This document shows positions 1 through 64,000 of a DNA stretch of 64,000 nt, piece after piece (positions within the stretch are counted from its first letter, which is position 1; each line of letters starts with the position of its first letter). The DNA is taken from contig NW_026863536.1 of NCBI RefSeq assembly GCF_026571515.1, positions 62,001 to 126,000 on the forward strand. Direction: 5' to 3'. The translations under genes were made by a program, and so were the position numbers. Source of the stretch: Ruditapes philippinarum (taxonomy: Eukaryota). The notes beneath the pieces are model-generated. The model had not been told where the DNA came from, searched no databases, and saw only the letters and a program-made list of their open reading frames with translations.

Positions 1-2616
1 TCATCCTCGCTCTAGCGACAATCCCTTCTTATCCATAAGTTTTTTGGAGCCGCCCGCGCGGCTCCTATTGATACCGCCCGAAAAGTAATCTCCAGAGTGC
101 TACATCAATACTTTCGTAATTGTCCCCTGCCCATCCACTTCACAACAGCCATTCTGTTGATGATCACAATTACTTCTATGCTTATTAGTAAATGTTTCGG
201 CTATACGAATCTTTCAAACTCGTTATATATACAGCACCTTTCTCGCCGGTGCTTACTTACATATTTCCATTCTTTTAGGTTGGCTGGCTGTATGGTGCGC
301 ACGTGCGCCTGGGTTTCAGCTGGGTGCTTGCGTGCAGTCATACGTGTCCTATATGACGGCTTCCGCCCCACTCTTCCAATGGCTAATCTGTCTCTGGCGA
401 TATCAGTCGAGCAGATTTTATCCTCGGTAGTAGAATTTCAACTTGATAAGAACAGCTTTACGATGCTGCTCTGTGCTCCTGCTATATCATTCTATAGGCT
501 CATTCTGTCGATGAATAATTTAGCGTTTCTGCATAAACACCACATATGCCACCCTGCACCCTTGATTGGGGATGAGCCTGCTGAGTTCGCAGGGTCTCTC
601 GCTCCTCCTACTCGCTCACACCTCTACCCGCATGGCACTCTGCCCGGCCCTGACTTGATCAAGGATTGCACTCTCTCGTACACACCGTTCTTCTGTACAG
701 TTTCGTGTCTTCTATTGGGACGCAATATCCGACCTCTAGAAATGTTGTTACTCCTGTCTGGCATTTGAAGCGGCCCACTGTATGCTAACTAGAGTTCTCT
801 TTAAAGAACTATTCAAGTGTTAAATTGCGCACAACCCCGCCCTAATGTGCTCCTCCGCCGCGAGTTGGATCATTTCGGTCCTATGCTGCACAGCCCGCAT
901 GGCAGAAATTTCTGCTAATGCATCTTTTTGAACAAGATTCCTTGTCACTACGCACTACAGATAGACTGAAACTGCTGTCTCCTCGGCATGTGTGTTACGG
1001 CTCTTCTTATTTACTGCATAGAAAGTACCTTCTGCGTCTCTTACAGAGACAATCTGCGGTCTCGCCGCCCTGAGATGACCTATAGGCTTGGTGCAAAATG
1101 GAGACTAGAGATCTTAACTCTCCTTCCTAACATGCTCTTCCTCCAATCCCTTTGCCTGCTAGATCTACCAGGTTGCTCTGCGTGGGTTCAACCCTGCAGG
1201 GGTCACAGCTTGTGTTGTCTTTGACACAGAAATTTTCTCATAGCTCATCTGCCTACATGTAGAGTACTGGTTAGGTTCAGGAGAACTAACTCCAAGGAGT
1301 CCTCCCGCCTACGATCATACTAGGCGCCCAACGAGCGAGCTATTAATATCTCATCTTCCACCTATACACTCTATCTCCCTCCCGGCCAGTTTCTTATGAA
1401 AATCAGATGCCCAAGTCTCCACATCAACTTGTACAACATATTGTTTATCTACACTGTATCTCCTTAGGTATGTGCCGATTCATGAACGTTTGTTCTTTAA
1501 ATTTTTTTTTAGTTTACACAGCGAATAACTTTCCGTGTAGACGATCTATTTCTATTGTCCTCTCAACTCTCCGCTGTCAGCTCATGCTCTGTGCGGGGGA
1601 CAATCGTGCACATGCGATTTGCTGGATGGACAACAAGGATCTAAACAGGGGAAAGTGTGCTGTCACATCTCCTCTTCAATACTCTTAGATACTTTTGATC
1701 TTCAATTCCTACAGTGCTTGTTCCTTATTCGGAGATATTTGATTCGCATTATAAATAACTTTTTCGTCCAGCTTCGAGTTTTATTCTGTGATAAGGGGAC
1801 ATAACCCCAAATTGGAGCCGCCTTAACACTTTTTTCGGACTAGTATAGGTCGTGAATACACATTCTTCTAGTCTCCTTCATAATGATTAATTTCTGTATA
1901 GTCAATCATGTTTTCAATGAATTGATCTGCTATCTGTATTATATGCCAGTACAACTCATAATCCTGGAGTCATAAAGATGATATTATCTATGGTTCCCCC
2001 TCTTCATGCCACTAGACTATGATTAGTGTACAGGGAAATTAATACAAGACCTGTTGCTGGGCCATCACTGGTAAGTTTTATCCTGGGCTGACAGAAATAA
2101 AGATTTGTGCATCAATCCTACCATTGGTCTATGTTAGAGAAACTGAATTGTGCCCTGATGTTCACTAACGCTCTCGTACTTCTCAGCCGACGAATAATGC
2201 AAAAGCACTGTTTATTTCTTCATTTTGGTGTGTTGGCTTTAACAGTCATACCCAAACGCGTATATGACAGGTCAAATGGCTAAATTTTGTTGGTTTTATG
2301 GCTGTGAGAAAACCTGAAATGGCGCTGCCAATGCACGGGTATCTTCACGACACGCAAGACAAGCTTGCAGCGAGTTAGGAGCCACTGACTTCCTGTCAGT
2401 GCTGGATAGTTTTCACAGAATGGAATTCCTTTGTCCTCAGCTTTCAAATACGAGGCGTCAGCCCTGGCAGGGCATTGCTGACGTAATCGCCAGCTTCGTG
2501 CCCGTGGGTGTATTCTACAGAGTAGAACTTCAATGCAGGAGACTACAACATTTGTTGCTATGCTCTCCAGCGGGCGAGCAATAATCTGCCAAATGTAATA
2601 GGAAAGGCAAGAATTT

Positions 2617-2855
2617 CCAAAATCAGTTTGTTTACATTTAACGATGGAAAACTGGAAAACAAAGCTTGTGTGTTTATGTTATGAATAATTTGCTGCACTT
2701 TATAAAGCTCGTAAAAGCATGTTAATCAGGATACAGGTGTGACGATGTGCCTGACATATGCTCTATACAGTTGTGTGATTCTATTACATAACCTAAAAAC
2801 ACAAGCTTTGTTTCCAGTTTTGTTTTGTTAATTTGATGTAAACAATGATTTTAAA
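2617..2855. repeat. Inverted repeat (centre of a foldback/MITE-like element)
   Basis: aaaatcagtttgtttacat..aaaactggaaaacaaagcttgtgtgtttatgttatg (2619-2683) pairs with cataacctaaaaacacaagctttgtttccagtttt..atgtaaacaatgatttt (2787-2852). Confidence 0.6.
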
Positions 2856-5800
2856 CCAAGTTTTACGAGTCTCTTACATGCAAATTTATCTGGAAAATCA
2901 AGTCAAAAATGGCCAGTACTAGTGCAAGCATGCGGGCGCGTCAAGGTAGAAATTGAGTGCAGTCGTCCTGCAGGACGTTTGATGTTTGCATCACAGATTG
3001 TCTAAATTTCGTGCTATGTCCAAATGTGAGCGATGCTTCCTTTCATTGAAATTTAAAGATTGGCCAAGAAGTGTATGCATCTTCGCATATGCTAACCAAA
3101 TGAAAGAAGATGCGTTTAGCCCGGGTTTGTTCTCAAAACATTGTTTAAGTCGCTATCGTCCTCTAGATACATTACAAAAATTGCCCCTCGTAACATGTGA
3201 ACAGTTCATGAGTTGTATCATTCCGAAATCTTGCCTGGGGCTTGGTCACTACTACTTTGTCTATACCTCTTATAACCCTTGACACTTCAGACTGGACTGC
3301 GGCGGACAGCACTGTTTCGGGTTCCTACATAGCACCCCTGATTTTGATGTTACTGACCATATATCATTTTACATACCAGGAGCCGCCACGGGTATCTATT
3401 CCCCCTTGTTTTAGTGGGGCAGGACGGTGGACAGAGCCTCGTTATAGAGGAGAGATGACAGCAATGGTTCCTGTGGTCGGTGTAGATGAAAACATATGAT
3501 TTTCGAGCGCGGGTGCGTCGAGTATTTCATCGTATAACTCTTTCTGATACTAGTTCTTTTACAATATCCTTTTGATCGCAAAAATGTATTGTAAATGGAA
3601 CAATAAATATGTAGAAAAGTGGCTTTATGTGGAATCAGGTTCTGATTGTTTGTGTGTACCTTGCGCTTATGTTTAAATATACGTAAAACAAGGATCATCG
3701 TCATAGCTCGCATATGTGGTCCGGCCTGTTTTACTGTACAGGCACAAGCCAATTTAGACGACATATTTTAGCGTGCCCTCTAAGCATGGTCCTCTTCCAC
3801 CTGTAGACGCTATCAAGAATTCAGTACTACAGGCACTGTAAGATGTGCCGGCCCGGACCACTTTCTCGTCTTCCCACGGCCGCTCCACATGCTACCACTT
3901 GTTTCTCTCCCCACGCAGGCTCGCCGCACGACCAGCACTACGCGCGCTTCTAATAAGCTAGCCCGCGCGTTTCCTCTCCCGTAGCGGCGGCCCGCGAGTC
4001 CACCCGGCGTAGCCTCTGAAGCAGATACACGCCTTCCTGCCTATCTCACTATTTAAGCATCGCTATGGTTACCACAATGCTGCTGTGACTGTGTTGAGTC
4101 TCTAGGCGATTTACCACTTGCTTCATTTAGCACACTGCACTTTTGGCCGCCCCTCTTCGGGTCACGATAGAATAAGTATATAAAATTATGTCCCCGTATC
4201 ACGCTGTGGCTACAGCTCCGAAGCTCCTCGCCCCCGTCTCGGAGTCTGACGGGGCGGGTGCTCTGTTTAAAATGCCGGTCCGCGCCCCCGCTGCTTCACG
4301 ATTTTGCGTTCCTGCTGCTGCTCTTTCAGGCCCCCGCTTCTATTGGCACGGAGTACTCGCTCTCTCGCATTCGTCTAGCCTCAGAAGAGTTCCAATGGGC
4401 GACCCCCAAGCATATAACCACCCGGCTATATTTTTTCAGCCTAGACCTTATACCTGCGCGTTATTTACGAACGGCCCCCCCCCGCGCCCGGGTACCCAGC
4501 TACATATGAACACCGGTCTTGCTGGGCTGTAGTTAATTTCTGTAGGCCTCCACTTTTCCGTCTACCTGCAGAAGAAATGGCCTCCTTTTCTTATTTTGAA
4601 TTTAAGTTATTGAATCATTAAATTCACAGTCTGAGTCGAGGTTTTCGTCCTCCTTTCTTTCCTGATGTGGTCACTGCAACTCTGATAAAACAATAATGGT
4701 CTTCGGCCTCTAGACATAGGGACGTCTATTATGGTTTCTGGTAGGCGCGAAGAAGTGCGCTGCCGGGTGTCCAGTGCGATGGGGCGAGCTTGTGCGCTGA
4801 GGCTCCTCCCCGGTCGGCAGGCCGCCGCCCGCCGTCCCTGTGTTTAGACTCATTTGCCTTTCAAGCTGGCGCCCCACCAACAGTTCTGGACACGACCTCC
4901 ACAAGACCTGATAAGTACCACGATAAGTGCACTATTCTTAATGTTTACTCCTGGGTGTGGTTGCCTCGTTCTTTTTGACTCGTTCAATCACTGAACTTGC
5001 CGCGTGAGATTTATCTTGCCCTGCTCTTGTAGTTTTGGGAAAGCTCCGTTTGAATTGTAACGGGCGTATCTCTCAATAACAAATGACACATACCGACATG
5101 CTTGAGCTACCAACAGTTTAAACGCGGAGGATCGGACTATGGAGCGCTTGCCTTGTTCTCATAGCTGTTGACAGAAGGGCTAATCGACTCGCAGGTCCCT
5201 TCACGCAAGTTCAAGGTTAATACAGTCTACCACTTAACAATACATTCTTGAAGTCATACTGACCATTTACTCACTCGTATAATGCCTATCTTTCATGCGT
5301 TCAATATTTATGACGTTACAATGTCCGACTGAAAAAGGATCTAAGTATTTTGTATCAAATATTTTTCTCTTTCATTCTGTGAGATATGTTGTTTTTTTGA
5401 GCTTTCAGCTCTATGGACAACCTCTAGCTGTATTTCCTGCTCATTTCATTATCCTATGCGCTTCCCCAAAACGTTGTAACAACATTCTCACGCCGTCCGC
5501 TCTCAGACCTATCCTAGTCGATACCATCTCATTAAAGGTATTCAATTTGTAAGTTTCTCAGGATGTCTTCTTGCGCCACCGGAATGGGTGAACTTCCTGT
5601 GACGGTATCCACAGCAAACAGGAGGCAGTGTATGCTTTGCGGGTGCCTCGCACCAGGTGGGAATCGTATTCTAGGGGTCTTTATGAAAAATATACGCTTG
5701 AGAATTTGAACGTTGTCTATTACTGTCCATAGTACGTTATTTGGCCTGCTTGCCGCGGCGATCTACTAATGTGTTACATACTCAATAAGCTAAAGAATTA

Positions 5801-7329
5801 CCGTAACAGCACCTTTATTCATTTTCAGGTTCGGCTACAGGCGAATTTTATAAACAACGTGAAAGTAGTATATTGAAACAAGCAATTTACATAATCGAGA
5901 ACAATTACAATGACATACATAATAATAAACCAAAGCTTTAACAGTAAAAACGCGCGTATATTTGCAGTGACTCCGTACCGTCTGACTCCAATGGCATTGT
6001 AATGGTTTGGACAGTTCAGTGAGATCCCTCACCCCATCAGCCCCTCCTAAGGACGATAGGCGTGTCTACCCCACTCGGTCGTATCCTAGCTTCGCCATCT
6101 ATGGCAAGCTCTGCGTGGAGCTACGTTCGCGGCTTGCCCCTCTATGTCTGAAATAATGCCCAGTGCGGGCCTTGTGGGATTTCGCTTCGGAGAGAGACAG
6201 GTTCGGCATTCCCCTTATCGACCCTTTCATGGTGAAATGCACTTAACACACAACTCAAAGCGCAAGTCATTCTGTATTCGTTCAGGTATTCGCACCTTCT
6301 CCCTGGATACACATTGCCAATCTTTGTTCCTCGTACGATTCAACGCCTCATTGTCAAAATGTTGGTGTGGGTGTACGTTGTATAGTCGGCGATCATAGCA
6401 GAAGTAATTTGTGGCATAAACTGGTCATGAACCATACATACCTGGATTAAGCACTCTCTCTAACTTATTTGATTTCTACTATTCATATTTTGTATCTCGT
6501 GACAAGTGTAGGCCCACAAATATTTCCACACCATTCTGACTATGTTTAAGCTCGCGATGTAAACTCAACTTCGTATAGTCTCAGACCTGCCTGGCATCAT
6601 CTGGACATAGAGACAACAACCCAAACACCGGCTCTCTCTACTCACTCGCCCGGCTCCGTATTAATCGTACTTACTATTTTCAGTGCGCACGTCATTCCTG
6701 AAGCTACGGATCGCGAGCAGTATTCTGGTCTTGGCCCACCAGCCGGAAAAGATCCATATCAGGGAGCCGTGTGATTTATGTTCCTTCAAGCATGGCGCAG
6801 GGAACGGAGTTCACGCGCGAGCTTCGTGCTCAATGTGAAACGTGACTCAGGAAATGTATCTTTGACAGCGACGACAGGGCTATGCCCAGCCTTTTATTCT
6901 TCCAGTGCACGTCCCCGAGAAAACCGGCCGCGCCCCGTCGCGTGTCCCTAGTGACTGCTCCGGCCCGCTCGGCCCTGGCCCGCGCCCCGCCCGCCTCCTA
7001 CCAGTATGCTCAATCTACCTATCTGTTTATGGCTCGTAACCTATAGTCTTCTCATTATAAAGGAACCTGGCTTGCCATATCTGGCGCTAACACACATGTT
7101 TGCCCTGGAAAATAAAGACAGTTCATAATCACTTTTATGCATGTCATTATAATGGTAGACTAGCGCTTTACAGTCCTGGTGCTCAATTACAGCTTAAGCA
7201 TAGACATACACAATGATTTCTCGTATGTCTTACTTACGCTCGCCTCATAACCGTATCTTCAGGTATCACGCAAACTCACCATATAATGTTTTCAGTGTGT
7301 AAGTCACCTCATATAGAATGTCTTCCATT

Positions 7330-8060
7330 AACAGTAATACAATCAGCCATGCGCCGCTAGCATTGTATTACTCAGACTGATATGCCATCAACGCCTAGGA
7401 ATGTCATTTCCCTCTGTATGCAAAGCTCACTGCTAATCATAAATTTTAATATTCGGCTCAATCCTATTCATTGTATCTCCTACTAGTATACAATCAGCCG
7501 CCCCTAGAATGTACTATTTATCTGTGCTATGCAAAACCGTTAGATTGTGCAGTTAAAATCTCTTTGAGGTATCTGGTTCCCATCTACGATGTTATAAGTA
7601 TACAATGTCAGCCGCCTACGCAATAGTATTACTTCTGTATCGCAAACACTTACATCATACTAGAATTCTAATATCTTGGTCAACTCCTATCACACTGGTT
7701 ATCTACAGTCTGAATACAATCCAGCCGCGGCTGTACGAATGTATTCTTTGTATGGCATAACATCTTTCAAAGATTTCACCTTCTAACAAATCCCTTTAGC
7801 CCCATCTGCGGCGACTCAGACAGCCCAGCACGTATACATGGTCATTACATCTTATCACACTCGGCCTCCAGGCACCTTGCTACTCCTATTTTACGCTGGC
7901 GCGAACCTATCCTCTCCGAATCATTGCCAAACTCCGCCCGCTTTCAGCTCATCCTCACCGTCTTGCGTCACTTTCCGTGATACTCGTCGTCTGCGCCCTA
8001 TACTCAATCAGCGCCCCCCCCCCTCCTCGAACGATCTTCCGTATCGCAACACTTAATCTC
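7330..8060. repeat. Degenerate tandem repeat, ~115-150 bp period
   Basis: atacaatcagccg..tagaatgtatt..ctgtatgcaaa recurs near 7337, 7488, 7600, 7714 and 8000. Confidence 0.5.
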
Positions 8061-8884
8061 TATATAACTTTTCAGTATTCAGTCCAATCTATTCTCTGTA
8101 TGCTCTTCCCGCTCACTGCAACAGGTGCACGTTATAACTGCTATCCTTTGCAGTATTCAGTCGCAAAACTATATTGATTTCCACGTATACAAGATCAGTG
8201 GGCAGCACGTCGACGTGGCTGTCAGCGCACTATGCTCTCTTATGGACAGAGACGCACGTGCTTCGTACACCGAACGGGCTGGCGCTGCTCGCGTCGCGAA
8301 TCCTGAGCCTGTCTGTCCCCTTGCATCACGGAAACATCTCTCCACGTTCTACACGGAATACTAAAGAAACATAACTTCATGCCTCATGATAAGCATCTGA
8401 GGATATGTTTACCCTCCCTGTGAGACAAACATCTGGCTACGTCCCGCGCTCCTCTTACAGCCTTGATATCCCATATCTTTACCATCTCACTAACATCGTT
8501 CTTCAGCATCACACTCACGTACCTTATTTGAACTCGCAAGTGTTCTCCAATTAACGGACAGAATGCTAAATGAATGCCTTAAGAACATACTTCTTTAACA
8601 AACTTTAGTTTTAGTTTACTTTGCTACTTGATTTGTGCTTGTCGCTTTTTTGTTTATGGCTATTTCTGCCTATAGTCAAAGACATACTATATCCTAAGTG
8701 GTATACTCGTTACGTTATCGATTCATTCAGTTTCTCATATGCTGCTATCCTCTTACATCACGTACATCGTTTCGTCGAAGCTTGCTCGATCTCCGCGCTA
8801 CACTCCTTCCAGCATTCTCTATTATCGGGCCTATATGCTACAGCCAAATCCTGGTTCTCTTTAGTCTGTCCTACTATCGTACAC

Positions 8885-10033
8885 AGAGCGCCCGGTTCGT
8901 TCGCGGACAGAATTCTTGAACATTCTTCTGTATAGTGCAACTGTTGTGTCAGTCGGGTCTAGCGTGCCTAACACTCCATAATATATACGCATTTCACTTT
9001 CCACGTATATACTGTACAGGTCATCTGAAAATCATCAGTCACTTCATGCATCACAGAAACGTGCAAACATAATAAAATAGTATATCACAACCATCTACTA
9101 AGTACAGAGACACCCTCAGAGCACGGCGACTGGTCATTGCTCGTCGAACCTTCGGGTTGGACTGCGACGTTAAAGGTCCGCACTCTGCGATCGCCTCGCA
9201 CCTTCCGTGTCACCACGTATGCTCACCCGCGCAGATTGCTCGAGTGGCCATCTCTCCTGTGGCAATTGTGCGGGCCTAGTCCAGTTATTCGAGCCGTATT
9301 CCGTCACGGCTGTGTGTACAGTTAGAAAACTGATACCCGCAAAGTTCTCTGCAATAGCCATGAACTGTCGTTCTTCTGTTCGCCATTTCATATGTCTGTT
9401 TACCGAGTCCTTATTGAATAGTGCAAACACAGAACTGGCCCGACCGCACTGTAGACTGCTCTGTCGCGATCGCAGTTTCTTCCTCTGCTTAAGACGGAGC
9501 ATCGCCCCGCCATCCCTATACACTGAAGCCGGGCTGCATTTCTTGTATTTTCCTGTAGAATTGATCATTTTCATTGTTTCTGTGGAAGACTTTTCCAGCG
9601 CAACACAAAATTTCACGATGCTTCGCAATTCAACGTCACCTATCGACGTCATGTTGATTACTCAGTGGCTCTGGGGCAACAACTTTAAAACAATGTTGAT
9701 CCGTTGAGAATTTAAATAACGTTATGATATTTTCAGAAATGACGTCATGACGTTCCGCTGCTGACCAGCGTTTTCGCGCATTTTTTACGCAAATTACGAA
9801 ATATTATTAGTGTAGCGCGTTATACCTTTCTTTAGAGTCGGACTGCTCCGGTGCGGCGTTTATAGTGTTGCTATGGTTACTGCTTTTTCCAGCTATTGTT
9901 GTCTGATTTCTATTCAATTTTTATGGAATAGTTCCGTGATATGCTAATCTTAGTATGTGCAAAATATTACGTCTTAGAAACAAAAAATATAGGAGATATG
10001 ACAAATTCTCAGAACTTCCGCGAACAACCCTCG
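8885..10033 (-). mobile_element. Non-autonomous Tc1/mariner element inserted into a 30-bp satellite array
   Basis: Clean right TIR ...gaacttccgcgaacaaccctcg|TA (10033). Noisy left TIR ggttcgttcgcggacagaattcttga (~8893-8920). Internal mariner HTH remnant. Confidence 0.65.
9170..9652 (-). pseudogene. Mariner-type transposase remnant (N-terminal HTH only, internally deleted)
   Basis: MTSIGDVELRSIVKFCVALEKSSTETMKMINSTGKYKKCSPASVYR resembles the Mos1/SETMAR HTH start. No DDD catalytic domain is visible. Confidence 0.7.
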
Positions 10034-10035
10034 TA

Positions 10036-10780
10036 CATCCGGGGGTTTCTAAGTGTATATCTATACACATCCAGGTTTCTAAGTGTATATCAACACACAC
10101 ATCCCAGGTTTCTTAGTGTATATATACACATATCCAGGTTTCTAAGTGTATATCTACACACCTACATGTTTCTAAGTGTATATACTACACATCTCCAGGT
10201 TTTCTAAGTGTATATCTACACATGTCCAGGTTTCTAAGTGTATATCTACACACCTCCAGGTTTCTTAGTGTATATCAACACCCCTTCAGGTTTCTAAGTG
10301 TTTATCTACATACACATCCAGGTTTCTAAGTGAATATCTACACATCTCCAGGTTTCTTAGTGTATATCTACACACACCCCAGGTTTCTAAGTGTATATCT
10401 ACACATCTCCAGGTTTCTTAGTGTATATCTTTTTAAGTGTATATCTACACATCTCCAGGTTTCTTAGTGTATATCTACACACATTCCAGGTTTCTAAGTG
10501 TGCCTATATCTACAAAACCTTCAGATTCTACACCCACACCCGGTTTCTAAGTGTATATCTACATGCATCCAGCGTTTATAAGCTCTGTATATTCTACACA
10601 CCTTCAGGTTTCTGAAGTGTATATCTACACCAGTCCCCAGGTTTCTTAGACTTTGTGTATATCTCTATGCTTCAGGTTTCTAAGTGTATATCTGCACAGC
10701 CCCAGGGTTTCTTAGACTTTGTGTATATCTCTTTGCTTCAAGGTAGTGTATATCTACATGTTTCCAGGTTTCTAAGTGTT
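10036..10780. repeat. Tandem minisatellite, ~30 bp unit CCAGGTTTCTAAGTGTATATCTACACACAT
   Basis: More than 20 visible units. The ORFs here are repeat translations. Confidence 0.95.
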
Positions 10781-11067
10781 GATATGTTTACGATTGATTG
10801 ACAAAATGGCACAAAAACTGGCTAGGAGAGATTTTGATGGCTCTTATGTTTCTTATTTACAAGAAAAGTTTTAATATTTTCTTTTTTTTTGTTAACATAA
10901 TTGTGTAACTTTACATTTGCCTAATTCTCAACACCAGGGCATTGTTGTATTTATAGCCCTGTCAATACTCACAAAACATTTGAATTAAAAAATTTTACTG
11001 TTGTATAATTACAAACATTTTAATGTATGATGATCTTTTTGATTCTGAACAATATTAAGTTCAACTA

Positions 11068-12067
11068 CGAGGGTTGTCCAAAAAATTCGTGCACTGCAGT
11101 TATTGTCGTGAGAGTTATTGATAGAGAAACATAAATTATATATCACTTGAAGGAGAGATCTGTCTCAAATAAGAAAACAAAAGAAAAAAACATGTTACCG
11201 GCATATCGTGAAAACGAATCGCCATACAGTTACCTTGGTAACGTAATACCGGCGCACGACAAAAAATTGGGTTATTTCATTACTTTGATGCATCACGGTA
11301 TTCTTTAAACACTACATATTAACGTTAAACTTCAGGAAAAAGTGTGTGTACGTATTCCTAACGTCACTAGAAAAAATGACGTCATTTGCCTTATTGTAAC
11401 GGTCATAAACAAACATTTGTGTATGGTCTTCAATACTGTAATTACGTGAAAATGGCAGTCGCTAAACGTCTGGAAATACGGACGATCATTGAATTTTGTG
11501 CAAATATTGGTAAAACACCAACAGATACATACAAAGAACTTAAAAGGGCAAGCGGGACAAGTTCAGTGTCACAAAGACTGTTTTTTTCTAATGGCACAAA
11601 CTCTTTGTAGAAGGGAGAGAGTCGGTAAACGATGACAACTTGTCAGGCAGACGTCCGTCCGTAATGCCGGCGCATGTGCCGAGGGTTGTTCAATATATTC
11701 GTGCACTGGTGGAATATGTTACATGTACGTTGCATAAAAACAATAAAAACTACGCAACACTGCATCAATCATTCTTCTATTGACAATAAAACAAATTATG
11801 AAATAAAAAGCAAATGCCACTTTACAAGCAACAAACAATTAATACAATTACAGTAATGAACTAACCCAATTTTTGTCGTGCGCCGGTATTACATTACTAA
11901 GGTAACTTAATGGCCATTCTTTTACACAAAACGCCGGTTACTTGGCTTTTTCTTTTGTTTTCTTTTTTGAGACATATTGCCCCTTAAAATGATATATAAT
12001 TCATTTGTTTTTATTAATAACTCTCACGACAATAACTGCAGTGCACGAATTTTTTGGACAACCCTCG
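11068..12067 (+). mobile_element. Non-autonomous mariner element with long TIRs and TA TSD
   Basis: TA|CGAGGGTTGTCCAAAAAATTCGTGCACTGCAG ... CTGCAGTGCACGAATTTTTTGGACAACCCTCG|TA. About 50 bp is perfect, and the imperfect TIR extends ~215 bp. Confidence 0.92.
11452..11660 (+). pseudogene. Mariner transposase 5' remnant
   Basis: MAVAKRLEIRTIIEFCANIGKTPTDTYKELK..., then after a frameshift WHKLFVEGRESVNDDNLSGRRPS (classic W..F..GR.S..D..RSGRP motif). Truncated there. Confidence 0.85.
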
Positions 12068-12094
12068 TATTTGAAAAATAGGGAAGGTTAGTCA

Positions 12095-12340
12095 TCCCAG
12101 CATTGCTGTCGCCTTCTCACTTTGGTTTTGGTTTAGTTTTTGCATGCAAGTTGGTATCTCAAAATTTATTGAATGATATAGGTTGGAACTTCACACACTT
12201 GTTCTCTGTGATTATCTTACATATAAGGTACAGGTCCCATTACCGGATTTACCTTTTACAGAGTTATGCCCGCATTTCTTACTGTCAAGCAAGGAGAATA
12301 GTCGAGTGCCTTTGTCTTTAATACAGACAGCTCTTGTTAT
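12095..12340 (+). mobile_element. Short Helentron-like non-autonomous (HINE) element/fragment
   Basis: Contains the family motifs gaacttcacacacttgtt and gagttatgccc and ends ...cagctcttgtt like the other HINEs in the window. Confidence 0.5.
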
Positions 12341-13020
12341 TTTAAATGTTTTGTTATTGAGAAACTTCTGATGCATCTACATTTCATTAAATCATGATCT
12401 CACAATGGGAAGCATTTGGTAATAAAGTAGTTAAAAATAAAATAGCTGTCTTCTTGTCATTGTTGAGTAAATATTTAAAATGAAACATCTTCTAATTGTT
12501 GTCTACCAAGTTTGTTCAAATAAAAGCCATGGGGTCAAAATTGGCCCCACCCCAGGGGGTTAGTTAATTTACATTATATGACTTAATAGGAAAAGAACCA
12601 AAAATGAACTTCTAAAAATGCCAAAGAGCTAGAGCTTAGATATTTAGCATTGAACATCTTCTAGTGGGTGTCTACCAAGTTTATTCAAATAAAAGCCATA
12701 ATCTTATTTACAAATGAATTGATAAAACAACAATCCCAGAAGCATTTAAGATAATAACAATCATTGGAAAAAAATAAATGCATATAAATAATAATTGTAA
12801 ATTTGTGTATGACAACTCAACCCCCTAAACAAAACATAATAGACTCAACCAAAACAAGTGCCTGCTTCTTCACCTAACTATGTAGTTGCATGACCATGAT
12901 TAGCAATTTAGCAAACCAAATCTAAGAGATAAAGCTATTGTAAAAATAATACTATGACCACAGCAGATTTCGTACAGAAAAAATTGACATGAAACATCAT
13001 TCTTCTAGTGGTTTACTACC

Positions 13021-13395
13021 ATTGAGTTTTCTATCGCTGAACAAAATCACTGTTTGGAGTTCAGATACGAGGTAGTATATCACGAGGGCGTAGCCAGAGT
13101 GATATAATGATGTGCATACGAAGAACAGTGATTTTACCAAGCGCTAAAATCACTGGTTTGGATATATTTCGATTCTAACACGACATCAAGAAATAAATGC
13201 TGCCATACCTGATATTAACCTAAACTGCGCCTGATTTGTTTCCCTACTTATTTTCAGTGCATCACATTTGTAGTGGTTTATTATGTCAAATGTATAATGA
13301 TTACGTCATTTGTCTAAATATAGAATGTCAACAGTGATTTTATTGCATAATTACACACTATGTTCAATAGGGAAAAATGTGAATTGTGTTAGAAT
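13021..13395. mobile_element. Interspersed repeat with internal hairpin (superfamily uncertain)
   Basis: Palindrome aaaatcactgtt..tatatcacgagggcgtagccagagtgatata..aacagtgatttt plus the inverted pair attctaacac / gtgttagaat. Confidence 0.5.
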
Positions 13396-13478
13396 ATACT
13401 ATTGACGCTTTAGCTTAGATATTTGGTATGAAACATTATCTTGTGGAACTCAACAAAAATTGTTCAAATATAGCCCTG

Positions 13479-16453
13479 ACCCTGTACGAAATTTTACTCC
13501 TGTATTTTTGCCTAAAATACACCTGTTTTTCTGTTAAAAATTACAGCTGTATTTTTCTTCAGTTTTGATAAACATATAGCAAATTACACCTGTTTTTTCA
13601 AAAATACACCTGTTTTACACCTGTACTTTGAACGAAATATGTAAATTAACCGTATTTTTCTACGGGTCGAAAATACAGTTGTCCTGTTTTACAGCTGTTT
13701 AAAATACAGGTGTAAAATTTTACAGGTCTAAAAATACAGGTGTATAATTTTTCCAGCTCAAAAATACAGGTGTAAAATTTTACAGGTCAAAAATACAGGT
13801 GCCCTTATTGTTTAATGGATGAAAACCACACATAAATGCAAACATATTTGGCATGTTTGGTGCAAATATCTTTTTCATTGGGAAAAATACACTTTGGTCA
13901 GAAATTTTGTGCAATCTTTAAAAATAAGAAATGGTTGAGGAGAAAATATCTTTTTACAAGATTTAGGTACAAATAACAGACATTATACAATCACAATAGT
14001 TCACCATGGCACTCTGTGCTAAGGTGAGCGGAAATTTCACTGAATTAGAATCACTATCACTAAAAATGGGGATAAATATAACCAATTTTCACTTTGTCTT
14101 AAATGGAATACTATATTTTATTACATTCTATTACAGTCTTACACTATTGATACTACTGAATAAAAATCCAAGTCATGAATAACACTGCAGGCATCCTTTC
14201 ATTTGAAGAAAAATTCACAAATGCTAAAAAAGTTTTTTTTCTTGTAAAAATTTATTGCCAGTATTTGCCAAATTAATGTCTACATATATAGGTACTTGGA
14301 ATGAAGCCTTTGCAAGTTTTTCTCTTCTTAACTGGTCCCTGTCATTGTGATTCAAGATCCTGTTTAAAGCAGATTCACCTGAATCGAATAAAACATCAAT
14401 AGTTTTACATTAAATGAATACTAAATGATAATCTTACTTTCAATGCTTGCATTTTATACTAATGTCATCAATGCACATATTCAGTGCCTGACCAATTCAT
14501 TTTTTTAAATACGTACCAATAAACTTCAACCTATATATATTGTTGACAATTAATGAATACATGTATTAATTTTCCTACTTAATGCATTGCTTAACAAAAA
14601 ATAATAACTGAGCTGTTTCTATTAGTGGTAAAGGTAACTTAACAGTGTAATATTTATTACAAAGGTGCAATTTTCAAAGAGCCTTATTTTGTTTAATCAT
14701 GAATTTCTGTCAAAACTATTCTAATTATTTCAACTATAATTTCGTTTTACCTGGTCTGTTTAGTCCTTTGCTTTGTTTCATGTAGGAACGTCTCTGGGGT
14801 GTGTACTGTGACCTGTAAGAACAAAATTCATAGTTCATTATAAAAGATATGAAAATAAATTATGACCTATTAATTAGAAGTTAAGTATAAATGTATTTAA
14901 TATCATCTCTTCAAGACTGTATTCAAAAATATAAAGCAGCTAACAGTCAATATTGTATTAAATGCTATTGGTGACAAAATTTACATTTAAAAATTATTTT
15001 CCAACTTGGTAAATAGAATGTAAAATATTATTTTTTTCAGAATAAAGTTGATAAAAATAATTGCTAGTTAAGACCTGAAATAATACTTGTTTTTTACATA
15101 AATGTATCCAAAGTTATTACCTGATTTTTTTATGATTCTGGTTTTCATCTTCTTGTCCAATGTTCAAATTTCATTTACAACCAGCATATCCCATAATCCA
15201 GAATATTGTCATTTTCATTAACAAGACTGTTAAGCCTTGATTTTTTTCTTTGAAAAGTTAAACTTTACACTTGAACATTTTAAACAAAATATTACTTAGA
15301 AAATTGCTTACATCTCCTCAATTTCTTAATTATCAATAAGATCCTTTGTGATACATGAGCACTAATACCACAAATGCCTCAGATTTCAAATTTTACAACT
15401 GTAGAACTGGACTGATTCATCATGCATAATGATAAACAGGGATATTCCACAAATCAAAGCACCCATTTTACTTTCACAATCATATAGACATATGAGGAGA
15501 AAAAATGTGCAATGTAGAATTTCAAATTCATAATAAGTTTTTAAAGGTTTTTAAACTTTGCAATGTCCTTCTAAACATATTTCATTTAAAATCTATATAG
15601 TTGTTTTCCCCCCAAAATGATCAAATATGGAAGGGTCTGGACTATAGCAGAATTTATGGTGGGAAAACAGGTGGTTACCATTATCAGATTGGTCAGTGCA
15701 TGGTGTAAATTCGGTCAGTTGTGTAAAATCATTGTAGAGTAGTAGAGGCAGTGTTTATTTATTTATCCTACTTATGAGAAATTATCAACAGGTCATTTAT
15801 ATTACAAACTAGATTTAGAGAGCTTAATGTATGAGTTTATTTCATACACAATTAACTTTACAGAGTGAAGAACTACTCATAATGTCTGCAAATTTGGAGT
15901 CTTGAATAAGAACATGTACCAGTTTGTTGTTGTTGTTGTAGTTTTTTTGTTGTTGTTCTTTTTATAATAAAAGAACAACAAGTACAGGCCTATGTGAACT
16001 ATCTCACATATTTTAAAACTAAATAATCATATTTAGATTCAAATAAAAGTTGCTTACATAATGTTAAAATTAAATCCTAAGTGTAAATAATGTGCATGCA
16101 GTCTGTACAATTGCATCAAAGATATTAAAGTATTTAAAAAAGAACAATTTCTCTAAAAGATTTTCTAAGTGTGTATTGTACATCTTTGAAAATACAGTTG
16201 TAGTTTTTGACTTAGATTATTTTCAGCACAAAATATCAGCTCAATATTTTCTAAGTATCAGAATTACATGTGTACATCTAAAACACAGGTCTTGTCTCAA
16301 AAATACACCTGCAAAATTGTTAAAATACACCTGTATTTCTTAGTCAAAATGTCAGATTCAGCAAACACAGGTCCCTAAGACCTGTATTTTTAAAAAAACA
16401 GGTGTTTTTCAGTCGTCTTACAGTTGTAAAACAGGAGTTTTTTTCGTATGGGT
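13479..16453. mobile_element. DNA transposon with short TIRs, subterminal repeats and 2-bp TSD (EnSpm/CACTA-like)
   Basis: TG|ACCCTGTACGAAATTTTACTCCTGT ... ACAGGAGTTTTTTTTCGTATGGGT|TG. Many aaaatacacctgt/aaaatacaggtgt subterminal repeats. Removing it restores the host unit tagccctg-tgtcaaaattg. Confidence 0.7.
14224..15170 (-). pseudogene. Spliced ORF remnant inside the TIR element (3 in-phase exons)
   Basis: Exons ..15121, 14751-14812 and 14224-14378 have GT-AG ends and join in frame: NLNIGQEDENQNHKKIR-SQYTPQRRSYMKQSKGLNRPG-ESALNRILNHNDRDQLRREKLAK... An in-frame TGA lies upstream. Confidence 0.4.
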
Positions 16454-16867
16454 TGTGTCAAAATTGCACCACCCCGGATGAACATAAATTTACTCTATAA
16501 TTATGTATATAATATAAATAAAAAAAAAATATTCCCTAAATAAACAAGAGCTTAAGCTTAGTTTCCATAGCAACCAGTGACTTCATAGTAGCCAATGACT
16601 TTTAATAGCAACCAGCAAACATTAACATTCCATAGCAACAAGTGAAATACCATTAATTTTGTATAGCAAACTGACATCTTAAGGAACTGTTGTTTTCCCT
16701 GAGCAAAAGCAACCAGTAAAGTATTTCAGATCCAAATATGAACTTTATGATATCCTAATCAGTTGAATATTTAGTTTTTATATCTGCTTTCATTTATCGT
16801 TTTCAATATTACTTGTTCCTTGTCATGGAGGATATTCATTGTCAGGTGAGCGATATAAGGGCCATTA

Positions 16868-19041
16868 TTATCTCCCCTTTTAGAAAAATCTTGTCCAGGA
16901 CATAGCTGTAAAACTATAAGAGATAACAACATGAAACTTTGTAGGTAGATATATCTCAATGGGTAGATGTGCAGTGCACAAGAATCATAACTCTGCCTTG
17001 CCTAATTCTGGAGTTATTGCCCTTTGTTTATTTTTAGCTCACCTGTCACAAATTGACAGGGTGAGCTTTTGTGAGCGCTTTTCGTCCGGCGTCCGTCCGT
17101 CCGTAAACTTTTACTTTAAATGACATCTCCTCATAAACCACTAAGCCAATTTCATCCAAACTTCACAGAAATGTTCCTTTGGTGGTCACCTTTAAAAATT
17201 CTTCAAAGAATTTAATTCCATGCAGAACTCTGGTTGCCATGGCAACCAAAAGAAAAAACTTTAAATATCTTCTTTTAAAAAACCATAATAGCTAGAGCTT
17301 AGATATTTGGCATGAAACATCTTCTAGTGAGTGTCTACCAAGTTTGTTCAAATAAAAGCCCTGGGGTCAAAATTGGCCCCACCCCGGGGGGTCATTGATT
17401 TTCCCTATATGCATATAGTAAAAACTTAAAAAATCTTCTTTTAAAGAACCAAAAGAGTTAGAGCTAAGATATTTAGCATGAAACATGTTCTAATAAGTGT
17501 CTACCAAGCTTGTTCAAATAAAAGCCCTGGGGTCAAAATTGGCCCCGCCCCGGGGGTCATTGATTTTCCCTATATGCATATAGTAAAAACTTAAAAAATC
17601 TTCTTTTAAAGAACTCAAAGAGTTATGGCTAAGATATTTAGCATCAAACATGTTCTAATAGGTGTCTACCAAGTTTGTTCAAATAAAAGCCCTGGGGTCA
17701 AAATTGGCACCGCCCGGGGGTCATTGATTTTCCTAATATGTGTATAGCAAAAACTTAAAAAATCTTCTTTGAAAAAACCCAAATAGCTAGAGTTAAGATA
17801 TTAAGCATGAAACATCTTTTAGTGAGTGTCTACAAAGCTGTTCAAATAAAAGCCCTGGGGTCAAAATTGGCCCTGCCCCAGGGGGTCATTGATTTTCCCT
17901 ATATGCATAAAATTAGTAAAAACTTAAAAAATCTTCTTTTAAAGAACCAAAAGAGTTAGAGCTAAGATATTTAGCATGAAACATGTTCTAATAAGTGTCT
18001 ACCAAGTTTGTTCAAATAAAAGCCCTGGGGTCAAAATTGGCCCCGCCCCGGGGGTCATTGATTTTCCCTATATGCATATAGTAAAAACTTGAAAAATCTT
18101 CTTTTTAAGAACTCAAAGAGCTATGGCTAAGATATTTAGCATCAAACATGTTCTAATAGGTGTCTACAAAGTTTGTTCAAATAAAAACCCTGGGGTCAAA
18201 ATTGGCACTGCCCGGGGGGTCATTGATTTTCCTTATATGTGTATAGCAAAAACTTAAAAAATCTTCTTTGAAAAAACCCAAATAGCTAGAGTTAAGATAT
18301 TAAGCATGAAACATCTTTTAGTGAGTGTCTACAAAGTTTGTTCAAATAAAAGACCTGGGGTCAAAATTGGCCCCGTCCCGGGGGTCATTGATTTTCTTTA
18401 TATGTGTATAGCAAAAACTTAAAATCTTCTTTGAAAAAACCCAAATATCTAGAGTTTAGATATTAGGCATGAAACATCTTCTAGTAAGTGTCTACAAAGT
18501 TTGTTCAAATAAAAGCCCTGGGGTTAAAACTGGCCCGGCCCCAGGGGTGTCATTGTTTTTAACTATATGTGTATAGTAAAAACTTTAAAAAAATCATCTT
18601 TTAAAAAGCCCAATGAGCTAGAGCTTAGATTTTTAGCATGAAACATCTTCTTATGGGTGTCTACCAAGTTTGTGCAAATAAAAGCCCTTGGGTTAAATTG
18701 GCCCTGCAACGTTGGGGGGGGGGGGGTTTGGGGGGTGGTGGTTGGGGGCCTATATACAGGTGAGCGACCTCAGGGCCATCATGGCCCTCTTGTTACATTT
18801 TGAAGTTGTCTGGGACATAACTCGGAAATCATAATAGATATCATCAAGAAACTTTGTAGGTTGATAGATCACATTGATTAGAAGTGCAGTGCAAAGAACA
18901 GTAACTCTGCCTTGCCTAATTTTGGAATTATTGCACTTTGAACTTTTTCCAGGGACATAACTCTGAAACTACAAGAGGTGTACTTTCCTGTGTCCAAAAC
19001 CTATTCGGGGAGCATCACCCGGCTCAAACCGGGCTCTTGTT
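16868..19041 (+). mobile_element. Helentron-like element (~135-bp repeat family), host of a nested element
   Basis: Sub-TIR ctcccc/ggggag and terminal hairpin cccggctcaaaccggg-ctcttgtt. Unit sequence continues across the 17031-18794 insertion. Same family as 28710-29490. Confidence 0.7.
17031..18794 (+). mobile_element. Helentron non-autonomous element (HINE) carrying a ~165-bp satellite-like array
   Basis: 5' TTTTTAGCTCACCTG..GGTGAGC, (GTCC)n microsatellite, ~9 tandem 165-bp units, 3' CAGGTGAGCGA plus hairpin AGGGCCATCATGGCCCT-CTTGTT. Confidence 0.88.
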
Positions 19042-19634
19042 ATTACTGTCTGTGTTATACCCACAATGCCATGTTGCAATTCTTCACCAGAAGACTTCAC
19101 AATCTTTGACTGAAAATAATACACCAGTCAACAGAAGGTGCTCAACTGGTTGTCTTGAAAGTCCTGTCTTCGGCCACAATCTCCACATATCTAATGGTTG
19201 ATAAATCTTAATAAACTTCCTATTTTGGTTGAATTTCCTTTCCAGAAATAACTAAGTTAACACTATCGTTTGTTTTTCAGAGACAAAAAAATTCTCAAAA
19301 ACAATCAAAGATGGTAATTTTGTATAAGTTTCATTAATTTTGTTCACTAACAAAAATTTATGGAATCAAATTTATTATCATTCAAATGGATAGGCAACAT
19401 TATTGATCCAATGTTCTTCTTTGAAAATTAATGCTCATATTTTCTATCTCTAAAAAGACTATACATAACAGAAATAAAAGATCAGCACAATTTAAAATAA
19501 ATTTAAAGAGTGCTGATCCAATTTTTCAACTTAAAGAAAGCTGATCAATTTTTGCTCGACTATTATATTTATATAACAGTCGTTCTATCCTGACTTACCA
19601 AAGAATTGGCGTCACACTTTTGTTTAAATTGTTC

Positions 19635-21163
19635 TGAAGCGATCCTGCGGGCAAATTGGGCGTGTGATATCATAAGTACATTAATTTACCTCAACAAGAT
19701 GCTCAGTTTTTGGGATTCGTCTAGTACCAGATTTAGATACTTATTTATATAACAAATATAACAAAAAGAGGTGTTCATCTAATCTAAATTTTATTTACTA
19801 TGTTCTACATTTATAAAGTTATTTACATCAATGCATGCACAAAAGTTCTTCTTTTTCTAACATCTACAATAACTCGCTACGTCATCATTGAAAATTCACT
19901 TTTTCAGAATAAGAGTCATGAATCATTGTCATTTATATCAACACATCACTTATAATACACGCACTAAACACTTCACTTAACTTCAATTACTAACACTTCA
20001 CTAAAGTTCACTTACTAACACTTCACTTAACTTCAATTACTAACACTTCACTAAAGTTCCCTTACTAACACTTCACTTAAGTTCACTTACTAACACTTCA
20101 CATAAGTTCATTTACTAAAACTTCACTAAAATTCACGTTAAAACACATTACTGAAAATTCACCTTATAGCACATCACTAATGATTCACTTAACTAACACT
20201 GTTTCAAATTTGAATCACTTTTCATTCACTATTTCACAAACTGAAATATTTCACCAACATGGTGATCAAGGAACTTCACAATCATTATACCTATGTAATT
20301 TAATAGACAATTTTCTAAGTAGTTAAATCACCAACATGGTGATTAAGGAACTTAAACTTTTCATGTACCTAAAGATAATTTTCTAAGTAGTTAAATCACC
20401 AACATGGTGATTAAGGAACTTAAACTTTTTATGTTCAGAAAAACTCTAAGTTGTTAAATCACCAACATGGTGTAAATTTCCTAAGTGGTTAATTCACCAA
20501 CATGGTGTAAATTTCCTAAGTGGTTAATTCACCAACATGGTGATCAAGGTACTTTACAACCTCATTCACTTATACACAAACTTTTCTAAGTACCTACATC
20601 ACCTTCATGGTGAAGCAGTAACTTAGCACATCTGGCACAAAGATACTAACACTTTATCATAAACAATTTAAACACTATGTAGATATGAATTCCATCAAGT
20701 TACACAAACTACACAAACTTGCACTTAGAATAATAAGAACTGTAAATCTTGACACATTTCACAAGTTGTTAAATCACCATCATGGTGTTTAAACAACTTT
20801 AATATTTAACTATTCCATACTAAATTACTAAACACTATTTTCTAGTTAAATCCAAAGGTCAGTGGAGTGAGAGAGAGAGAGAGAGAGACTGCACATGTGA
20901 TGCAGCTATTTATGTAAGACCCACTTGGAATTGACCAATGGGCAGTATTCCTAATCTATTAATAACTTGGACAGGTTATCTACTGATTAAGCAATAGATA
21001 ATAGAGAGTTGAAGTACATGGTAGTATATACATGGTTTAAACCTAATTATTACAAGAAAAGTTACTTATATTTTCTGAAATGAAAAGTATTAAGATAATT
21101 ACAATTATATCTTAATTACAAACTTTAATATCAAATTAACAACAAATAACTAGGGTCGTTGCA
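19635..21163 (-). repeat. 3' LTR (1529 bp)
   Basis: Near-identical to 25280-26817: about 6 substitutions and one 9-bp indel seen by eye. Confidence 0.97.
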
Positions 21164-21175
21164 TTGCCCCCCTCC
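21164..21175 (-). promoter_or_regulatory. Polypurine tract
   Basis: GGAGGGGGGCAA immediately before the 3' LTR on the minus strand. Confidence 0.85.
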
Positions 21176-21251
21176 AAATAAGGTTTGGTCCCCAAATGAG
21201 TGTTACAGTATGACAAATATTGTCAGTTTGACTTTGGTCATGATACATTCT

Positions 21252-21553
21252 TTAAACAAAAACATTCACTTGCTCTATTTTAGTAGCAATTGCTTTCATG
21301 AAATCCGGTAATTGATAATACTTTGCTTCATAAAACAGTTCGTACAAAATTCTTGTATCGTTTGGGAGAGTGCGTATATCAAATGAATCTGTCCTAAGGT
21401 AATTCAAAACATATTTAAACGTTGATGGATCTCTGTCCAGAAAATATTGGCCATTTATAGGTTGTGGTTCACTGATAAAACATGCCAGTAGGCTTGTAAA
21501 GATCTTTTTAAGACTTCAAATGGAGTTCCACCTACATTGATTGCTATTCTCAT
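21252..21553 (-). pseudogene. KCTD-type BTB/POZ (T1 tetramerisation) domain ORF inside the retrotransposon, one frameshift
   Basis: MRIAINVGGTPFEV / FTSLLACFISEPQPINGQYFLDRDPSTFKYVLNYLRTDSFDIRTLPNDTRILYELFYEAKYYQLPDFMKAIATKIEQVNVFV*. The NVGG, FxDRD, FxxxLNYLR and EAxYYQL signatures are all present in order. Confidence 0.88.
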
Positions 21554-21574
21554 TAATTTAGTCCTAGCCCGTTC

Positions 21575-23765
21575 TGAAGGCCTTTTCTTGATGCTCATTC
21601 AATGCATTTATTACACCAATCTGTCACATCCTTCCTCATTGAATACCACATAAATCTTTTTTTTTAAATAAAGTTTTCTTTATACCGAAATGTCCACCTA
21701 CAGGGGTATTATGTAACTCATACAAAACTTTACGTACCAATATTCTTGGTAACACTAAACACTATAAGTAACAACTGTTCACTTCCATCTGTAAAGAATC
21801 TAAACAATTCCAAAAATACTTTATTTCACTCGACATTGGCGACACTTCTGACCAATGCGGTTTATGATTCTCAACTTTCCATTTCCTTAACATACATATA
21901 ACATCATCTTTATTTTGTGCCTCAATTATCAATGCTTTACTTAAATCCTCACTCTCTTGATCTTCATTCATGAAAACATTTGACTTCTCGTAAGTGTGGC
22001 CCCTTTCTAAGCCTGTTTCACTCACATCGTTAAGAATATCAAACCATTCCCTTTCTTTTGTCAAAACTTTTGTTATTTCTTCAAAATTCCAACAATCAGC
22101 ATTTCTAACATTTTCACTCAATAATTTCTGGCACCTTTCTGCACCATTGTTATTGTCTTTAGTAAATTTGTTATGTAACTCAGTACCTAAAGTAAGGGAA
22201 TTACTTGTGATAACAGCGGCCGTCTGTTTTATATCACTTTCACTCACAATACCACTTCCTTCTCCTGTAACAAACATCTTTCTCGATAAGTTCTTACAAA
22301 TAAAATTAGGACACTTCCGGTCCCTATTTGTGTTCTTAGAACTTTCTTGACCTACATTTCTTTTGACTTAAACATCCTTGCTTAAACAATATTTTGCATC
22401 GTTAAACATGCCACCAGTACTGACTGTGTTAGTCTGGATGACATTAACATATTTCACCTCAGCTCTATCACAATATGCACAATCTTCCGATATACAGGGT
22501 CTCTTCGATAATGCATCTGCATTTGAATGAACTCGCCCTGCTCTATACTTAATTTTAAAATCATATATGGACAAAAATTCAAGCCACCTGGCTATTTGTC
22601 CTTCTGGGCTCTTAAAGTATACACCTTAAAGCACCATGATCACTTCTCACTAGGAAGTGATTACCAAATAGATAATGGTGAAAGTACTTCACCACACTTA
22701 CAACAGCTAAAAACTCCCTTCTTGTTACACAATACCTCCGTTCAGGCTTAGAAAAACATTTACTGTAATAAGCAACCACTTTCTCTTCTCAATTTTGAAT
22801 TTCTTACATGACAGATCCTGTAGCATCCTGACTTGCATCACAATCAATTATAAATGTTTCATTTGACCTTGGATATGCTAATAATGGAGCGTTTGTTAAC
22901 TTTTCCTTCAATTTTGTAAAAGAATTTTCACATTCATTTCCATACTTTAGCAATATACACGCATCCTTAATTATATCATTAATCACATGTTAAATTTTGT
23001 GAACAATTTTCATATAAAACGTTTAAATGCTCTGGAATAGCTTGGTGGTCATTTAATTTGACTGTATTACACTTTTACAGTCATTTTCTTGTGGGACATT
23101 CACTTCTTCAACATAACCTTTGACCGTATTTTTATCAACTTTGCATGCTTTATTATTCAAATTTATCACTCTAATTGGCAAGACATTTGTTGCACAATTA
23201 ACTAAACTTTTTCCCACCAAAAGACCACTCTTTTCAGTTTAAGTTACATTTGGTTCAATGACACAATCACTGTTTCCTAAATTCACAGAAGATTTTCCAG
23301 GAATAACCATTTCTGTTGCTGGTGGTATAATAACATTTTCGGTAACCAGCACTCTATAACATTGTTTATCAGTTTCTCCTTCACTTATAGAGCATTTTAT
23401 AATATTGTTACCAATTTTCAATTCTCTTTTGTGTAAATGAATTTCACAATTATATAATTCAAGGAAGTCAATTCCTAAAATACCATCATTTTAAATGTCT
23501 GCCAGTAAAATATCATGATTAAACATCTGTTTTCCAGTGAGATTTCTGCAGTAATTTTATCATAAAAAGGTACAATATCTCCTGTTGCAGTAAGCATATT
23601 TAAATTCATTTTTTTCTAATGGTAAATTTAAATTCAATTTATCAAAAACACTTTTATTCAATATGCTTACATAAGAACCTGTATCAATTAAAAACGAGAC
23701 TGGCCTCCCATGAACATTGATCATAACAAAAAGTCCATGATCATTGGTACTTATGTTGTAGATTA
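21575..23765 (-). pseudogene. pol: Degenerate pol (protease, RNase H, integrase zinc finger; RT and integrase core deleted)
   Basis: Protease VSFLIDTGSYVSI (~23670-23700). RNase H LTNAPLLAYP..IDCDAS..YRAGRVHSNADALSKRPC. Integrase HNTPVGGHFG..C..C (~21600-21720). Stops and frameshifts throughout; no YxDD seen. Confidence 0.9.
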
Positions 23766-25097
23766 ATTTTTCTGGAGTGGACCTTGGGATACCTGCTGAG
23801 TTTCGGTCCTTAAACCCGAGCTCTGAGCGTTTCCCGAATTGACTACCTCATTTTCACCTTTCTTAGCTGGGGGTCTTGACACTGTGTGATTTCGAGTGTT
23901 ATTTCTAGCATAGTTATTTGATCCTCTTGTGCTCTGCCAATGAGGATTTTGATAAGTGTTACGATATCTTAATCCTCTGTTAAGATTCATAGATTGATAA
24001 CCTTGAACTTCCTTTGCCAATTTCTCCATCTGATATGATAGTTCATTCAATTTCCGGTCAGTTTTGTTTTCTTCTGGAAAAACACTTCTCACTGAATATT
24101 TTCCCCTATTTCTGTCAGCAATTTTGTGTGCATCCAAGCGAACAGCTATTTTCTCTGCTTCACTTATTGATTTAGGACCGACTTCTCTTAGTCTTAGCCT
24201 TATGTCGGTATCTGGCAGTGCATCTATAAAATGTTCCATTGCTAAAAGTTCCAACACATCTGTTGCCGCACTAGGATATGCCTGTCGCGTTAACTTACGG
24301 ACTGACTGTGCCAATTCTGGCAATGTCTCATGCTTCTGTAAAGTACGAGTCTGTAACTTGGATCTATAAATTTCAGCGCGATGTACTGAACCATATCTGT
24401 TTTGTAATGCATGCACTATAGCTTCAAAGCTTTTCCTTTTCTGAGAATCTAATTCACATAAAATTGCCCTAGCATTCCCATTAAGACTGCTTGCTAAGTA
24501 TAACGATTTAGTTTCATAATCCCAATTATTTAATTCTGCCACTATATTGAACTGAGTAAGATATTCATCTAAATCATCCGAACCGTTATATATTTGAGGC
24601 TTAATTTTCATCCCTGAAGAATAGCCTCCTGAAGCACCATTTCTCTTTTCAACATGATTTGTCAACCTTGTTAAATTAACACTATCTTCAATGGAAGAAA
24701 CATATCTGTCATTTTGCACATAATCCTGCTTATCGTGACTTTTTCTCGAATTCATGTTATCAACTTGTGTTTGAAAACTTTTCAATTTTTCATCAAATTC
24801 TTCAAGGGATTGTTGAACACTAGTTTTTATTTGATGCATATTCATTTTAAACTCTTTGGTCATTTCAAACATAATTTTCTCAAATTTTTGTTCAAATTTA
24901 TTTTCTGCAGGCTCCTGTTCTAGATTTTCTTCACTTAATTCACTCACAGTTTCGTCATTTTGAGTGCCAATATCAGTTTCCCAGTTTTCCTCATTTGTAT
25001 TATGAATATCAGCCTCTATGCTTAACTCCAGCATTTTACTTTCACCCTCTTTTTGCATTTTATGACTAAATGTCACTTCAGAATCAATATCTGACAT
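23763..25097 (-). CDS. gag: Gypsy Gag, 444 aa, intact
   Basis: Long ORF after the PBS with a capsid-like motif KPQIYNGSDDLDEYLTQF..NNWD..LASSLNGNA. Slippery site G GGA AAC at 23829-23835, just before the protease. Confidence 0.92.
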   Translation of the reverse strand: MSDIDSEVTFSHKMQKEGESKMLELSIEADIHNTNEENWETDIGTQNDETVSELSEENLEQEPAENKFEQKFEKIMFEMTKEFKMNMHQIKTSVQQSLEEFDEKLKSFQTQVDNMNSRKSHDKQDYVQNDRYVSSIEDSVNLTRLTNHVEKRNGASGGYSSGMKIKPQIYNGSDDLDEYLTQFNIVAELNNWDYETKSLYLASSLNGNARAILCELDSQKRKSFEAIVHALQNRYGSVHRAEIYRSKLQTRTLQKHETLPELAQSVRKLTRQAYPSAATDVLELLAMEHFIDALPDTDIRLRLREVGPKSISEAEKIAVRLDAHKIADRNRGKYSVRSVFPEENKTDRKLNELSYQMEKLAKEVQGYQSMNLNRGLRYRNTYQNPHWQSTRGSNNYARNNTRNHTVSRPPAKKGENEVVNSGNAQSSGLRTETQQVSQGPLQKN

Positions 25098-25260
25098 TTT
25101 GACTTAGTATCACTGGTACTAGATTTAAATTCAAATTAAAGTTATTAAATCACAACTACATTAAACTCAATATAATTCACATAGCACTTTTTCCATCAAA
25201 CACAATCCAAATGAATAAAGAACATAAACATACGCGATATCACACCGTTGAATTTAAATT

Positions 25261-25278
25261 ATCCCACCGCTGCCACCA
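25261..25278 (-). promoter_or_regulatory. Primer-binding site complementary to tRNA-Leu
   Basis: TGGTGGCAGCGGTGGGAT, 1 nt after the 5' LTR, complements the 3' end ATCCCACCGCTGCCA-CCA of metazoan tRNA-Leu(AAG/TAG). Confidence 0.88.
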
Positions 25279-25279
25279 T

Positions 25280-26817
25280 TGAAGCGATCCTGCGGGCAAA
25301 TTGGGCGTGTGATATCATAAGTAGATTAATTTACCTCAACAAGATGCTCAGTTTTTGGGACTCGTCTAGTACCAGATTTAGATACTTATTTATATAACAA
25401 ATATAACAAATATAACAAAAAGAGGTGTTCATCTAATCTAAATTTTATTTACTATGTTCTACATTTATAAAGTTATTTACATCAATGCATGCACAAAAGT
25501 TCTTCTTTTTCTAACATCTACAATAACTCGCTAAGTCATCATTGAAAATTCACTTTTTCAGAATAAGAGTCATGAATCATTGTCATTAATATCAACACAT
25601 CACTTATAATACACTCACTAAACACTTCACTTAACTTCAATTACTAACACTTCACTAAAGTTCACTTACTAACACTTCACTTAACTTCAATTACTAACAC
25701 TTCACTAAAGTTCCCTTACTAACACTTCACTTAAGTTCACTTACTAACACTTCACATAAGTTCATTTACTAAAACTTCACTAAAATTCACGTTAAAACAC
25801 ATTACTGAAAATTCACCTTATAGCACATCACTAATGATTCACTTAACTAACACTGTTTCAAATTTGAATCACTTTTCATTCACTATTTCACAAACTGAAA
25901 TATTTCACCAACATGGTGATCAAGGAACTTCACAATCATTATACCTATGTAATTTAATAGACAATTTTCTAAGTAGTTAAATCACCAACATGGTGATTAA
26001 GGAACTTAAACTTTTCATGTACCTAAAGATAATTTTCTAAGTAGTTAAATCACCAACATGGTGATTAAGGAACTTAAACTTTTTATGTTCAGAAAAACTC
26101 TAAGTTGTTAAATCACCAACATGGTGTAAATTTCCTAAGTGGTTAATTCACCAACATGGTGTAAATTTCCTAAGTGGTTAATTCACCAACATGGTGATCA
26201 AGGTACTTTACAACCTCATTCACTTATACACAAACTTTTCTAAGTACCTACATCACCTTCATGGTGAAGCAGTAACTTAGCACATCTGGCACAAAGATAC
26301 TAACACTTTATCATAAACAATTTAAACACTATGTAGATATGAATTCCATCAAGTTACACAAACTACACAAACTTGCACTTAGAATAATAAGAACTGTAAA
26401 TCTTGACACATTTCACAAGTTGTTAAATCACCATCATGGTGTTTAAACAACTTTAATATTTAACTATTCCATACTAAATTACTAAACACTATTTTCTAGT
26501 TAAATCCAAAGGTCAGTGGAGTGAGAGAGAGAGAGAGAGAGACTGCACATGTGATGCAGCTATTTATGTAAGACCCACTTGGAATTGACCAATGGGCAGT
26601 ATTCCTAATCTATTAATAACTTGGACAGGTTATCTACTGATTAAGCAATAGATAATAGAGAGTTGAAGTACATGGTAGTATATACATGGTTTAAACCTAA
26701 TTATTACAAGGAAAGTTACTTATATTTTCTGAAATGAAAAGTATTAAGATAATTACAATTATATCTTAATTACAAACTTTAATATCAAATTAACAACAAA
26801 TAACTAGGGTCGTTGCA
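25280..26817 (-). repeat. 5' LTR (1538 bp)
   Basis: Partner of 19635-21163. Confidence 0.97.
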
Positions 26818-27004
26818 GTTCATACTACCCCACTAATTTCCTATACCCTGGGGTATAATCATTTGCTCTGCAACTTTTTAACCTTGCAAGACCATCATCC
26901 CCACTTCCAGACAAGAGGACATAACCTGTCATGGATTTTCAATTATTTTTGATAATTATGCCCTTTTCACTTTTCTAATTACCAGTAAATTTTATACTGT
27001 TGAT

Positions 27005-28690
27005 TTTTTTCTACTTCAAATAGAGTTGATCCAATTTTTCTACTTCAAATACTACTAATCCATTTTTCTACATCAAATATGCTAATCTTTTTTTTCTCTA
27101 CTTATATTGCTGATTCTTTTCTGTCTACATGTACTTCAAATACTGCTGATCCATTTTTTTTCTACCTGAAATACTGCTCATCCATTTTTTCTACTTCAAA
27201 TATGATGATCCATTTTTTTTCCACCTCAAATACTGCTGATCCATTTTTTTACTTAAAATATGATGATCAATTTTTTAAGTCTTCAAATTCTGCTGATCCA
27301 TTTTTTTCCACTTCTAAAATTGCTGATCTATTTTTTCTACTTCAAATTGAAATATGCTGATCTATTTTTCTCAACATCAAATACTGCTGATCCATTTTTT
27401 TTCTACTTCATAAATCTGATCACTTTTCTACAACAAAAATGCTGATCCTTTTTCTTCTACATCAAACATGCTGATTGAGTCTTTTCTTCTTAAAATACTG
27501 CTAATTTTCTTATATACTTCAAATACTGCTAATTCTTTTTTTCTACTTCAAATATGCTGTCTGTTCTCTTTTTTTTTACTTCAAATATGGCTGACCCATT
27601 TTCAACTTCAAACAAGATGATCTATTTTGCTACATCAAATACTGCTGATCCATTTTTCCTTCTTCAAATTCTGGTGATCCATTTTTTTACTTCAATTACA
27701 GCTGATCAATTTTTTCTACTTCAAATATGCTGATCCTTTTTTCTACTTAAAATTCTGCTGATCCATTTTTTTCTACTTCTAAACTGCTGATCCATTTTCT
27801 GAATCAAAAACTGCTGATCCATTTTTCTACTTCAAATATGCTGATCCATTTTTCCACACCAAATACTGCTGATCTGTTTTTGTACTTCAAGTATGCTGAT
27901 CTCTTTTTCTACTTCAAATACTGCTGATCCATTTTTTTTCAATATGCTGATCCAGTTTTCTACATCATTGATCAAATACTGCTGATCCATTTTGTTTTAC
28001 TTCAATATGCTGATCCATTCTTCTACATTAAATACTGCAGATCAATTTTTTCTACTTCAATATGCTGATTCATTTTTCTACATCATTGATCAAATACTGC
28101 TGATCCATTTTTCTACTTCATGTACTTCAATACGCAGGTCCATTCTTCTACATCAAATACTGCTGATCCATTTTTTCTACTTCAATATGCTGATCCATTT
28201 TTCTACATCAAATACTGCTGATCCATTTTTTCTACTTCAATATGCTGATCCATTTTTCTACACCAAATACTGCTGATCCGTTTTTCCACTTCAAGTATGC
28301 TTTTTCTGCTTTGAATACTGCTGATCTCTTTTTATCTTCTTCAAATACTGTAGATTGTAGATCCATTTTTTCTACTTCAATATGCTGATCCATTTTTCTA
28401 CATCAAATACTGCTGATCCATTTTTCTACTTCATATATGCAGATCCATTTTTCTACACCAAAAATACTGCTGATCCGTTTTTCCACTTCAAGTATGTTTT
28501 TTTTCTGCTTTGAATACTGCTGATCTCTTTTTATCTTCTTCAAATACTGTAGATTGTTGATCCATTTTCTACTTCAAATATGTCAATTGGTTTTTCCACA
28601 TCAAATACAGATGATCATTTTTTTCTCCTTCAAATACTGCTGATCTTTTTTTTTTCTACTTCAATATTGCTGATCCATTTTTTCTTACTT
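27005..28690. repeat. Tandem minisatellite, ~30 bp unit TTCTACTTCAAATACTGCTGATCCATTTTT
   Basis: Dozens of units. Related units also occur at 19510-19555, left of the LTR insertion. Confidence 0.95.
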
Positions 28691-28709
28691 CAAGTATAAT
28701 TGCTGGTCC

Positions 28710-29490
28710 TTTTTTATGCTCTATAAAGTCGCTGCCTTTCCATCCGTCTGCATTTTCTTGTCCGGGACACAAGTCTGAAACTACATAAGGTATCAACAAG
28801 AAACTTAGTAGGTAAACAAGTGCAGTGCACAAGAACCATAACTCTGCCTCACCTAATTTTGGACTTATTGCCCTTTTTTTTCATTTTACACTTTGAACTG
28901 TGACCGGGACTAACTCTGAAACCTAAAGCGATATCAAGAAACTTTGTAGGTAGATAGATCTCATTAGTAAAAGTGAACTGCACAAGAACCTTCACTCTGC
29001 CTTGCTTAATTTTAGAGTTATTGCCCTTTATAATTTTTACACTTTGAACTTTGTCTTGGACACAACCCAGAAACCAAGAGAGGTATCAAAAAGAAACTTA
29101 GAAGATAGATAGATTTCATCGAGTAGAAGAGCAGTGCACAAGAACCGTAACTGTGCACATTATAACTTGTAAGTATTAACAGCCTTTGTCTTTTTCATAC
29201 TTAATTTTTGTCAACAATGTAACTCCAACTGTAAGAAAACTAGTTTCTACTGAAGACAGATAGATCTAATAGTGGAGAAGTGCAGTGCACAAGAACCATA
29301 ACTCTGCCTCATATTTTGCAGTGTTAATACTTTCTTCCTGCATATTAAAAACAGTTTTAACCTTTTTCAGCAACTACCTATAACATAATAATACCTTGAT
29401 GCTGAACTTGGTTAACACATTATGGACAAACTACTTCTCTGTGTTCAAAACCTATTCCGGGAGAATCCCCTGGTTGAACTGACTCTTTTT
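28710..29490 (+). mobile_element. Helentron-like element with ~135-150 bp tandem units
   Basis: Repeating gtgcagtgcacaagaaccataactctgcc..ttattgccct. Its 3' end caaaacctattccgggag matches ~18995-19012. Confidence 0.75.
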
Positions 29491-30341
29491 TTATTTCAAT
29501 AACAAAACTGTTTATCTTTTTTCTACCTCAATAACAGCAATTCTTATATGTCTGTTTTTCATATAATATACTACTGTTAATTACATGCTTTTCGGTGGTT
29601 TATAGAAATATATCAGTGATATAAAACTGATATTTCCACTGTTTCAAAGTAAGTGAGTGAGTGAGTAAGTAAGTAACGACTTTATTTAACGAGGCTAACA
29701 CATTCAGTTTCCCGATCTTCCATGCGGGCCTATAACCAACTTTCTACTTCTAAGACTTCTGATGCAGTTCTCTATTTGAAAGACTGCTTTGATATTTCAT
29801 TTTCCTGCTAGAAGTTTGCTGATCATTGTTTTTCTTACTTCAAAACTACTGAAACTCTACTGACACTATCCAGCATCTCTTCTAGTCAGACCGCATGAGA
29901 CTTCTATATATTCAAAGAATATTCTAAGAGACCCTCTCCTACTTCTAGTATTGAGAAGCAAAGAAATATTCTGGTGGGTATTAAAAGAAAGGGGATGGGG
30001 GATAATATATGCTCAAAAAGGAGAGGAATAGTGCCGCATATAAGTGATGGCTCGTTAAATGTGCAGCATTGGTTAAATCACTGAGATACTGCAACAGTTG
30101 TTGCCTCAAACAAAGTCTTAACCCATCTAAACATAATCACACATGCACTGTCTGTGTCAATTTATTCCTTCTAAACAAAAAAGCAGAAATATACCTATCA
30201 ATGGTTTTTATCATGGAACTGAGATCTGTATTATAAGCTAGATCTGTATGGATACTCCTTTGAAAGTAAAATGGCCCCAGACATCTCATAAGTCATTCAT
30301 ACCACTATTCACTTCCAATTATAAATAATTTAACCATCTTA

Positions 30342-30960
30342 ACGGCCTCCAACCTCCCCTTAAAGCCGTCCATTCCACCCTTTATCACTAACAGAATATA
30401 ATAACACTCTCTTAATGGTATCTGATCTCTCTAATTGCTTTTACCATCATACTTTAGTTACCTTTAGAATAATTATATAACACTAACTAAAACAGCCTCC
30501 AACCTCCGCTTTCAGCTGTCTGTACCACCCTTTACCACTAATAGAATATAATAACACTATCTAAATGGTTAGTGACCAGTCACATCATACTTAAGTACCT
30601 CATAAATATATAACACTAACTAAAACGGCCTCCAACCTCCCCTTATAGCTGTCCGTACCACCCTTTACCACTAATAGAATATAATAACACTATCTAAATG
30701 GTTAGTGACCAGTCACATCATACTTAAGTACCTCATAAATATATAACACTAACTAAAAAATGGCCTCCAACCTCCCCTTACTAGCGTCCGACAACCTTTT
30801 TCCCATAAAGATATAATAACACTATTAAATTTTAGTGACCGTACACATTTCTTAAACCTCATAAATATTAAATTTTTAAAAGGGCCTCCAAACCCTCCCC
30901 AAGCGCCCGTAAACCCTTTACCACAAATTTAATATAAAAATTCTAAAAGTTATACCATCA
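30342..30960. repeat. Tandem repeat, ~132 bp, decaying into noisy sequence
   Basis: gcctccaacctcccctt..ccctttaccactaatagaatataataacact near 30343, 30494, 30626, 30761 and 30882. Confidence 0.85.
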
Positions 30961-31779
30961 CATCATATTTTTTTTTAAGTTCAAAATATAATAAACTAAA
31001 AACCCCCAAAACCCCCCCTGTAGCTAATATCTACTATTTAAACCAATGAATTCAATAAACCCAAAATGTTTAAAAAAATTGAAAATTCATATTTAAATTA
31101 ATTTAAACAATGTCTTCAAATGATGTTCAAAACAAAAAAGTTGATACAAACACACAAAAAGCAACAACTTTTACTGTGTTATAAACCCCCATTAACCTGT
31201 GCTGAATATTTAAAACATTTAGTCATAATTCAAATCTAAATTTAGAAAGGGATTTAACTCTAAGAAAAATGAAAGAAGAGTAATGGCTCTTAGATCTTAC
31301 TTAAAAAAATAGCAAGGTGCCTTAAATAATATCTTAAAAAGTCAGTGAAAAAGCAACAAAGAATACAGCAATTTGTGCAAAGATAAGAATGCATTATTTT
31401 TTTAGCATAAACAAAACAAGAGAGAATAATCAGAATTACATGTATCATTATAAAAAATGTTCCTGGTTTAAATTTCTGTTTTCTAGTAAAATTACATTTG
31501 AACTAATTGATAAAATCAAGTTTCAGTAAAATGATATTACCATGTATCTTCAATCAGGTACATGTATGTATCTTATATATTGCCAGTGCTTTAATATTAA
31601 GAATAACTGAGAATAAAATTATAAATGATGAATAGACACTGAAGATTTCTTTATAGAAAAAGTGATCAAAGTTTAAATGAGAATGAAATTATCAACAAAT
31701 CCACTGCAAGCTAAAATTTCTGTTTCTACTTGAAGCAGGCTGTCTACATAAAACCACTTTTCCCCTTACTACACTACAG

Positions 31780-31927
31780 TGCGTTTGAATCCTGCCAGGG
31801 GCTATGTTTTATTTTATGTGTGGCAGCTATCCACATGGGGTGCACCTGGGTGGGCACTGAGACATGTTTTCCTCAACAATAAAGCTTGAAAGGATCTATG
31901 TACTTTGCAAACCAAATCAATCAATCA
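31780..31927 (+). mobile_element. Truncated tRNA-SINE
   Basis: B-box-like gtttgaatcctgcc, SINE-like body and a caaaccaaatcaatcaatca tail. Confidence 0.5.
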
Positions 31928-32227
31928 TGTTAAAAACAAAAATTGCCACTTTGAATGAACATGCCTCTCAAAGTACTTATAAAACAGATCATAAGGGGGT
32001 TTGCAGAAGTTGATGTTTTCAGGTTAAATCGTTGCTACTTATATGTGATAAAAAAAACTGATCCCGATGATTTAACTTAGTATTTGCTCCAAAATATAAC
32101 TGGATATACGGATAAAATTTCAGAAAACTGGTGAAATTACAAACTTGAGGGTTATTGACAACATCATTGGATAAAAACAACTAACTACCCTACACCCCCT
32201 ACAGCATTACTACACTAAAATAACAAA

Positions 32228-35185
32228 CTAGTAAAAATACCTCCGAAAGTTGGGATGACTTGGGTTGACTTGGATGGCGGGCCGTTTTGCAGCAGGGTAC
32301 CAATCTGTATCATCGTCCCTACCACGCTTGCGGCTCACTGAAATATGTAGTAACTCATGTTTAATTTAAAGATATTTTTATAAAATAATAATTACTACAC
32401 TTAAATTCACTTCAATCTTGTAAAGGCCAGCATACTTCACATATGGCATGAAAATTATAAATTTGTTGTTTGTGGAGTTAGTAAGTCTTAACAGTTTAAT
32501 ACCTGAAAAAAAGATGGAAATATTTAGTAAAATATAAAAATATATAGAATGCATATTTTCAAATGAAAATTATATGAATCAGAAAAATAACATCTGAATA
32601 AATCTTGTGTTCAGAATATATTGCAACATGTGAGAAAATATAATGATAATTTATCCATCTGACACTGGTGAAGTTCTGAAATAAAACATAAAAGGCATGA
32701 TAATATAATTGAGATGAGCACCTTTCTTACTGCTGTCCTTGCTATTTTTAGACAGCAGGAGACTGAAGTCAAAATGCTCTTCAGCCTCTAGACGCCATTC
32801 CTCCATCTGCCAGATCATCTCATTTGTGAGGCTGGTAAAACAATAATAGAAATGTTTAGTATAAATCTAAGTTTCACAATAGCAATAAAACAATAATGAG
32901 TGTGACAACAGGCCCTTTTCTGTAAACTTTAGAAAAAAATCAGTTTAAAACATTTTGATCTGGCAATTCATAATCATGTATGCATTGCTTTCTTTATTTC
33001 ATATTCATATGGGTTATTTTTGTAGAAAAAACATGGAGGAAAGGACCTATTGTCATACATAAAATTTCTTAAAACAATATTCAATTGAAAAACCAACTAA
33101 AAGAAAAAAAAAAGTTATGTTATTAATAGAACATTAATAGAATAAAGTCCTGAGTGAAATCAAATGTTAAAGGTACATTAATGTAATTATTTTTTATTCA
33201 AAGACATTATATAAAGTACTTACTGTGTACCAAACAGCTCAGGGAATTCTGGTTCGTTGAGCTGATCTAGTAATACAGGCACCTTCTCTCTTGCAGGTGT
33301 TGATGTCCGGTCTATCTTGATGACCGAAGAACTAGTACCACTACTACTAGGTCTAATATTCCTAGGCCGATGAGGACTAGGGGTCCTAGACCTATTGGAA
33401 TGGCACTTGTCCCTGGTACATCTAGATCTCGACCTGGGACTAGGACATCTAGACCTATTGGAATGGCACTTGTCCCTGGTACATCTAGATCTCGACCTGG
33501 GACTAGGACCTCTAGACCTATTGGAATGGCACTTGTCCCTGGTACATCTAGACCTGGACCTTGACCTGGGACGCCTAGACCTAGAGTAAGACCTAGATCT
33601 AGAACGTCTTCTTTGTCTGAAAATATATTAAATAAAAGAAATGAAATGAAAAAAAAAATCAAATGAAAAAAATAATGTTACAACAATGTCAAAATATCTA
33701 TCCAATATAAATGTTCATTTGTTAATACTGGATCTACAAAGTAGAAGGTCTGATCTGTATTTGAACTTTAGTCCTAATTTCAAATTAAGAAAAATTGATG
33801 TAACTCAAATACAGAGCAATTTTCTTGAGCATTCAAACCAACAGATCTCAATTTTAGGTACTGAAAAAAACAGTATTTAGCTAAATATAAAGAACTCTAA
33901 ATTTATTTTTCACTAGAATCTACTGCAGTAAAATCTTAGGTGATAAAATCTACTTTAGTGGACCACAGAACTAAATGAGTGTTGGTGCATTTTAATAACT
34001 ATGCTTTCCATTCTTAGTGTTATTCTGAATTTAGTTCAAATTTGTTGAAGTTTTGAATATAAACATGTAAAAAAGCAGGGTTGAGAGGGAAGCAAGTGTG
34101 CGCTAATATTGTAATTTGTTTAACTTTACCCACTAAACTAGATGTAGAGTATTCCTTTTTTTATGACCACATTATTTCTTTCAAGGTCTAAAATAAAACC
34201 GTCTTAATGCTACATGCCTGACAGATGAGCCAAAACATTTCAAAAAAATTAATCTTGAGAACAATGAACTAAGATTTTAAGAAAAGTAAAAAGATAATGT
34301 AATAATTTAAATGCTATTTGCGATTAAGGACTGATTTTGTAGAATTAATCAGCATATTTCTACTGTGCATTACTTTTTTTGTTTACTTCACAATATTTTA
34401 CTTTAAAAAATAAAAACATTTTTGTTTTTTATAATATGAAAATTTGCATAAATCTGAGGGCATGCTGCTTTAACCGTCTAAAGATTTATGCCCAAAAGTG
34501 TCAAGAATTACAATGGATAGATCTAGATCTCTACAGTACTCACAAAAAAAAACAAAATCAAAGGAAATTTACAACTTTTCAATAAAGCACATATAAGTAT
34601 CTGATACTTGTAATAATAACTCTCGAATTTTGTATATAAAAAAATGTTCTTCATAGTAAAATAGAACCTACATTTGTACATGCAAAAATCAAATATTTGT
34701 GCGGCCATTACTGTATCTAAGGAGCGGAGTTTGCGCATGAAATCTAACCAATCAAAACATAGCTTTCAAATACAATGGCGGACTTAATGAAAATAGTTCC
34801 CCCGCAAATGAATTAATATATCGGTAAACATGCAAGAAAATCGTATATTCCTTATATTTTGATCATTCAAATTCTAAATAAAAATATATTTGTTTGATTT
34901 AAAGATGTTTCATCATTATCTGATCGATATGTCTAACCATCAACGGAAAAACCACAATCTATAAATAGAACAATTAAGTCGGTTGCCAAGAGTAAGACAT
35001 TTTTTTTTGACAATTTTGCGACAGAATCAAATCAAACCGATTTTGCTTTTCATTTCCAATCCGATCTAATCTTAGAAATACATATCTTTCGTTCTTTATC
35101 TGATAAAACTTATTGTGAACACTGCATTGCGGTACGTAGGTCTAGGTCTAAGTGTAGTGTAGATTGAAGTTTCTTTGGGCGGCAT
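32228..35185 (-). CDS. Orphan 4-exon gene, 217-aa RS-repeat protein with putative bipartite NLS
   Basis: Exons 35136-35185, 33224-33616, 32731-32831 and 32228-32337 have GT-AG ends, compatible phases and no stop: MPPKETSIYTTLRPRPTQRRRSRSRSYSRSRRP(RSRSRCTRDKCHSNRSRxPSP)x3...NEMIWQMEEWRLEAEEHFDF...SRKRGRDDDTDWYPAAKRP..NFRRYFY*. Confidence 0.62.
33380..33570. repeat. Coding 63-bp tandem repeat (x3)
   Basis: cctattggaatggcacttgtccctggtacatctaga at 33391, 33454 and 33517. Confidence 0.95.
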
Positions 35186-36359
35186 TTTTTAAACTTATTA
35201 TTTTGTTTACGTACTGTATTGATATAAAACGGCACTAATATAATAACATAAAGGTTTTGGAAAATTTATGAAACAATGGAAATATTGCACAATATTTTTT
35301 CTGGTTCAGTTTCTTGAAGTAGAATCTAAACCTTACCCCGCCCACTGTAATGTAACAGCAGACTGAAATCGCGATTGAAATATTAAAAAAACATTTAAAT
35401 GAAACTGAAATAACAGTAACAGGACAGCGTAGGTTGAAAATATGATATTCATACGTTAATTCAAGTGTTTAAAATACTAAAACACTTACGAATAGTATGA
35501 AGATTTTCTTTCTCTGTCAGAGCGCATATTTTCAATGTTAGCTTTGCTGCAGATGTATGAATATGAACGTGCCAACCTGACAACAAAGCTCTTTATATAT
35601 GGTATCCAGGGGGTAGGTCGACCAATCAGTGCCGACTATCCAGTCGACCAATCAGGAAATAGCATTCAAAATTTCGCGGGCACCAAACTTGTGTTTTTTA
35701 ATTGTATTAAAAACACTATTTATAAAATAACCACACATCGGATTTGAGCTCTGTTTTTTGACAATAAATAACTGTACAGTTCCTCAATATTTTAAAACAT
35801 TCCTACCACGCTGTTCATTGATATGTGAATTTTCTTGGTAATTTTCTGTGCATTTTCAGTCATAAATTTTGAAATTATGAATAAAAGCAGCTTATATTTT
35901 TGATAATATGCAATTGAATGCACTAATTCAGGAATAAAATGAAGTAACAGGTAGAAATTACGATGACAATCATTTAATGCACTGCAAAATCAATTTGAAA
36001 TTCATATTTCAATGAAAAAAATGTCGAGTAAAACACAGCCGTAGCGTCTCATTTGTTGTTCAGCAATGATGTCTTATGTGATTTGACAGTCAAAACGCAT
36101 AAACATTTCTATTTCAATTGTGCATTCTTGAACAAAATAGATTAAACACGAAACAGGGCAAAAATTAAAAACGTTATATGTACAGGTTTCGGTTCGATAT
36201 CTATAGATCTATATAGAATCTAGCTAGATTGCCGATCAGGCTTATAGGCCTATGATACGCGGGTATCAGGTGACCATTCATGTGTCTAGTAGATAGAGTA
36301 TTGCCGTAGTCTATAGCACTGTCTAATTTGCAAGGAAAATAAAATATAAGGTTAGATCA

Positions 36360-36929
36360 CGGTCTACCTAGACTGGAAAAATGGTGCTTTTTAGAAGAAT
36401 TCGCAAAGTAAATACACATTCGCAGTATAGACAGAAGGACTAAAAGAGTCGCATCAAGTAATACCAATGACAAGCGGGCATCTAGAAGCCATGTTTTAAA
36501 GTGACTTTCTGCTCATTTTTCGTTATCAAATTCAACTGAATTGACGATATATATTTAAAAAAATTGACTGTTACAATGGTGATATTACTACGCGGTCATC
36601 TAACGGCCTTGATTCTTGTGCGAGCTCCATGGCAACGGTTTCGAAAAATTAGTAGGTGACGATGGGTTCCAGAAAATGGTGTTTTTTTTACGAAATTCGT
36701 AAAGTTTGTAAAACTTTGTATACAGAAGGAAACATTTACGAGTTCATGATACGGAGCTATCTAGCGGCCACGTTTAAATAAAAAGAGCTTTCACGTACCT
36801 TACTGTACCTTACTGCCTCTACTCACGAGAATTTCGACATATATAGGGCATATTAAGCCAAACCTTAGTTCTTAAAAGTCTGGCTGAATATGGACTTACG
36901 AACAGATTTTTTTGGCACGCACTCGTCCT
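36360..36929. mobile_element. Possible Kolobok-like DNA transposon end
   Basis: Ends ...gcactcgtCCT|TTAA, with subterminal direct repeats gaaaatggtg..aattcg at ~36376 and ~36672. The partner end was not found. Confidence 0.35.
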
Positions 36930-37621
36930 TTAACCAAGATAATCTTGGTCCAAGATGACCCAGAAATAATTGAGAGTAAGGTCATCAAATAAGAGTTATA
37001 TATCTTCAAGTTATATATTACAAAAATTTAAATTACAACATGTAGGCTATATGCCTCAACTGTAAATTTTAAATTTTCACATCAGTTGTGCCCGTGACTA
37101 TCAATATATCGCTCTATATATACGAGGAAGGCTGTTGTTTGTTTATTTGGGTTATTATGTTTATCTCTTCTCAGCTGTTACATGTATATAAACTTAAAAA
37201 AATAAAGCGGCTTACATGTTGAATTATAAATAAAATTATTAAAGCAGACGATAGTTTGTGGTAACGCACGTTTTCAGTATTGAGTGAGCATACCTTTATG
37301 AAGACATTTTCCCTGCAAGTATACAATTAGAATAAAATCCACATGAACTTCTTAGGTTCGTTTAATGAGGTTTCAGGAGATACCATAAGTTAATAAGGTT
37401 TCAGGAGATACCATAAGTTAATTGTTGATATTTTAAATATAGGACTAGTCAGTTGGTCTTCTTGCACTTTGTAGGCACATAGAGATAATCGATAATGGCA
37501 ACTCAAGTGAGATGCTTATTTATCTAAAATAAAGAAATAACAAAACAGTGAACTAAAAAGATTATGATTTACTATGGTGATCTACAAGTTTCTGAAAAAA
37601 TGTTCTACACGGATTGTCAGC

Positions 37622-39109
37622 TTAGCGTTTCTCAACCTTCATTTTGAAACTACTCGGATTTAGAGTTGTCGCCAGTTTTCCTTTTTGGTCCGGGACAACG
37701 CCTTCCTTTTCCGGTAAAAATCTCAACTTTTGAACAAGTCCTGTCAAAAACAGAAATATTTCAATTGTTGCTAACGTCTCCCCTAAACATGACCTCGGTC
37801 CTAATGAAAATGGGATGAACTCTTTTGGAACTATGACGTCATTTCCTTCCGCGTTCAGAAATCTTTCCGGTATAAATTCTTCAGGGTCCTTCCAAACATC
37901 CGGATCCTTTAAAGCGGTGCTGAGAACTGGCAAAACTGTGCAATTCTCTGGAATAAGGTATCCCCGGAATAAGGTATCTTGTTCAACAGTGTGCGGCATT
38001 GATAGCGGTACCACGTGAGAAATTCGGAGTCCTTCCAACATTACCGCTTGCATGTACGGCATTCGTTTCCTATCTTCAATTGACGGAGGCTCCTTTCCAA
38101 GCACAGCTTCTACCTCCGCGTTCAATTTATCCTGTATGTGAGGATTCCTTATTAGGTGTAGGAGTATCCATCTAATTGTGACAGCGGTGGTTTCAAACCC
38201 TGCCACACCGAGATGATATGCCGCTATCTTTAAATCTTCTTCATCGAAAGTACTTTCTATTCCTCTACTTTCGTTAGCAGCAATTCTATCTAAGTAGCAT
38301 TCAACATAAGTTGTTCTTTGCGTGTTTCTACTCTGTTTCTTCAAATCTTCGATAAACTTTGTCAAAAATTCCTTAGCTGTTGCGAATGAATCCCTAGTTT
38401 TTTGAATTCTTAAAAGATCTCCCGGTAGATTTTGTAAGAATGGGAGACAATTTAGAATTACCTCCCTTTTCAAAAATTCTTCTGAACTGGTGCGGACAAA
38501 TTTCTGAAACCAATGCAGGCCTTCATCATTTAGATCAAAACGATGTCCGTACACGACTTGAAATATCACATTTTGAACGCTTGAGTTCAAGTAGCGTTCT
38601 ATATCAAATGGCTCATCAAATTTAAGAATTGTTTCTGTCAAGTCATTCACCTCGTAATCTACTAAATGTTCTACAAAACCTTTATCATTATAACAGATTT
38701 CTTGTAATACTGCTAATGTAAAACTTCTACCTTCCTTCCATTTTGTCCCTTTCGTAAATATTAACCCTTTTGTATGTATATCTTCTTCTTGGTCGAAACT
38801 TGGCAGAGCTCTGAACATAAATTTGGATCCTTTCTTTATCAGCGCGTCATGAATTACATCATAACCATTTAGAAACACGAGAAGTTTACTTCCGGTGTAT
38901 AGTCCAAAAACGTCACCATACTTTTTTCGTAGTTCATTTAATCTGCCCAACGTATCTTCCGTAGCCAACGATGGGAGATTTCCGATAATAGGAAACAAGG
39001 CAGGTCCAGGCGGCACCCTTTTTTGTCGTCTTGTGTTAGAATAAGCTAACAAAAATGTTATTAAGAAAATCAGTATTGTTGTAATGGTGCTGTAATCCGT
39101 TTCATCCAT
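37622..39109 (-). CDS. Cytochrome P450, CYP2 clan, intronless (495 aa from ATG)
   Basis: N-terminal TM anchor, PPGP hinge, WxxxR, I-helix AGFETT, ExxR (EGLR), PERF and heme FSLGPRSCLGE. First ATG is at 39109 (the track starts at a TTG). Confidence 0.97.
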   Translation of the reverse strand: MDETDYSTITTILIFLITFLLAYSNTRRQKRVPPGPALFPIIGNLPSLATEDTLGRLNELRKKYGDVFGLYTGSKLLVFLNGYDVIHDALIKKGSKFMFRALPSFDQEEDIHTKGLIFTKGTKWKEGRSFTLAVLQEICYNDKGFVEHLVDYEVNDLTETILKFDEPFDIERYLNSSVQNVIFQVVYGHRFDLNDEGLHWFQKFVRTSSEEFLKREVILNCLPFLQNLPGDLLRIQKTRDSFATAKEFLTKFIEDLKKQSRNTQRTTYVECYLDRIAANESRGIESTFDEEDLKIAAYHLGVAGFETTAVTIRWILLHLIRNPHIQDKLNAEVEAVLGKEPPSIEDRKRMPYMQAVMLEGLRISHVVPLSMPHTVEQDTLFRGYLIPENCTVLPVLSTALKDPDVWKDPEEFIPERFLNAEGNDVIVPKEFIPFSLGPRSCLGETLATIEIFLFLTGLVQKLRFLPEKEGVVPDQKGKLATTLNPSSFKMKVEKR

Positions 39110-39735
39110 TTTTGTCAAATTTCAATTTTTTCACCCCTATTTCTCTATCTCACTAACTTCAAGAATAACTTAAATAATTTTTATAAAGCACATGTGTACA
39201 GTTCTTGAATAGAAACTGCAATGCCTTCAATTATTCACAAGTCTTGAAAAATCCGCTTTAACTGATGTAAAAATCACAAGGTGTTTTCAATACACAAACA
39301 TTTCACGCTCTATATATCATAAATATCAACTACGGAATTCCGTTAGGGTCATTATTTTTTATCGTATGTAGAATAGCGTGTAGTCGCGGGTCAGCTCTAC
39401 AAGAAATTTGGATCGTAATGAAAACTAACGCTACAAAATATACTATGATAATCCTGTTATTATATACATACAAAATTATGATGCATGTATAGAAATCACT
39501 GTTTGATTAAAGTACACAATATTGTACACAACTGACTAACATGATTCATTTGAATTAAAATATATATAAATAAATAAATACAAAAAATACATTCAGATCT
39601 GTAATTATGTAAAAGATTAATACAGAAAATGGAATTATATTTTATAATGTGTATATATTATGAATAATGGCGGTAAAGGCGGAAAGAGTTAAGATTTTTT
39701 TTACCCGTGCAAAAGTAAATTAAGTTCAGATAAAA

Positions 39736-42700
39736 CAATGGTAGGATACTACGTCATCGCGCACCTGCTGAATGCTCCCACTTGGACCATTTTTTCGCCG
39801 ACTCAAAGGTAAAATACAATTTTATTATCAGAAAACGTAAGAGTATTAAAAAATCATGTAGCGCACCAAAGAATGGCTATAGTACTTGAGATAATTGTAA
39901 AAAAAGTTTATAGATTTATTGCCTGGTTTAGGCCTGAAAACGGGATAAGTGTTTTTCTCTGAATGCTCCCACTCGGACTTCTCCGAAACATATATGAAAT
40001 AAGGTTGAAAACCTTCTTTAAAATTATTTTTAACGTACCGGAACATAAACCGAGTCATGTATACCCATTATTCTATATTAGTTTCAAATGATTTTATTCA
40101 AAAGTCAGTTTTTCTTAATTCTTTTTATAAAAATGGAAAATGCTCCCACTCGGACTCAACTTCAGAGATGCTCCCACTCGGACCTAAATATATACAAATT
40201 TTGAAAGCACAAAGCTGTCTTAAGATATTATTATTTTTTTCAAAATATCTTTATATTCACGTTCATATATTCATATAATCAGTAAGAATTCAATGAAACA
40301 GCATTTTTAAAATACGATACTAATATTTAAATTACTAAACAGTCTCGTAAATATGTCTTCTTAGAGGATTAGTATAAGGGAAAAAAGTTGTGTTGAAAAA
40401 ATTCCTCGTTTAAAAGAGTCGCTTAAATAAGAAACAAATTGTTTATACATTTTAAAAATATAATAACGTTTTGTTTTGCAGAAAGTATTTGTATTCGTGA
40501 CCAGTATGGGAAAAGGTATAAACCACATTGGGACGTAAGGAAGCACATGGCAGGACATCTTGGCACGGCAAAGCTGGAGCAAGTATTTTTGATATCAACT
40601 GTGGATATATCTCATTGAGGAGGAATGCTCTAGAAAACACAAGAATAATAGCTCTTTGAAGTAATTGTCTTTTGTTCAGTTTTTTTTGCGTTAATTTTTG
40701 GACAATGTGTCATAAAGGATCAATTCATCTGAAATTTCACTGGATGATAGATTTCAATAAAGTAAAATACCGCAAACAAGAATTACAACTCTCCAGTTTT
40801 GGAGTTATTGCTCTTTGTATTCACTATCATTAGTTTGCAAGGACCATACCTCTAAAGGTATTTGAGATATAAACTTAAAACTTTATATTGAACATGTTTA
40901 ATAGAAGTGAATAGCAGAGCATAAGGACCAGAAGGGTTCACTTAATGCTTCTTTGTTGTTTTTCTTTGTTTTTTTTTCATGGGAGTGTTATTTTTGTCAT
41001 GATTTATTATGTCTAGGCTATAACTTTTCATTAATTTTCACGAGTATCATTACTTGGAATTTCTACACGTATGTAAGGGTTACTTCCCCTTTGAAATGTA
41101 CTTCCTCCTTATGGCGGGGGATTTTGCTGTCTGTGATTCCTTCTTGTATTATTGTTATTATTTTAACGTTATTCATATATCCTGAACTCATTTTTCTATG
41201 ATTTTATTCATTAATATAATGCTCAAATGAAGATTTATCAATAAAGTATGTTCCGAAAAGCATTATTTGTAAAGATAATACCGAATTTACATTTCATAAA
41301 GGGAGGTAATTAGAAATATATTTTCTATTAAGTATAAGTTGAATTCTTCAAAAAGAAACGAATGCATTATGCATACATGTATATTTTAATGATTACATAT
41401 AATGTGGACAAGCATTTGCAGTACGTATTTTACATATTCCTTTATGTTTGAAAATTGTTTTAGTACCATAAATATTAATGCATTTAATTTATAGACAATT
41501 TCAATTGGTAACAGCCTGAAATATAACTTACATGATCTTTAATTACCAAAATATGGTAAAGACTGTGATAAAGAAATAACTATGATCTTTGTTTTCCTAT
41601 TTTTTTTTATTATTTAGGTAAAAATACGTACACGTGATAACTTTCATACTTAAAGTTGTCAAAGTTGTTAATAATTGTGACGCCGTAGTATGGCAGTACC
41701 TTGACTTTTTAACCAGTTCATGACAAAAATGATTTACATGTTGTTCTTTAATAAACTTTTCAAATCAACCGATAGATATTGACTTCTTTATGTTCATTTA
41801 CGTACAATTATGCTATTTTAAAACCTAAGTCACAAGTTTAACAAACACGCAAACCATTGGGTTTTAAATTATTAACAAGATATTAAAGTCAGCAATTATT
41901 GAATAAATGCTGGCCTCTAATATGTGCACGAGTCCAACAGAATCTTAATCCGGTATGGTACTCAACAATGTATAATGACTTCTTTGTAAAACACCACACT
42001 TTTTTAACATCTAAACAAAACTTTATTCTTGAGATCCAAACTGCCCATTTAAAGTCGTATAATCCTAGCTTGTTGTTGGCAATGATTTTGAATTATCCCT
42101 TCGGATGCAACACAAGCCAAGTGCACCTTTTTGTATAGTGATCCTGTCAGTTGAAACTTTGCCATGGCACCTTGTTCCTGTCCAACGACGTCATTCTACA
42201 GAATCAAAGAAGTGATCTCTGTAAAAAGAATGAAAAGTTAATGTTGCCAAACACAGTAGTTATTGACAAAATGGTGTTTAAATTGTGAGAATAATCCATA
42301 AAAGCTAACACAGCAATGTGCTTTCAAAATGTATATATTTGGGTCCGAGTGGGAGCATCTCTGAAATCGAGTCCGAGTGGGAGCATTTTCCATTTTCATA
42401 AAAAAAACTTCAAAAGACTGACTTTTGAATAGAAATATTGGAAACTAATATAGAATAATGGGTATACATGACTTGGTTTATGTTCCGATACGTTAAACAT
42501 AATTTTAAAGAAGGTTTTCAACCTTATTTCATATATGTTTCGGGAGAAATCCGAGTGGGAGCATTCAGAGAAAAACACTTATCCCGTTTTCAGGCCTAAA
42601 CCAGGCAATAAATCTATAAACTTTTTTTACAATTATCTCAAGTACTATAGCCATTCTTTGGTGCGCTACATGATTTTTTAATTCTCTTACGTTTTCTTAT

Positions 42701-42791
42701 AATAAAATTGTATTTTACCTTCGAGTCGACGAAAAAATGGTCCAAGTGGGAGCATTTAGCAGGTGCGCGATGACGTAGTATCCTACCATTG
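39736..42791. mobile_element. Non-autonomous DNA transposon with ~480-bp TIRs and apparent 5-bp TSD
   Basis: TAAAA|CAATGGTAGGATACTACGTCATCGCGCACCTGC ... GCAGGTGCGCGATGACGTAGTATCCTACCATTG|TAAAA. Each TIR has 4 copies of ATGCTCCCACTYGGAC. Confidence 0.92.
40640..41147 (+). mobile_element. Decayed Helentron-like element nested in the long-TIR element
   Basis: Recurring gagttattgctcttt-type units. 3' end ggcgggggatt..ttcttgt. Confidence 0.5.
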
Positions 42792-42919
42792 TAAAAGAAG
42801 TATTGAGAACAATAGCTGCATATGAGACCCTGTAAGTATTGTTATAAACTGATATAACTGTTTGTGTGTGTATTATAAATGATATGATCTCAGATAAGTT
42901 TATTTGAAGTGTACGATAA

Positions 42920-43075
42920 NNNNNNNNNNNNNNNNNNNNNNNNNNNNNNNNNNNNNNNNNNNNNNNNNNNNNNNNNNNNNNNNNNNNNNNNNNNNNNNNN
43001 NNNNNNNNNNNNNNNNNNNNNNNNNNNNNNNNNNNNNNNNNNNNNNNNNNNNNNNNNNNNNNNNNNNNNNNNNNN
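42920..43075. other. Assembly gap (156 N)
   Basis: Run of N. Confidence 1.
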
Positions 43076-43680
43076 AACAGTCTTCTGATGTCACTTAAAA
43101 CGTATGTTTATGTCGGAAAACGAATCTCACCCTTCCTCATTTCGTCTTACCGCACTTGTGAGTATCCGTCGAAATATTGATGGACCTGATGGAACACCGT
43201 AATTACAAGTTTAAAGATAGTATAGCCTCTCTACTTGGTTGTATTATACTTGTTCAACCGAGCGTAACTTTTCTTTATCATAATACTATGGCAGACCATT
43301 ATCGTCAAAGCTACGCTTTTAAAACCGAACAAACAGGACTTAGCTTTTCTACGATTTTAAGCATTCTTGTCTTGTAAAATGTTACTATCCTGAAAAAAAA
43401 TGTTTTGCTTGCGTAGCAGATTATAATTCTAACTAGCGCTCCAAAGCAAACTACGAACAATAAAACAATAAAGTTTTAAATAACATATATATAACAAGTA
43501 TCCATGGCTTGACAAGTATATTCCACAACATCACGAAATTTCTCATGTTTCTTATCTGTTTGTGTATTAATTACATTCTAGGAATTGAAAGAAATAAACA
43601 CTTGAAACTATATAGATGTATTATCAATAAGATAAAAGTACATGTACAAGAAACATTATACTATTTACATAACAAATACA

Positions 43681-44602
43681 TACGGAAGCATGGAGAGGAC
43701 ATAGTCGATTTATTTTAATAATCTGTGGGAACAACTTATTTGTCGAAGTATTTTTTATTAATCTGTGGGAACAACATGTTTTGTGAGAAAAATCTTTTTT
43801 TATTCTGTGGGAACAACATATTTTGTGAGAAAAATCTTTTTTTATTCTGTGGGAACAACTTAATTTGAGAAAAAAAAAAAATTATTCTGTGGGAACAACA
43901 TATTTTGTGAGAAAAATCTTTTTTTATTCTGTAGGAACAACATATTTTGTGAGAAAAATCTTTTTTTATTCTGTGGGAACAACATATTTTGTGAGAAAAA
44001 TCTTTTTTTATTCTGTGGGAACAACTTATTTTGTGAGAAAAATCTTTTTTTTACTCTGTGGGAACAAACTATTTTCTGCGATATTTTTTCAATATCTTGT
44101 TCCCTCAAGATAATAAGTTGTGCGAACAAATTAATTATGTTGTTCCCACAACATAATTCAACCAATCAAAATAGCGATTGCCACAAAGAGTGACTGCAAA
44201 GTTAAGTCCCTTTTTAAAAAGTCGCCATTTGCACACAATTGCAATAATGGCAGAAGAAATGTTTAGAAAATTATTAGAATTCCTACGTTCTAGAGGATTA
44301 AACAACTCACAGCTTTAGAGCTTAATTCTCACAAAATAAGTTGTTCCCACAGATTAAAAAAAGATTTTTCTCACAAAATATGTTGTTCCCACAGAATAAA
44401 AAAAGATTTTTCTCACAAAATATGTTGCTCCCACAGAATAAAAAAAGATTTTTCTCACAAAATATGTTGTTCCCACAGAATAAAAAAAGATTTTTCTCAC
44501 AAAACATGTTGTTCCCACAGATTAATAAAAAATACTTCGACAAATAAGTTGTTCCCACAGATTTTTAAAATAAATCGACTATGTCCTCTCCATGCTTCCG
44601 TA
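43681..44602. mobile_element. IS3EU-type non-autonomous foldback element with 6-bp TSD
   Basis: AATACA|TACGGAAGCATGGAGAGGACATAGTCG ... CGACTATGTCCTCTCCATGCTTCCGTA|AATACA. Arms are built of 42-bp tandem units. Confidence 0.88.
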
Positions 44603-45663
44603 AATACAGGTTACTATAGAAAAAAATAAAACTTGACACAGTTTCTTAACCTTTGTAAATATATATGACTTAATATCTATGAAGTGTATGTAGGTAGGTG
44701 CGTGTTTTGCGAGCGTGCGTGCGTTTACGAGCAAGCAAGCGAATGAGTTACCTGTGTTGACGAAAATAAAATATATACATTTTGTAACAACACATAATTA
44801 CATAAATTTATTTTCTCGAGAATTTGTAATTTCACAAACTGAGAAGCGTAACTTGAAACAAGTTTTGGGACTTATTCAAAAATAACGAAAACTTTTCACA
44901 ACAATAAGAATTATAACGTCTTGTCAATGAATAAAAAAAATCCAGTATAAGTTCTGATTGTTTAAAAACTTTTTACTGGGGTTGCCTGACATTACGGGAC
45001 AAAAAAAATGTTGTTTTTTTTTGTGTGTGTGGTTTTTTTTCTCGAGATTTGTAAGCCATACTATGTAGTCTAGACCAATAACTTGTGTGCATATTTTTAG
45101 ATCATTCCCTTGTCCACTTTTTCGAGAAATAATCATTTTAATTGAACAAACCCAAAAATGAAAAACGTTGAAACGCCTTTTACTGAGATAGGGCTAAAAT
45201 CGCACAAAACTCGGACAATCTATTTTATTCTGAGTATATTTCTTCATTTTTCCTTTGCAGATTATTCAATTTGAAGTACTTTACTTAAACTATGAAAATA
45301 TTTCATTGTTTAAAGGCTTTTTGACTTTTGTTTAAAAATGAATATTTGAAAACTAAATTGTTGACAATCATGATCGCAAGCAATTTGAAAATAAAATGTT
45401 ATATAAAATAATATAAATTCAGGTCTGAAATACGTTATAGTTAGAACTTGCTTAGTAAAATCTAATTGATTACTGGCTTGGCTTATTGATTAAATTGAAG
45501 GGGAGGCGGAGCAAGTGCATCAATACAGATATTTAACCGTTTGTGAATTAGTCAAACATTTGCACCAAAATCTAAAATTTTTACCTCACACACGGTGAAT
45601 TGGTGAAATTAAGAGAATGTTCATCTGTCCCTGCACAGCTGTGGGCGAGGTTACATATTATTA

Positions 45664-45970
45664 ACCGGTACCGTTGGCCTAGTGGTTAAGACGTCCGCCT
45701 TCGGATCGGGAGGTCGAAGGTTCGAGCCCCACGGGGAGCGTTAATTGAAGGATGAATGTTTCTCGTGGGACTTTCTCCGAAATGGCCGCTTCGTGAGCCG
45801 CGAGGTAGTTAAAATGAATGGTTACCGATTTCTATCCGCCTGGCGCCTGGTATAGTGGTAGGAGTTGGGAGGTACATGGTATGCAACCAAAAGGTGTCTC
45901 ATAAGTCAGAAATGGCTGGCCCTTTCAGTAGGGGTGACACTATAATAAGCAAGACCTTTACCTTTTTTTT
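45664..45970 (+). mobile_element. tRNA-derived SINE
   Basis: A box TGGCCTAGTGG, B box GGTTCGAGCCCC, non-tRNA body, tail acctttacctttttttt. The acceptor stem does not close. Confidence 0.85.
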
Positions 45971-46133
45971 ATTATTAGAGTATTTATTACTCAACCGAAC
46001 ATTACTCAACTATCTTATAAGACTATATTGGACTTTGCAGCGTCCAATACTGGAATTCATTATGTTGGCTGGTCATATTGGAAGATGTTTACCTTCATTT
46101 GGCAGTTCGTACAAAGACTGTCCGTGTAAAAGC

Positions 46134-47636
46134 TTAACGTTTTTCAACTCTCATTTTAAAATTTAAAGGAGTAAATGTAAGTCCAAGTTCTCCTTTCTGG
46201 TCTGGATATTCATTATCATGTTCAGGTAAAAATTTCAACTTTTGAACAAGTCCTGCCAAAAATAGAAATATTTCGATAGTTGCCAAAGTTTCTCCCAAAC
46301 ATGACCTTGGGCCGAGTGAAAATGGCACGAATTGTTTTGGAATTATGACGTCATTTCCTGTCGCGTTCAAAAATCGTTCAGGTTTGAATTCTTCGGGATC
46401 TTCCCAGACGTCAGGGTCTTTGAGAGCGGTACTGAGGACAGGAATTATTGTACAATTTTCTGGTATAACATATCCCCGGAATAAGGTGTCTTGTTCAACA
46501 GTATGAGGTAATGATAGTGGCACCACGTGAGAAATTCGGAGTCCTTCCAATATCACTGCCTGCATGTACGGCATTCGTTTTCTATCTCCAATTGATAGTG
46601 CCTCGTTTCCAAGTACATTTGTCATTTCAGCACACAGCTTGTCCTGTATATGCGGATTTCTTATTAGGTACAATAGTATCCATCTAATGACAGATGCACT
46701 GGTTTCGCTTCCTGCTGTAATTAAGTGGTGCGCTGCTATTTTCATATCTTTCTCATCGAAAGTACTGTCGGTTTCGTTACTTTTGTTTGCAGCCATTTTT
46801 TCCAAGTAACATTCTACAAACGTCTTTCTTTGTGTGCCTTTCTTTTGATTTTCAAACTTTTCAATCCGTTTTGATAAAAAGTGCATTTCTGCTGCATAGT
46901 CAACCCTACTTCTTTCGATACCTAAAATGTCTCCAGGAACATGTTCTAAAAACGGAAGGCAATTTAGAATAACTTCTCTTGCAAGGAATCTTTTCGACTG
47001 GGCTCGTACTGTCTTTTGAAACCAATGCAAGCCATCATCATTTAGATCGAATCTATATCCGTACACGACTTGAAATATCACATTCTGAAGGCTTGAGTTC
47101 AAGACGCGCTCTATATCAAATGGATGATCAGACTTAAGTATTGTTTCTGTTAAGTCATTTACCTCGAACTCTACTAAATGTTCGAGAAAACCTTTATCTT
47201 TAAAACAAATCTCTTGTAAAGTAGATATTGCAAACATTCTACCTTCCTTCCATATTCTTCCTTTCGAAAAGATTAGTCCTTTTGTGTGTTGATCTTCTTC
47301 TTGATCGAAACTTGGCAGAGCTCTGAACATAAATTTGGACCCTTTCTTTATCAACGCGTCATGAATTACATCATAACCATTTAGAAACACGAAAAGTTTA
47401 CTTCCGGTATATAGTCCAAAAACGTCACCATACTGTTTCCGAAGTTCATTTAATCTGCCCAATATATCTCTCGTAGCCAACGACGGGAGATTTCCGACAA
47501 TGGGGAACAAAGCTGGTCCAGGCGGCACTCCTTTTTGACGTCTTGTGTTAATATAAACTAGGAAAAATGTCACTAAGAACACTGAAGCTGTCGTTAAAAT
47601 GCTGTAATCCGTTTCTTTGAAAAGTGCTGAATCCAT
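46134..47636 (-). CDS. Cytochrome P450, CYP2 clan, intronless (500 aa)
   Basis: PPGP, WKEGR, AGSETS, EGLR, PERF and FSLGPRSCLGE. Confidence 0.97.
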   Translation of the reverse strand: MDSALFKETDYSILTTASVFLVTFFLVYINTRRQKGVPPGPALFPIVGNLPSLATRDILGRLNELRKQYGDVFGLYTGSKLFVFLNGYDVIHDALIKKGSKFMFRALPSFDQEEDQHTKGLIFSKGRIWKEGRMFAISTLQEICFKDKGFLEHLVEFEVNDLTETILKSDHPFDIERVLNSSLQNVIFQVVYGYRFDLNDDGLHWFQKTVRAQSKRFLAREVILNCLPFLEHVPGDILGIERSRVDYAAEMHFLSKRIEKFENQKKGTQRKTFVECYLEKMAANKSNETDSTFDEKDMKIAAHHLITAGSETSASVIRWILLYLIRNPHIQDKLCAEMTNVLGNEALSIGDRKRMPYMQAVILEGLRISHVVPLSLPHTVEQDTLFRGYVIPENCTIIPVLSTALKDPDVWEDPEEFKPERFLNATGNDVIIPKQFVPFSLGPRSCLGETLATIEIFLFLAGLVQKLKFLPEHDNEYPDQKGELGLTFTPLNFKMRVEKR

Positions 47637-50600
47637 TTTTTTAGCTCTCTTTATACGTCTATTTCCAATTTACTACAAGGTTAACATTATAATACATACG
47701 CCTATGTACTTTACGAACTATTGTAAATACATACTCTGTATAGCAAACAGTTAATTCGCTTGAGTTAACACGCTATACCGAGTGCTCTTTCTCATAGTAC
47801 AAATACAGTTAGCTTGTTGTAGTTGTTGTGTTTAGTTTCTATTCTTTATTTTTCTTTTTTCTTTTTTTATGGAGGTGACTGAGAAAGCCTCACATGCCTC
47901 TCCGTGCATTATAAAATAAACAGAACCAACGACGTTCCATAAGCTAGCTTGTAAGCTTCGTTCCCCACATGAAAAATATCCAAAACAATGGACAGGGCGT
48001 GAAGTGGTTGCACACATGCTTTGCGACGCGAGGAAAATGGTTGCAAATTTGAGAAAATGGCGACCTAGTCATAAAAAATTGTGACATCCGCTCGAATTTT
48101 TTTTTCTTTTTCTTTTTTTTTTAAATTTTTTAATATGTCTATTTATTAAAGCAATGTTTATGACATTCTCAATTTTTGAGAAACGTATCAGTTGCCTATA
48201 CTTTCCTAGTTTCTCATTTAACGAAATTATTGAAGATACAAACTTGTGATGTATATATTTTAAGATTTAATGGCTTTTCTTGTCGTTTCCCCCACTCATT
48301 TATTCATATTTGTAAGTTTTAAAGTTCATCAAACAAGACAAAATGTGTTTCTGTCAATACTGTCAATACTGTATCAATGTTTAATTTGCATGTTCCAAAT
48401 AAATTTTCAATAGTTATACGCAAAAAGTTCTTGGCCAAGGCATAACATCAAATGGTACACAAATCTTGGAAAATTATTTCAAGTCCCGCCAATTAAAAAA
48501 AACCTCATTGAAGTCCCATTAAAATCAAACTAATTAGTACATCAACAAAACCAACACTTGCAGATGGTTTAACAATAGTGGAATCTAAGAAAGTAAAAGC
48601 TAAAGTTCAAAACACTCATTTCAGCAACAATGTCAACCTAGCGAGTGAAAGCTGTAGCCACTGTCATCATAAATACTTTTGTGTGTGTTTTTTATTACAT
48701 GTATTTATTTATCTTATTATTTCGACACATGCCTTCATGTTTGATTTTTGAAAAAGGTTTTTGCCGCAGTTCTATCTCTATATCGGCAGATGTGCAGATT
48801 TGACAGTTTGAACATTTGAATCAATAAACTAATACATGATTTTTTTAATCAATGTTGAAATATACAACATACACTGACTACATAATTTTAATGAAATACT
48901 TTGTCATGTTGACAAAACATCAACATGAGAAGAAATTTACAAACTCAGTATGCTTGTTTTTTTTATGTATTTTTAATCCATTTATATACTGTGAATGTAA
49001 AATGATACATGTTTGTAATTTGCTGAGTGAAATATATGTTTAAACTGAATTCATCCAGTGTGTCTAAATTGCCGTTTAGTAAGTTAAAAACAAGTTAAAT
49101 GTTGATGCTGCATATCAAAGACACCGCCAAATGATGTGAACAGTCATAGGTAATGTACAAAATCAGAATTGAAAATCGTTTTCTATTACAGTTGAATATC
49201 CGAAGCACTAATTAATTTTTTTCCCATGTTCTTGGTATGTGTCTGAAAAATCAAATGCCTAGTTGTAGCGACAAAGATTGAAACGTCTGGTCGAAGCAAA
49301 ATAAATTGGATAACAAGTGAAATTGAAATTATTGGTTAACTTAAAATAAATTCAAGACAATATGTGCCAAGAATATGTCCATTTAAATATTGGTGCGAAT
49401 TGCATAATGTTCAAATTATTTTGATGACGAACTGTCTGTTATTTTATAAATAGCGAAAATATGTTTGTAATATCAAATAAGAGTTATGTATAAATTGATA
49501 CATATAATCAATTCTTTGTTTACTTATTTATAAAAGATTAAACTACTTGAGTAAACAAAGAATCTAGGTATGGGACCACAAAATGTAATTAAAAATCTAG
49601 GCAAAGAGAACAATGGGTCACAGAATCCTTCAAAATAACCTATTGCAAATATTTGTGATACATTTTAAAATAAACGTTCTTTTTTCACAGTTACTCTGTT
49701 TTATAACTTAAATGCTAATTATTTTAATGAATTACATGTCGCACACGTTTTGCCTGTTTTGCAAAAAATATTCCCGCTGCGTCCGTAGCGCCAATATAAT
49801 ATCCGTTGCGTATTTTAGTGATACCTCTTGTTCGGTTCCCGTCATTAGACTATAGACGGGTCTGTGTTGAGCTAAGGGTTTATGGAGAACCGCCTCTCTG
49901 ATAGTGGGCGTGGTTTAGGCTTCGTAACTTGTAATTAGTCAAGTTATATTGATCATAATTGTCCTGGATCCCTCCCCCAACCCCCGTCAACGAAGATTAA
50001 ATGCCAACATTTTGAATATGGCGACAATTTAAGGTGGAGACGAACTTCAACAGAGGCGGAGCAAATGAAGTGAGTGACACTGCTTCAGTCGTTACCTCTC
50101 TCAACGGTTAAGTTTTAGAACGGTCGACTATAGACTGGCTCATTGGCTGCAAGCCAAAAAGAATATGATATTCAAACATGACACTATAACTTCAGTTAAA
50201 CGTTTATTGTAATACCTGAAAGCTCTGTGACATGTTGTGCATCAGAAAAGCTATTTTTATTAGAAACTTTAAAAACAGTGTGATTTTGTTAAAACAAAAA
50301 AAAATGCACAAAATCAAATCTAAAATTTTCCCTATTGCTATACGGACAAATGCATATCTACTAGACGGTAGTGCACGCGCCATGATTCAATGCTGATAGG
50401 CAGTCAACTTAACCATTACACTAACATTTTCTACTTAATGACCATCGATATCTCTTACAAGTATTATCTTTAGAATCGCAAACATGGTCAACCAAAATGC
50501 GCCCGATAAAAATCAAATTTTGTGATAATTAATGGTTTTGGAATTAATAATTTAAATCAAACTCTTGTTTAATTTTGCTCATATGCATCAATCACTGTGA

Positions 50601-50863
50601 ACATTTCCTTTGTGACCATCTACATACAGCGTCTTCACTTATGACAAACTCGGATATGACGAAAACTCTGATATAAGGTACAATCTCGCTAGGTTCGAAT
50701 TATCATATTTTTTCCTTTATCGTATATTGAAACTTTGCGACTTTCTTGACAAATACATTTGACTGGAGGAACACTAAAACATCTGAATACCAATTATCGT
50801 TATACAAAACACATTACATAGATATATTTTATGTACATTTACGGAAAGATTTCTATTGAAAAC

Positions 50864-52366
50864 CTATCTTTTCACTACTCTCATTTTGAAATGTTTAGGA
50901 TTAAATGTGGTTGCAAGTTCTCCTTTTTGGTCCGGGATAACGCCATCCTTTTCCGGTAAAAATTCCAATTTTTGAACAAGTCCTGTCAAAAAAAGAAATA
51001 TTTCAATTGTTGCTAACGTCTCCCCTAAACATGACCTCGGTCCAAGTGAAAATGGGATGAACTCTTTTGGAACTATCACGTCATTTCCTTCTGCGTTCAG
51101 AAATCTTTCCGGTATAAATTCTTCAGGATCCTTCCAAATTTCTGGATCCTTAAGAGCGGTGCTAAGCATTGGAATTACTGTACAGTTCTTGGGAATAAGG
51201 TATCCACGAAATAAAATGTTTTCTTCAACAGTGTGCGGCATTGCCAATGGTACCGTATGAGAATTTCGGAGACCTTCTAGTATAACCGCCTGCATATACG
51301 TTAGTCGTTTTTTGTCCGCAATTGTCGGGGGATCTTTTCCTAGCACGTGTGTTATTTCGGCGTACAATTTATCCTGTATATGTGGATTTCTGATGAGGTA
51401 CAGAAGTATCCATCTTATCGTCGATGCAGTTGTTTCACTTCCTGCTATTACAAGATGGCAAGCTGCTATTTTCAAATCTCTTTCATCGAAAGTACTTTCA
51501 ACATCATTGTTTCTATCCGCGTCAATTCGATCTAAATAGCATTCTACAAAAGTTTTTCTGTGAACCTTTTCGTTTCGGTTTTTCAACTTTTCTATCATTT
51601 TTGTTAAAAATTCTAACTGCTTCTCAAAGGAACTTCTGCTCTTTTTAAAACCTAAAATGTCAACAGGGAAATGTTCTAAAAACGGAAGACAGTTTAAAAT
51701 CACGTCCGTTTTCAAAAACTTTTCTGAATTGGTTCTTATAGTTCTTTGAAACCAGTGCAAATCTTCGTCATCCAAATCGAATCTATGTCCATAAACGATT
51801 TGAAATATAATATTTTGAACGCTTGAGTTCAAGTAGAGTTCTATATCAAAGGGCTCTTCAAATTTAAGAATTGTTTCTGTCAAGTCGTTGACCTCGTAAT
51901 CTACTAAATGTTCTACAAAACCTTTGTCATTATAACATATTTCTTGTAATGTAGCTACAACAAAATTTCTACCATTTCTCCATATTGCTCCCTTAGAAAA
52001 GATCAGTCCTTTAGTATGAACATCTTCTTCTTGGTCATAAGCTGGTAGAGCTCTGAACATAAATTTGGATCCCTTTTTTATCAGCGCGTCATGAATGACA
52101 TCATAACCATTTAGAAACACGAGAAGTTTGCTTCCGGTATATAGTCCAAAAACATCACCATACTGTTTCCGAAGTTCGCTCAATCTGCATAGAGTGTCAT
52201 CGGAAGCCAACGACGGGATATTTCCGACAATAGGGAATAACGCTGGGCCTGGCGGCACTCCTTTTTGTCGTCTGGTGTTAATATAAACCAGGAAAAATGT
52301 GATAAAAAATATAGCCACTGTAGTTATGACACTATAATCAATTCCATTTTCAAGAAAATACACCAT
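50864..52366 (-). CDS. Cytochrome P450, CYP2 clan, intronless (500 aa)
   Basis: PPGP, WRNGR, AGSETT, EGLR, PERF and FSLGPRSCLGE. Confidence 0.97.
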   Translation of the reverse strand: MVYFLENGIDYSVITTVAIFFITFFLVYINTRRQKGVPPGPALFPIVGNIPSLASDDTLCRLSELRKQYGDVFGLYTGSKLLVFLNGYDVIHDALIKKGSKFMFRALPAYDQEEDVHTKGLIFSKGAIWRNGRNFVVATLQEICYNDKGFVEHLVDYEVNDLTETILKFEEPFDIELYLNSSVQNIIFQIVYGHRFDLDDEDLHWFQRTIRTNSEKFLKTDVILNCLPFLEHFPVDILGFKKSRSSFEKQLEFLTKMIEKLKNRNEKVHRKTFVECYLDRIDADRNNDVESTFDERDLKIAACHLVIAGSETTASTIRWILLYLIRNPHIQDKLYAEITHVLGKDPPTIADKKRLTYMQAVILEGLRNSHTVPLAMPHTVEENILFRGYLIPKNCTVIPMLSTALKDPEIWKDPEEFIPERFLNAEGNDVIVPKEFIPFSLGPRSCLGETLATIEIFLFLTGLVQKLEFLPEKDGVIPDQKGELATTFNPKHFKMRVVKR

Positions 52367-53109
52367 TTCTGTAAGTATTCCTAAATAGAATATTATAATA
52401 TTTTACAACAAATTTTACTGTTTTGCATATGTCTAACAGCTGTGAATGAAATCAGTGTACACACGCTACACGCTCTATAAAACAGATCAACAGGGCTTTT
52501 TTCCTATATGATATATAATTTTAAAGGTAGTAATTCATGCTTAATATGTCAGAGTGTTTATATTGCAAACATAGTCTGATGACAATATCTCGGCGAGGCG
52601 TTTATAGGGCTTTCTTATAACTTGACTTGACTTGGGCTTAATTATGTCTTATTCATGATTTTAAGAGACTTTTTGTTCATATTTTCTTTTATATACAATT
52701 TCAAGCATATAAATATACAATCGATAGTTGGTGCTTAGTATATAGCTTAGTCTCCAATGTTCTATTTATAATTTTACTGAAAGCCAATAATTTACTCGGC
52801 TATACAGTATTAAGTTACGTACAAATGCACTAGCTGTTTATAACTGTATTGTTGAACAAATAGAATTATATCAAAATAAATTATGAAGATACTATCTACT
52901 TAAGGTTTTTTCCCCTTTTTTATGATCTCGATAAATTTTAAGAAAATGAAGCACGTTTTGAGAGAAAATATAAAAAATTGTTACACATGAGAGTAATAAA
53001 AACAGAAATGGTGAAAATTGCCCGGTTCTATGATAAAATGTGCAACATCTTTGATGCCCCCTAGCACCGTATAATGACATACTTTAAAGGAGCTCCACTG
53101 AAGTCTACA

Positions 53110-53262
53110 ATCCTTAAAAAAATGCTCTGACCAGGCGCAATACTGAACTGAATTACTTGATGACTGGCTAATTCTTAATGTATTTCTTGATATCTCCAAA
53201 ATTGATAATGGACAGTCCCAAAAATGAAAGCAAGCCAAGTCCATTTAAGAAATTCGGCAAGT
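53110..53262 (-). mobile_element. MITE fragment (same family as 60957-61130, opposite orientation)
   Basis: ttgataatggaca..ccaaaaa..agtccatttaagaaattc is the reverse complement of gaatttcttaaatggact..tttttgg..tgtccattatcaa. Confidence 0.6.
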
Positions 53263-53584
53263 TTCTGTTTTTCTCGATCTATATACATAGTCAATGTATT
53301 TTCTTTCATGCAGGTGTAATGTATAAATTTAAGATATGGAAGTATTTACTACAACTTAAATAAAGTACAAAAACATATAAGTGCAAATTTAAATAAACTT
53401 TTGAAATACGATCTGCTTAAACCTATATACATTTGTAATATTATTTATGAGCTATCGTTTCGACTTTCGAAATAGTTTATTTTATTAACATAGTCAACCT
53501 TTTACAGGTCTTTATATGTTGCACTTCATTTTTTATTTCGTTTTATGCACCGTTTATCATTTATGATATCCTACCATGCCAAGT

Positions 53585-54025
53585 ATTATCCCCGTTGAAA
53601 ACTGAAGGATATTGATTTGGCATTGTCCGTCTGGCTGTTCGTCCGTCCGTCTTTCTGTCTGCCCGGTGTCCGTCAAAGAATGGAATTGGTTACATATCAA
53701 TGAGAAGAAAAACTGTGTTTTTATGGAGTTATTGCAATTTTTCATACTTTTTTTTGTACTGGACATAACATGTAATTACTTGAAACCTTGTGGATTGATA
53801 TATCACATAAAATCAAAACGCAGTGTATTAGAACTATAACTTTCTTTTGCATAATTAAGAGTTACTGCCCTTTCTATTTTTTTCAAGCTGCATTTATGTC
53901 ATTTAAGAAAATCAAACTGTTTTAGAACCATAACTATTTTTTTTTTTTTTTTTTTTTTTGAGTTATTGCTCTTTGTAATTTTTTACATTTAATGTTTTCT
54001 TTCAATTCACTTCTACGGGAGATAA
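53585..54025 (+). mobile_element. Helentron-like non-autonomous element
   Basis: ttatccccgt.../..acgggagata sub-TIRs, (GTCC)n microsatellite and repeated gagttattgc units. Confidence 0.7.
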
Positions 54026-54340
54026 TTAATTAACGAATACGTTTATGATTGAAATTGTCTGTTTTATCTATATACAGATAAAAATCAATGTATTATACAC
54101 AGCTAATGTCGCGCCTGTAAAACAATATAATTGTGTACATTACATTGAATTGTTATATCATACTTAACTTAAAATTACCATGAATGAAGCCTGCATGTAA
54201 ACTTCATTACTCCGCCTATACAACTTGTGAATCAGTATACATGTAAATCAACATGATACCATTTAAAAAAATCTTGACGCCGCCTATGCAGATTGTGAGT
54301 CAGTCTTAAAATAACATGATGTCTCTTAAAACATTATATA

Positions 54341-55057
54341 GTTTGATTTTATTGACCTGTCAATTTTGAATACATTATAGGACTCATTTAAATATTCGAT
54401 CCCACTTCGGTTTGGTCCGTGTAGTTTACGAGAATTAATGTGGAGTATATAAGTCATCGATTGAAAGTCACGCCTGCTTAATGTGAAGGTTTTCGTCAAT
54501 TCACAATAACATAGTCGGTAAAGAGAATGCCTGATAATTGAGAGGTCTGTGCTTCGATCCTTACTGTTGCCATTGTTTTAGTACTTTTTCTTTATTTTTG
54601 CAGTATATTTTAATAGAACAGATTTGTAGTGTGTTTTACGGCATTGAAATGACATTTATTGATTTTAATCCGTTTTAATCTTAAACATGAATTCTTAAAA
54701 AAAAATGTTATTTAAAAAGAGTATATACATAACAAAATTAAGTAAAACATAATGAAACAAAACGAACAACATAAATAATCATATATAGATTCAATAATGT
54801 TGAAAGTATTAATAAGAAAAAAACATGGACCAACGCGGCCTCGAACTTAAAACACGTGTGGCGCTTAGATCATAAACTCGTGATTTACCCTATTGCGCTA
54901 AAACGCTGAGTACACTTAGTTTAGAGATACAAATTAAATTAAATTCTATCGTATAGCGTTCATCTCACGGAACTTACCGAACATCTACCGAAGATTAACA
55001 TACTGTGTGCATCGACCGTGTAATCAGTATGTAATTGACAGGTTAATAAAACCAAAC
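54341..55057. mobile_element. MITE with 25-bp TIRs
   Basis: GTTTGATTTTATTGACCTGTCAATT ... AATTGACAGGTTAATAAAACCAAAC (2 mismatches). Confidence 0.7.
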
Positions 55058-55100
55058 AATAACTCCCCTTGCTGATCAAAACAACGTACACAATGTGATC

Positions 55101-55106
55101 TTTATT
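55101..55106 (-). terminator. Probable polyadenylation signal of the 8-exon gene
   Basis: AATAAA on the minus strand, ~365 nt after the stop codon. Confidence 0.45.
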
Positions 55107-55470
55107 TAATAAAATAAATATCATACCCGTCTATAAAATTTTGAGAAATCTTAAATAAACACTATTTAACACTATGCCGCTTTTATAAAAAATATTTTTC
55201 TCCACCCATTAAAAAAAAACCCGCCCATACAAACATTATTACACGGAACGAATGGCCGCTATTCACTCAGTAGTTTATTTTGAAAATTTCTCTAAAAATG
55301 ATAAATGGTTTTGTCTGGATTGAAAGGTGAACGTATTAAAGCGTGGTAAGGGTTTTCTTAATTTTGAACGACTACCCATTTATTCAATCGCATCTTCTCG
55401 GCCCTTTCCGACAATCTTCGGATAAAATAAGATTACTGATAATAGCCGACATGTTCCGATTGCCCATGTA

Positions 55471-58400
55471 TTAAGTTTCCTCCTCGTCATCACTATATCC
55501 CGCGTCCAATGCCTCTTTGTTTGCTTTATTTTTACTGAGTAAGTTAGATATAAACACTGCCCCCAACACGGCAGCCTTTGGTACACTGTGATGACTCTGT
55601 TGACTGGTCTAAAAATAACACAAAAAACTCACGTGACATTTTGAAATTTAAATATTCCTGTAGGCCTACTCTTAGATATACTTCTTGTTCAATTTAGAAG
55701 TTGCGCTACTTAGAAAATGAGTATGTAGTTTCAGAAAGTGTTTTACAATGGCTGATTGCTGCCAATATTCAGTGAGAAATTTTTTCTGGCAAATTCAATA
55801 TGTTTGAAAACAAAATGACTGCTTAATTTAACTTGAAAACTGTAAAAATTTGTGACTAAAATTGTGTGAAACTACCCATCATATGATTCAGAATATATTT
55901 CTTTCTTTCAGGTTTCGTATTTATTATCTGAAATACGCATATGTACATGCAAGTATATAATTGTAGATAATTTCTTAATAAGAGAAAATTTATCTTACTG
56001 TGCTACGCTTGCTTCCCTTGGTACCCGGTTTGGAACCGGCTTCTTTTTTGTCCGCTGCTTTAGCAGGAATGTTTTCGGCTGTTGCAGGCTTATTAAGTGG
56101 TTCCATATTTCCGACTGGAATTCTTTGACCCGGCTGGGTCGCAATGTCATACAGCATTATTTGTTTTGTAACTGAATAGAAAGGAAATAAGAAAAAATTG
56201 TCAAGTACAAGACTATAATATTGTCAATATTAAAATGTAAATGAATTACCCATGCATTTGTTGGAAAAAAATGTGATAATATAATATAGAAACATCCACA
56301 AAAGTTATTAACCAGACCGTGTGTTGTGGTTACAGTCTGTTACAAATCAAGGGTCGCAAGCTCGATCCCCCGTTATTTCTGAGTTTGCTTGAGACTATTA
56401 CTACTACGTCATAAAACGAAAACATGCGCAAAATCATTGACTGAGCACTAATCGATCCGTACACATAACTCGCTACAACTATGAACATGATTCACTGAAC
56501 GCTATTCACATCTTGAACATTACATTTATAAGTAGTATCTGTGTGTGAAGTTAAAATGCAATAATGTTCAATGTGTGAGTAGTGAGAGTACCGTGATCAT
56601 TACTCACGGAAACACTATACTTTCACTCAATATGAGCACTAATCAAAGGATCATTTTCTATGGGGTCATTTTAACTTCACTGCGCTGTTTATTTGGGTTT
56701 TTTGTTGTTTTTCTTTGAGGGGAGGTTGTTTTTTTGGCGAAAATTAGCACTAGTTTACGGTAACACATACCTGGATCATAAAACTTCCCTTGAAATGTTC
56801 TAGATGTCCCAATTACTGGACCTGCAGGAAGTGATTGTCGACTAGCGACCGTTCGTCTGCTGGAATCATCATCATATCCGCTATCAATGGATTTTGCCTT
56901 CTTTGCAGACTTCTTCCCGGATTTCTCTGACTTGCCAGTCTTTGCGGTTTTTGTAGAACGTCTGGTTTCTTGTCTTTGCGATGGAAGCGTGAATTGGGTT
57001 CTTTGCGTACGCTAGTTTGTAAAAAAATATTGGAAAAAAAATTCGGTTTGAAGATATTTTATTAATGCTTTGTCAACGTTACTTGTCGAGAAACGTATAG
57101 AGCCTGTATAGTAGTTTATACAGATTTTTTTCTTAAAACGATTGTGTAGGAAACTGTTTACAGACAGAAACTCGAATCCATTCCTGGAACCAACCGGTAC
57201 TAAGCGATGGGCGTAGGTTCTTGCTCAAGGAAACAACAACTTTAAAAGACTTGAATCGTCATATACATAAATAGCATATTTAAATCTATATTTATTATAA
57301 GATACATTTAAGTTTATTTGCCATGCAAATATGGAGACAAAAAAGCACAATTGGTCATAAATCGCACATAACATGGAAATTACTAATTGAAAAGTAATTT
57401 TCAATTTTAGTACATGTTTACTAATTTTGATTTTCTTGAAATACTTTGGCTCATCTTCAGGCATGCAGCTAGTGCTAGTAAAATATTCAAGATTGAAATA
57501 ATAACTTACATGTTATGTGCGATTAATGACCGATTTTGCAGTATTCATCACCACATTTCTACTGCGTGACTAACGTGTAAGCGCCGTTTGCACACAATAA
57601 TTTACTTTTCATAATTTATATAAAATAAGCATGAATCTGGATGCATGCTGCTTTAAAGGATGTGTATTATCTTTGTTTTACCTGTGTAACACCTGTCCTT
57701 TTGGTTTGTGCAGTTAGTTGTCTTGTAGGCGGAAGTGATGGTAATGACTCGGGAACGCTTTCTGTGAAATCGCTGTGACGTGACCGGAAGCTCTGACTAC
57801 TTGGTGGAAGTGACGGCGTCTGCGGATATCCTATTTCGGGTAATCTGTAAGGAATATAGTCTTCCTCCTCTTCATCATATTCGTCATCATATTCATCACT
57901 GTCATAATCATCATCATCTTCATCATCATCGTCGTCGTCATCTTCGTCCCTTGTTTTTGTTGTTTTTGTTGTTTTAGCAGTTTTTGGAGTATCGGCTTTT
58001 CGTCCACTAATAGCGGTACCTTCTCTTTCTTCAGAACATTCTTCATCATCTTCATCATATTCATCTTCGCTTTCTGACACAAGTTCAAACCTGGGTTTTG
58101 GATATCCGAACACATATTTTGATCTTGCTATTCTCATATCACGTTTTCTAAGCCGTCTCGGTTCTTCCATGTTTTCATTCCAGTATGGATTAAACTTGAA
58201 AACACCTGGCTGTGTATGTCCAGTTAGTCCTGTATGCTGACATGTAATTTTATCATAAAGCATTGAACCAACAAACTTGTTACTCCGATTTGGGAAACAA
58301 CTACATGCCTCGTGGCTATCAACGATTTCGGCTCGTGGTCCAGGTGTCCCTTCCTGAATAAAAATATGTTTATTAGGTATACATGTCTTTGTGTATTTGT

Positions 58401-61400
58401 ATATGAAGCATATACATTTGTTTGCCTATTTATTTGTGAATTTTTAGATTAACTGTTTGGAAAACAAAGATATGATAAAAGGAAACATTTGACCTGATTC
58501 TTCTAGGCTAAGTTTTGTTCAATTAATTCCAGCTTTAGTTAAAATGCAAAAACTACATGTATCTGCTTAGATAGGAGAAATATTAAGAACGCTTATATAC
58601 TTTGTCAGTGAAATTCTTGACAGGAATATTTTTATATACAGTAGACTTGATATACTTGTGGTAAAATGATATTCTGAAAAGAAGTCCGGTAGACTTACCT
58701 CTCTTTTATGTTCTGGCGATGATAGTTACTGAAAACAGTCGGCCTGACCTAATTTTAAACCTAAAATAATACTCTAATTTGAATTGCCCGTTTCACTAAA
58801 CTAGTTTTCTAAGAAAATAGTTCAGTTCTATTAACTTTTATATTTTTGCGTTAAATACTACTGAAGAATAGCCCAGACTTGTTGAATCACGTGACTTTTG
58901 TGATAACGAGAACACTCGACTGAGCGTCGATTCAGACAAGCTTTTCAGGTAATTCCATATTACACTACTTATTATATTGCTAATGTACCTCTCAAAATAT
59001 TTTGTATTATATAATACTCTCCGAAAATAGTCCCCAGCTTTAACTTATCTCTTTGTTAAGTGGTAGTACAACTGACTAGCTTTTCTCATATCTTGGCGCG
59101 TGAAAAAATAGTCCTGCTTTTTTACCTCTCTCATATATTCTGGCGGTAAGTAGTAATCACTGTAAATAGTTCGGTCATCATCAGAAGATTCCTCCTCTTC
59201 CTCCTCATCTTCTTCATCAATTTGAGAAGGTCGTTGAGATCCTACACATATAGACATATAGTGGAATAGTTCACTTATGTAAATGTTAAGTAGGCATAAC
59301 GGGTGAATACCATAAATATTTGATTTGTGCCAAACTACATGTACTTCAAAATTGAATTTCATGCGATTTGATTAAAGAACAGGTGACAAGTATAAAATGT
59401 TTATGGTAAGCTTTAATTTAGAAACTCTGATTTGAGATGTTTAATTTTACTGTACATTTGCATTTGAGACATAAACCATCCTGATTAAATTCAGCTCCTA
59501 ATTAACGCTACGCATTTCTATATGTAAGAAATAAAATGATCTGAACTTAGGAAATTGCTTTTGACCATTTCATTTTTTAAATTAAAGAACTTTTTGCCTT
59601 TGGATATTTTTAATGTGTTTGGAAAAGTTGGCATAGTATTTTTCTAATTAAACTTTTTTTCTAATAAAACTTTTTATGTCATACACTTTCACCTGATGTC
59701 ACCCGTATTAGAAAATATGAATTATATTAAATTATAAATCATATAAACGTTTTAGCTGTATTACGCTGGGTCAGGATGCGTTCGTACCTTGTGAACCCGA
59801 GACCTGTGATCCTGTCATCTGGCTGCCCCCACTAATGCCACTAACACCGGACTCGGCTGTGGGTGCTCGAACCACATTCTGGTCATCACTAACAAATTTA
59901 CTCCAAATGTCGTTTGCTTTAACACCTTCGTCGCCATCTTCTTCACCGCCACCACGTGACTGTAATACATGAAAGTAGTGCCCCATAAATAATTACATGT
60001 ACCATATCAAATTATCAATTATAAAGTAAACATTATTTCTATTATCAGGTTTTGCTTAAACATCATTCAAATATTTGCTTTTATTAACACGGTATTTTAG
60101 ATACCTTTACTCTTTCTTTTTTTCATTTATCGACAAAGTATGTAAGACGTACACTATGTTGCTTTCATCGATACAATATTTCAGATGCATTAATCCAGTT
60201 TGCTTTTTATCAATATACCATTTAATACACGTGCAACTATTTCGTTTTCATCGACACAATATTAAAGTTAATGCAACTATTCCGTTTTTATCGACACTAT
60301 ATTAAAGATACGTGCATCTATTTCGCTTTCATCGACACAATATTAAAGATACATGGAACTATTTCGCTTTCATCGACACAGTATTAAAGAAACGTGCAAC
60401 TATTTCGCTTTCATCGGTATTAAAGATACGTGCAACTATTTCGCTTTTATCGACAAAATATCAAAGATACGTGGAACTATTTCGCTTTCACCGGCAAATT
60501 ATTTAAGATACGTGCAACTATTTCGCTTTCATCGACAAAGCATTAAATTTAGATACGTGCATCAATTATGCTTTTATCGACACAGTTTTTAAGATGTTTG
60601 TCTATATTTTGCATTTGTTGACACTGTATAAAAGTTCATTGATCGGAAGTAGCTTCTTTTATCTCTTTCTAATTGGAGACAACTTTTCGGCCCTTTCCGT
60701 CAGTCTTCGGATAAGGTTGTAATGAATAATAGCCGAGGATGATCCGATGGTAAGCATCTCTTAAGTTATACATATCTTTTACATTTAATTAGTTAGGCTT
60801 GTAGCCGCGTAGGTATACAGTATTGCTATCACATTTATAAATTAAACGCTGCCATTCTGACCGTCTATTTTACATTTTTTAAAGTTCGAAGTCACATCTT
60901 AGGAATGAGGAGGATCTAGACACATGTTTCTGATCAATCAAGTACAGACAAACGATTGACCTTTACATGCTGAATTTCTTAAATGGACTCGTCCAGCTTC
61001 TATTTTTGGAATTGTCCATTATCAAATCAGATTTTAACGTTAGTCAGTCAAAAGTATCATGAGTATAAAGCTTGCCCTCAGACCGAATGGACGTGCAAAC
61101 TGACCTGGCTCTACACGTGCGGCCATGGCTAATCACTTTCGATTTCAGTAGAGCATAAACTAAAATTACCCGATTAGATGCATCAAAAAGACTTTTCTGT
61201 TGCCCGGCTGTAGCTGTACGTCTGGATCGAGTACCAGTACCTTGGCTATTTGCCGTGTATCCTTCACTCCTGTAAATAAAAAAAAACTGTTTCATTTTGT
61301 AGGTTTACTGTTGTTTTGTTGTTGTTGTTTTTATTTCTTCGTTAATTACCGGTCGTTTTTGTTGTTGTTTTGTTTGTGTCTTTGAGAGGTTGAGGACAGG

Positions 61401-61837
61401 CGGCTTCGGTTGCTACTAATTGGTTAGTGTTTGGTGTTTAAAGCTTTTTATTTAGTTTTGTATAATATTAGTTGTAAGAGTGTTACTTAATCAGATCACA
61501 TAACCTATATTTTGGAGCTTTACATTGAAAATACAATATTCAGCCATTTTTGTTTTACTTCAGCATGGCAATAATTAATTGAAATATATAAACTCAAATA
61601 TGGTTCTGATTAAAAATTACATTTAATTAAGACTATTACTAAATAAAGCTGTAGAATAAAAACAATCTTGGAGAATATTTTTTATTCATATTCACTCTGA
61701 GATTATTAATTTTAGTGATCAAGCTAAACATGTAAATGTAACCTTTCTGAGCCCTGAGTGGCTGTTCCCCTCGTTTGACCACGTGACTGCTGTTTTGACG
61801 CACGAGACTGTGCCGCTGTACCGCTTCGAGATGGCAT
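55471..61837 (-). CDS. 8-exon gene, ~568-aa low-complexity, acidic, S/T/R/K-rich disordered protein of unknown function
   Basis: Exons 61743-61837, 61170-61269, 59788-59959, 59126-59241, 57682-58353, 56771-57011, 55999-56171 and 55471-55608 are all GT-AG and phase-compatible, giving a 1707-nt open frame MPSRSGTAAQ...GYSDDEEET*. Confidence 0.85.
57160..57240 (-). mobile_element. SINE fragment (CORE-like)
   Basis: ttcttgctcaaggaaacaac motif preceded by cctggaaccaaccggtact. Confidence 0.4.
60150..60630. repeat. Intronic tandem repeat, ~41 bp unit AAGATACGTGCAACTATTTCGCTTTCATCGACACAATATTA
   Basis: About 10 visible units. Confidence 0.92.
60957..61130 (+). mobile_element. MITE fragment (same family as 53110-53262)
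   Basis: Homologous to 53110-53262 on the opposite strand. Confidence 0.55.
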
Positions 61838-61859
61838 GCTTGGTCTGCCTTAGTTTGTT

Positions 61860-61871
61860 TGTGACGTCACA
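61860..61871. promoter_or_regulatory. Perfect CRE palindrome just upstream of the ATG
   Basis: TGTGACGTCACA, 23 nt 5' of the ATG at 61837. Confidence 0.45.
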
Positions 61872-62273
61872 TCATTACCAGAAAATACCTTTTTACTCAG
61901 AGCTGCACGCGTATTGCTTAACTATGCTACACAAATATTTCTTTTATATTTTTGCTTCAAATGTACTGTTTTACAGCAGACGTACACAATCAAAATCGGA
62001 ATAAACAACATAAGCTAACATAAACAGCATAAACAACATAACATAACATATGACGTTTCTCTATAGAACTCGGTTTCATGTTGTATTTATCCTCTTCCGT
62101 TACATATTTTTGCGTAATATCTTTTTTTTTCAAATAGCTTAAAATAGTTCCATTTTGAATTCCTATATTGTATATACGAAACCTAATCACTAAATAGTGA
62201 AACACAATTGACCTGTACTAAAATATACTTAATATGATTAATATGAAGTAAAAATATAGTGAATATAAATTTG

Positions 62274-62797
62274 TACGGAGTCCTAGTGGCGCCATTACGC
62301 CTTCAACTCTTGTGTGCCATTTGAATTTAATGCAGCCGGTCGAGTTGTGTGTCATTCAACCCAGAGATCCAAGTCGGCCCCAGTCGTGGACGTCCGAGTT
62401 GCAAAGATATAAAGCTCAACGATTTCGTTATAATAAAAAAATGAAACTAATTGATGCAAAACATCTAGAACCAGGGCACCAAAAAAATCGAAAACAAGGC
62501 GTTTCCACATTACAAAAGAGACAGGTACTTCCATTGACGATGGAACTATTTTATTTTCAACAAAAAATGCCAAATTTAAGTTGACCTCTTTAAACTTTTT
62601 TGTTTTTATGTCATAAAATGATCAACGTTTGCTGGGTGTCGTGCTTCTTGTATATCTAAACTTGTGTATAAAGCATTATTTTTAAATATCTCAATCGATA
62701 CCATATAAACTGTTTTACTTTGGACCATGAATTCCTTTGCATATCACTATCTATAAATTAACTAACAAAGGCGTGGTGGTCACAATAGGCTCCCGTA
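62274..62797. mobile_element. Decayed MITE with TACGG termini
   Basis: tacggagtcctagtg ... cacaataggctcccgta. Flanks aatttg/gatttt match only 4/6. Confidence 0.4.
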
Positions 62798-63384
62798 GAT
62801 TTTAGATGTGTATATGAGGGATACTATTTTTGTTTAAACATTTATATTAAAGTGTTTTAATCGACACCGGATTACCATAATCCTTATAAAACTTGGTCAA
62901 AGGTTAAGTAAATATTTATTATTTAATCTAAATATTGAATTACAGTATCAAAGTTTAATTCCAATATTTTATTTACTTTGAAAGTAATTTAATTTTAATG
63001 TAGTATATTTCATAAATGATAATATGTTGGGTTTAAAATCGAATTCGGAAAGCATCTTACATAATTCAATAATTCAATTGTAATTTTTAGCACACTGACT
63101 TTTAAAATAATCTTTAATGAAGTACAAAACAGGCAACAGTGAAACTTATAAAAATCAGAAAAGAACACACCTTAGAAATTCAAGATTTAATAAAACAAAG
63201 TAGCAACAAAAACTGTATAAGTATCACCATTTTGTTTGAGGGTTTCTTTAAACAAAATGTTGCTGTTAATAACTTAATAGCAATGAAAGTAATATCATTT
63301 AGGGATAACTCTTGAATGATCGCTTATTGTCTCCCTTTATGGCTTGGCTTAATGATTTTTATACGAGTGCATGTGTATTTGAGT

Positions 63385-63651
63385 TTATTTATACTCGCCA
63401 CCGGTTGCCTATATGGGCGAGTCCTCCAGAAGAGTATTAGTCATTTTATATTTTGGAGGATAGTACAAGATATAGATACAGAAAGATGCCCAAATCTGGT
63501 TCTTTAACGTGACATGTGTTTAAGCACTCATACCATGGGACCTCGAGTTAAAGTGTCATCCGAAAGATGGATTAATAATTTTAGTTGGCTAGTCCGGGAA
63601 TCGAACCCACATTGTCGAGATGCTCTAACCGAATGAGTTTAGCGGGCTGGC
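63385..63651 (-). mobile_element. tRNA-derived SINE
   Basis: Minus-strand head GCCAGCCCGCTAAACTCATTCGGTTAGAGC..GGGTTCGATTCCCGG (A/B boxes), followed by a SINE-like body. Confidence 0.7.
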
Positions 63652-64000
63652 GATTTTTATACGACACGACCTCAGATATTCAGAACAACTATTTTGATGG
63701 GATGACGGGAAAAGCCGAATAGCTACAATTCGGTGAACATCTAACTTTTATCATGAATTTCATCCAACACATAAACTCCCTTAAGGGCCCCACAGATTAG
63801 GAACGCAGCTACCAGCAGCCAAGGTATTCATTACGAGGCTTCAGCAGCTAAGGTTAACACGTTACAATATTCTAAAACAAAACATATATCAAAGAATTTT
63901 TTTATTGAGGATAGTGAAAAATTGGACAATAATAAAAATGGATGAGAATGACAACGAGGTATGTTTAAACGTTATTATTTAGATTTCTTTTTATTTGTTG

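What the first reader, a model, noticed from the sequence alone, without database searches (positions are those of the whole stretch)
21252..21553. Gypsy retrotransposon carries a KCTD-type BTB/POZ domain gene in the env position
Seen: between the truncated integrase and the PPT, on the element's sense strand, an intronless ~100-codon ORF with its own ATG encodes a stand-alone BTB domain (INVGG...SLLA...YFLDRDPSTFKYVLNYLR...LP.D...LYEL..EAKYYQL). One small frameshifting deletion hides it from the ORF track. Established: KCTD BTB domains oligomerise, many recruit Cullin-3 E3 ligases, and some viruses carry BTB proteins to divert Cul3. Inference: this lineage captured a host BTB gene as an accessory ORF, and a BTB-only protein could act as a dominant-negative or anti-silencing factor. 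I do not know of this as a described Gypsy feature, but cannot search.
Basis: partly seen in the sequence, partly recalled or inferred. Interest (0 to 1): 0.88.

Follow-up and report, generated by a model that had tools for sequence, protein, structure and literature searches.

The report
Zinc-finger–BTB accessory gene in mollusc retrotransposons
This stretch is the broken tail of an extra gene carried by a whole group of mollusc jumping genes; in intact copies the gene encodes a zinc-finger-plus-BTB protein kept by selection, is likely made from a spliced message, and likely helps the element control its own expression.

Summary
The BTB is real (Pfam BTB_2, E 4e-10) and sits between integrase relic and PPT of a recently inserted Gypsy element (19635-26817, minus strand). 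It is not a stand-alone gene. It is the C-terminal end of a longer ORF3: two zinc fingers, a low-complexity linker, then a KCTD-type BTB.

The window copy belongs to a non-autonomous subfamily (6 copies share the junction). A 1.6-kb deletion removed the fingers and created the 'own ATG'; there the BTB decays neutrally.

Ten families in this genome carry integrase-ZnF-BTB in that order; BTB omega is 0.04-0.3 in the four measured. Related proteins are named from mussels, scallop, pearl oyster, zebra mussel and a gastropod, three with Pfam pol domains in the same gene model.

ORF3 has a phase-0 splice acceptor (28 of 28 loci). A phase-0 ATG mini-exon donor lies in the LTR (8 of 8 clean LTRs). Splicing is inferred, not shown in RNA.

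Most likely role: an oligomeric regulator binding the element's own LTR. Cul3 hijacking is less likely. Ten literature searches found no description; Repbase was not searchable.

The parts
19635..26817 (-). Non-autonomous Ty3/Gypsy element (family A deletion subfamily), TG...CA ends
25280..26817 (-). 5' LTR (about 1.54 kb); 6 substitutions against the 3' LTR, so a recent insertion
19635..21163 (-). 3' LTR
19631..19634 (.). 4-bp target-site duplication GTTC (second copy 26818-26821)
25261..25278 (-). Primer-binding site (tRNA-Leu type; the tRNA label is recalled, not from a call)
   Evidence: sequence; same PBS in families B, C, D
21164..21176 (-). Polypurine tract
23763..25097 (-). gag, open frame of about 444 aa (weak SCAN/capsid-like Pfam hit)
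21555..23847 (-). Broken pol: protease, about 0.9-kb RT deletion near 22940-22960, RNase H piece, integrase H2C2 relic; stops and frameshifts
21551..21555 (-). Junction of the about 1.6-kb deletion (integrase core, acceptor, zinc fingers and linker of ORF3 lost); creates the ATG at 21551-21553
21252..21553 (-). Relic BTB_2 domain, the 3' end of ORF3; 13-nt frameshifting deletion at about 21515
26461..26475 (-). Site of the LTR ATG mini-exon and splice donor; here it holds a stop codon and no GT donor (same at 20807-20821)
26561..26568 (-). TATA-like box of the LTR promoter (picked by eye), followed by a (TC)n tract
25906..26441 (.). Eight CACCA/T-N3-TGGTG near-palindromes downstream of the donor site (eight more at 20252-20787); candidate ORF3 binding sites

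Best explanation
The window holds the dead BTB tail of a third gene that a lineage of mollusc Gypsy retrotransposons carries between integrase and the 3' LTR; intact copies encode two zinc fingers, a low-complexity linker and a KCTD-type BTB under purifying selection, the gene is likely expressed by splicing from an ATG mini-exon in the LTR, and its product likely oligomerises through the BTB and binds the element's own LTR to keep it expressed. SHOWN: architecture, position, presence in ten families, selection, no membrane segment, and neutral decay in the deleted subfamily. INFERRED from sequence signals: a subgenomic spliced mRNA (LTR ATG + 1-8 codons + GT donor joined in phase 0 to a pyrimidine-YAG acceptor 3-18 nt before the first Cys). 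INFERRED by analogy: nuclear location, BTB oligomers giving avidity to only two fingers, binding to clustered palindromes just downstream of the donor, and a transactivator or anti-silencer role. Action in trans is inferred because ORF3-less derivatives have been copied.
For: Architecture; Cys/His ligands nearly invariant in 34 sequences. Position after integrase in families A, B, C, D, E, E2, G, H, I, K. 28 of the 30 best integrase-C-terminus loci have a ZnF hit downstream, 2 of them weak. Selection: BTB omega 0.3, 0.04, 0.1, 0.04 in families C, E, G, H (2dlnL against omega=1: 4.5, 21.7, 24.5, 23.7); ZnF omega 0.02-0.2; integrase 0.1 in family E. Acceptor: 28 of 28 evaluable loci against a 4% null; 18 of 28 have no in-frame Met. 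Donor: 8 of 8 families with a clean LTR against an 8.7% null. The fingers resemble tandem DNA-binding C2H2 fingers. KCTD BTB fold: pLDDT 89.7, Foldseek E 5e-9 to KCTD15. Basic NLS-like runs in 6 of 9 ORF3s. LTR palindrome clusters in A, C, G, I and weakly D. Other molluscs.
Against: No splice junction was seen in RNA: the joints table was swamped by a flanking repeat (15 shown, 192 hidden). Reads over the element were low and unstranded in one raw RNA run and essentially absent in the other. Family E and some other copies have an in-frame Met 13-23 codons upstream (10 of 28 loci). TATA positions and palindrome patterns were chosen after looking. B, E and E2 show no palindrome cluster, and A's cluster may be plain tandem duplication. 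The ZnF model has no Foldseek hit at E<=0.001, and finger 2 is C2HC, not canonical. No binding, localisation or oligomer state was measured. An activating rather than repressing or RNA-level role is not distinguished.
Confidence: 0.45

Rival explanations
1. Rev/CERV-like RNA regulator. ORF3, made from the spliced RNA, oligomerises on the unspliced genomic RNA (the palindromes read as small hairpins inside the intron) and licenses its export or blocks its splicing.
For: The inferred intron spans all of gag-pol, so genomic RNA retains an intron. The palindromes lie just 3' of the donor. Precedent: Cer1 CERV is spliced, Cys-rich, predicted ring-forming and needed for gRNA export (PMC10309623, abstract and section 9).
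Against: The fingers best resemble DNA-binding C2H2 proteins. Palindromes are missing in 3 of 8 LTRs. RS dipeptides are few (0-7 per ORF3). Homology to CERV was not tested.
Confidence: 0.25
2. Viral-type Cul3 E3 adaptor. The BTB recruits Cullin-3 and the zinc fingers bring a host silencing factor for degradation.
For: KCTD-type fold. Many KCTDs bind Cul3 through the BTB (PMC10856315, passages). The host genome has Cul3.
Against: The alpha2-beta3 loop carries most Cul3 contacts (PMC10856315). In the elements it is hypervariable and lacks the KCTD7/10/13 MF[SG]G motif in 25 of 25 printed rows, while host C9834 and C8071 keep it. The nearest solved structures are KCTD15, 1 and 16; the paper's passages name KCTD1, 15 and 16 as unable to bind Cul3. 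Caveat: KCTD5-type binders use another loop (recalled), so this is not decisive.
Confidence: 0.15
3. Negative autoregulator. The same protein binds the LTR but represses it or sequesters host factors (KCTD1/15-like), limiting copy number.
For: Nearest solved BTBs are KCTD1/15. Families are low-copy: 29 matches to the family-A LTR start, a lower bound. ORF3-less derivatives spread in families A and D.
Against: Similarity to KCTD15 is only about 34% and is not orthology. Trans-mobilised deletion derivatives are common under any model.
Confidence: 0.1
4. Stand-alone BTB-only accessory ORF with its own ATG acting as a dominant negative, or a passive one-off capture.
For: Six family-A copies share a junction that keeps the whole BTB, and 3 have an ATG there.
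Against: In those copies the BTB carries stops or frameshifts and omega is 0.56-1.15 in 5 of 6 (0.16 in a 65-codon piece). The ATG is absent in 3 of 6. The junction lies next to a short sequence likeness between integrase and BTB that can explain the breakpoint. Full-length ORF3 is under strong selection.
Confidence: 0.03

Closest known systems
Drosophila gypsy / errantivirus env (ORF3)
   Same: Third ORF between pol and 3' LTR, translated from a spliced transcript (PMC8096092, passages).
   Different: No signal peptide or membrane helix (highest 19-residue hydropathy 0.37-1.15 in 8 element ORF3s). ZnF and BTB instead of a fusion glycoprotein. The initiator exon is predicted inside the LTR.
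CERV of C. elegans Cer1 (PMC10309623)
   Same: Spliced accessory protein of a Gypsy element, nuclear, Cys-rich, structured domains joined by flexible linkers, predicted ring oligomer.
   Different: CERV shares exons with gag and has H/M/G domains, no BTB. It is described as having no obvious homologs outside nematodes. Its function is shown; ours is not.
VANC of Arabidopsis VANDAL elements (PMC6719617, passages)
   Same: TE-encoded accessory protein acting in trans on its own family through motifs repeated within the element.
   Different: DNA transposon, unrelated protein, function shown. Here motif binding is only a hypothesis.
Host KCTD proteins (KCTD1/15/16, KCTD7/10/13)
   Same: BTB_2/T1 fold.
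   Different: The BTB is C-terminal, follows zinc fingers, has no KCTD C-terminal domain, lacks the KCTD7/10/13 Cul3 loop motif, and is element-borne.
BTB-zinc-finger transcription factors (ZBTB; GAGA factor, recalled)
   Same: Few C2H2 fingers plus a BTB multimerisation module; weak finger matches to ZBTB7A, Zif268 and Kaiso.
   Different: Domain order reversed. The BTB is KCTD/T1-type (PF02214), below the PF00651 cut-off.
Gypsy elements with captured host domains: orchid AlkB ORF (PMC9289625), planarian Burro (PMC6431247)
   Same: A host-derived domain kept as an extra ORF in a Gypsy lineage; Burro carries ubiquitination-related domains.
   Different: Different domains and hosts. 'BTB' occurs 0 times in the main text of either paper.

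Membership tests
Ty3/Gypsy LTR retrotransposon | LTRs with TG...CA ends, 4-6 bp TSD, PBS, PPT | tested here: met
Ty3/Gypsy LTR retrotransposon | gag, then PR-RT-RH-INT order | tested here: met
   Window relics; motifs in sister copies; Pfam RT, RH, INT order on a family-G pol
Named mollusc Gypsy clades (C-clade, MolGy; PMC6238403) | RT/RNaseH placement with reference elements | not testable with these tools
   No reference sequences on hand; the paper's supplements were not opened
Errantivirus-type env ORF3 | Third ORF between pol and 3' LTR | tested here: met
Errantivirus-type env ORF3 | Expressed from a spliced subgenomic RNA | tested here: inconclusive
   Donor and acceptor signals strong; no junction seen in RNA
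Errantivirus-type env ORF3 | Signal peptide and transmembrane fusion glycoprotein | tested here: not met
   hydropathy; Pfam
KCTD family | T1/BTB_2-type BTB fold | tested here: met
KCTD family | BTB in the N-terminal region, followed by a C-terminal domain | tested here: not met
   BTB is the last domain in all ORF3s
KCTD family | Homo-oligomer (pentamer or tetramer) | not tested
   Inferred from fold only
Cul3-binding KCTDs (KCTD7/10/13 type) | Conserved alpha2-beta3 loop motif (MF[SG]G) | tested here: not met
   0 of 25 printed ZnF-BTB rows; present in host C9834 and C8071
ZBTB/GAGA-type transcription factors | N-terminal PF00651-type BTB with C-terminal C2H2 fingers | tested here: not met
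   Order reversed; PF00651 under cut-off
CERV/Rev-like export factors | Required for export of unspliced gRNA | not testable with these tools
   Needs bench work

The most novel reading that the evidence does not exclude
A broad, old group of mollusc Gypsy elements behaves like complex retroviruses. A micro-exon in the LTR is spliced over gag-pol onto a modular regulatory gene (zinc fingers, disordered linker, swappable C-terminal module). One branch captured a host KCTD BTB once; sister branches carry an unnamed domain or a coiled coil. The BTB oligomer reads family-specific LTR palindromes as a self-targeting switch.
Probability: 0.35. Interest if true: 0.88.

Novelty: new variant of a known kind. 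Interest (0 to 1): 0.76.

Why it matters
Fixed gains of host domains in LTR retrotransposons are described as rare (PMC9289625), and few accessory proteins have known functions. This is a selected, multi-family ZnF-BTB accessory gene reaching several bivalve orders and probably a gastropod, with a precise and cheap test (one predicted splice junction per family).

If it is a self-regulator or anti-silencer, it would be an animal retrotransposon counterpart of VANC, Rev or CERV, built from a captured host oligomerisation domain.

It also bears on annotation. NCBI lists these ORFs as host genes ('zinc finger CCHC domain-containing protein 10-like', 'trichohyalin-like', 'BTB domain-containing protein'). 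At least 20 of the 115 BTB_2 matches in this genome lie on contigs shown here to be element copies, so mollusc KCTD/BTB counts may be inflated.

Tried and rejected
Structure and binding
- Complex prediction, 4 BTB copies plus Cul3 residues 10-150: no verdict; not used as evidence either way.
- Foldseek of the ZnF model: nothing at E<=0.001.
- ESM Atlas: only generic BTB leads under 0.9; no hit for the sister-clade C-terminal domain.

RNA
- The run search listed no holder on record as RNA.
- Laying 4 of 24 listed runs on L088 gave a joints table dominated by a flanking repeat. One contig starts 8 nt before the predicted acceptor with a depth step from 10 to 16, too weak to count.

Relatives elsewhere
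- The word-index protein search with full ORF3 found only one close relative among 6 hits.
- Metagenome and viral contig scans with P0039, P0122 and P0032 found no confirmed locus, so LTR context outside this genome rests on gene models.
- The phage collection gave one Mollyvirus BTB hit, not informative.

Trees
- The BTB tree of 66 rows is poorly resolved. After dropping 13 long-branch or near-duplicate rows, one clade of element BTBs is not rejected (p-AU 0.78), which does not prove it. The host donor was not identified; KCTD5- and KCTD3-like host genes were not knowingly in the tree.
- In the integrase tree, BTB carriers fall in two groups within an unresolved node, so monophyly is not shown.

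Ideas rejected
- BTB fused to integrase as a chromodomain-like tail: a stop and an intergenic gap separate them in intact copies.
- BTB-only dominant negative.
- Env function.

Earlier scan findings held nothing on this system.

Full report
1. THE ELEMENT. The window holds a Gypsy element on the minus strand at 19635-26817. Its LTRs (25280-26817 and 19635-21163) are 99.0% identical with 6 substitutions. It has a GTTC target duplication, a PBS at 25261-25278 and a PPT at 21164-21176. gag is open. pol is broken and shortened. The frame 21255-21515 hits BTB_2 at E 4.4e-10.

2. THE BTB IS THE TAIL OF A LONGER ORF3. A search of the own genome gave 45 matches. In the closest copy (C11491, 93% identical) the BTB ends a 324-codon frame that starts with zinc fingers. 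Against it the window lacks about 0.9 kb of RT, about 1.6 kb from integrase core to just before the BTB, and 13 nt inside the BTB. The ATG sits at the 1.6-kb junction. Six copies share that junction (window, C15481, C11157, C1011, C3976, C6734), and 3 have the ATG. Their BTBs show omega 0.56, 0.16 (65 codons), 0.90, 1.15, 0.95 and 1.15 against C11491; five of the six carry stops or frameshifts in the aligned BTB. This is a non-autonomous subfamily copied in trans, with the BTB as passenger.

3. A LINEAGE TRAIT. Integrase, then a stop, then ZnF-linker-BTB occurs in ten families: A, B, C, D, E, E2, G, H, I, K. LTR pairs were seen for seven of them. Copies in three families have open gag, pol and ORF3 frames. 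Of the 30 best matches to the family-A integrase C-terminus, 28 have a ZnF hit downstream; 2 of these are weak and belong to a sister clade. ORF3 runs from 314 to 766 aa; the length difference is in the Ser/Lys/Glu-rich linker. The N-terminal module is C2H2 plus C2HC, with ligands nearly invariant in 34 sequences. It models confidently (pLDDT 91) and resembles tandem DNA-binding fingers by sequence, but has no significant Foldseek match. The BTB models as a KCTD T1 fold (pLDDT 89.7; Foldseek E 5e-9, 34% to KCTD15).

4. SELECTION. Codon models within families give BTB omega of about 0.3 (C, 4 copies), 0.04 (E, 4), 0.1 (G, 4) and 0.04 (H, 3), with 2dlnL against omega=1 of 4.5, 21.7, 24.5 and 23.7. 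ZnF values are 0.02-0.2 and integrase in family E is 0.1 (grid estimates). Between families synonymous sites are near saturation while non-synonymous differences stay at 15-44% for the BTB. Family A could not be fitted this way: only one copy with a full-length open BTB frame was in hand.

5. OTHER MOLLUSCS. A ZnF profile search of 1.84 billion representatives gave 483 hits. I picked 53 of the best 150, mostly single-stretch hits; 16 of 53 carry a C-terminal BTB_2, one of them matching a copy from this genome. I looked up 20 proteins. Named records are from Dreissena polymorpha, Mytilus californianus, M. coruscus, M. edulis, Pecten maximus, Pinctada imbricata and the gastropod Gigantopelta aegis; the rest are unnamed. 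A near-identical family-A protein is named from Ruditapes philippinarum (P0008). Gene models from M. edulis (P0080), M. coruscus (P0165) and P. imbricata (P0190) join Pfam pol domains to the BTB-bearing ORF. A Dreissena model has an integrase-like peptide before the fingers. For Pecten and Gigantopelta the element context was not seen.

6. EXPRESSION BY SPLICING (inferred). At 28 of 28 loci where the first CxxC could be placed (3 of 31 could not), a YAG with at least 9 of 15 upstream pyrimidines lies in phase 0, 3-18 nt before the Cys codon. 18 of 28 have no in-frame Met, and 10 do. The null rate is 4%. In the LTRs of A, B, C, D, E, E2, G and I, the first AG|GT(A/T) after a TATA-like box is 57-131 nt from it and is preceded by an open in-frame ATG with 1-8 further codons: 8 of 8, against 18 of 207 background sites. 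H fits less cleanly and the K LTR is interrupted. TATA boxes were picked by eye and families are related, so the nulls overstate significance. In family A the mini-exon is intact in 5 of the 19 LTR copies aligned. In the window's two LTRs and several others it holds a stop or lacks the donor. RNA data did not settle it: one raw RNA run has low unstranded depth across the element, the other almost none, and no internal joint is among the 15 shown of 207.

7. MECHANISM. ORF3 has no membrane segment, so it is not env. Basic runs occur in 6 of 9 ORF3s. ORF3-less derivatives have been copied in families A and D, so it is not needed in cis. Short palindromes cluster just downstream of the donor in A (8; 0 of 100 shuffles), C (0 of 100 for the best arm), I (0 of 300), G (2 of 300) and D (4 of 300), but not in B, E or E2. 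The patterns were chosen after looking. Two fingers with a multimerising BTB and clustered inverted sites fit an avidity-based regulator of the element's own LTR, as in GAGA factor (recalled) or VANC (PMC6719617, passages); I give this 0.45. A CERV-like RNA role gets 0.25, since the same sites lie in the intron (PMC10309623, abstract and section 9). Cul3 recruitment gets 0.15. The loop that makes most Cul3 contacts (PMC10856315, passages) is hypervariable here and lacks the KCTD7/10/13 motif in 25 of 25 printed rows, while two host BTBs keep it.

8. ORIGIN. The BTB tree is poorly resolved, and a single clade of element BTBs is not rejected. Sister Gypsy families in this genome have an ORF3 with other tandem fingers and an unnamed C-terminal domain. 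More distant ones have fingers plus a coiled-coil-like end, and one has TatD. This suggests a finger-linker ORF3 that predates the BTB and swaps its last module. BTB carriers are not shown to be monophyletic on the integrase tree.

9. NOVELTY. Ten full-text searches listed no paper on a BTB or ZnF-BTB ORF in Gypsy elements. I saw keyword passages of PMC7084138, PMC6238403, PMC10856315, PMC9289625, PMC6431247, PMC8096092, PMC6719617, PMC13524379 and PMC12440569, and the abstract and one section of PMC10309623. 'BTB' occurs 0 times in the four of these where it would most likely be mentioned. The mollusc LTR survey PMC6238403 has no 'ORF', 'zinc' or 'envelope' hit. No supplements were opened; those of PMC6238403 may hold these elements. 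Repbase, Dfam, GyDB and subscription journals were not searchable. Verdict: a new variant of a known kind (spliced accessory ORF3), interest 0.76. The window copy itself is a dead relic.

Noticed in passing
L179-L183, L189 (G000 C13047, C8011, C8724, C14083, C4211, C13927): Sister Gypsy clade whose ORF3 has tandem C2H2 fingers, a linker and a conserved ~160-aa C-terminal domain (G-x-MP..PP.RR.W, WPP..W, FLALPG) with no Pfam or ESM Atlas hit.
   Followed up: partly
L195 (G000 C8989), downstream of integrase: Gypsy element whose third ORF ends in a TatD DNase domain, split over two frames (E 4e-10 and 3e-13).
   Followed up: partly
L192, L193, L196, L191, L188: More distant Gypsy families with a downstream ORF of fingers plus low-complexity linker and a coiled-coil-like end (L188 is short; L191 shows no fingers in the frame seen).
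   Followed up: partly
L046:1914-3392, L100, L124 (C15515, C4431, C14901): ZnF-BTB ORFs related to family E with no integrase nearby. C15515 has an open 494-codon frame and shares flanks with C4431 (likely alleles). Relic or domesticated copy.
   Followed up: partly
L048, L049, L115 (C4197, C11093, C12570): Three dispersed BTB-only ORFs with their own Met, nested near families B-D in the BTB tree, with no pol nearby; carrier unknown.
   Followed up: partly
L185, L187 (C8832, C12940): Family D copies sharing a deletion of the integrase C-terminus and nearly all of ORF3 while the rest of pol stays open.
   Followed up: partly
LTRs of families B, C, D, E, E2, G, I, K: A TGACGTCA element (CRE; label recalled) lies upstream of the TATA-like box in these families but was not seen in the family A LTR.
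   Followed up: no
window 37625-39121, 46137-47669, 50867-52402 (-): Three intronless cytochrome P450 genes in tandem.
   Followed up: no
window 17251-18716, 27000-28700, 39735-42792, 43670-44613: About 165-bp tandem array, about 28-bp satellite, a 2.5-kb element with long terminal inverted repeats, and a foldback-like 42-bp array.
   Followed up: no
G000:C12023:33523-33879: Another Gypsy integrase (982-aa open frame) on the window's contig, upstream of the window.
   Followed up: no
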